From Chiloscyllium plagiosum (lineage: Eukaryota), in the NCBI RefSeq assembly GCF_004010195.1, contig NC_057719.1, positions 41,752,249 through 41,807,309 on the forward strand: a DNA stretch of 55,061 nucleotides. The letters run 5' to 3'. Positions 1-55,061 of this stretch are shown here, piece after piece (position 1 is the first letter of the stretch; each line of letters starts with the position of its first letter). The notes under the pieces are model-generated. The model worked only from the letters and a program-made list of their open reading frames with translations. It did not search any database and had not been told where the DNA came from. Position numbers and translations under genes: made by a program.

Positions 1-52
1 CAGGATGTCATGTTTGTTTCTAAAGCAATCTTCTGTGATCAGCGAGTTTTGA

Positions 53-590
53 ATACCGTGCAAGAACTGTAACAAACACTACATTGGACAAACAGGCAGA
101 AAACTAGCCACCAGGATACACGAACATCAACTAGCCACAAAACGACATGACCCTCTGTCACTAGTATCCTTACATACAGATGAGGAGGGACACCACTTTG
201 ACTGGGACAACACACCCACCTTAGGACAAGCCAAACAGAGACACACACGAGAATTCCTAGACGCATTCTTGAGCCATGTGGTTCAGGCAATAGGAAAAGT
301 GGCAGTTCTAGAGTACAAAGAGGCAATCATAACCTTTCCGCCACCCATGAATACCACAGCATTCCAACCGAAACGCTATCAACAAACACATCGAGTTAGA
401 CCCCATCTACCATCCCCTGAGAAAAAGAACATGAAATGACATCACCACAGGAAATTACATCACCACAGAAAATTACATCACCAACCCAAACATATAAATA
501 GAAAGTAGGAATCATGTACAGTGCTTCGCCTGAGGCCCACTGAAGATGCTACCTAGTAGGGCTCAGCAAGCAAACCTACATCAAGAATCT
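53..590 (+). mobile_element. Penelope-like element 3' fragment (GIY-YIG endonuclease end plus terminal repeat), interrupted by ~90 bp of foreign sequence
   Basis: The frame from 53 reads IPCKNCNKHYIGQTGRKLATRIHEHQLATKRHDPLSLVSLHTDEEGHHFDWDNT...REFLDA, a PLE GIY-YIG pattern. Bases 359-590 match the reverse-strand copy at 40098-40429. Confidence 0.85.
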
Positions 591-2624
591 TCTGTGATGA
601 ATGAGGAGTTTCATTAGTACAGACATAGCTTGTGGCAGAGCTTTTCTTCCAACTGCATTTCCTCTATATGCTGCTTTGAGAGACTGTGAAAGAGCAGTTG
701 GGGATTTTTTTTAGCGTAAACCCGTGTTTTTGGTGTGATGTTCTTTCAGTCTTGTATTATGTCTGGCAGCTCGGCCACTGCTCAGCTCTTCTGGGCTCCG
801 ACGACTCCACAAAGTCAGTCCAGTGATCAGATTATTGTTGCTGACCTTTCATTGTAGCTTGCATTTTAATGTGCAGATGTTAAGGTCTGCCTTTCCATGA
901 TTGTCGTCTCTTGGAGCACTGCCTACTTTTCAACTGTTGTTGGGGTCTCACATGTTGAAGGGTGCTGATCTAACTTAATGCTTCAAAGTAGGAACCTAAC
1001 AGCTGCCCGTCACCTTTGTTTTCAATGTTTGTGCCAGTGGTGGGCATCACTCCCATTGCTCTAAAGGAAGATTTTGTCAACTTTTAGTACTACCACCACA
1101 TTGTGAGGTTGTATTAGAGTGGTACAGAGAGAGCCATGTCAGTCTTCATACCAGTGAACAGGAATCTTTCATCAATGATATAAACTAGATATAAAATAAG
1201 GTAGGAGTAACTTTCCTGGAACCTTGCCCCTCTAGTTCTACTTCTAAATGTGTGAGAATATCAGCAGGTATTGTTGATGCTGTATACTGTTCAATAGCAT
1301 AATGAAGCTAAATTACCAAAATGGGGCTTGACCATTATTCTACGCTTAACTGCACCTACCTTGAGCAAACATTAAGTTTAGCATTTGTCTCCTGCTCACA
1401 AACATAAACAGTTCTTTTGTGTCAATTAAGTTATTGAATACCTCTTCATTGTTTTCTTCCAGATGTTTCAGATATTGGATTATCATTAAATGCCAGTTAC
1501 CAATTATTACATCATTACATATTAAATATAGAGCCCTTTACAGGCATTTCCAGTTCAGCTTTTGGTGTTTATCTAACGTGGCAATATGCCAATCTTTGGC
1601 ATCTCTTTTTCCTATCAGCTGAGAACGGAGTTAATGACATCGTAGTTTGATAGACTTTTCTAATAGCCTCAGATGAAGGACAAAGTTGGAACTCCAGAGA
1701 TCAGTCTTCAGCACAGGCCCAACTTACCAAAGGTTATGAGAAACTGAGCAAACTTTGCTTCATATGTAACAGGTAAGGCTAAAGAACAGCAGGGCGTTAC
1801 AATTTTAAACTTTTGGTGTTTTTAAAAAATTGTTACTGACATAATGGAGACATCTTTTGCTATGATTTCGACAGGCCAGTATCTGTAAATCTGATTCAGT
1901 TGTTATATTGTGAGCATTACAAATATAAGCGGCAATTGAAAAGCTTTTCGTAGCTTGTTAAACTGTATTTTTTGCATTGATGGGACAGTGTTTAAACTGA
2001 TGTAAGGAACACAATTTATCTCTATTTTGTGGTTGCACAATAAGTATTTTTGTAACCAGTATTTGAATGTACTTTAGCAATGTCTCAATCTGTTTGCGAT
2101 TCTTACAAGTTGCAGTACAACATTAATACATCAGCTTATTAGCAATTACATAAAAAATCCAATTTTATCTTGGTAACAATGACACTTTGTAACACAAAAA
2201 AAATTTATAATTCCACCGGAACCTTAGCACCAAAGTTTTATATGAGCATTTATGTGTATGCTCACAGCTCTGCTTTCTTTTCATATAGACCACTATAGAG
2301 CCAGTAGGATAGTCACTCGCTAGCACTAACATCATACTGCTAGCTACGATATAAAGGCACCATTATTTATTTTAAGAATGTTATTTTTCCTATGATCACT
2401 TTTTTGGCCACTCCACTGTTTCCTCACAAATACTAATTCATCTGAAACATTTAGACTTGTGTCCTCCCTCACACAATGTCCAGATTATCATCAACCTCCA
2501 TTGGCTTTCCATATCTGAGAACTGGCATTAATATTTTCGGTTTAACTTCCTCAGCTCACACTCCTGTAAGCTTATCCATTTGTACATGCCTATGAATATC
2601 GTCCACCCCATGATACCAACTTAT

Positions 2625-2835
2625 AAGACCAAAAGTAAAATAATGCAGAAATGCTAGAAATCTGAAGTAAAAACAGAAAACTCAGTAGGTCAGGTAGCAT
2701 CTGTAGACAGAGAAACAGGCTAACCTTTCGGGCTAATGATCTTTCATCTAAATTTGTTGGACCTGAAATGTTAACTGTTTGTCCCTCCACAGGTGCTGTT
2801 TGACTTGCTGTGCATTTCCAGGCTTCTGTTTTGAT
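2625..2835. repeat. Palindromic Penelope-terminus-derived mini element
   Basis: The left arm (...gcatctgtagacagagaaacaggctaacc) is an imperfect inverse of the right arm (gttaactgtttgtccctccacaggtgc...). The same motif recurs near 20190, 36620 and 44620-45400. Confidence 0.6.
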
Positions 2836-4956
2836 ACAAAGGTACTCTTTATTTATATAGCACTACAGATACCTGTTTGAAAAGCTTCAAATTTTTTGGA
2901 ACTTGTTGAGCACTGCTTTATAAATATAAATTGTTGAATTTTTGCACTTGTTGAGGAGATAGTTTCCGAGGTAAGTTAGCTAATGCCAGTCATTGCTTTT
3001 TTGTGGTTTTACTTAAATATTTAAGTAGTAAAGACTGACTAACCTTCCAAAGTTGGTCAACTTTAAGAATAAGTAGTGTCATTGATTGAAATTATTTGAT
3101 TTTCTTTGGCATGTGATGTACTCTGGCTAGAAGTTAAATTGGCCTCAACTTACTAAATATCCTTTACACGGTTACAATAAATTAATAAGCCGTTGAATAC
3201 TTCATGTCTAAAGTATTTTGGTGTTTTGGATAGAGATTTACCTTCACTGTTCTCAAATGAAGAAGTTGTTGCTTTTATCATGCTCCATTTGTTATCTTTC
3301 ACCCCACCCACTTAACCAAAAAATATTATTACTCTTTGAGCGTTGATCAGAGCACAAGACTCTATGACTCTATGAAAGATGTACTGCCAAGGTAAAATCC
3401 TAGAGCCTAAGTTTTATAAAAGTTAAATTTGCATGTGTAAAATGGTAATGAACAAGGGAGTAGAACTCTCTCTGGTTTCAGTCAGGCAAGTATTCAGAGT
3501 GTGATAACCTCCCTTCAGGACAAACTTGGGGGAGCTGGGAAACTGATGATGGTTCTCTTTCCTGTCACTCACTGCCCAGTCCTGTTGGAAGGGTGCTTGT
3601 GTTTTGTGTTTAAAACCGATATGCATTGGTTGTGATGTTGACTAATAATTCAATATCCATGAGAAATCCACGTATGGGTAAAATCAATGTATGCTGCTGC
3701 TACATGTGGAAATGTATGATGCATTACTAATTTTAAGGTATGAGAAACAGGAGGGAAAGGAATAAATATAAAAAATTGGAAGGGATAATATAAAAGATAA
3801 GGTACTGAACAAGTGATAAAAATGATTAATCCAAGCTAAGCTTATTTATTTTATTGCTGCTGAATTGAATGCATTCAGTCTGCAGCTCCTATATAACAAT
3901 GAAGTCTTTCTGGTGAAGGTAAATGGGTGTCTTTTCAAGTTTTTGGACCCTCCTGGTGCCTCAAATATATGTAAATATAATCTTGTACAAGTAAGAAATG
4001 TCTTTGGATTGTTTGTTGGATATAACAAACTCCAATGTTGATTTGTTTCTTCATATGCTACTGTACAGAACCAAACTACTTTAGTGACTATGTATGTATA
4101 TGAAGTTATTTTTAGGAATAAAGTGTGTTTCCTAAATTAAAAGAATGATGTTTTCACATTGCACAGTAGTGTGCTGTATTTTATAGAGTGCAGTCACTGT
4201 TGGCTAGACAAAGCTAACAAATGTCAAGTGTAGGAAAGAATGTGCTCAGTTTCTAAATAATTTATACAGCAGTATCACATTCAATCCTTCTGGCATTAAA
4301 GTGTAGAAATGTTGGAGAAAATCAGGATGCTGTGAGAATCTAGTGGAAAAAGGATAATCATGGAAATTACAGGGACTTGTACAAAGGTATTGACAAGAAA
4401 ATGTGAATGAAGTATTCTTATGTAACGTGTATAATACATTGTTTTAATGAAAATGGTTAAAATCCATAGCTCAACTTAGCTCAACTTAGGAAGTGTTAGG
4501 CTGTCAGGGATGCTGTTTTCTAGATGAGATGTTAAACTGAATTTTCCCAGCTTCTGAACAACAGAGGCAGTGGCACATCAGTAGAGAAAACACATCAAGA
4601 TTGGAAAAATGAGATTGTCAACATCAAGAAGTGAAAGTTGCATTTTTCCACTCAACTCACTAATTAGTAATGAGAAGCCTATTTGCTTGTCTTTTACATT
4701 TCATTATTACCTATTCCCAACCCAGTTACGAGCAGTTTGCTATTCTCCTATGCACTGGACAGAAATTAGCCAGTGACAATAATTGACATGATAGAGTGGG
4801 TGCCTGCCAGCTCCCTTCACCACTTGTTCCTCCAGGCCCCATATTGAAATCTCAAAAACATCATGGCTGTGCTGCATGACCAGTGACTGCTTGCACCTCC
4901 CCATCCGTCCATGTTGACATCAGTCATGCAGCAGCCTTAGCACATCAGCATGGCAC

Positions 4957-5190
4957 TGTGGTGATTGTAATGAGATCAGCCAACTGGACATCATAGAGTG
5001 TGAGTTCCTTGATTGGGGTTGTTGATCTGGTCAAATCAAGGAGCCTTGGCTGACAGATAAAAAGATTGAGTGTCAGAGATACTGACACTCTGATACCCAC
5101 TCTGAATGCAGCAGTACTAAAGTCAGATTGCTCAAGTGTAAATAAAGGTAGACTTAATGATGAGATACCAGCCTCTGTGGACTTATTTCA
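4957..5190 (+). mobile_element. Solo LTR (234 bp)
   Basis: TG...CA termini with a perfect 5-bp TSD GGCAC at 4952-4956 and 5191-5195, an internal AATAAA, and similarity to 54367-54480. Confidence 0.8.
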
Positions 5191-5734
5191 GGCACATCTC
5201 TGACTCACTTAGAATGCAGTTATCCACTTGAATGCATTGTTTAGGAATGCACTAATAGCATTTACTGGAATGCTACTGCCAAGCCATTTATGCACTGTGC
5301 CCAACTAACGGATTGGAGTGGGGTGCACCTTTTGGTTTATTTTCATAGTGCTAATTCACTTCACAATTACTTGGATGGTCACAGCATCTCAGTTTTGCCT
5401 TCCCTTCCCTGCAGTTTTGCTGCCTCTTTCAGAATTACAGGCTCACAGTAGTTTGTTTTTCCTTGCTGTTTAGCACAGACAGAAAGCCAGGCAGCCATTC
5501 ATGGTGATTAGATGTGATCAGTCATGAAGGTGAACATGTTGCTGCACAGCACCATACGAGATCAATCTCACACCTACAACAACGCCAACAGTTTATGTGG
5601 TAAACACATTGCATGTGCTTCAGCCAAGTGATCCTGTTGCCAAGTTTCCAGGGAATGTTCCTTCAGTCAAGTCAAAAGGTGAACAGTTGTCAGTCAGGGA
5701 ATTCCACCACTGTCAGTAAAGAGCTGTCTCCCTC

Positions 5735-6180
5735 GTCACTATTCAACGCCCCAAACACACCTTCCAAGTGAAGCAGCACTTTACCTGCACTTCACTCAAT
5801 CTAAGCTACTGCATTCGCTGCTTGCAATGTATTCTCCCCTACATTGGGGAAACAAAGTGCAGGCTGAGTGACTGCTTGACAAGATACCTACGTTCTGCCT
5901 GCAAAAACAATCCTGAGCTTCCAGTTGCCTGCACTTCAACACACCATCTTGTTCCCTGGTGCTTCAGCAAAGCTCAGGGCAAGCTGGAAAAACAGCACTT
6001 CACTTTCCACCTAGCACCCTGCAGCCTTCAGGACTCAATAATGAGTTCAACGATTCTTGGGCTTGATCACCTTTCCCTGTGCATTCCCCTACCCACACAC
6101 ACACCAAGCCTTGTCATCACATGGGCTGCGACCACACACTACCCATTGTCATCTACTAATAGTCCCCATTAGCAGTTGCA
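5735..6180 (+). mobile_element. Penelope-like GIY-YIG endonuclease fragment, degraded
   Basis: ORF 5768-6172 reads FTCTSLNLSYCIRCLQC..YIGETKCRLSD. Confidence 0.8.
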
Positions 6181-6699
6181 GTAATGTTTCTGGATTAAAA
6201 ACACTGCATACTAAACCTATATCCCAGCAAGATAACAAAATCTTCCAAAGCGAAGATGTAAGAGAGGAAAAAAATGTTTATGTTCATCATAGAATCATAC
6301 AATACAGAGGGAGTCCATTCAATCCATTGTACTTGTACTCAGTCTAAAACAGCATCTACTTAGTGCATCATATAAGAACAGAAAATGTTGGAACTTTTGA
6401 GCAGGATTGGCAGTAACTGCTGAGAGAGAAACAGTGGTAAGGCGTCAGATTGTCAGGGGGTGCACATCAAATTAGCCTGATGATCCTCCTGCTGCCCTTC
6501 TAACTGGGAGTAGCTAGTCAGTTAGTTTGGTCTTTAGCAATATTGAGGCTGGCCTTCCACCCAAGTGAGGGATGAAAATCTCATCAATCTCATCTCAATT
6601 AACACTCCTTGGAATGTCAGATGGCAAGTGGCAATAGTGAGGATGCCTTCTCGAGTGGAGGCCTGAGCAATCTCACTGCTCATTAAGGTTGCAACAGGG

Positions 6700-7046
6700 G
6701 GGTGCTGGTCTAGTGGTTTTATTGCTGGACTGTTAATTCAAAGACCCAGGCACTGTTCTGGGGACACAGGTTTGAATCCTGCAGATGGAGGAATTTGAAT
6801 TTAATAAAAATTTGGAATTAAGAGTCCAGTGATGACCATGAAACCATTGTCAATTGTTGGAAAAACCCATCTGGTTCACTAAGTTCCTTTAGAGATGGAA
6901 ACTGCCATTCTTATCTGGTCTGGCCTACATGACTCCAGATCCACAGCGATGTGGTTGACTGTTAGATACCTCTGGGCAATTAGTGCTGGGCAATTAATAT
7001 TGGCCTAGCTATTGATACCCTCATCCTGTGAATGAACCAAAAAAAG
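6700..7046 (+). mobile_element. tRNA-derived shark SINE with a LINE-like 3' tail
   Basis: A/B-box-like head (ggtctagtgg...ggtttgaatcc), body shared with 10165-10535 and 22720-23355, A-rich end. Confidence 0.75.
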
Positions 7047-7089
7047 GACAAAATTGATCCAGTTGTCCACTCTCATCCTTTTCGCTGCT

Positions 7090-7415
7090 TATTTTTGATT
7101 ATTCTTTGGATGTCAGCATTACCAGTAAGGCTATTCCTCATTGCCTGTGAACAGGTGGTGAGTGGCTTGTTAGGCCATTTTAGTGCACAGTTAAGAGCCA
7201 ACTATACTGATGTGTGTCGACAGTGAGATACAGGCAAAACTGGCTCAGAAAGGAAGATTTCCTTCCCTGAAAGGCACGAGTGAACTATTAGAATACTGTT
7301 TTATTCCAAATAAATTAATTGAATATAAATTCCTCCAGCTGCCAAGGTGAAATTTGTATTTATGTCTCTAGAGCATTCATTCAGACTTCTGAATTACTAA
7401 TTTAATAACATCATT
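7090..7415 (-). mobile_element. Degraded reverse copy of the same SINE family
   Basis: Reverse-complement similarity to the 6700-7046 body (gatttccttccctgaaagg...agtgaac). Confidence 0.55.
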
Positions 7416-8540
7416 GTTCCCTTGTAATATTTCAGAAATATTAAAAGTTAAGAATTTGCTTTTTTTTAAATCAAAAAGACTCAACTAAATTCCTCTTTTA
7501 TAATTAAAAAAAACTGCAATAAATCTCAGTTTACTTGGATTCAGTAGAAATAATCCCACTTATATAACGCAGTAACATAAAATAAGCAGCTGTTTAGTCA
7601 TTAAGTTTTTTTTAAAACCCACTGCAATGTACCACAACAGTTTTTCAAGAGAACTTTAATCCGAATGTTACACAGCATTAGGTTGAAGGTCATTGTGTCA
7701 AATGTGTCTTGCTGTCAACGTTAACTGTCAGGTTCTGTTAAATCAGCACTCTACACTGCACATTCAGCTTTGTTACACTAATGAATACATTGCACTGACA
7801 TGAAAGATCACACAGCCCTGACAATGAAGGCATGGGATTAAAATCAAAAATGGTATAGAACGTGGTCTTTTGAACGGCTGGCTTTCAAACATGCCAGTCG
7901 TTTGAAAAACAAGTCACACTTGAAGCTAGACTCTCATTTTTATCCATAACATTTATAAAATTCTTATCCTCAGTGATCTTTTCAACTTCCTTTTAAAATT
8001 ATATGTAGAATTGATTTGAGGCACCTTTCAGGCATTCCAGATCCCGACAATTGTATGGAACATTCCCCTCACTGGGGAACGGAAAAACAATTATGATGAC
8101 TGAAATGCGCAAGAGTACAAATGATCAAATCCTTGCCATCTACTTTACCTTTCACAATTCAGTCCTCCTTCCTTAGATGATGAGTTCAGTTTATCACCAT
8201 TAGGTAGCAAGAAATTATATATATGCATTTGGATCTCATCAATTACCCTACTCACTGTATTTAACTTTCCCCTTTCATGAACTTCTGTCTAATCTGGATA
8301 CTCAATGTTTCAGAAGCTAACTCTATAAACTAAGTGTGTAACTGATAGATTAGTTCCTATCCTTCCAGTCCAGGAGAATGCACAGCTTTCACTCCTTGAC
8401 TGAAACCTGAAAGTTTTTCATCTCCTCACCTTTGCTGGAATGGCTACAATTGCAATAGGTGCCTCAATGTTGATGAAGGCACAATGTACCCCTTGCCCAT
8501 AACCTTACCTAGATGGGCAATGGCAAGGCACCAGCATCAA

Positions 8541-9323
8541 TATTCAGCCTGGAGCCCAGTTACAAGTGGAGTTCCGCAGGAATCAGTTCTGGGTCCTCTG
8601 CTGTTTGTAATTTTTATTAATGACTTGGAAGAGGGAGTCGAAGGGTGGGTCAGTAAATTTGCAGATGATACGAAGATTGGTGGAGTTGTGGATAGTGAGG
8701 AGGGCTGTTGTTGGCTGCAAAGGGACTTAGATATGATGCAGAGCTGGGCTGAGGAGTGGCAGATGGAGTTCAACCCTGCCAAGTATGAGGTTGTCCATTT
8801 TGGAAGGACAAATAAGAATGCGGAATACAGTTCGCCTTATTTTAGGAAAGATGTGGAAGCTTTGGGGAGGGTGCAGAGAAGATTTACCAGGATGTTGCCT
8901 GGAATGGAGAATAGGTCGTACAATGATAGGTTGAGAGTGCTAGGCCTTTTCTCATTGGAACGTCGAAGGATGAGGGGTGACTTGATAGAAGTGTATAAGA
9001 TGATCAGGGGAATAGATAGAGTAGACAATCAGAAATTTTTTCCCCTGGTACAACAGAGTGTTACAAGGGGACATAAATTTAAGGTGAAGGGTGGAAGGTA
9101 TAGGGGAGATGTCAGGGGTAGGTTCTTTACCCAGAGAGTGGTGGGGGCATGGAATGCGCTGCCTGTGGGAGTGGCAGAGTCAGAATCATTGCCAAACTTT
9201 AAGTGGCAATTGGATAGGTACATGGATGGGTGCTTAAGCTAGGACAAATGTTCGGCACAACATCGTGGGCCGAAGGGCCTGTTCTGTGCTGTATTGTTCT
9301 ATGTTCTATGTTCTATGTTCTAT
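8541..9323 (+). mobile_element. CR1 LINE ORF2 3' fragment, 5'-truncated, with an internal deletion and (TTCTATG)n tail
   Basis: ORF 8484-9242 contains SGVPQESVLGPLLF, KFADDTK, WQMEFNPAK, LGLFSLERRRMRGDLIEVYK and FFTQRVVGAWNALP. Microsatellite tail at about 9293-9323. Confidence 0.93.
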
Positions 9324-9689
9324 CAACTTCTCAGGTGGCACTTCAGTGCACAGGCTCAACCAGCAGCTTTTGCCTCTCAAATGGCAACTTAGTGGGTGTA
9401 CTCAGGCAGAAGAAATTGCCTCACAGTGGTACCTTAGTGTCGAAGGCAAGGCACGTGGATTGTGGCTGAGAGAGAAGCTTTAGTGCAGAAGGCAGCGCTG
9501 GGTCATTTTGAGTTTGGGGTTAAAGACATTTGATAAGGTAGTTGTTCAAATACAAGGCCCAGGATCCCAGTGATTAAAGTCTCAGATTTTGGTCATGTTC
9601 AGTCCTGGCAGTCAAGCAAAATGAGCCCAGGTTTAACTCGTCTTTCAGTCAGGGTGAAAATTCAGTCCGAAAGATAGGCTGCAGTCAGT

Positions 9690-10075
9690 TGTGTCTGCCT
9701 GGAAAGTCCATCAGGGAATGGGCCACACTGACTCAATACATTGGGCCCTACATATTGTGTGGAAGGAGAGGGGAATGGTTTTAGGGTCTGTCCATGGCAT
9801 AAAGGTTGTAGGCTGTAGATTGTACACACAGCTGCTACTGGGCATCAGTGTAGAAGGAGTGGATGATCGTGGATGTGGTGTTAATGAAGACGCTGCTTTG
9901 TTTTGGATGGTGTCAAGCTCCTTGAGTATTGTTGGAGCTGCCCTCATCCAGGCAAGTGGGGAGTATTCCATCACACTCTTGACTTGTACCTTGTAGATGG
10001 TGGACAGGTTCTGGGGAATCAGAAGGTGAATTGCTCACTACAGAATTCCTAACCTTTGACCTGCTTAAGTAGCCT
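9690..10075 (-). mobile_element. LINE (CR1/L2 group) ORF2 C-terminal fragment
   Basis: ORF 9711-9974 MEYSPLAWMRAAPTILKELDTIQNKAA; same family as the 11780-11870 segment. Confidence 0.75.
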
Positions 10076-10164
10076 CAGTAAGTATGGCTCTGAAATTTGA
10101 ACTTTACCTGAAGACCCTGCGATGGTTCCTATCAACATTGTTTGAGATGGATTCTCCACATCAG

Positions 10165-10535
10165 TGGGGTAGTGATGGCTCAATGGTATTATTGCTAGAC
10201 TATTCATCCAGAAACTCAGCCAGTGTTCTGGGGATCTGAGTTCAAATCCTGCCATGACAGATAGTGGGATTTGAATTCAATTTAAAAAAAATTTGGAATT
10301 AAGGATCTACTGATAAACCATTACCGATTGTCACAAAAACCCACCTGGCTCATTAATGTCCTATAATGAAGAAAATCTGCCATCCTCACCTGATCTGGCC
10401 TACATGTGACTTCAGACCCACAACAATGCAGTTGACTCTCAACTTCCTCCTAAAATGTCCTAGCAAGCCATTCAGCTAGGGGTAGGCAATAAATGTGGAC
10501 CAGTCAGAAAAGCTCACCGCACAAGGGAATTAAAA
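10165..10535 (+). mobile_element. tRNA-derived shark SINE (same family as 6700-7046)
   Basis: Head tagtgatggctcaatgg...gagttcaaatcc, shared body, ggcaataaatg tail. Confidence 0.75.
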
Positions 10536-10539
10536 AGTA

Positions 10540-11870
10540 ATCCCACAATCAACAGGTCAGATCTAAGCTCTGCAGTCCTGTGATGCCCAGTCATGAATGA
10601 AGATGGACAGTTAAACAACGGTCTGAAGGAGGCAGCTCCACAAATGGAACGGCCCAGCACATCAGTGCAAAAGATAAGGCTGAAACATTTGCAGCAATCT
10701 TCAGCCAGAAGTGCCCAGTGGGTGATCCATCTTGGCCTCTTCCACTGGTATGAAGAAATGGTTGGAGATTCTGGATACTGCAAAGGCAATGGGCTCTGAC
10801 GACTTTCTTACAATAATACTTGTGCTCCAGAATTTGCCACTCCCCTAGCCAAGCTCTTCCAGTACAGTTACAGCACCGGCATCTATCCAATAATGTGGCA
10901 AATTGTCTATGTATGTCCTGTACACACAAGACAGGAGAAATCCAAACCAGCTAATTGCCACCCCATCAGTCTACTCTCAGAGATCAATAAAGTGATGGAA
11001 GGTGTCATCAACAGTGCTATCAAGCAGCATCTGCTCAGCAATAACCTGGTCAGTGATGCCCAGTTTGGGTTCTGCCAGGGCCACTCAGCTCCTGACCTTA
11101 TTACAATCATGAGTCGAACATGGGCAAAAGAGCTGAATTCCAGAGGTGAGGTGAAAGTGACAGCCCTTGCCATCAAGGCTGCATTCGACCAAGTGTGGCA
11201 TCAAGGAGTCCTAACAAAACTTGAATCAATTGGTATCAGGGGGCAAACTCTTCACTGCTTGGAATCATACCTGACACATAGGAAGATGGTTAGAGTTGTT
11301 GGAAGTCAGTCATCTCAGCTCCAAGACATTTCTGCAGGACTTTCTCAGGGTAATGTCCTAGGGCCCGACCATCTACAGGTATTTCATCAATGACCTTCCC
11401 TCCATCATGATCGCAGGAGTGAGGATGTTTGTCGATGATTACACAATGTTCACCACCATTCACAGCTCCTCAGATGCTGAAGCAGTCCATTTTCAAATGC
11501 ATCAAGATCTGGACAATATCCAGGTTTGGGCTGACAAGTGGCAAGTAACATTCGTGACACACAAATGCCAGGCATGAAACTCTGCAATAGAATCAATCTA
11601 AACAGCATATCTTGACATTGAATGGTGTTACCATCACTGTCAACATCCTTGAGGAAGGAGGGTTGTTACCATTAACCAGAAATTCAACTGGACACATGAC
11701 ATAAACATCATGGCTACAAGAGCAGGCCAGAGACTAAGAACACTGTAACAAGTAACTCACACCTTGACACCCGAAAGCCTGTCCACCATCTACACAGCAC
11801 AAGTCAGGAATGAGGTGGAATACTCTCCACTTGCCTGGGTGGGTGCTGCTCCAGCAACAGTCAAGACGCT
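10540..11870 (+). mobile_element. LINE (CR1/L2 group) reverse transcriptase region, degraded
   Basis: PANCHPISLLS, QFGFCQGHS, IKAAFDQVWH, GLSQGNVLGP and MFVDD motifs, with frameshifts. Confidence 0.88.
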
Positions 11871-12285
11871 CGACTGCCAAAGCAAATATTCTTCGCTCAG
11901 CTCAATGATGGCACTCGAATGAGAGGAGGACCAAGGAAAAAGGACTATCTGAAGCATTTCCTCAAGGAATGCAGCATTGATGTCAACGCATGGGAAACCA
12001 TCATTCAGAAGGAAATGACTTGGAGAGAATTCCTGTTTGAATGGAAACAATTTTTCAAAACCATCAGTTGACAAAAGGAAGTACAGTAAAGGCACTGGAG
12101 ACAGGAATGCAATGCAAAGGCTAAGGATGACTTCTACCTTTTGGAAACATATGCCAAATGTGTATTTGAAGATGCGGCTCGAAGATCAGGTCCATCAGCC
12201 CCACAAGGACCTACAAAACCCATGACTAGTGGCATGGAATTTCCTAGATGGACAATCATACTCACTAGTGGGTGATTGCCAATGA
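11871..12285 (+). mobile_element. RTE/BovB-type LINE 3' fragment
   Basis: Translates as RLPKQIFFAQLNDGTRMRGGPRK..DYLKHFLKECSIDVNAWET, resembling the RTE C-terminus as I recall it. Confidence 0.7.
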
Positions 12286-12379
12286 CAAAATCCAGATTTT
12301 CACTGAATTTGAGTTCCATTGTCTACCCTGGTGGGAGTTGAACCCGGGTCAGTAGAGAAAGTGAACTGGCAATTTAGAA

Positions 12380-14400
12380 TTAGGGATGTGGAAACAGTGG
12401 CAAATATTTAATGGGATATTCCAGAAAGTGCAGAATAACTACATTCCAAAAAACAAGATAAAAGTATTAGGACAGACCTGCACTCTGTGGTTAACTATAA
12501 AGTGAAAGATACTCTTAAACACAAAGAAAAGGCATTTAATCGTGCAAGGACAGGTGGCTAATCAGAAAATTGGACAGAACATTTAAAACCAGCAAAGAAA
12601 CAGGAAAAGATTAATATGATGCAAAAATTAGAATACAGGAGAAAATTAGACAAAAATATAAAAAAAGATAGGAAATGTCTCTTAAATTTTTTAAAAAAGT
12701 GAAAAAGGCAAGTGTTGATTGTAAAAAGAAATGAGCCCAGAGAATTAGAAATGAAAGGTAAGGAGATGCCAGACAAATTGAACAGATTTTTGTGTTGGTT
12801 TTCACCAGCAGAGATACAAAAAATGTCCCAGAAATAGCGATATATCTGGAATTGAAGGGGAGGAAGGATTTCAATAAATTTGCAATTAACAAGAAAATAA
12901 CATTGAGTAAATTGTTGGAACTGTGAGTTGACGGATTTCATCCCATGGTCATAGGAGAAATAGCAAGTGAGATGACTGATGCATTAGTTTGAATTTTCCA
13001 AAATTCATTAGATTTGTGGAAGGTTCCTTTGGATTGGAAATTCACAAATGTGACAATTTTATTCAAAAGGAGGGGCACAGAAAGCAGAAAATAACAGGCT
13101 AGTTAAGATAACACCTGTCAAAGGAAAAACATTAGAAGCTATTATTAAAGAAGTTATAGCAGGATGTCAGGACAAGTTCAAAGTAATAAGGCAGAGCCAA
13201 CATGATTTTAACAAAGGGAAATCATGTTTAATTAACTTATTAGTGTTCTTTAAAGAAGTAACTTATGTAGCTAAAAGGGAACCAGTGGATATATAGTATT
13301 TAGATTCTCAGAAGGAATTTGATAAGATGTCACATCAAAGGTTATTGCAGCTCACAGTGATGTCATGGGTAGATGTTTGACGAGCTAACAGGAAGCAGAG
13401 AGTAGGGATAAATGGGTCTGTTTCAAGCTGGCAGGATGTCATGAGTAGTGTGTCACAAGGATCCATACTGGAGCCTCAACTCTTTACAAGTTATATAAAA
13501 TGATTTGGATGAAGGGACCAAAGTATGGTAACAAAATTTGCTGACACAAGGACAGGCTCAGTGATTGGGCAAAGATGAGGCAAATAGAGTATATTGCGGG
13601 ACAGTGTGAATTTTCCACTTTGGCAGAAAGAATAAGGAGAAACATATTGAAATGGTGAATGGTTACAGTGCTCTGGGATGCAGAGATATCTAGGAGTCCA
13701 AGTGTGCCAATCACAGAAGGTTAGTATGCAGATACAGCAGGTGATCAGGAAAGCTAATAGAATGTTATGTTTTACTGTGAGGGGATGAATGCAAGAGTAG
13801 CGAGGTTATGCTTCAATTATACAGGGCAATATGAGACCAGATCTGGAGTACCTTTTATAGTACTAGTCACCACATTAAATGAAGGATGTTAATATGTTGG
13901 AAGTTGTTCGGAGAAGGTTTATTAGAATAATACTTGGAGTGAACAGGTTTTGCCTTATGAGGACAGGCTAGACAGGCCAGACGTGTATTCTCTGGAGTAT
14001 AGAGGAATCAGAGGTGAGTTCATTGAAACATATACAATCCTGAGGGGATTTGACAGGATGGATGTTAAAAGTGAGTTTCCAGTTGTGACAGAACACAGAA
14101 TGAGGGGTTATTATTTAACAATAAGGGGTGGCTCATTTAAGACCAAGATGAAGAAAAAATGTTTTCCCTCAGAAGGTTTTAGTCCATAGAGTTCCCTTGC
14201 TTGAAAGACAGTGAATTCAAAACCTTGAATATTTTGAACATCGAGATAGGTAGGTTTTTGATTACGAAGGGGATGTAAGATTATCAGGGATATACAGGAA
14301 TAAAGAGTTGAGGTTGGAATCAGATCAGCCATGTATCAGCTATTGAAATAGAAGATCAGGTTCAAAGTGCTGAGAGGCAGATTCTCGTTCCTTGTTCATA
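12380..14400 (+). mobile_element. Old CR1 LINE ORF2 plus 3' UTR, heavily degraded
   Basis: Remnants of PLDWKFTNVT, GKSCLINL, YLDSQKEFDK, GSILEP and YSLEYRGIRGEFIETY; colinear with 39330-41570. Confidence 0.85.
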
Positions 14401-15405
14401 TGCAGATGCCGGAGATCAGAGTTGAAAGTGGGGTGCTGGAAAAGCACAGCAGGTCAGGCAGCATCCAAGAAGCGAGAGAATCAATGTTTCGAGCAAGAGC
14501 CCTTCATCTGGAATGAGGCTTGTGAGCCGAGGGGGTGGAGCGATAAATGAGAGGAGAGTGGGCATGGGGGGAAGGTAGCTGAGAGTGAGATATGCAGACA
14601 GAGGTGGGGGTAATGATATGTTGGAGAGGAGGATGGAGTGGATAAGTGGGAAGGAAGATGGACAGGTCATGAGGGTGGTGCCAGGTTGGAAGGTTGAAAC
14701 TGGGATAAGGTGGGGGAGGGGAAATGAGGAAACTGGTGAAATCCACATTGATGCCGTGGGGTTGAAAGGTCCCAAGGTGGAAGATGAGGCATTTTTCCTC
14801 CAGGCGTCGGATGGTAAGGGAGTGGCGATGGAGGAAGCCCAGGAACTGCATATCCTTGTTGAAGTGGGAAGGGGAGTTGAAGTGTTCGGCCACGAGGTGG
14901 TGGGGTTGGTTGGGGCAGAGGTACCAGAGATGTTCTTTGAAGCACTCTGCGAGTAGGCGCCCTGTCTCCCCAATGTAGAGGAAACCTGGAGCAATGGTAA
15001 CAGTAAGTGACATGTGTGGAAGTGCAGGTGAAACGTTGATGGATGTGGAAGACTCCTTTGGGGCCTTGGATGGAGGGGGTGTGGACCTGACGATGGACTC
15101 ACGGAGGCAATGGTCTTTACGGAATGCAGACAGGGGTGGGGAGGGAAGTATATCTCTGGTGGTCTGCCTGGAGGTGCAGAAATGGCAGAGGATGATGCGA
15201 TGTATACGGAGGTTGGTGGGTGGAAGGTGAGGACCGGGGGAGGTTCTGTCCTTGTTGTGGTTGGAGGAGTGGGGTCCGAGGGCAGAGATGAGGGAGGTGG
15301 ATGAAATACATTGGAGGACATCATCGACCAGGCGGAGGTGCGGGAAACCTCCTTCTTCAAAGATGGCAATTTCCCCTTCCACGTGGTCGATGATGCCTTG
15401 CATCC
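14401..15405 (-). mobile_element. Penelope-like element 3' part (GIY-YIG endonuclease plus terminal repeat)
   Basis: ORF 14504-15403 reads FLYIGETGRLLAECFKEHL..VAEHFNSPSH..RRLEEKCLIFHLGTFQPHGINVDF. A degenerate hammerhead core lies at about 14486-14510. Confidence 0.88.
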
Positions 15406-17749
15406 TCTTTGAAATTCTCTATTAGATCATTTATTGAGTTTCTCTGCACATACCCCTTCTAGCTTCTCATCAAAATTGAAGTCCCTCATTTCAGTAAATT
15501 CCTTATTGACCTTCTCTGGTACGTTTCCAAGGCCCTTACATATTTGCTGGAGTATAGTATCCAGAGCTGTTTACAATATTCCAGCTAATGCCTAGTCAGT
15601 GATTTATAAAATTATAACCTGACCTCTTTGTTTTATATATTTTATACCTCTACTTCTGAACTCAAGTAACTTTTGTTTTAATTTGCTTTGATCCAAGCTT
15701 AATCAATAAAAGGTTAATTCGGTTATTCTCTACAAAGATACTAAATAACCACCTCAAAGAACAAATCTATCACCTCAACCACAACCTGAGCTATAAACCT
15801 TTGCAAAAAATCTAAACCGAATATTTCCAGCATTTTCCATTTTGACTTCAGTTTGCCAGCATTTGCAGGTTTTTCTTTTTTTAAACCATCTAATTAACTC
15901 ACCTTGCCTTATTTAAAAAGTTTGCAGGTGACATCCAGATCTCTCTGCTCATGCACAATGTTCCAAATCATGACATTTATTATGCTACCCTTTCAACATA
16001 CATTACTTCTGATCTCTCAGCATTGAACATCATCTTTTGTATTTCTGCTTACAACATGATCATGAAATCTTGCTATCTAGTACTTTATCAAGTTGTACTT
16101 AATAACATTAGGGAATAATTTTTGGAATCTTTATAGATCATAGCAAGGAAGATTAATTATCACCCAAAGAATTGGCAATAAAATTCAATTTTAGATTTAT
16201 AGAAGGAGCATTTCTGTGTATCTGTGAACCCATTTGTTCGATTTCAACTACTAAAGCTTTTTATGTTGTTTTATGCAATCTTTGTGGGTCTTAGTCCTTA
16301 TCAGAAGAGTTATCGGAAAAACTGTGGTATTTTACCGGACAATTACTTCCAGCAATGTGTGGTATTTGCCACATTTACCAGTGTGTGTTGTTTCCAGTCA
16401 CTTGTCACCAATTCTCTTCTGTCTTTACTTCATCTGAGACTACTAATGATTAATGGTAGAGGATACATTACTACAGAGTGCACGTAAGAGACGCTGATCT
16501 TAGATAACAGAAAGGTTTATTGCATTATAGAAACTTATACTTCTACGTTTGGTCAGGCATAATCACTATGATCTTAGGGAACAGATACAGATCCATCTGC
16601 TACCTCTGAAAGCTAGACTAGACTGTGAGTGCCATCAGTAGAATGTGTGGAGCGAATGTAACATAAACATCAACGTGTTCAGAACCAAGATCTTATAACA
16701 TTATCTTACATCATTAAACATGTTTGTTTTCTTCCTACAGTGTAATTTCTGCCTGTTGTCATTTCCATGTAAGTATTTAATCTGCTTCTCTGTATCGAAC
16801 TTTCACTGTCACCCTAAACTTCCTTATTTTAAATGTCTACACAAAGAAACTCTCTGAAGGAATGCTAAACATTTCTGTGGGAACAAATTAGTTGTACACC
16901 TACCCTATAATGTGAAATGATCATCTCTGAGGTAGTTTTACCTCTTTAAGCTTAGCCAATTCTAAAGACAAAGAGGATCAAACTTGTTCTTTGAATTTAG
17001 TGAAATAGCTTCACTAAGGACAATTATTTACAAAGTTAATTACAGTTTACTTTCAGATACAAAATGATTTTTTAGATTGTTTTTCAATAATCATCATGTG
17101 TTGCAGATACAAAATAAACAAACCGACAGTGCTGAACATGCTGCCAATTTAAATAATAAATACTGTAAATATAAACCAATCACTCTCATCGAGAGATTAG
17201 ATATTCTTTCACATAACAGGAAACATTAGACTTGGTGTTTATTTATTAATCATATTTTCTATTAGTTGACTTGTACTAATTTGGCATGATTGTCTTTCAA
17301 ATGAAATATAGCCTATGTTTCAGTGATAGAAATGTCTGCAGCTTCTCTTCAAGATTTGAAGAAAATTGCCTTGTTTATTTAAAATGTGATGAATAGTTGC
17401 AGCAGTTTGTTGTAGCCAGCATACAATGTGTGAGGTTCAGCTGTAAGCCCTCTGTGCCACTTGTACATGCTGTCATCAAATTATTGACTACAAACAGTAG
17501 CAATTGCTAGCATGTGTGCAACCATTACTGAAATTCTTATAATTCCCAGTGTAAAGGGTAACTGTACTGTCAGCAAAGAAATAAGCCTGGACTAGAAATT
17601 GGGCAACAACAATGTAGCCACAATTCTATGACTGCCCTTTCTATCACCACTGCCATTCTCTAGCCTGGTTGCTTCATACTCTCTTTTACATATCTGCTGA
17701 CAAAATTGTACAATAGATTTACAATACATATTGTCTTTTTTTGGTTCTC

Positions 17750-19990
17750 CGCAAGATCGTTATTTATCATTGATCCCAAATTGCTATTGAAATGTTGATG
17801 GTGAGCTGCCTTCCTGAACCACTGAAGTCTATGTGATGTAGGTAGACACAATATGTTTAGGGAATTTCAGCTTTCATACTCAACAGTGATGATGGTAATA
17901 TAGTCCGAAGTCAGGATCGGAACTTTGCAAATGAATATTTTTTTCTCTTGCCAAAACTGCCCTTGTCCTTCTAGATGGCAGAGTTGCAGGTTGGGAAAAT
18001 GCTCTCGAAAAGTTCTTGGCAAATTATTGAAGTGTGCCTTGTGGGTAACATAGCCTGGAGTGCTGGAGAGAGTGAATGTTTAAGATGGTGGATGGATCCT
18101 AATCAAGCATGATGCGTATTAGATTGTGTTGAGCTTCTTGAGTGTTGTTGTAGCTGTACCCATCTCCTGACCTGTTCTTGTCAATGTGGAGAGTCCTTGA
18201 AAGTCAGGAAGTGATTTAATCACCAACAAATTCCCAGCTTCTAACCTGCTTTTGTGGCCAGAGCATTTGTATTATTACTCCAATTAATTGATTGGTCAAT
18301 GGTGGCCTTCAGAATGATGGGGTGAGATTTTCTTTTTGTTCTTTTATTTGATGTGGGTATCACTGATAAAATTATCCACCCCTAATGGCTCTATGAGAAC
18401 AGTTCAGAGCCAATCATGCTATGAATCACATGTAATCCAAACTAGGTAAAGATAACAAATTCCTTTCCTTAAAGGACATTAGTAAACCAGAGAGGTTTTA
18501 AAACAATGAATGACAACTTCGCAGTCACTATGACTGGGATGAGTTTTCAATGCCACAATTTTTTCAACTGACTAGGGTGGCATGGTGGCTCAGTGGTTAG
18601 CACGGCTGCCTCACAGCACTAGGGACCTGGGTTTGATTCCTGCCTCGGGTAGCTGTTTGTGTGGAGTTTGCACATACTCCCCATGTCTGCATGGGTTTGC
18701 TCTGGTTTCTTCCCACAATTCAAAGATATGCAAGTCAGGTGAATTGGTCACGCTTAACTGCCCATAGTGTTTGGTGAATTAGGGTCTAGAGTAGAGGGGT
18801 GCTGGAAAAGGACAGCAGTTCAGGCAGCATCGGAGGAGCAAAAGCCCTTCAGGAATTGAGCAGGAATAGTTAGGTGAATTAGTCAAGAGTAAATATAGGG
18901 TAGGGGAATGGGTCTGGGTGGGTTACTCTTCAGAGAGTCGGTGTGGACTTGTTGGGCCAAATGGCGTGTTTCAATACTGTAGGGAATCTAATCTAATGAG
19001 ACTGAATATAAATTTAACCATCAGAGATCAGGGGAGCCTCAGTATGAGCTGACGGTGGAGATTAGATTGGACGCCATGGCCCAAATTACTCATCAGTGCC
19101 GTTACCACAACAGCACCTTGTTTTAAGTGCATTCCTTCAGCAATTGTAATGTTGTATGTCAAAGGAGGTGATTAGATTTTGCCATGTTGGAGATAATAAT
19201 TGATTGACACTTGTATTTCAGAAATGCTCCTAGCTATTTATCAGCCCAAGCCTGAGTAAAGCCCTGATCTTGTTGCGTTTGTGCATACAATGTTTCATTA
19301 TCTGAACAACTACAATTATCAATGAACATCTCTGAATCTGACTTTATCATCAGAGGAAGTCATTGATGGAATAGCGGAAAATGGTTGGATGTAGAACACT
19401 TTCCCATGGAGTTTCTGCAGTCATGTCGTGAGACAAGGATCATTTGTCTCCAGCAACAACAACCACCTCACTTTGTGCTAAGTATAACACCAGGCAGCAG
19501 AGAGATTTCCTCTGAGTTTCAAAGACTTCAATTTTACAGGGGCTCCTTGATGAAAACTCAATCAAATACTACCTTGAAATAAAGGGTAGTCTTTTTCATA
19601 TCACCTCAAGAATTTACCTCTTTTATCCATCTTTGTAACATGAATGAAGTTTGGAGCTAGGTCATCCTAATTGAACCCAGCAGACCATGAGTAAACAGGG
19701 CAGTGTAAGTGCTGTTACAGATTCCCTCTATCATTCCACTGATGATTGAAAGTAGGTTGAAGGAGCAGTAATTGGCAGTTTTTGAATGGACACATCTGGA
19801 CAGTTTTTTGCAGTGTCAGAATGTTGTAGCTGTCCTAATATCTTGGATAGAGGCATGGCTAGCTCAGATTCTTCAGATGAATGATGTCAAACTCCATAGC
19901 CTTTGTTCTTCTCAGTGCACATAGTTGCTTTTAGATATCATATGGGATGGATGGAATTGGCTGAAGAGTGGCTTTTGTGATGATGAGAAT
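17750..19990 (-). mobile_element. Degraded LINE (family of 10540-11870) with nested SINEs
   Basis: 3' tail near 17750-17825 (ggtgagctgccttcctgaaccactg). ORF2 remnants lie at 17900-18310 and 19110-19990, interrupted by a SINE at 18330-19110. Confidence 0.65.
18575..18995 (+). mobile_element. HE1 V-SINE with a nested ~85 bp Penelope-terminus fragment
   Basis: Head gggtggcatggtggctcagtggttagcac, V-domain tgtgtggagtttgcac, (TAATC)n tail. The insert at 18783-18868 is flanked by gtt(t/a)ggtgaattag. Confidence 0.9.
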
Positions 19991-20409
19991 CTTAGAAGCT
20001 GGCCAAGTTAGGTCATGTACTCAAAGTTGGTTTAAGCCACATAATACAAAGGGGTAAATGATGCTACGCAAAACCCTGGTAAGTCAAAGACAATTTTCCC
20101 CAGAACTTGGGGTAAGGTATAGTCAGGATGCATTTGATAGGGGAGTTCAATAAAATATTCCCAAACCTGCTCACATTTTGATTCAAGTCACTGGACTTGA
20201 AATGAAAGCTCTGTTTTTCTCTCCACAGATGCTACCACACCTGTTGAGTTTCTCTGGCACTTTCTAATTTTGTTCCAATGTCCTGTCATTAGTTCCAGAA
20301 TGTGCAGGGCACAGACATGCTCTGGATGGGTGACTTCAATGTCTACCTCCAAGAGTGGCCCAGCAGCACCACTACTGATCAAGCAGGTCAAATCCTAAAG
20401 GACCAAATT

Positions 20410-20990
20410 TACCACAACCTCTGTCTTATCACCCTCCCCTTCAGGATGCTCTGCAGCTGCTCACTGACATCCCTGACCCTGGCACCAGCGCAGCAACACA
20501 CCATCCTGGAGTCACATCTGTGGCTGCAAAAATGTTTGTCAGTTCCCCGAACTAATGAATCCCCTATTGCTATCACTCCTGCTTTCTTCTTCCTCACCCT
20601 CTGTATAGTCAGGCTGCTTGTGGAGCCAGAAGCTTGGCTCTGTATGCACTCCCTTGAGGAACTGGCACCCTAATCAACGTCGAAAAGGGGAACTGATTTG
20701 TAAACAGGACTCCAGGGAACTCCTCCACTACCTGCCTGATTCTTTTGGACTGCCTGATGGCCACTCACTCCCTTCTTTTCACCAGTTCTGTAAGCTGCAG
20801 TGTGACCAGCTCTCTATGTTATCCCCATGACTCTCAGCCTCATGAATGTGACACCCAGTGTCTCCAGCAGAAGCATTGAGCTCAAGGTTCTGCAGTTGGG
20901 AGCTCTTCCTGCACACATGGTCATCTTCAATCCATAACTTCCCAAATGTGACTTATCCTACATTCCACTCGGTTGCCCTCATCTGCCATG
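20410..20990 (-). mobile_element. CR1 ORF1 remnant with SGNH/GDSL esterase domain
   Basis: ORF 20409-20597 reads IAIGDSLVRGTD..RMVCCCAGARVRDVSEQLQSILKG. Confidence 0.8.
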
Positions 20991-21514
20991 AATGATAATT
21001 AAACTAACTTATTCTAGCTAATTTTTCTAATTATTTAATCAAAAAAACATCCCTATACTAAGTTTCCTTTTCTTAGTCTCTTACTGTTGCTTATCCCTGC
21101 TGCATTTCACTTAATCCAAGAGTGATTTTACACTTTTTAAATAAGTGCTATTTGGGGTGAGCCTGTAAAGGTAGAGCATTGCCATCCAATCAGCTCACTG
21201 CTTAATTTGTTTTCTTTAAAATTTCCAACTTTTGTTTAGTCTGTAAAATGTTTCTATTTATCTTTAATCTGAAAGCACTTTTCAATCGATTGGTTGGTTG
21301 TAGCTGTCAATGACCTTAGTTTCCTGCAATGACACTTTTTTTTTGCGCTGGGCATCCAGTCTTGGGCTTTAATTTATTCTGCTAAAAAGTTGCAAGTTAC
21401 AAACAATGAATCAACAAACAACAAAACTCACCCCTTCGTCTCTGCACCGAATTCCCATGGTGCTCCAAATTCCTGAAGACACACTCTTACTCATGCAATG
21501 TCTCACTCAGGATG

Positions 21515-21580
21515 TTCTCTCTCTCTCTCTCTCTTCCCCCCACGCCCCCCCCCCCCCACCCCCCCCGACCCCCACACCCC
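21515..21580. repeat. (CT)n microsatellite plus C-run tract
   Basis: ctctctctctctctctct followed by multiple C runs. Confidence 0.9.
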
Positions 21581-22212
21581 AAAGTTTGCGAATCCAGTGT
21601 GAAAAAAGCCATGTGGGTATGCATTAGATACAAAGATGGATACAAAATTATGGAAAGTCAAACTGGGAAAAAATGGTGGGGAATAGGTGAGAGAGGATTT
21701 CTCAATTTATGGAAAGATTGCTTGTCCTACAGTTGATTTTGCTTAAATATCTAAAAACTGCCTATATTTTGTTTTAAAATGCTTTCAATATGTAAGTATG
21801 CACCTGTGTGTGTGTATCGATATACATATAAAATAACATACATGGTAATGGTAATTCAGCTACTTTTGTCTCTCGACATCATTGTTATGATCCTGAATAA
21901 AGAGGTTTTCAGCATCTCGATGTACAAGCTGAAATATTATGAGGAACACAATGGTCATAACATATTGAGGTGTTAATTTTCTGTAGTGTTTGATATTGTG
22001 AAAATTGAATAATAGGCATTGTTTTCTTATTTACAAATGAAAGCATAGTCATGGACAAATGCACATTCCAATGAATCTATGTTTTAATAACATTCATGTT
22101 ATCAATCAGTTTTATCAGTATTGTTGTTCTTGTGATTCCTTGTGAGTAGTTCTGTACAACATACGATTCAGTCAATATCTTATTTCCTTCTTAAATTTTG
22201 TTTGTTTTCTAG

Positions 22213-22407
22213 GTCACAACTTGCTTTGGAATGCAACACAGCAGTCTGTGTTTCTTCATTTTAAAACATCTGACAGCATCTGCCAAATAAGCTAAACAAA
22301 AGAGTTATTTATGTTCTGCATCCAGCAAAAGCAGCTAATTTAAATTTGGAAGTTATTTGTGGCTGTTCGTTGAGAGTAACAAGTCAATTTCAGCTGTACC
22401 AACAAAG
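22213..22407 (+). other. Candidate non-coding 5' UTR exon of the NRAC-like gene
   Basis: Acceptor ttttgtttgttttctag and donor AAG|gtaaag, stops in all three frames, non-repetitive sequence 1.1 kb upstream of the ATG exon. Confidence 0.45.
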
Positions 22408-22719
22408 GTAAAGAAGCACTGGGATTCCAACCAAAGCAGTTTGACTGCAGGATAAATCTTTGAGTGTAGCTTCACAATATTTACCTTTCAGCTCAAAGCA
22501 AGTTATTCGAGCTTTGCAAAGATGGTTAGTGATACTTCATTTTGAATTTGTGTGCATTTTTGGGCATCCTACCTTCCAAAGAACATGCTCCAAAGAGGAT
22601 AACAAGCCTCTTAATGGGATTTTGATTCTAAGCTACAAAGAAAAATTCTGTGATGAACTTGTTTTGTTGGGGAGAAGCTTTAAATTTAACTAATTCATGT
22701 ACTGAGGGGAAGATGATGC

Positions 22720-23355
22720 CATTGGACTATAGGGGACGCAATGCACAGGAAACGTGGGTTCAAATCCTACCACAGTAATTGGTGGAATTTAAATTCAATT
22801 AATACATCTGGAATTGAAATCTAGTCTTAATATTGGTTACAATTAAACTATTATCAATTATTGATTTAAAGAAAACTTATCTGATTTATTAATGTTCTTT
22901 CGATTAGATTCCCTACAGTGTGGAAACAGGCCCTTCAGCCCAACAAGTCCACGCCGACCTTCTGAAGAGCAACCCACCCAGACCCATTCCCCTAACTTAT
23001 GCACCTAACACTGCAGGCAATTTAGAATGGTCAATTCACCTAACCTGCACATCTTTGGACTGTGGGAGGAAACCGGAGCACCCGGAGGAAACCCACGCAG
23101 ACACAAGGAGAATGTGCAAACTCCACACAGACGGTCCCTGGTGCTGTGAGGCAGCAGTGCTAACCACTGAGCCACCGTGCCACCCCTATCATCCTTCCAA
23201 GTTCTGGACAGTATGTGGTTCCAGATAGACAGCAATCTGTCCTACTGTTCACTGCCCTTGGAAATGACCTAGTGAGCCATTCACAGTTCAAGAGCAATTA
23301 AGATGTAACAAATACTGGCCTTGCCGGTGACAATCACAGCTGCTGAAAGAATTAA
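22720..23355 (+). mobile_element. tRNA-derived SINE split by an HE1 insertion
   Basis: Head gggttcaaatcc at about 22757; the body resumes after 23185 and ends ...gagcaattaag...aaatactggcc. Confidence 0.6.
22903..23182 (-). mobile_element. HE1 V-SINE
   Basis: Reverse complement of the HE1 pattern, from attagattccctacagtgtggaaac to ccactgagccaccgtgcc. Confidence 0.92.
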
Positions 23356-23569
23356 GTAGGGAGAAAGAACAAAGAGAAACTCTTCAGAACCAATCCTCAG
23401 GAAATTAAATGGGTTGCGCAGAATCTAATAAGTAGATCTTAGATGACCTATGGAAGGAGTGACCTGGGTTAATTCTTAATTTTCATTTCTTTTCTCTATA
23501 TTAGAAAGTGTTTGTATTAAAAGTCCAGTTATTACCAGAAGCCTTGAATTCTTGACTTCCGAATGGAAA

Positions 23570-23585
23570 ATGGTCGATAAAACAG
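23570..23585 (+). CDS. NRAC: NRAC-like gene, putative first coding segment (MVDKT, phase 1) in exon 23505-23585
   Basis: Acceptor ttcttttctctatattag at 23504, ATG in AAAATGG context, donor CAG|gtaact. Phase 1 fits the next exon. No homology support for this segment itself. Confidence 0.5.
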
Positions 23586-24269
23586 GTAACTAGGCTCTCT
23601 TTACTGCTACAGCTCAGCAATGCCATTGAAGAGACGCTGTTCCCTTCTCATGTGTTTTTGGACTTTAAGGAAAGGTTAAAACCCATGCATTTTACTTAAT
23701 TCGAATTGATAAATCATGTAAAGGTAACATTTTCTGAACTTTGTTATATTATTTTATTTTAATTTGTAACCAGTAAAGTGAAATATTTCTTTAATTTTAT
23801 CGCTGTGACAAGATGCAATAACTTGTATTCAGTCCTCCCTGATTTGCATGTTATTATTCAGTGACAGCCAACACCATCTAGGTTTATCACTTTAACATTA
23901 CCCTTGGCTCCTAATACTTAATCTGACTGTCTGTTAGGCATTAAGTACATCCAAACTGCGTGTTCATAATAAACGCTATAAAATACACTATCACCTTGAT
24001 TTTTAACTCCAGACTGATTCTCAAAGTCACTTCTATCCAGTCACAATAATTGTCATTTTTGCATTGGTGCCGGCCTATATTTCTATTTCACTCTCACTGG
24101 CATGTAAACACACATCACCTCATGATTGAAGAATTGTCTCTTTGTCCTGGACTCCACCCTAATTAAAAGCAAGGGGTGGAATCTTATTGGGATCTGAGCT
24201 ATATGGGCTATGGTGAGATTTGTGGCAGAATTGAATAAGAAACCTGACAAAGCCTTTCTCGATGTCATG

Positions 24270-24639
24270 ATTCGGAGATGCCGGTGTTGGACTGGGGTGT
24301 ACAAAGTTAAAAATCACACAACACCAGGTTATAGTCCAACAGGTTTAATTGGAAGCACACTAGCTTTCGGAGCGACGCTCCTTCATCAGGTGATTGTGGA
24401 CGGCTCGATCGTAATACAGAATTTATAGCAAAAATTTGCAGTGTGATGTAACTGAAATTATACATTGAAGAATTGATTGTCTGTTAAGCCTTTCATCAGT
24501 TAGAATACAGTGATAGTTTCACTTCTTTCATGTGTAAATCACAAAACCCTTTTTTTAAAAGTTGCACTCTCGGGTTAGCTGTTAACAATGGTGATAGCTA
24601 GACAATATATTGAAGGTGTTAGCCCCCTGTGTTCTCTGT
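24270..24639 (-). mobile_element. Penelope-like terminal repeat (second family) running into the gap
   Basis: Contains an intact hammerhead core on the minus strand at 24365-24389. Bases 24491-24624 are inverted at 25611-25744. Confidence 0.75.
24365..24389 (-). ncRNA. Minimal hammerhead ribozyme core
   Basis: Minus strand reads CUGAUGA-A-GGAGC-GUC-GCUCC-GAAA, with both conserved boxes and a perfect 5-bp helix II. Confidence 0.75.
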
Positions 24640-25466
24640 NNNNNNNNNNNNNNNNNNNNNNNNNNNNNNNNNNNNNNNNNNNNNNNNNNNNNNNNNNNNN
24701 NNNNNNNNNNNNNNNNNNNNNNNNNNNNNNNNNNNNNNNNNNNNNNNNNNNNNNNNNNNNNNNNNNNNNNNNNNNNNNNNNNNNNNNNNNNNNNNNNNNN
24801 NNNNNNNNNNNNNNNNNNNNNNNNNNNNNNNNNNNNNNNNNNNNNNNNNNNNNNNNNNNNNNNNNNNNNNNNNNNNNNNNNNNNNNNNNNNNNNNNNNNN
24901 NNNNNNNNNNNNNNNNNNNNNNNNNNNNNNNNNNNNNNNNNNNNNNNNNNNNNNNNNNNNNNNNNNNNNNNNNNNNNNNNNNNNNNNNNNNNNNNNNNNN
25001 NNNNNNNNNNNNNNNNNNNNNNNNNNNNNNNNNNNNNNNNNNNNNNNNNNNNNNNNNNNNNNNNNNNNNNNNNNNNNNNNNNNNNNNNNNNNNNNNNNNN
25101 NNNNNNNNNNNNNNNNNNNNNNNNNNNNNNNNNNNNNNNNNNNNNNNNNNNNNNNNNNNNNNNNNNNNNNNNNNNNNNNNNNNNNNNNNNNNNNNNNNNN
25201 NNNNNNNNNNNNNNNNNNNNNNNNNNNNNNNNNNNNNNNNNNNNNNNNNNNNNNNNNNNNNNNNNNNNNNNNNNNNNNNNNNNNNNNNNNNNNNNNNNNN
25301 NNNNNNNNNNNNNNNNNNNNNNNNNNNNNNNNNNNNNNNNNNNNNNNNNNNNNNNNNNNNNNNNNNNNNNNNNNNNNNNNNNNNNNNNNNNNNNNNNNNN
25401 NNNNNNNNNNNNNNNNNNNNNNNNNNNNNNNNNNNNNNNNNNNNNNNNNNNNNNNNNNNNNNNNNN
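24640..25466. other. Assembly gap (N run)
   Basis: Run of N bases. Confidence 1.
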
Positions 25467-25545
25467 CCGAAACATTGATTCTCCTGCTCCTTGGATGCTG
25501 CCTGACCTGCTGCGCTTTTCCAGCAACACATTTTCAGCTCTACTT
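25467..25545 (+). mobile_element. Penelope terminus fragment
   Basis: ccgaaacattgattctcctgctccttggatgctgcctgacctgctg is the reverse complement of about 14420-14490. Confidence 0.75.
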
Positions 25546-26167
25546 TAGCTAATGAATCAATATAGTATCTGGCCACATCTGCTGGTCAGATCACTTACTG
25601 CCCTGTTGAAGGCTAACACCTTCAACATATTGTCTAGCTATCACCATTGTTAACAGCTAACCCGAGAATGCAACTTTAAAATAAAGGGTTTTGTGATTTA
25701 CACATGAAAGAAGTGAAACTATCACTGTATTCTAACTGATGAAAGCTTCCTATTTTACCAAGAACATCTCTTAAGTTAGATGTGGAAAATCCTCGAGATG
25801 GAAGTCAGAATGGACACCTGGCCACTTTAGCTCAATGTTTGCTGTGAGGAACCTCCGTATTGCTCGGTGTGAAACATCACCTCAGGGCACAATCCGTGGG
25901 CACCAGCCTCATGCACCACTCATCCATAGACGTTGGCATCTGAATTTGTCAAGCATTCATAACCGTCATGGCATTTCGCTGCTACACTTGAGGAGTACTC
26001 TGGAAGCACAGACCTGCATTGCTGCATGGACCTGTAACTCACATTGAAATGCTGCTGCAAGGACACTTTATACACAGGTGCTAAATGCATGGATTGGACC
26101 AGGCTACATCTCAGAGCTGTTTGCTTTCTCTTAGCACTTGCTCATTTAGCACCTGCCTGCTTCAGCA

Positions 26168-26225
26168 TCCCTGCCTTGCCCTGCTCTGCCTTGCCTTGCC
26201 TTTCCTTGCCTTCCCTTGCCTTGCT
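26168..26225. repeat. Imperfect (CCTTG)n microsatellite
   Basis: ccctgccttgccctgctctgccttgccttgcctttccttgccttcccttgccttg. Confidence 0.85.
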
Positions 26226-27373
26226 GTGATAATTCGTACAGCCACAATCAGGCAGCTTACATTGCTGGACAGCAGTCCTTAGTGAAGGGAGAAGACTTTT
26301 GCTGTATCACAGCTACATTAATCTTACCACCAGCACATTGTGTCAGCATCTTATGCAGCAAACACACTGTATGTAATACAAGGAAGCTGCCATGTCTCAT
26401 TAGTCCTCACCTAATCCATATAGGCATCTGCCAGTCAGGGGTCACAGCACAGTAAGTTAAGGGCAGTGTGTGTCAGTTCAGGGGATTGTCCACAATCCAG
26501 ACAGGATGTTCTCAGCAAGAGGATCTATGCCCCTGTAGTCTGGGGAGTGGGTCATAGTCAGTCCTTTGTGACCAATCCAGGAGTCGAGCTAACCGGGTCA
26601 GGGAAATGTTCAGCCACCAGTCAGGGGTCTGGCTACTTCTCATCTAGGATTGTTGGGTTAGGTCAGTCAAGTCTGTCAAGTCCATCCTCAGTGTCTAAGG
26701 AGAAAGGGGGATGTTGGTGGTAGATAAGGGAGCCTATTCTTCAGGATTGGAGCTGAAGGCTAGGGGAAGCAGAGTTTGGGGTTTGCGGAGTATGGATGTT
26801 TAGGGCTTCACTGACATGTAGAGGAGGAGGCTGCAAGACACTGGCCAAGGAGCGTACACTGTCACCTTCCATTATGCTGTAAGTTGATAGCGTGCCAGTG
26901 GACAGGGTTGGTGATTTGATCTGTGAGGGAGGGGACTGCAGGACCGGTGAATGGGAGGACCTATAAGGGGAAAGAATGCACAATGGCCCATGTACTGTAC
27001 AATTCAGGGAGGTGTGGGGTCCCTCATTCCTGGCAACCTGAATGCATTGTCTCCCTATTTGCAGTGAACGTTGCTGCACTAAATCACTGACCACCTCATT
27101 CATACCAACAAATTTAGATGCAGAGAGCAGGGAAAGAATAGGAATGTTGCAAGGTAAATGCCAATAATGTCAGCAGGACCTATTGTCCTGTATACACCTT
27201 GTTCCTCTTGCTTCCACATGCTGCACAGGCTGTCAACACACAGATCATCCCATGGTATCAGTTCAGCATCATACTAGCACAACTGCGCTTGCAGCTACAG
27301 TAAACACACAAATGTAAGGTCATAAAAGTGAAGTTTGTACAAACGTGACATTACATCTGCCAACTTTTTCTAG

Positions 27374-27534
27374 ATTCAAAACAAACAGATAACTCAGCTG
27401 TCTCCCAGGATTCTACTGCTGATCGACTGCTCAATCTTTCAAATAAGGTTTTGCCACAGAGATTTGAAAACTCTCCAGATGTCAGAAGGCTTAAAACAAA
27501 CACATTACCTTCACAAATGTGTCATGCACAGGAG
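27374..27534 (+). CDS. NRAC: NRAC-like gene, coding exon (phase 1 to 0)
   Basis: Acceptor ctttttctag and donor GAG|gtagga bound 161 open nt: (D)SKQTDNSAVSQDSTADRLLNLSNKVLPQRFENSPDVRRLKTNTLPSQMCHAQE. The phases bridge the flanking exons. Confidence 0.65.
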
Positions 27535-28000
27535 GTAGGATATCTTAGCATGTCAATGTGTGTTTCAGTGGGACATTTGTGTCTTTCTGAACTTATCATT
27601 AAGGAAGATGAACTAGTCTTACAGACTAGGTTAGCTGTCACTTATATTTATACCCATCATTAAATAAAAATCAGACAAGATTCAATAGCGCTTAGCTTCT
27701 TGATCAGATCTTTCCAGTTAGTCGAGAGTTCAGTTAAAGGTCAATATTGACCTTGTTTTCCTTGAAAATTACTTTTTTGATGAAAATTTAACAATATGGT
27801 ACAGACGACATGAAGTCTGAGAGAAAAGAAATCTAGGAATCCAGTGGAAGGATATCTGAATTGGAGTTAATTATCTACAGCCATTTGATTAAAAACTCTA
27901 TATTTTTAAAATAAATCATATCTACCACAAATAGAGAATTAGAGATTTTAAATATTTTGGTGAATACAGAGATAGTTTAATAATATTTTTAAACCACCAG

Positions 28001-28139
28001 GTGATTGCACTTAAATGTCCAGCATCTATACTGAGGAGGAAATCCAAAATGACACAAAATGCAGATGGTTATGTTTCTCACAGAGCAAGAGCTGAACGAA
28101 GAGTTCGATTTCAAGAATTGGATGAAATAATTTTTGACA
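28001..28139 (+). CDS. NRAC: NRAC-like gene, conserved exon with SILK-type and RVxF motifs (phase 0 to 1)
   Basis: Acceptor ccaccag, donor A|gtatgt. VIALKCPASILRRKSKMTQNADGYVSHRARAERRVRFQELDEIIFD aligns with recalled human C14orf180 KCPPSILKR...RRVWFREP. Confidence 0.85.
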
Positions 28140-28199
28140 GTATGTTTGACCATCTAATATTATATAAAGCAAATGGATAGCAACATTAAGTTTTGTTTA

Positions 28200-28885
28200 T
28201 AGAGAGCTGCACAGGACTGGGATGATATTTTTGCAGGGAGATTTGATAGTGCTGTTGGGGTGAGATTCAAGTACCTTTACAGGGGGATGGGAACCTGAGG
28301 GACAACCCAAATTGAGGGAAGTAAAGTAGGTAACAGTAAATAGAAAAGCTGCTGGGGGGACTATGGAACAGGAGGAAAAAAGCATCAATTATGCTTCAAA
28401 AACAGAATTATGTCAAAAAGACAAAGTTAAGGGCACTCTACCTAAAGGCATACACCATTTTCAGCAAGATAGGTGATCAAAAGACACAAATAGAAGTAAA
28501 TTGTTCTGATTTAATTGCCATGACAGAAACTTAGCTGCATCACAATCAGCATTGGAACTGAATATTTGATATTTAGGAATGACAGACAATAAGGTAAAAG
28601 AGATGGAATTGCCCTCATAATATAAAATAGGATCAGTACATTAGTAAGGGAGAACCTCAGATCAGTGTGAGAAATCTGTGTGAGTGGAGCTCAAGGAGCA
28701 AGGTGCAGCAGACATTGCTTCCAGTTATTTATAGACCACCAAATACAGATGGGGGGGGGGATGCAGAGGAGGGGGGGGGGGAGGGGGGGAGGGAAGAGAG
28801 GCATTAATCAGGAAATGAGAGAAGCTTGTAGCATAGGAAATGCAACAAATATGAGTAACCTCAATCTGAATGTAGATTGCACAAG
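28200..28885 (+). mobile_element. Degraded CR1 ORF1/ORF2 junction (endonuclease start) containing a G-rich tract
   Basis: Remnants of DLIAMTET and YRPP-like segments; G runs at 28750-28796. Confidence 0.6.
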
Positions 28886-28898
28886 CCAATCGAGCAGT

Positions 28899-29085
28899 AA
28901 AGATAAAGTCCCCATAGTCCCACTTCCTCATTACAGAGAGATAACTGGTGGTATTTATACCTGAGGCTCATCATGCCTCAGATGGGGGTAAGGTTGAGGA
29001 AGTGGAATCTTTGTAGTAACTTCACTTGAAGTGGGAACTGAACCCACAATGTTGGCACTATTCTGGAGCACCAACTGAGCTAACC
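28899..29085 (-). mobile_element. Short tRNA-derived SINE (third family)
   Basis: The minus strand starts ggttagctcagttgg (A box) and continues to gggttcagttccc (B box). Confidence 0.55.
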
Positions 29086-29436
29086 TTTTGGGATGTGGAA
29101 CTACAATATTGTAGAATATTACATCATGTTTGAAATTGAGATAGTCACATTTGAATAAGGGACATTATAAGGCATTTAACACAAATTGATTGAACTGAAT
29201 TGGAATAATACATTAAAAAACATTACTGTACATAGGCAATGGGCCGTCTTTAAAAAAGAGGGTTGTGAATCTTTGGAATTATGTACTGCAGAGGGCTGTG
29301 AAAACTTAGCCTTTGAGTATATTTAAAGTAAATGTTGATAAATTTCTGATTGCCATTGGTATAAAATGTTGCGTAGATAAAGGCATTGAAGTGTTTGTGA
29401 AAGTGAATTAGATGGTGAAACAGGTTCAATGGACTC

Positions 29437-30345
29437 TTAGAATTCCTACACTGTGGAAGTAGGCCCTTCAGCCCAACAAGTCCACACTGATCCTCCCACC
29501 CAAACCCATTCTTCAAATGCACCTAACCTGAACACTATGGGCAAATCAGCATGGTCAATTCACCGCACCATCTTTGGATTGTGGGAGGAAACCCACACAG
29601 ATACAGGGAGAATATGCAAGCTCCACATAGACAGTTGTATGTACTTAATTTTACCCTGCAGTTTGTTCCATGCCAATATTTTATTTGCACACTGGGTTTT
29701 GTGGTCATCTTAGAATAGGCAGAAAAAATCAATCAGACTTCAATATGCGCAGAGGTAGTGAATTATTGACTTTGCCAGAAGGTCTTCATGCGACATGTTG
29801 ATGATAATCATGACATGAAGGGATTTGTGGATAGTGCAGATAAGTTACTGACTGTAAATGGTCATCAGTTGTAGAATAGGCTTGAGCAATTTATCGGTTG
29901 CTCCTGCTCCTCCGTTCTTATGGAGGCCAACCTTGTTCATCATATTTCACTTCTTAATTTCAGAATATTAGTTAATATCGTGGGCGGCACGGTGGTTAGC
30001 ACTGCTGCTTCACGGTGCCAGAGACCCGGGTTCAATTCCCGACTCAGGCGACTGACTGTGTGGAGTTTGCACATTCTCCCCGTGTCTGCGTGGGTTTCCT
30101 CCCACATTCCAAAGATGTGCAGGTCAGGTGAATTGGCCATGCTAAATTGCCCATAGTGTTAGGTAAAAAGGGGTACATGTAGGGGTATGGGTGGGTTGCA
30201 GGTCGGTGTGGACTTGTTGGGCCGAAGGGCCTGTTTCCACACTGTAAGTAATCTAATCTTAAAAAAAACAGTTACTCAAGGCTGGAATTGAACCCAGGTC
30301 CCTAACACTGGGAGGTAGTAGTGCTAACCACTGAGCCACCATACC
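29437..30345 (-). mobile_element. HE1 V-SINE split in two (29437-29636 and 30269-30345) by an inserted block
   Basis: The tail/V-domain part ends ...ctccacatagacagtt; the head resumes acagttactcaaggctggaattgaaccc. Confidence 0.8.
29981..30258 (+). mobile_element. HE1 V-SINE, well preserved
   Basis: gggcggcacggtggttagcactgctg...gggttcaattccc...tgtggagtttgcacattctccccg...taatctaatc. Confidence 0.93.
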
Positions 30346-31249
30346 AACTCATAGCCTACTCCTCTGTTCCTATATTCCTATGTAACAAAGGGCAAGCCTC
30401 AATAAGCTGAACAATTATTTTCAACTCCAACTTCTCTTGTATAATGCTATTTCAGGCTTAGAATTTCAGAATTTAATTTGAGTTAATTTTATGATCAGGA
30501 AAAGGATTATTCATTGAGAATAGAGCACTCAATAAGTTATGTTCCAAACATTTCCTAAATGTTAACTTTTTAGATAAATGTTTATTTGAGCAGACCTATT
30601 GCTGCTGTTCTAAATTTCATGAACAAAATAGGTTACTCTTCCGTCTTCTAGCCATGCACATATGTATGCAAAGCAAATTCCACCTACTAACATAAAAACA
30701 GAATGTTGGAATATTTATAGTAGTCTAACAATGTGTCACATCAAAAACATCTTTCTTTTTCAAATGCTGGTCAATGTGTTCACTTCCCAAACTTTTATTT
30801 TTGTTCAAAATGTCCCACATTCTCAGTTCTGTTATTTTGCCACCTCTATTGATATCAAATTGTTTACATCCAGTTTAATATGTGATGAAAAGGTTGATTT
30901 ATTGCACCTGACAAACTTACATTTCGAAAACTTCTCATTGTCATGAGATAGAGAGTGAATTTATTCAGTGTCTAACAAAAATAAGATTCTAGGCTCACAT
31001 TAGTCAGGAATCAACATGTGAGGTATATTACCTGAATATCATTATCTTTCTGATTGGGTTTTCCCAGCTGGCTTTAGGACCACATAAATTTCTGTCAGCA
31101 GAATCCTTATATTTTTTTTCAAATGTCTTGTAAAACTTTCAGCAAACCTGATCTCATGTTACTGGTTTAGTTTCCCCACCTGGACAATGTTGCGTGACCA
31201 CTGAGTGGTTCATTTTCTCCCCTTCTCAGTTTTGTTGTCATAATCAGTG

Positions 31250-34200
31250 TGGGGAGCATTTGATGCTACAGGAGAGGCAGTTACAGGAGAGGCAGCTCAG
31301 CAGCTACAGGAGATGATTGAGCTTGTGGGCCTGTGGGCCTTCAATTTGGTCAGCGGGGAAATGATAACCACTCCTCTAGCCTGGGGATTCTGCTGCCAGG
31401 AGGCAACTTCACCATCTCTGAAGTTAAGGAGGTCGTGGGCAGGGGCCTCCTCATAGCAGACATTATGTACAGAAACGCTCCCCTCAGACTAATTAATGCG
31501 TATGCCCCAGTGTGAAAGAGTTAGCTTCCACTGTTGCTGGTTACATCCAGGTCAGTCATTCTGACCAGAGGCTTCAATTGTATCATTGATGCAGAATGAC
31601 GATCCAGTGGGGAGGACAAAAAAACTGGATGCCACGTCCAGATTCCTGATTGAAACGGTCAAAGATGCCAAGTTGCATGACATCTTCAACACCCCTGCAG
31701 ACAGATCGCAGCATAGATACACCTGGTCATGGCCAGTCAGGTCCATCTGCTCAAGGAGAGATTTCCAGTTTGTGTCCTGAGCGTTCCCGCTCAGATCCAA
31801 CAACGTCAATCTGGTGTTCTTCTCTGGCCACTGCCTCCTGCTGGCTGACTGCCACCTACAGGCACACCAGCCGGCGGTCAAGGGAACGTGGAAGCTGAGT
31901 GTGGAGTTGTTAGCCCCAGAAAACATTGAGGAGCTGCAAAGGTATTGCACAGGTTGGAGAACCATGAAGCTCCTCTCTGAGTCTCCAGTGGATTGGTGAG
32001 AAACAGTCAAAGTGAACATCAAGAAGTATTTTATTCTCAAAGCTGTGCAGAAGGTGAGAGAGAGGTGGGAAAAACTGTCAAATATTCAGAAGGGTATGCA
32101 GAACCTACTCCTGCTGCAGATGATTGAGGGTCAATATCACGAAGCACCTCAGGAGATGAAAGGCCAGCAAGCCTCGTTCTTTGCCTTGGAGACCTCCAAG
32201 ATAATCTTCTGGCCAAGGATCCACTCCATGGAGTAGGACGAGAAATGCTCACATTTCTTCTTCCAGAAGGTGCAAAAGGAGGGCTCCATGCTCAGCAGCC
32301 TGCAGGAAGAAGATGGCTCAGTAACATCATCTCAGTCTGACATCATGAGGATCAGCAAATCCTTCTATGCCAATCTGTATGACACGAAGCCAACCGACAG
32401 CGTGGCCTCCCAGTCGTTCCTGTCCTCTATCACGGAGGTCTTAGATGATAGCACGCGGGAGAGGCTGGACCAGCCATTATCTCTGGATGAGCTGACCAAG
32501 GCCCTCGAGTCCTTTGAAAACTCTGGGAAGTGATGACTTATCAGTTGAGTTCTATTTTGCTCTATGGGACTTGATCAGCCAGACCTTCTGGAGGTGTATG
32601 TCAGCTTGCTTTGGGCAAGTACCATGAGTGAATCCATGAGGAAAGGCATCATCATGCTCATCTACATACAGAAGAGAGAGAGGGAGGAAATTAGCAATTG
32701 GCGACCAATCTCACTGCTAAAGATGGGCTACAAAATCGGGTCAGGTCTGCTCTGGGATCAGTGATTCACCATGACCAAACCTGTGCTGTTCCGGGCAGGA
32801 AGATCGCTGAGAGTCTCGCACTCCTCAGGGATACGATCACCTACATACAGGACAGGGGGTAGACACCTGCTGGACCAGGACAAAGCCTTTGACAGGATTT
32901 CGTACACGTATATGAGAGATGATCTCTCCAAAATGGGCTCTGGGGAATTTCTGCAATTGGATCCGACTGCTCTGCACCAACATTGTTAGTGCAGTCTCAA
33001 TCAATGGGTGGGAATCAGAAAGCTTTCCAATCAGACCAGGAGTCAGGCAAGGCTGCCCTCTCTCTCCTGCCTAGTGTGTGCTGCTGTTTAGAGCCATTTG
33101 CTGAGTTCATCAGGAAGGATGTGAGCCTGACAGGGGTGACTATTCCTGGTAGCGGGGGCCAGGAACTGGTTAAGGCCTCCCTGTACATGGACGATGTTGC
33201 CATTTTCTGCTCGGATCCACTGTCAGTGCACAGATTCATGTGCACCTGCAACCAGTTTGAACAGGCCTCGGGGCCAAGGTAAATCTTTGAAAACTGGACT
33301 GACAATCCTCTATCCCCTTCACCGTCAGGACTGACCACCTGAATATGCTGGGTATTTGGTTCAGAGGGGTTGGGGCATGCGCCAAGTCTTGGGAGGAGCA
33401 TGTCACTGAGGTGGGACAGAAATTGGGTATGTGGAGCACCGGTTGCTCTCCAAGGCGGGTAAAACTTAGTCATCAGGTGTGAGATGCTCTCAGTGTTGTT
33501 ATACATGGCACAGGTCTGGCCTATTCCCTGAACCTGCGCCGCCACAGTCACCCAGGCCATCTTTCACTTCATGTGGAGATCGAAGATGGACTGTATCCGA
33601 TGGGACACCATGTACAAAGACCTGTACAAAGAGGGAGAAACACATCCAATGTGACCCTCACTCTGATGGCCACCTTTGTGTGTGGCTGCATCAAACTGTG
33701 AGTGGATCCCTGGTACGCAAACGCTAAGTGTCACTACATACTGAGTTCTGCCTGTCCCTGCTGTTGTGAAGGATGGGCCAGGCCTTGCTGCCATGGAATG
33801 CTTCAAGTAGTTGGACCATTTCATATCACCTGTCCATCATGGAGAAATTTGTGAAGGAAAATACCTTTGACCACAAATCCATCAGGAAGTGGTCAGCACG
33901 TAGTCTTTGAGACCCTTGGGGAAAAGGAGACGACAGATCCTGTCGAGCGGTTCCCTGCACAGACTGTCTGGATGCTTCATTGCCCGAACTCTCAAACAAG
34001 CACAAGGACATCGTTTGGCTGATGGTGAGAAGGGCTCTGCCAGAGAGATCCTTTATACATGCCCGGACTCTCTGTACCACCGCACGCTGCCCTCGAAGTG
34101 GCTGTGGAGGGGGCGAGACTGGTGCACACCTCCTTCGGGAATGTGCATCTGCAAATGAAGTCTGGAGAGTAATGTATTGGACGCCGTGCTCTATGGTCAG

Positions 34201-34656
34201 TTTCTTGAGACTGACACTGAGTTGAACATCAACTGTGCCTGGAGGACCATCAACTCGGTGATAGACGCTCTTTGTTCTGCCCAAACTTTGCTGGTCTTCC
34301 AGTAGAAGGAGTTGACCCCAACTGAGTGTTGCAACCTGGCACATTCCAACATCCAGGTCTATGTGCTGAGGGACACTCTAAAGCTTGGAACAACTGCTAT
34401 CAAGGTGCAGTGGGGAAAGACTATGTGTAAGGTCCTTCTGCTGAAGAATAACTGGGGCTCCATTCAGTAATTGGACCCCACAGATGCCTCAGCTAAATGC
34501 CAAGAGGTTGACTGTAAATATAGAGAATGGTGAACATCAAAGACTTAATTTGTTTTCTGTAAGTAAAGAGAGTATAGATCTGAACGGCTTCATTAACTGT
34601 AAATGTCCCAAAGATTTCTTTTTATGAATAAGCTATATTTTTGCAATTTAAAAAAA
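31250..34656 (+). mobile_element. Tx1-clade LINE ORF2 (endonuclease, RT, C-terminal Cys/His region), 5'-truncated and degraded, with A tail
   Basis: LRLINAYAP, WRPISLL, DQDKAFDRISY, GVRQGCPLS, LYMDDV and CPRSGCGGGETGAHLLREC motifs, many frameshifts, A-rich end near 34650. Confidence 0.9.
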
Positions 34657-35069
34657 CCAATTTGATACAGTTTGTGAGGTTTGACTGTATCATGAATTGC
34701 TGGTTCTAATATTTTGACTTTGTTATAAAGAAGGTTTTTCTACTTAAGCTAAATGAAAGTAAGTTAAAATGTAAGTAAATAGTAGATGAAAGGAAATTGA
34801 ACTTCTCTGCAACTGAAGTACTTGAAATAATGCTGCTGGAGTTAATGAGCTATTTTGGAGCTTTTCTGAGCTAAGAGTGGCCAGTCTCTGGTAGATGTAA
34901 TCATTTGTGATTGTGACATTGATAAATTATTCCTTTTCATTCTTCTCAATGAACAGTGGCCTTTGAAATGGATAACCACACCATTCTCCTCTAATGGTTC
35001 TCCTTTATTATCCTGTTGAGTCGGACTATCCCTGTCTGGTTGCATTCCTAGCAATGAATTATCTTCTCT

Positions 35070-35345
35070 TCCAGCTCCCTCACCATTGCCTCTTGTGTCC
35101 CTTAAGGATCCATCTTGGAGCCCTCCCGTTTATCACTTACATGCTGCCCTTTGACAACATCATCCAGGAACACAAGGTCAGGCTCCACATTTACACATGA
35201 TGACTGCCAGCTCTACTTCACCACCATCTCTTTCAATCCATCAATTGAATTGGATTTGTTTGATATCCAGAATGGATGATAAAATATTCCTTCAACTAAA
35301 TGTTAGGATCTGGAATAGTGTGTGTAGTCTTGGTCTCCTTAACTC
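35070..35345 (+). mobile_element. L2-type LINE RT fragment
   Basis: GSILGA..FITYMLP and a degenerate H.Y.DD.QLY remnant. Confidence 0.6.
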
Positions 35346-35399
35346 AGAAATGACGGTATTACCTACAGGGAGAACAACAAGAGTTTTGAAGAATAATAA

Positions 35400-35750
35400 G
35401 TGATTTCTTTGAAACCTACAAAATATATAAAAAGACAGACAGTGTAGTTGTAGATAAGATCATTCTCCCCAGTGAGGAGTCAAGGGTACCATTTAAAAAA
35501 TAAAAAGAATAGCACAAAGAGAAATTCCTTTACTCAGTGGCTTGTCAAGTTTTTGAATTCTCTACTCAAAAGGGTGCCACCAGCTGAGTCTTTGAGTATG
35601 TTTAAAGCAGAGATTGATTTCTGATCATAAAGAGTTATGCAAATAATGTGAGTTAAAAGCACTGAAGTGTTTGATCAGCCATGGTAGTATTAAGTGGTTG
35701 TTCAGACTTAATGGGCTGTTTGGCTCACTCCTGTTCCTATTTTCCTATGA
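35400..35750 (+). mobile_element. CR1 3' end fragment
   Basis: Similar to the 3' ends of the CR1 copies near 14000-14400 and 41200-41570. Confidence 0.55.
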
Positions 35751-36614
35751 AAGCCAAGGCCATTGCCTAAAGTCTTTATGCATAATTACAATTTAATTTG
35801 GATTTAAAGAAAATCAGTATTTCATCCTTCTCATCCACTCTGCATATTTCTAACAAGCGGTTTGAATTCCATTATCTCAAAAGCAATAGCAAATTAAGGA
35901 GGAGGGTCAAAGACAGTTCAAATCCGTTTTCACTTACCCAACTTCAAACTTCTTTCAGAGAACATCTGAAACATCAAATTCAGAAAGGTTCTATAATCGG
36001 TAACAATGCAGCTAGTGTCTAAAAGGTTAGACTGAGAAATGGTATGGAAGATGCATCTGCACAACTGGGATGCTCACAATGAATATTAACATGGTAGAAA
36101 TTGTAGTAGGACAATGACCAAGGTTTAGACTATCATAAAGGCAGGATGCTGTACTTGATTGATGATAAGCAATTGGACATATCCATGGTTCATCAATCAT
36201 GATACAGTCTCAACTTCCAGAAGCAATGGACGGATTTACAAGGGAAGCAGCACTTGCTGAAATGTGTGGAGCTTAATGACAAATGACTTGTTCTAGTGTT
36301 TTGACTTTTGTAAGAAAGAAGACTTTTCTAATTTCAGATTAAACTAACTAATGTAAAACTTAAATGTGAAGGTGAAACTCAATTTATCCTAGCCACTGAT
36401 TCCATCCCTCTCCTTGGTCACTCTTTGTGGCTGAATTAAATCATTCACAATCTTCATGTCCTATTTGTCACTGAAATTAATTTTCGAACTCTTATTCTTA
36501 ATCACCAAGGCTACCTACTTCTACCTCCTTAAAACCACGAGCTTCCATCCTTTCCTCAGCTCATCTGCTTCAGCTTTGTCCTTGTTCCAATAAGCTCAGT
36601 CATAGTGTAATACA

Positions 36615-37170
36615 AATCAAAGGATTGTGGATCCTGAAAATCTGAAAAAAAAAACAAATTGCAGGAGAATTCAGCAGTTTAGCAGGATCTATGGAGAGAA
36701 AGTAGTGTTAATGTTTTGAATCTACTGCCCCTTCCTCAGAACTGATAGCAACTCAGAAAAGGTCATATATATATATACTGTAGACAGAGTGTGGGAAGTA
36801 GAGGAGATTGCAGACTGGGTGTCCCCTTTGAGGAACATCTACAGTCTGTCCACAAAAATGACCCTGACCTTCTAGTCGCCTACCACTTTAATCACACCAC
36901 TGTGCTCCCTGGTCAACATTTTTACCTCATGCCTGCTGCAGTGCTCCAGTCAAGCACAGTCCAATCTGGAAGAACAGTGTCTCATTTTCTGCTTGGAGAA
37001 CCTTCAGCCTTCAGGACTTATTGAGTTCAATAATATTAGAACCTTAACACCTTCTTCTATGTCTGTTAGATATCCCCACACTCCAGGCCCTGTCATGACA
37101 TGGCCTAGTTTCAATAGAGCCAACCTATTTTCACCTACTAATGGTCCACATTACCAGCTTGTTTTTCTTG
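36615..37170 (+). mobile_element. Penelope-like fragment with an inverted terminal segment
   Basis: ORF 36791 reads CRLGVPFEEHLQSVHKNDPDLLVAYHFN, same family as 5735-6180. Inverted terminus at 36615-36790. Confidence 0.7.
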
Positions 37171-39383
37171 CAAGCATATTATCATCCATCTGTATTCAGC
37201 AATCCTGAATTTATCACTACTGATGTAAATCATGGTCACAATCCATTGAATAAAAACAATTCGAGCAGGAAGAAATTCCAAAATATTTAGCCTCAACATC
37301 TTGTAATCTGGATCATTAACCAGAATTTCAATTCCAATTAATAGCAGAATTTTAGCATGATTCATCTAAGTCAGCCAGTTTAAAAAAGAGAATTTAAATT
37401 AAAGACAAAATACAAATCAAAATGCACAGCAAGATCTCAATCAAAATTGGATATTTTTCTTACCATTTGAAATTAGAGAAATGTTAAAGTTTTTAGTAAA
37501 TTCCTGCTAGTAATAAAAATACTTCATTGTAACCACTCTTGTAACACTAATCAAATTCACAGTAATGAGTATTTTTTGGTGTTTTAGTTGATGACTTAAG
37601 ATGATTGTTTGTTTGTGCTTCTGAAATGTCATTACTTATGATGGGAATCCCAGTTGTACTGATGCATATTACACATGCCATTTTAAAGTGTCTTCTTCTC
37701 AAAGTTACTTTCTAAAGTTTCAGGCATGAGCTATTTGTTGCTGATCATAGATCCTTTCTGAATCTCATGTTTCAAATGCTGCCTTCTTTCAGTATGAAGC
37801 TGTTGAGTGGCAAAAATAGATCTGAACTTTCTTCATCCTCCTTGTTAAATTACTTCTGTGCTATTGAGATGATGGAATTCTAACCTCTTGTTAGCAATAT
37901 GCATAGGGAGTAGTGACAATGAAATATTGTTTGTTTTAAGCAACAAACTAAAATGCTAATAGTGCATAGCATGCAATAAGAGCATTTCTGAAAGGAGTGG
38001 CTTGAATGGAAGCTCATTAGAATTATGTTTAAATATGAGGTAACCTTCCAGCATGTAATTTGAATAACTTTTAAAGAGATATAATATTCTGCTGACTATT
38101 GATTTTCATTTGGAATTCACTACTCCACAGGGGTATTTTCCTTCAAACTAATCTATTTTGTGCTCTCAGGGGTAACATTACTCTTTGTTTGTCATTTTAT
38201 TTCCTGGTTCTGCCTTTTGCTTTCTTTCTCTTTTAAAGGCCCTCTGGTGCTACCACTCCAGATGCGTGAATCTGTCTTTCTAGTGCCTGGTCAACACAAC
38301 ACCTTTCTGCAATTAATTTTTGTCTGTAACTGTGCTCATGGCTCTGCATATCATTTTAAAAAGCAACTTGGTTTTATTATGGAAGCCAGTCCAGATGGCC
38401 TTGAGCTAATATCCTAGCCATAATCTCACAGTGTCTGCACTAAATTCAATGTCATTATTCATGCAAAATAAACTGCTGAGCATAAAATTTATTTTATCTT
38501 GCTATGTGAAGCCTCCATACTTCTCCCATAAGTTGTATTAGCTGCTGTAATTTCCATAGTCTGAATCTTTTGCGAAATAAATTCTTCTATGCTTCCTGTT
38601 GGTTTATATTTGTGTACTAATACATTTTAAGCACAGAATCATTTTATGAGGTATTTTAATTTCCTTCTCAATGTTTTAAATGCTATAGTTAAACAATATT
38701 GTCAGAGTGAACGATTGACTCCTAAAAAAAAAGTTGCTGTCATTAGTTATTTGTAGAACACTTCTTGGACCTCAGTTAGTTTCTTGCTAGCAAAACCCTG
38801 ATGTAAGTTCTGCTAAAGTTCAGAAAAGAGTAGTAGATGGAATGTCTAAGGTAACCAGTTGATTCCCCTAAATATAATCTACTCAATAAGGTATGGGGTG
38901 AAAGATTTAACTACATTGTTATTTACAGGATGTTGCTACAAGTATGCAAATAAAGTTAAATTCTGTAGAGCTAAAGATATGTTTTAAGAATGTATGAAAT
39001 AGGTGTTGTATAATGGCATATATTCCAGAACAGACAGAGCTGTAATTTTAAGACAGTTACCTGATATCACAACATAAGACATTTTGGATTAAAAGTACCC
39101 ACCTCAGCTTCAATCAGCCTATCTGTGTAATGGAGTCTATGTAATCAATCAGTTAAGGTACAGTAAAATCAGAAAGCATAGAACCAGCGTATATGTTTAA
39201 GTCTATGATATTATAATTTTGTAAGTAGGTAATATTATAAATAAACTTCAAGATATCCAACTCAACAGAACTTGACCTTCTGTGGAATATGTTGCTTGGA
39301 TTAACATGAATAGGAGATTACCAACAACATTATAGTGGTAGTACTAAAAGTTACCTATAGAAAATGAATCTAGGGAACTAATA

Positions 39384-39452
39384 GGCGGGTCGGTGTGGAC
39401 TTGTTGGGCCGAAGGGCCTGTTTCCACACTGTAAGTAATCTAATCTAATCTA
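39384..39452 (+). mobile_element. 69-bp HE1/HER1 3' tail insertion
   Basis: Matches the HE1 3' end with (TAATC)n; flanked by a perfect 55-bp duplication. Confidence 0.9.
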
Positions 39453-40097
39453 ATTATAGTGGTAGTACTAAAAGTTACCTATAGAAAATGAATCTAGGGA
39501 ACTAATAATGGAGGATAAAGTGATGGAAGATGAATTGAAAACATATTTTGCATCAGGCTTCACTAAAGAGCAAACAATTCGCTCCTTAGAAATAGCTATG
39601 AATCAGGGATTGAAATGGAGGAAGGCACTGAAGAAAATTACAATTATCAAAGAAGTAATATTGCATAAATTATTGGAATTGTGAAATGACACATCCTCAG
39701 GTCCTGTTAAATTTTATCCTAGGGTCTTAAAAGAAGTTGTCAGTGAAATAGCTAATGCATTAGTTCTTATTTTCTAAAACCTATTAGATTTGAGGATGCT
39801 TACTTTGGATTGGAAAATAGCCAATATAACTCCTCCATTCAAAAAGGAAGAAGGCAGGAATCAGGAAACTCCAGGCCCATTAGCTTAACATTGGTCATAG
39901 GGAGAATGTTTGAAGCTATTATTAAAGACGGTATTGGAGGGCACTTGGATAACCATAAAGTAATCAGGCAGAGCCAACATTGTTTTATCCAAGGGAAATC
40001 ATATTGAACTAATTTATTAGCTTTCTTTGAAGAAGTAACTTGTGCTGTAGATCAAAGGGAACCGGTGGATGTATTGCACTTAGATTCCCAGAAGGTA

Positions 40098-40429
40098 GCG
40101 AGATTTGAGAAGGTTTGTAGCTCAGGTTGTGGTTCTGGATGTAGATTTGCTCACTGAGCTGGAAGGTTCATTTCCAGATGTTTCGTCACCCTGCTAGGTA
40201 ACATCTTCAGTGGGCCTCCAAGCAAAACACTGTTGATAATTCCTGCTTTCTATTTATATGTTTGGGTTTCTTTGGGTTGCTGATGTCATTTCCTGCAGTG
40301 ACAACATTTCCTGTGATTATGTCATTTTCTGTTCTTCTTCTCAGGGGGTGGTAGATGGGGTCTAACTTGATGTGTTTGTTGATAGAGTTCTTGTTGAAAT
40401 GCCATGTTTCCAGGAATTCTTCTGCATTT
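40098..40429 (-). mobile_element. Penelope 3' fragment inserted in CR1, 14-bp TSD
   Basis: TSD attcccagaaggta at 40084-40097 and 40430-40443; hammerhead core on the minus strand at 40180-40210. Confidence 0.88.
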
Positions 40430-41584
40430 ATTCCCAGAAGGTATTTGATAAAATATCACATCAAAGGTTATTGCAAAAAATAAAAGCTCATGGTGTGGGG
40501 ATTAACATATTGGCTGGCACAGAATATTGGCTAGCTAACAGGAAGCAGAGAGTTGGAATAAATGGGTCTTTTTCAGGCTGGCAGGATGTCATGAGTGTCA
40601 ACCGCACGGGAGTTGGTGCTGGGGTCTCAACTCTTTATAATTAATATAACTGATTTGTATGAAAAGATTGAAGGATAGTAGCTAAATTTTGGAATGACAC
40701 AAAGATAGGCTGGAAAGTGAGTTGTGAAGAGGACATTAAGGACCCAGGAAGGAATATGGATAAATCATATGAGTGAGCAAAGACATGGCAAATGAAGGAC
40801 AATGTGGAAAAATATGAATTGACCATTTTGGCGGAAAGAATAAAAAGGAAGCATATGATCTAAATGGTGAGAGGATTCAGAGAGATCTGGATGTCTTAGT
40901 GCATGAATCAAAGGTCAGTATGTAGGTATGGCAAGAAATCAGGAAAGCTAATGCTATAATAGGAATTGAATGCAAAAGTAAGGAAGTCATGCTTCAGTTA
41001 TACAGGTGAGATTCATCTGGAGTATTGTGTGTAATACTAGTCACAGTACTCATAGAAGGATGTTACTGCATTGGAAACAGCTCAGAGAAGGTTTATTAGA
41101 CCAATATCTGGAATGAGTTTATTGTCTTTTGAGGAAAGGCAAGAGAGGCTAAATCTGTATCCTCTGGAGTTTTAAAAGAGTCAGGGGTGACTTAATTGAA
41201 ACATATCGGATCCTAAAGGGACTTGACTGAGTGGATGTTGAAAGCATATTTCTCCTTGTGGGAGAATCTAGAATTAGAGGTCACAGTATAAAAATAAGAG
41301 GTCATCCATTTAAAACTGATGAGGAACTCTCTGTCAGAGAGTTTTGAGCCTTTGAAATTCCCTTCCTCAAAATGTAGTGGTTGCAAAATCTTTAAATATT
41401 TTTAAGGCACTGGTGGATAGATTCTTCATTACCAAGGAGTTGAAAGATTACCGGGGGTATGCAGGAATGTTAACTTGAGGTTAAAATCAGATCAGTCATG
41501 ATCTTACTGAATGGCAGACCAGACTCAAAGGTCCAAGAGGTCTACTCTTGTTCCATGTTCATATATCAACCATTGCTTTTATTA

Positions 41585-41685
41585 AATTACAACAGTGGCT
41601 ACAAGTTTAAAATAGTTCATTGGCTGCAAAGTGCATGAAAACCCTGAGACTGTGAAAGGTGCTATATAAATAAAAGCCACTTCTA
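41585..41685 (+). mobile_element. DeuSINE/L2-type 3' tail remnant (related reverse copies near 50285 and 52555)
   Basis: ttacaacagtggctac...cattggctgcaaag...tgtgaaaggtgctatataaat; family name from memory. Confidence 0.5.
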
Positions 41686-42194
41686 TTATCCACAAAGAGT
41701 AGCAAAGCTTCTCAATTCTCCTGGACAGCATCACCTAAAGCACATTTAAAACTGATAGGAATAACCAATGAGTAAATAAGTTGGTGATGATTTGTCTACT
41801 TAGAACATAACTGACACCGAATAAACTGATTAAACATTAAGTAAAAGGATTGCAATGCATTGGAAAGAAGATACAAATTAATTTATTTTGCATTTTGTTG
41901 CATTACAAAGATGTTATGAAGGAATTCCATTCCTCAGAGCTGATACAATTTTTAATTCCACGTGTATGTGTACAATTCATTGTGCTGCTGTATTATTCTT
42001 CATGGCTCAGCATTGGTGTTACTTTTAATGGAAATGTGTGAAACATATTAAATAACTACATTGAAATTGTGTGCAATTGACCAATGTTATCAATGCAGCT
42101 TTCTACAGCAGCAATAATTTTGCCACGACACAGTTATAAGAGAGAGAGGAAAGCACCTGAGGTGAAGTCAGACTGCCTGTCAGGTTTCCACTTA

Positions 42195-42500
42195 AGATTA
42201 GATTCCTACAGTGTGGAAACAGGCCCTTTGCCCAACAAGTCCTCACCAATCCTCCGAAGAGTAACCCACCCAGACCCATTTCCCTTTGACTAATGAACCT
42301 AACACTATGGACAAATTAGGAAGGCCAATTCACCTGATCTGCACATCTTTGGATTGTGAGAGGAAACCCACGCAGACATTGGTAGAATGTGCAAACTCCA
42401 CACAGACAGTCATCCGAGGTTGGACTCAAACCCGGGTCCCTGATGCTGTGAGACAGCAGTGCTAACTACTGAGCCACTGTACCACCCCACGAGCCACCAT
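42195..42500 (-). mobile_element. HE1 V-SINE
   Basis: Reverse HE1 pattern from agattagattcctacagtgtgg to ctactgagccactg. Confidence 0.9.
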
Positions 42501-42764
42501 GCAGCCCCACGAGGCATTGTGCCACACCCCCTAACTTTAAAACCAGAAGAGAAAAATAGAATTAATACTATTAAGTTGAATATTCTGAACTCATAAGCCT
42601 GGTTAGAAATCAATGGTTGAATTCAGTCAGTCTCCAGTTCTCCATCACCTGCTAGCAAAGTGTTGGCTTAGTCATATGTAAACTGACATGATAATGCATA
42701 TTCTAATCATGAATACCTTTGTCAAGATGCTTATTTTTCTGACATTTGAAGATTACTGTAATTT

Positions 42765-43725
42765 TTATCATTTGTATAAATGATTTGGATGCGAGCATAA
42801 GAGGTACAGTTAGTAAGTTTGCAGATGACACCAAAATTGGAGATGTAGTGGACAGTGAAGAAGGTTGCCTCAGATTACAACAGGATCTGGACCAGATGGG
42901 CCAATGGGCTGAGAAGTGTCAGATGGAGTTTAATTCGGATAAATGCGAGGTGCTGCATTTTGGGAAAGCAAATCTTAACAGGACTTATACACTTAATGAT
43001 AAGCTCCTAGGGAGTGGTGCTGAACAAAGAGACCTTGGAGTGCAGGTTCATAGCTCCTTGAAAGTGAAGTCGCAGGTAGATAGGTTAGTGAAGAAGGCAT
43101 TTGGTATGCTTTCCTTTATTGGTCAGAGTATTGAGTACAGGAGTTGGCAGGTCATGTTGCAATTGTACAGGACATTGGTTAGGCCACTGTTGGGATATTA
43201 TGTGCAATTCTGCCCTCCTTCTTATCGGAAAGAAGTTGTAAAACTTGTAAGGATTCAGTAAAGATTTACAAGGATGTTGCCAGGGTTGGAGGATTTGAGC
43301 TATAGAGAGACGCTGAATAGGCTGGGGCTGTTTTCCCTGGAGTTTCGGAGGCTGAGGGGTTAACTTATAGAGATTTACAAAATTATGAGGGGCATGGATA
43401 GGATAAATAGACAAAGTCTTTTCCCTGGAATGGGGGAGTCCAGAACTAGAGGGCGTTGGTTTAGTGTGAGAGGGGAAAGATATAAAAGAAACCTAAGGGG
43501 CAACTTTTTCACGCAGAGGATGGTACGTGTATGGAATGAGCTGCCAGAGGAAGTGGTGGAGGCTGGTACAATTGCAACATTTAAAAACCATTTGGATGGG
43601 TATATGAATAGGAAGAGTTTGGAGGGATATGGGCTGGGTGCTGGCGGGTGGGACCAGATTGGGTTGGGATGGATCGGTTGGACTGACGGGTCTGTTTCCA
43701 TGCTGTACATCTCTATGACTCTATA
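42765..43725 (+). mobile_element. CR1 (HER1-like) LINE 3' ~1 kb
   Basis: ORFs 42746-43261 (KFADDTKIG, QMEFNSDKCEVLHFG) and 43385-43738 (FFTQRMVRVWNELP); ctctatgactctat tail. Confidence 0.93.
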
Positions 43726-43774
43726 TGAAATGATGTAACATTAAATTTTTGTGTTCTATTTGTATTTTTGCCAG

Positions 43775-43977
43775 CTAACAGCTGTAATTCCCATTTGCCG
43801 GCATTGCTTCGTAAATTATTGATCGTCATTTTGCTGAGTCTGATGATGATCATGTTGCTGTATTGTAGCGAGACTGCAACAGTCATCTACGAACAACTTC
43901 AGTCAAAACTCAACAGCGTTTTCCTGGAAATGAAGAATCTAACTTTCAGTTGGTTGACTTGGAGTAGGAAAAATTAA
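43775..43977 (+). CDS. NRAC: NRAC-like gene, terminal coding exon with transmembrane helix (phase 1 to stop)
   Basis: Acceptor tttgtatttttgccag. NSCNSHLPALLRKLLIVILLSLMMIMLLYCSETATVIYEQLQSKLNSVFLEMKNLTFSWLTWSRKN* aligns with recalled human NRAC [20 protein letters not shown]...[23 protein letters not shown]. Confidence 0.8.
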
Positions 43978-44619
43978 GACATTCATAAATGGCATTCGCA
44001 ACAGAGAAACATTGTTTGAAAGGATTCTTAATAATCTTTAAGAGCAAGGACAACAATGTCTACTGTAGGCAGTCTTAGCAAAAATAATGAACTTCAAAGG
44101 TGCTGCTTTAAATTGCTTTTGATATCAAAATTTTGTAATTCACTTGAATGTCAATCCAGTAGCTATATTCAGCATTATAAATTGAGTTACCTACAGTGGA
44201 AAGCAATAACTTCACTAAAAGCAGTGACTTGAAGCAAAGACCTTTCCTTACAAAATGCAGAGAGGTGGAAGGTCCCTACCTGCCTGCCTACCATACAATC
44301 AGCAGTAAGTTATTACCTCATGCACTTTATTGCAACCATTTGGCACAAAATAGTTTCCTTATAATCGGTTCTTTTCAATGTTAGTTTTAAATTTCCATCA
44401 AAATCGAAGTTATTCTTCCCACTCCAACCAATTTGTACTCCTGCTGCAAATCCAAAGCTTGTTTGTTTTGTCTTTTATGAAATGTTCTAACTCGCATTGA
44501 CCATCATACCAGCTTTGTGCCCTAAGTGGTCAGATTTCTTAACATTCAAAATATAAATTACTCTTGAATGTCGAGCAACCTCAATGGTGAGAGTTACAGA
44601 AAGCAACACAAGGCACAAT

Positions 44620-45405
44620 GTAAAAAACAAACAAATATTGCAGGAGCTGAAAATCAGAAATAAAAACAGAAAATGCTGGAAATGTTTTATGCATTTGGCA
44701 GCTTCTGTGGAAAGAAAATGGATGAGATCTTTAATTGGTCAAACTGACCCACTTTCACCATTCAAATATTGCTCAACGCTTCAAGATAACGATCTTTGGT
44801 CAAGACTAGAAACTCTAATGAATAATATTTTTTTCAGTTTGTACAAAGCCAAGGAAGGTGGTGGTGGGAATTTAGGAAGAGTGTTGGGGTTGTGAGAAGG
44901 CTGGGGGTGGGAGGGTGGGGGTGTTACGGGGAGGAAGGAAACAAAAAAGAAGGTGGAAGTTATTGGAGATTAATATTAGAGCAAAATATTTTTGTCAGTC
45001 TGACAGAAAAAGGTAGAAAATGCTGGAAAACCCAACAGGGCTGACAGTATCTAGAAAGCAAGTTAATGTTTTAGATCAATATTTGTCAGATTTTCAACAT
45101 TTTCTATTTTTATTAATGATTAATTGACAACAGAGTGATTGTGCAAGGTAAAAGTGTGTGGTGGTGCACGATCAGACAAATAAAGAAACTAAAACAGAAA
45201 TTTCTGGAAACACTTTTGCAGATCTGGCAGCATCTATGGAGAGAAAGCAGAGTTAATGTTTCAGGTCCGGTGATCCTTCTTCAGGTTCTGAACCCAAAAC
45301 ATCAACACTGTTTTCTCTATACAGATGCTACCATACCTGCTGAGTTTCTCCAGCAATTTTTGTTTTTGTTGCAGATTAACAGCATCCATAATTCTTTATT
45401 TTATT
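44620..45405. repeat. Cluster of Penelope-terminus-derived palindromic remnants
   Basis: Repeated aaaacagaaaatgctggaaa...gcatct motifs; 45190-45400 forms an imperfect hairpin. Confidence 0.6.
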
Positions 45406-45407
45406 AA

Positions 45408-45732
45408 GGTAGCACAGTAGTTAGCACGGTTGCCTCAAAGTGCCAGGGACCTGGGTTCAACTCCAGACACAGGTTGCTGTCAGTGTGGAGTTTGCGCATT
45501 CGTCCCATATCTGCATGGGTTTCCTCTGGAGGCTCCAGTTTCCTCCCACAGTCCAAACATGTGCAGGTTAGGTGGATTGGCCATGCTAAATTACCCCTAG
45601 TGTCCGGGGATGTGTAGGTTAGGTGGATTAGCCATGGAAAATGCAGGGTTATAGCATGGGTGAGTCTGGTTGGGTTGCCCTTCAGAGAGCTGCTGTGGAC
45701 TTGTTGGCCTGTTTCCACACTGTAAGTATTCT
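45408..45732 (+). mobile_element. HE1 V-SINE
   Basis: ggtagcacagtagttagcac...gtgtggagtttgcg...gtttccacactgtaag. Confidence 0.9.
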
Positions 45733-48700
45733 ATAAATAAAGAAACTAGATCAAGAGCAGTTGTAAATGACAATAACAAATCTACTACATCTTCTCTTTC
45801 CAGAAAGAGAATCTGGGAGCAGTAATTATCAATGTAAATACTGATACTTATTAAAAGAACATCCCAAGCTATTTCTATCAGGTTGACAGCAATTGCAAAA
45901 CTTCCCGGCAATGTGTACATAAGAACAGCAAATCTGTCTTCAGTGCGATTTTAGCACGTGCCTTTATTTGGGCAGAAATCTAATATGAGCCACAAGGGAT
46001 TGAGTTCTTTAATTTTGCCTTTGTTTCTTCCTGCAATCCTTTTTTAAATAGATGCCTACTGAAATAGGATTTGTCTTGCTGCGATTCATGTCTTCGGGAT
46101 AAACAATTACAGCAGTAGCTAATTATCAGATAATAGATTGAATGGGGAAAGGACCAAAACCATTATTAATTCTAGAAAACTACGGTCTGCTATAATAATT
46201 GAGCTTTAAAAAGCATTTAATCTAACAGTAAATGGGAAACTTACGAATTTCTACTGGATTTTTAAGGAATAAATGTGATGTTCTGCAATTGCAATTCTCT
46301 GAATTTTAAGTCATTGCCTCATTTATGGATTCAAATATTTGGTGGAAAGTTTACTGTATTGCATATTCTAAGCATCTTCTAGACTTTGCAAATCTACATC
46401 TAGCTATTAAAAGGCAGAATGCGTGTGATCCTCATCCCATAAAACTAAGAGCTTAGAAATAACTTTATTTTATCATGCAGAACCCATTGTAAATTGCCTT
46501 TCAGTAAGCATTAAGGCCCTTTAAAAATGCATAACATTTTGAATGTAATATAAATACAAGAGGAAATTGTGGTTTAAAATTCATGTTAATATAGTCAATT
46601 TATGAAAATTGAGATATAATGTTGAATTTAGAGCATACATTTTTCAAAAATTTGCATTTCTAAATTCTACTTCTTTTAACTTGGTTCTATTTGAAATCTG
46701 CAAAAACATTTAATTGCCTCCATTGGATTTTTATGGTTTTCTCCTGACCATTTTTCATTTAAAAGTTATCATATATTATAGTTATCATTGTTATCTGGTT
46801 GTTCACAGTCTCTATAAGGAACCTTCTACAAATTGTATCTGTGGTTCATATTAGAATCAGTATTAAAGTTGTGAAGCTGTCTAACTGTATGTAACATCTT
46901 TTATTTCCAGTCGCCTAGATACATGTCGTTAGAGTTAAAGGTGAGAACTTGAAACTCTTAACATATTTTCAGCTACCTTTAACTTCACTATTTGGAAACT
47001 ACCCTTTAATTTGACAGAGTTTATATGCAAATTTGAAGTTAGAATAAATTTATTTTTGTAAATTCTTGTGAAGTTGTGTTGAAATAGGCCCAAACGTGAG
47101 CTGTGAACCATTGTGGAGAGGAAGAGATTGAGATAGACAAGTTTACAGCTGGTTAACAGATAGCTATTCAGGAAAAGAATGGCATTGGACTTAAAGGACC
47201 TTGACTGGACTAACAAGAGCTAAAAACAATTGCTGTTTTTTTAAAATTACTCTTAAAAGTAATGAACCAACTATAACAGAGATTACATTGCTTCCTATTT
47301 TCATTTTATCCTGTTTGTAAAGTCTTTTTTTTCATTCATCTTTCCTTGTTTTAATGTTTGGCACTACTCCCAGATTGAGGGTGAAAATAAATAACCTCCT
47401 ATGTCTCTAGTAATGTAATTCTTCAGTTTGCATCAAGGTAAAGGGTTTTGAATGACTGTCCTTTTAATGTTGTCTCCTTTAAGAGGGCAGCAGCTGCTTC
47501 TCAGTCAGTATCTCTCCCTGTCAGCACAGTCTAGAGAAATGAAAACTCATCATATGGTGAGTTGTGGGCACTGACCCATGTCATAATATTTAATTTCACT
47601 CAGTGGAACTGAAGTCACATTAGCATTCTTTTAATTCAGAGGTGGGAAAGTGTTAGATAATTAATTGAAAAGCATCAATGAAAGCCAATTTCTCCTTCTT
47701 GCTTGGAAGGCTGGGAGTTCAACTAAATGTATACATTTGAAATAAGGAGAAAGGTGTAAATTTGATCTGGTTTGTTCGGCATAATTATTGCATACTTCAC
47801 CTTGAATTTTATATATGTCCATTGTTGCTAGCATTAACTTTAAAACAATGTGTCCATCACAGAGAAAAAAATTGTGACAGTTTTAAAATATTACTAAAAA
47901 ACAAGCATATTACTTGACTTACAAAATATATGCATAACATTTTTCTGTATCTTTGATTATATATGCATTGATTATAGTGACTATAATGAGATCTGCACAT
48001 TTCAGCAAGAAGAAAGACTTGATTTTATCTTGGGCATCCACAAAGTCAGGATAAAAATTACAGACTTTAATTCTGTACACTGAATTTAATGCAGTTCCAG
48101 CCTATTAAGAATAATGCTTGATATGATGCACCTGATCTTTAAAGCCCACAGATAGTAGATCTGAAAAGTGGTGTCATCACTCCTGCAAATGGTGTTTATA
48201 TTTAAAAAGAATTGTTACTTGATTAGTCGAGTTGGACTCCATATTACATTTTATAATCCCTTGTATTAATCCAATTTGTATTATTTATATTTGGCCATTC
48301 TGTAAAGATACATTAGACATTTGGAAAATACAATAGCTATTTCCTGTCAACTTTTACTTTGAAGACTTTGTTGAAAGAAATATTAGTCCAATAATACAAT
48401 ATTCTTTAGGACCTCATGCTAATCCTGAGTTCAACTTCAGATGGTAGCAATTTATGGAAAACTGGGATTGGTTGCCTGAAAGCAATTACATTTTCAAAAG
48501 CCCAAAATACTCCAGATTGGTGTGTTAGCGTGACAGATACTTGACAAACTTGGTTTTCAACTTAAGGGCTGCTGATAAATGAAAACTTGACAGTCCATTA
48601 ATGTACACAGCCAATGAAGATCAGGTAGCAATACCCTAATCACTTCATGTCTTTTATAACAGAAAGTCTCTCCACAAATGAAGCAAGCTCAGAGGAAACA

Positions 48701-49659
48701 GGGTTTTGAAAATGTAGTTTTATGAATGTACAAGTTGTAATGTTAGACTTTGCTGTAAAATCAATTTACAATCTGATGGGTTTTAACTGAAGTATCAGAT
48801 ATCCTGTTTGCTTTCAGCGAATCAATAAAAGGAGTATTTAGAACCTGAAATTTGAGTAATGCCTCTGGTTTCTCTCCATAAATAGGTGTCACAGCACAAT
48901 ACAACAGGCATTTAATCACAAAAACCAAACAAATATCTCCATTTGGAACTACTGCCAGTTTAATCCATGTTGATAAAAGGAAAGAAAGCAGCTGTTGAGG
49001 TAGCCATCATTTAATTTATTTCTTTGAGTGGGAAACTCCCAGTATTGTAAATATTTTGTCCCAATGTTGAATTGATGGAGTGTATCTTGTTGAGGGATTG
49101 GGACTCTTGCTTGTTGGCTGGCACAATGTACTGTGTTTTTTTGGAATACCCACCAAGCAACTTGCCAGTTATGAGGCTACTGGTTCACAGATATTGAGGG
49201 AGGGAAATCCCAAATAGTGAATGCTCCGGGCCAGTCAGAGGTTGGAAGCTCTTACGCTCAGCAATGCCACCAGACTTCCAGGATTAATGAGAGTAATGGC
49301 ACAGATAAGCAATGCAAGGTGTTGGAGGGCATGGGGAGAGGAGCAGGGGTAGCTCTCAACACAGACATCCTTCCTGATATCCTGTTCCTAAATCAGACAT
49401 TACCTGCCCTTACCAAGGACATCACCCCTCCTCCTCTAGTGATGACAAGCTGCCTACACAATTTCTACCTGTCCTGTACTCCACATGGCAACAGCCTGCC
49501 ACTATGCCAAATATTTTCTGATCAAGCTGTTCAAATATATTACAACATCCCTCTCGAGTAGGTGGGACATAAAAGCAGGTCTCCTGGCTCAGAGGTAGGG
49601 ACAATACAATTGCAGCTGGGTTAATCCCAACAGCCCTTTTTCAGGGAGAGCAGGTGAAA

Positions 49660-49968
49660 ATGGCTGGCCAGGTAGAACAGAAAACGGAAAGGACTTTCAG
49701 GAGATTTACCTGCAGAGGTGTTGACCTGGATCAGTTCCTTGCTATGTCCCATGAGCAGCTGATGCAGTTGCATTGTGCCTGTCAGTGGAGGCTTGTAAAC
49801 AGAGGCCTACAATGAAAGCAACAGTCCGTTCTGAATAGGCTGCACAAAGCCAAACAGGAAGCTCCACCAATGGACATACCACAGGTTGTCAGGACTCACC
49901 TTTGGGATATGGTTAATCTCTCAGAGATGGTAACTGTGTACAATGGCAAAACCTTCAAGCAACTTGAA
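49660..49968 (+). pseudogene. RPS15: Processed pseudogene of 40S ribosomal protein S15 (uS19), 3'-truncated
   Basis: Intronless [105 protein letters not shown] at 49813-49815 and a 4-codon deletion relative to recalled RPS15. Confidence 0.93.
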
Positions 49969-51341
49969 GGACCTTCAACCATGACCGCCTCTCCCAGAAT
50001 GTAATTCTAGTAGAGGCAGCAGGTTCAGTTCTGCCACCACCCAGCCTAATTATATGGTCCTCCTCCCTCCAAAATCTCCATCAGCAAGAGCAGAAGATAC
50101 TGAATGAATATCTGCTGACATATACTTTCTGGGCCACCTTGCAAATGTTTCTAATCATTATGAAATTAAGTTTAAACGGAATAAATGTTTTTTTAATAAC
50201 TTCAAATGCAAATTTTACCTTCATTCTACTGCTGAGTAGAATCCTGTTTATCAATGCAAATCCTTTTAAAGGTAAAAAGAATCAACGAGTTTCCATTTAT
50301 ATTATGCCTTTCACAATAGCTGAAGAATGTTAACAGCCAATGAAGTATTTTTAATGCAGAGACTAAAGAGGGCAAGCGTCAGGTTAATGGAACATAGCCA
50401 TGTTTTCTGGCACCAATCACCTGAATGCCACGGTAACAGCACATGCTCACCACCGATTGATTCCAAATGGGCACACACAGGAACAATGTTAAGACAATTT
50501 TTACAAATTACAAAAACGATAATCCTGATAATTTTAACACTGACACTAGCAACATGCAGATTAGCATAAATATCAATCATAAATATATTTAAACTTTCTC
50601 ACCATGCATTTTTTCTGCTTTTGTGTTGGTGAAACTGCCCCAATGCATCATAAAGTTGTTTCAAATTCTTGCTTGGAGATTACAGAAACATCAAAGAAGA
50701 AAAAGGTTCTTGGCTCATTTTACAGGGTGGATGGATTTTCACATTTTGTCTAAATTCACTTATTTATTTAGGTATGCACCAAAATAGTGCATATAATACG
50801 CCAATCTAACGTTGTTCCACATTGTACAGTAAATGTACACTTAGAATTCAAATGCTTAAGTAAAGTAATGTGTTACAACTATATCCTAACACTACTACTT
50901 GTGAGGAAGAATATGGAAGACCAATAGGTTTTTAATCAAAGCATCACACCAACAGGAAATTTATTCTACAAGTTAAATTTAAAAAATGTGTGCTTCAGGA
51001 AAGTAGAGACTGTGTTCACATCATCTTGTCCATGCAAACATGCAGATAAATAGAACATCAATCAAAGGAATGAACTATCTCAGATGCTGGTCAAAATAGG
51101 AATGATGTCAAACAGGATAAAACATGTTCAAAACACATTGCACTGATAAGTGAAATTTGGTTTGTACTGTGTGAGAGATTGTGCTTCTGATGATCCCACA
51201 TTATTCTTTAGTTTTAGGATCTTAAACTTTGTACAACATCCAATTGGGCTCTTGTTTAGTGACTAGAATAAAATAAATCAACTCATAATTGTTTATTTTG
51301 AATTGGATTTTTGATTTCTATATTTGATTGATTTTAAATAT

Positions 51342-51909
51342 TCAAAGTTTGGGTGAAGATTTGTAGCTCGGGTGCTCGTTGTTGTGGTTCTGTTCGCCGA
51401 GCTGGAAGTTTTTGTTGCAAGCGTTTCGTCCCCTGTCTAGGTGACATCCTCAGTGCTTGGGAGCCTCCTGTGAAGTGCTTCTGTGGTGTTTCCTCCGGCA
51501 TTTATAGTGGCCTGTCCCTGCCGCTTCCGGTTGTCAGTTTCAGCTGTCCGCTGTAGTGGCCGGTATATTGGGTCCAGGTCGATGTGTTTGTTGATGGAGC
51601 CAGACTACTGCGGCCACTAGGACTTATAACAGCACACAAACCAACAGCCACCCTCAGACAACAACTCACCAGAACGAAGGACCCGATACCTAGTATGAGC
51701 AAAACTAATGTAGTGTACAAAATCCCACGCAAGGACTGCATAAAACACTATATAGGACCGGCCACTACAGCGGACAGCTGAAACTGACAACCGGAAGCAG
51801 CAGGGACAGGCCACTATAAATGCCGGAGGAAACACCACAGAAGTGCTTCACATGAGGCTCCCAAGCACTGAGGATGTCACCTAGACAGGGGACGAAACAT
51901 TTGCAACAA
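51342..51909. mobile_element. Penelope-like element with inverted termini around an endonuclease fragment, 13-bp TSD
   Basis: TSD tgattttaaatat at 51329-51341 and 51910-51922. About 51412-51563 is inverted at about 51757-51909. The middle reads RLLRPLGLITAHKP...NVVYKIPRKDCIKHYIG. Confidence 0.9.
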
Positions 51910-52476
51910 TGATTTTAAATATATTTTCTCACATGGATGTAAAGTGATATTCTCTAAGTAGGCACTTTGAAGTAGGTTAGTTTTCAATTATCTCATTCGG
52001 TTTTTATGCTGTGTCTGGATATTTTGTCCAAATATAGAAAAGGAACAGATGCCTTTAATAAGCCCAATTTGCACCTTCTTCTGTATCTCTGTTCTCTTCT
52101 CCAGTTTCACTCTGAGTAGTTTCCACCACCATTGTCTCTTATATTGTGTCCATTCGATGATTACACCTATCAAGTAATCTTTATTGTGGTATATTATCTG
52201 TTTATTTAATTAATTTGCAAAGGAGTGAATGACAATATATCATTCCTCTTCCATCTTTCACCTGTGAAATTCCTGTTATTGTCACGTACCTTAAAGTTCA
52301 CCTTCGTCTCCGGTCTCCATTCCCTCACCGTTCTCTGAAATTCTCTATCTTTATTCTGATGCTTCTCTCCATCACTACAACAATGATAAGAATCTGCAAC
52401 AAAGATTATATTCGCCTAGTCTCCTGAAAGTAAAAGGAGTCAATGATTTTCCATTTATATGACGCCTTTCACAAAA

Positions 52477-52537
52477 TGCTGTGCTTTTCCAGCAATAAAG
52501 TTTCAACTTTGATCTCCAGCATCTGCAGACCTCACTT
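52477..52537 (+). mobile_element. 61-bp Penelope terminus fragment
   Basis: tgctgtgcttttccagc...gatctccagcatctgcag; flanked by a perfect 57-bp duplication. Confidence 0.85.
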
Positions 52538-52644
52538 TCTCCTGAAAGTAAAAGGAGTCAATGATTTTCCATTTATATGACGCCTTTCACAAAAGCTAAA
52601 GCATTTTTATAGCCAATAAAGTATTTTTTAAGTGTTACCACTGT

Positions 52645-53925
52645 TGTAGGGAGACTTCACAGAGTCGCAGACTTGAAGTTGGGGGAGAAGATCTAACTCT
52701 GTTAGTGTTCACCAAGACAGATACAGGGAAAGCAATAAGTAATATGAAAGGATTCTGCAGTACTGGCATGCAAGTTTGGAGAAGTGTAGCGTAGAAAACA
52801 TTTATTTCTGCTCATAAAGGCACTTTCATATTTTATCCTTTCGTACAAGGTTCTATCTAAGTTTAACATTAGCTGCATGCCTTTCACTTTAAGTTGAGCT
52901 TTGATCCCTTAACATCAATGACAAATTTTAATATGGAGGGCATCTTTGGGTTTAGCTGTTTTCAGACTACACCTAAGAGTGCAGCAGGCTAAAGCAGTCA
53001 GTTATTAAACCATTCATGCTGTTTTGATTACATATTTAGCAACAGCTTTTGGACTTCAGTTGTGAAGGATTGTGGAAAACCAAATTTATTTCAAGTTGTG
53101 TGGATCAAGATTGTTTTTTGAAGGATCAATGAAAAGACTTTGGAGCTTTTTTTAACAAAACATTTCTTGGAAACCATATAGTTCCAGAAATTGCTGATCT
53201 TGGCTGCGAGAACTCACTTCACTGAAAATGCATGATTGTTTTCATGACTGCATTTTATGCTGTCTGTTTGAACAGTGTATTGTAACCTGGAGATGGTTTT
53301 AGATTTTCAATCTGAGATGATTGCTGTAAGAAAGTGTTCAGTGCATGTCTGCTGTCTCTTGAGTATCTTTGTGAGAATCCAATGTGAGGCATGATTTTCC
53401 TCTTGAACAGCTACTGGATGACTTCTCTATGTTGTGTTTGTAAGCAAGCTGCATCAAAAAAGCATCTGTGTTAATGATCAGTCTATAACTGCCAGAATGC
53501 CAGACCAATAGCTGTCTGAACATCCCACACTCATCCTTTCATTGCCTTCAAGAGCTAAGACTTATTGGGTAAAAGTGAATTTTCTCAAACTGAATTTCCG
53601 TTGAAAGAAATCCTTAGTTTTTCTTTCCCTGATGTGAATGGGAATGCATATGTTTAGGGTTAGTTAAAGAGATAAATATTTATTTTTCCATATTACAAAC
53701 TGTGTTAACTAACTGCAACTTTGTAAAATACTTTTCATTTTATAAATCTCAATAACTTAGTGCTTGGTAAGAAACTTGGTTGATGTAACTTATTGCTCTA
53801 AATCTAACATCGAGAAAACATACAATTGTTCAGGTGGAAACTGGGAGTATCAAAAAAAATTTTGTGACCCCTGAAGGAATGAGACTGGAGAAAGACAGTG
53901 CACTCCTCCCATCTCAGTCGAAACA
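52645..53925 (+). mobile_element. Possible long solo LTR remnant
   Basis: Interrupts a SINE tail and ends agtgcactcctcccatctcagtcgaaaca, which resembles a shark LTR end I recall. No TSD confirmed. Confidence 0.3.
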
Positions 53926-54032
53926 ATGCCAACAGGATTCCAGCTTTAATACCCAGACTGGGCTCTGTATTCTGATCCTCAGTTATTACAATTAAACCAG
54001 CTTTTATTTTGTCCAGCCACTATAAAATGATG

Positions 54033-54261
54033 GTGAAGGTGGGTACTGCAGATGCTGGAGATTAGAGTCAAGATTAGTGTAGTGTTGGAAAAGCACAGCA
54101 GGTTAGGCAGCATCCGAGGAGTAGGAAAATTGATGTTTTGGGCAAAAGTCCTTCATCAGGAATGAGCTTTCCTGATGAAAGGCTTTTGCCCGAAATGTCA
54201 ATTTTCCTGCTCCTCAGATGTTGCCTGACCTGCTGCATTTTTCCACCACTACACTAATCTT
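54033..54261. mobile_element. Palindromic Penelope mini-insertion, 15-bp TSD
   Basis: TSD cactataaaatgatg at 54018-54032 and 54262-54276; inverted arms with hammerhead cores on both strands. Confidence 0.9.
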
Positions 54262-54366
54262 CACTATAAAATGATGCCATCTTGAAAGTGTATTTTCTAT
54301 CATTCGTTCATGGGATGTGATTATCATAGTTGCTGGCTTGGCCAGCATTTATTATCCAACCCTAAT

Positions 54367-54480
54367 TGTAATGATTGTAACTAAGGCAGCTTGGTGGACC
54401 TGACAGAACAGGAGTTCCATGATTGGGGCTGTTAATTTGGTCCAATTAGGGAGCCCTGATTGACACATATAAACAGGAGT
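54367..54480 (+). mobile_element. 5' half of an LTR (family of 4957-5190), inserted in a reverse SINE tail (54295-54366)
   Basis: Starts TG; gagttccatgattggggctgttaat...gacacatataaacaggagt aligns with 4957-5070. Confidence 0.75.
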
Positions 54481-55061
54481 AGCCCGGGTGTCCTTGGAGA
54501 AGGAGCACGCGGTGTCGACCAACACCCTGGAGTTGTTCAGGGAGAGGTCGGCGCCGCAGGGAGTGGAGTGCATCATTTCTCCGTCCAACTCTATTTTGTT
54601 TTAGTCCCTACCCTCCCCTTCACTGTTTTGATCACACAGCACTGCCCTTTGATGTGAAGGGCAGTGTTTGTCACTGGCCACCCGGGTGTTTTCCTATCTT
54701 CCTGGTGGTGGAAATTGAATAACGATTGGTGCACTTTGTGTCTTCCACTGTGTCTCACACCTGCACACACACACCATGGGTGCTGGGGAAAAAAATAAAC
54801 ACCACCGCACTTAGGTGGTAGTGTGGGAAAAAAAATTAAAAAAAAAGAAAAAAGAAAAAAAAATAAATAAACAGGAATAGCCCGGGTGTCCTTGGAGAAG
54901 GAGCACGCGGTGTCGACCAACCCCTTTGATTTGTTCAGGGAGAGCTGGGCGCCGCAGGGAGTGGAGTGCATCATTTCTCCCTCCAACTCTATTTTGATTT
55001 AGTCCCTACCCTCCCCTTCACTGTTTTGATCACACAGCACTGCCCTTTGATGTAAAGGGCA
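54481..55061 (+). mobile_element. Tandem short Tx1-derived elements (398-bp period; the second copy runs off the window)
   Basis: The unit encodes RVSLEKEHAVSTNTLELFRER.APQGVECIISPSNSILF* (Tx1 ORF2 C-terminus-like), then a 3' UTR and poly(A). The second copy starts at 54879. Confidence 0.75.

Follow-up and report, generated by a model that had tools for sequence, protein, structure and literature searches.

Inhibitor-2, KNL1 and NIPP1 are regulators of protein phosphatase 1 (PP1) that combine RVxF, SILK and PhiPhi motifs, and PPP1R3A (GM) is a membrane-anchored, glycogen-targeting PP1 subunit with an RVxF motif and a C-terminal transmembrane (TM) anchor. Consortin (CNST) is also listed as a PP1 regulator, under the name PPP1R64. 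Mouse NRAC shows adipose- and heart-enriched expression and a plasma-membrane location (PMC3459823), is described as a two-pass protein whose N-terminus is intracellular, and binds CD36 through its TM helix (PMC12436663). Immunoprecipitation of endogenous NRAC from mouse fat gave 13 partners, among which the available text names CD36, caveolin-1 and cavin-1, not PP1 (PMC12436663).

PP1 is not mentioned in the accessible parts of three NRAC papers (PMC12436663, PMC12873920, PMC3459823). Our literature search returned no paper linking C14orf180 to PP1 or PPP1CA and did not document consortin/CNST (C1orf71) as a PP1 RVxF regulator or as PPP1R64; queries for consortin with protein phosphatase 1 and for C14orf180 with interactome gave just unrelated omics papers, such as PMC7465812 as far as its accessible part goes. 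Neither NRAC nor CNST occurs in the supplements of two PP1 interactome studies in cell lines, from which nothing is concluded, and viral contigs scanned for PP1 motifs gave no match. The original prediction for the locus described here, namely that a motif pair tethers PP1 to a membrane, stated that no demonstration was known for NRAC; this is correct for targeted work, but a binary interaction is on record, as the supplements of Burke et al. 2023 hold the pair Q8N912 (NRAC)-P62140 (PPP1CB) from HuRI, a high-throughput yeast two-hybrid screen, and place it in the high-confidence model set with pDockQ >0.5 (PMC9935395). In the available HuRI table, NRAC has at least 22 rows, the best listed pDockQ being 0.66 with a 323-aa partner, ENSG00000186298 (PMC9935395). 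With at least 22 HuRI partners, NRAC may be a sticky protein. We take ENSG00000186298 to be PPP1CC (PP1-gamma), with which the 323-aa length agrees.

A carpet-shark NRAC gene and its kinship with consortin

The window, that is, the whole 55,061-nucleotide stretch of Chiloscyllium plagiosum DNA analysed here, is vertebrate DNA rich in retroelements and contains the following features of an NRAC gene.

1667-1772, + strand: upstream remnant exon (tblastn with P0014 residues 151-186, E 8.6e-6; AG/GT flanks intact)
22213-22243, + strand: candidate micro-exon with a weak donor, reading SQLALEC in its ancestral frame where other sharks have SHLALEC
23505-23585, + strand: exon with the likely start ATG (23570), joined to 27374 as loose contig ends in three runs
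23570-23585, + strand: coding part of the first coding exon, from mapping of relatives' proteins
27374-27534, + strand: coding exon for the disordered N-terminal region, residues 6-59
28001-28139, + strand: coding exon, residues 60-106, with the whole predicted PP1-docking module; AG acceptor, GT donor
28025-28036, + strand: SILR (residues 68-71), a SILK-type motif within the conserved stretch CPxSIL[RK][RK]
28097-28111, + strand: RVxF motif RRVRF, residues 92-96 (RVRF, 28100-28111)
28118-28138, + strand: predicted PhiPhi-type motif LDEIIFD, residues 99-105, from model contacts
30652-30695, + strand: candidate alternative last exon with AG acceptor, in frame and ending in a stop, which would yield a TM-less form of 119 aa
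43775-43977, + strand: last coding exon with the TM helix (about residues 116-136), an amphipathic helix (141-171) and the stop (43975-43977)

Four coding exons, 23570-23585, 27374-27534, 28001-28139 and 43775-43977, encode a 172-aa protein that differs from NRAC of Chiloscyllium punctatum (P0001) at six positions. The intron 27535-28000 (GT..AG) is removed exactly in contigs of three of the four runs, with 27534 joined to 28001, and the loose ends of the same contigs match exon 23505-23585 upstream and exon 43775 downstream in three runs. The fourth run (single-cell X9) holds no reads at the locus and hence provides no test of splicing. As the runs carry no tissue label and are only presumed to be RNA, the evidence consists of the GT..AG joints in the contigs of three runs, which show the NRAC gene to be transcribed and spliced as modelled. 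Two hydrophobic open reading frames, 38103-38417 and 41010-41099, were considered as the last exon and ruled out, since transcripts join 28139 to 43775; the N-terminus of a 326-aa Hemiscyllium model was rejected as well, as it maps onto repeat DNA. The intron that separates the first coding exon from the second contains an assembly gap (24640-25466, 827 N).

The candidate exon 30652-30695 is absent from the transcript contigs of the three informative runs. Its tail is identical to that of Rhincodon isoform X3 (P0006) at 8 of 12 residues (E 5e-5), and comparable tails occur in the annotated isoforms X3 of Rhincodon and X5 of Stegostoma. The resulting 119-aa form would hold all PP1 motifs without the TM helix and could act as a soluble competitor.

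No gene neighbouring NRAC was recognised in the window. Elsewhere, a broken copy of ribosomal protein S15 that has no introns (49660-49998, + strand) matches RPS15 chains at E 8e-16 and has an in-frame stop at 49813-49815 and a 4-codon gap, as in a likely processed pseudogene. Decayed pieces of non-LTR retrotransposons are found with RVT_1 matches at 8400-9242 and 10800-11393, and another at about 31600-34400, with zf-RVT at 33911-34222, lies inside an NRAC intron. The end of the window (54440-55061) carries two near-identical copies of about 200 bases, from about 54475 and about 54872, as judged by eye.

By sequence, the window gene is a carpet-shark member of the NRAC (C14orf180, mouse A530016L24Rik, DUF4658) family and a shortened consortin paralogue rather than a CNST orthologue. 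The closest proteins to the motif exon are NRAC of Chiloscyllium punctatum (P0001) and a Rhincodon protein, and among Pfam families the exon matches DUF4658 (E 9e-5) and Consortin_C (E 0.002). P0001 scores 27.3 bits against DUF4658 (PF15555), marginally above the cut-off of 27, and 23.4 bits against Consortin_C (PF15281), below the cut-off of 30, the motif-to-TM region giving E 6e-5; as a CNST orthologue P0001 thus falls short, with Consortin_C below cut-off and no Consortin_N match. Relatives in the profile searches are mostly named NRAC and spread across vertebrates, two teleost proteins being labelled Consortin by their source. The long NRACs of ray-finned fish and some sharks exceed the cut-off of Consortin_N (PF22883; P0021 E 3e-20, P0014 E 6e-7), several long fish and shark forms also lie above the Consortin_C cut-off, and fish forms have TPR matches. 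Because long NRAC forms carry both Consortin_N and Consortin_C matches, NRAC would be a paralogue of consortin at both ends, a kinship judged from Pfam profile matches. Atlas look-ups, which serve as leads only, pointed to an NRAC cluster (0.88) and a Consortin_C cluster (0.76), and a search of PDB chains with the family profile and with the motif exon gave no match at E 10.

The original prediction had likened the protein to consortin and PPP1R3A. With consortin the likeness goes beyond analogy to homology, as both share a Consortin_C-like region from motifs to TM helix, whereas the shark protein has 172 aa and no Consortin_N. With PPP1R3A it is an analogy only, for the families are unrelated and no CBM21 glycogen-binding domain was found by Pfam in shark NRAC.

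Topology and the lost N-terminal region

In AlphaFold2 predictions from a 23-sequence alignment, the N-terminal 110 residues are disordered and helices span residues 112-136 and 141-171; pLDDT is mostly below 50 in the N-terminus and about 47-54 over residues 61-110, and the motifs are predicted to have no secondary structure. The N-terminus had been described as looking low-complexity, which did not hold: it reaches 3.8 bits over residues 1-60 and is instead predicted to be disordered. The TM helix has its best 19-residue Kyte-Doolittle average, 2.55, at residues 116-134 and is preceded by R118-K119, while the later part of P0001 reaches just 0.36. The last exon thus encodes the single hydrophobic helix that was expected, but the amphipathic helix 141-171 that follows it had been overlooked. 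The second helix is the point at which shark and bony-vertebrate NRACs part, as its best 19-mer is at most 0.36 in five shark proteins, too weakly hydrophobic for a TM segment, versus 0.87-1.44 in eight bony vertebrates. Although the shark protein, with one strongly hydrophobic helix and a second, amphipathic one, lacks the two TM segments of the mouse description, this does not exclude orthology, because the mouse two-TM assignment is itself a prediction.

In other respects, shark NRAC resembles NRAC/C14orf180 closely, being short, with a disordered N-terminus, a CPxSIL[RK] motif and an RVxF motif, a TM helix that ends in LY and a C-terminal helix that ends in W-x-W. No N-terminal hydrophobic signal is present. 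Because R118-K119 precede the TM helix and the mouse N-terminus is intracellular, we infer that the N-terminus of shark NRAC is cytosolic.

Unlike NRAC/C14orf180, the shark locus holds frameshifted remnants of a longer N-terminus upstream. The remnant exon 1667-1772 is homologous to part of the Consortin_N/TPR-side region of long-form shark NRAC and shares its frame with the micro-exon 22213-22243, not with the motif exons. In exon 23505-23585, the ancestral frame shifts after KVFV and runs into a stop (TGA, 23553-23555). The shifted-frame reading is found in eight model proteins of Rhincodon and Stegostoma, and nine proteins of other sharks keep the ancestral frame (Cetorhinus, Carcharodon, Scyliorhinus, Mustelus, Heptranchias, Heterodontus and one more). 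The frameshift, apparently common to carpet sharks, uncouples the consortin-like N-terminal remnants from the motif exons. These sequence patterns point to a single frameshift in the carpet-shark line and to an independent shortening among tetrapods; in each of the several lineages that lost the N-terminal Consortin_N/TPR region, the module of motifs and TM helix is the part that stayed. An ATG at 22231, within the micro-exon, could begin a 197-aa form in the shifted frame.

The motif pair and the modelled complex with PP1

The SILR and RVRF motifs lie where they had been placed, in one frame of exon 28001-28139 and 21 residues apart, and this observation is confirmed. The six-frame translation of the window contains eight matches to [GS]IL[RK] and 150 to a loose RVxF, of which only the SILR/RVRF pair puts a SILK motif 5-60 aa ahead of an RVxF motif. 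Shuffling the 172-aa protein 100,000 times produced such an ordered pair in 82 cases. The SILK motif also overlaps a PKA-type site, RRKS (28034-28045, + strand, residues 71-74), which could switch PP1 binding; a site of the form [RK][RK]x[ST] after the SILK motif is present as RRKS74 in shark and in 49/120 listed homologues.

Homologues were gathered by a full-library profile search (17 representatives) and a second profile that returned 212 proteins, of which the 120 listed were counted. These come from sharks, coelacanth, ray-finned fish, amphibians, reptiles, birds and echidna, therian mammals lying outside the counts; they form clusters of kin, with many birds among them, and do not count as separate events, and the motifs had served as search seeds. 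When 23 proteins were aligned without anchoring, the columns free of any variation were P66, S68, I69, L70, R92, V94, R95, F96, E98, E101, Y135 and L151, ten of the twelve being within the two motifs and their flanks. In the alignment of the 120 listed homologues, which was cut at the motif and so leans towards it, I69, L70, V94, R95 and F96 are kept in 120/120 and S68 in 119/120, the serine being lost in P0103, and the most frequent residue at linker positions 75-78 occurs in just 10-21. As patterns among the listed homologues, [GS]IL[RK] is found in 119/120 and both V-R-F and [RK]x?VRF in all 120; the pair is present in 119/120 by the relaxed and 117/120 by the strict pattern, at a spacing of 15-22 residues. 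The strict misses are two Anolis proteins with RVxF-compatible KTVRF and KSVRF and one parrot protein with PILR. In addition, K72/R73 and R88-R93 are well kept, and a hydrophobic pair lies 4-8 residues C-terminal of the RVxF phenylalanine in 106/120. The view that SILR and RVRF are the most conserved residues therefore holds, the motif anchors being invariant while the linker drifts, and the orthologue alignment proposed as a check finds the motifs kept from shark to echidna in 119/120 listed homologues.

For human NRAC, the available model in the supplement of PMC12436663 gives S46, I47 and K49, then V69, W70 and F71, followed by V79 and Y81, residues being read at those positions, with 48, 67 and 68 left out. 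Since S46, I47, K49, V69, W70 and F71 match, both motifs appear to persist in human NRAC, the x of RVxF being R in shark and W in human. Conservation of SILR and RRVRF thus extends from sharks as far as a monotreme, and human NRAC has residues to match.

The complex was modelled with residues 58-112 of P0001 and a PP1-beta-like catalytic subunit, P0036, which comes from a metagenome contig and stands in for shark PP1 (best PDB match 1s70_A, PP1-beta, E 2e-221). The ipSAE was 0.91 in three of three runs and 0.00 in the best of three controls; the runs had at least 81% of contacts in common, with a partner pLDDT of 58-59. The score mark is reached by 51/78 solved versus 2/108 mismatched microbial pairs and by 71/105 solved versus 2/126 unrelated eukaryotic pairs, a calibration that contains neither peptides nor disordered chains. 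Because many complexes of this kind have been solved, the pass shows likeness to them and not that NRAC binds PP1.

In the model, NRAC residues 65-72 touch PP1 residues 52-58, 85 and 115-118; V94 and F96 touch 168, 241-242, 260 and 288-291, within an interface span of residues 92-97; and residues 99-103 and 105 belong to an interface that takes in PP1 73-77 and 287-296. No named contacts lie at the PP1 active site. By comparison with PP1 structures, we take the contacted surfaces to be the SILK, RVxF and PhiPhi pockets. Complex prediction had been suggested as a check, and it places both motifs in the expected pockets (0.91 versus 0.00); moreover, it predicts a third, PhiPhi-type contact after RVxF, at about residues 101-105, that the original prediction had overlooked. 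Such a contact fits the statement that about 90% of solved PP1 holoenzymes use RVxF plus PhiPhi[xF] (PMC9813921). RRP1B is similarly a disordered chain with several short motifs, and in the model shark NRAC makes contacts in the same three PP1 regions (PMC9813921). The two differ in that shark NRAC is membrane-anchored and has SILK before RVxF, whereas the SILK site of RRP1B is C-terminal to RVxF (PMC9813921). The motifs match the PP1 docking consensuses as claimed, but their "usual order" is not a fixed one.

NRAC as a candidate membrane anchor for PP1

Since the best-conserved residues are the predicted PP1-gripping motifs, NRAC likely tethers PP1 to a membrane, and the proposal of a membrane PP1 tether is supported by deep conservation, the complex model, the human two-hybrid record and the intracellular N-terminus in mouse. 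Most likely, NRAC docks the PP1 catalytic subunit (PP1c) via SILK, RVxF and PhiPhi motifs, some 20 residues from the membrane and beside TM-bound partners. Mechanistically, the disordered N-terminal region would wrap PP1c by three consecutive motifs, SILK (68-71), RVxF (92-96) and PhiPhi (about 101-105); the TM helix, about 20 residues after RVxF, would keep PP1 near the inner leaflet, and PP1 may thereby be placed near partners of the TM helix, which in mouse fat are CD36 and caveolin-1. A bolder scheme, which we hold only tentatively and think rather doubtful as a whole, makes NRAC the PP1-targeting subunit of the CD36-caveolin-1 complex: the TM helix would hold CD36, the SILK-RVxF-PhiPhi module, unchanged since sharks, would park PP1 at the inner leaflet so as to keep a caveolar trafficking protein dephosphorylated, and fatty-acid-triggered ubiquitination of NRAC would remove the phosphatase and commit CD36 to clathrin uptake, while the TM-less form could compete for PP1.

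The docking itself would also be compatible with a different role, in which NRAC binds PP1 as a substrate, or as a local inhibitor or buffer, so that PP1 would act on the phosphorylation, trafficking or ubiquitination of NRAC itself and would not be directed to third proteins. Any protein with SILK, RVxF and PhiPhi motifs fits this equally, NRAC has no remaining folded substrate-binding domain, and RRKS74 with its counterparts in 49/120 listed homologues offers a PKA-type site; however, that site is missing in 71/120, the modelled contacts fall in three docking regions as in targeting subunits, and the binding of CD36 by the mouse TM helix (PMC12436663) provides a third-party neighbourhood for PP1. 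We consider the substrate or buffer role rather unlikely. Less probable still is that the basic strings are conserved for acidic-lipid binding, as an arginine-based sorting signal or as an adaptor site, PP1 binding being incidental. Both motifs do sit within basic runs (K72/R73 and R88-R93), and consortin is a trafficking receptor, but what stays invariant is the set of hydrophobic anchors I69, L70, V94 and F96 (120/120 listed), which PP1 pockets read and a charge patch does not need, and this view would require two independent PP1 motifs, the third contact and the two-hybrid record to coincide by chance. In favour of an incidental role, PP1 goes unnamed among the mouse-fat partners in the available text (PMC12436663).

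The broken ancestral frame in exon 23505-23585 and the weak donor of the micro-exon raise the further idea that the gene is decaying in the shark lineage and that the motifs are inherited relics. Against it, the downstream frame of 172 codons is intact and spliced in three runs, the models of Chiloscyllium, Stegostoma and Rhincodon keep the frame with invariant motifs, and the NRACs of amphibians, reptiles, birds and a monotreme are short too; decay therefore seems very improbable to us.

Tethering of PP1 remains the preferred reading. The PP1 module of NRAC is real and conserved; it is probably functional, and NRAC is likely an overlooked membrane PP1-targeting subunit. This would be an overlooked connection and not a new kind of system, because the gene and the classes of motif were known before, as was a high-throughput record of binding; what the present analysis adds is the splice evidence, the counts, a controlled three-motif complex model, the HuRI link, the frameshift of carpet sharks and a candidate form that lacks the TM helix. 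Across jawed vertebrates, the best-kept residues of NRAC are its predicted cytosolic PP1 motifs, which links NRAC and consortin in a small family of PP1 anchors at the membrane and makes it possible to ask, by a two-residue test, whether the step missing from the control of CD36 traffic by NRAC in fat and heart is a local dephosphorylation.
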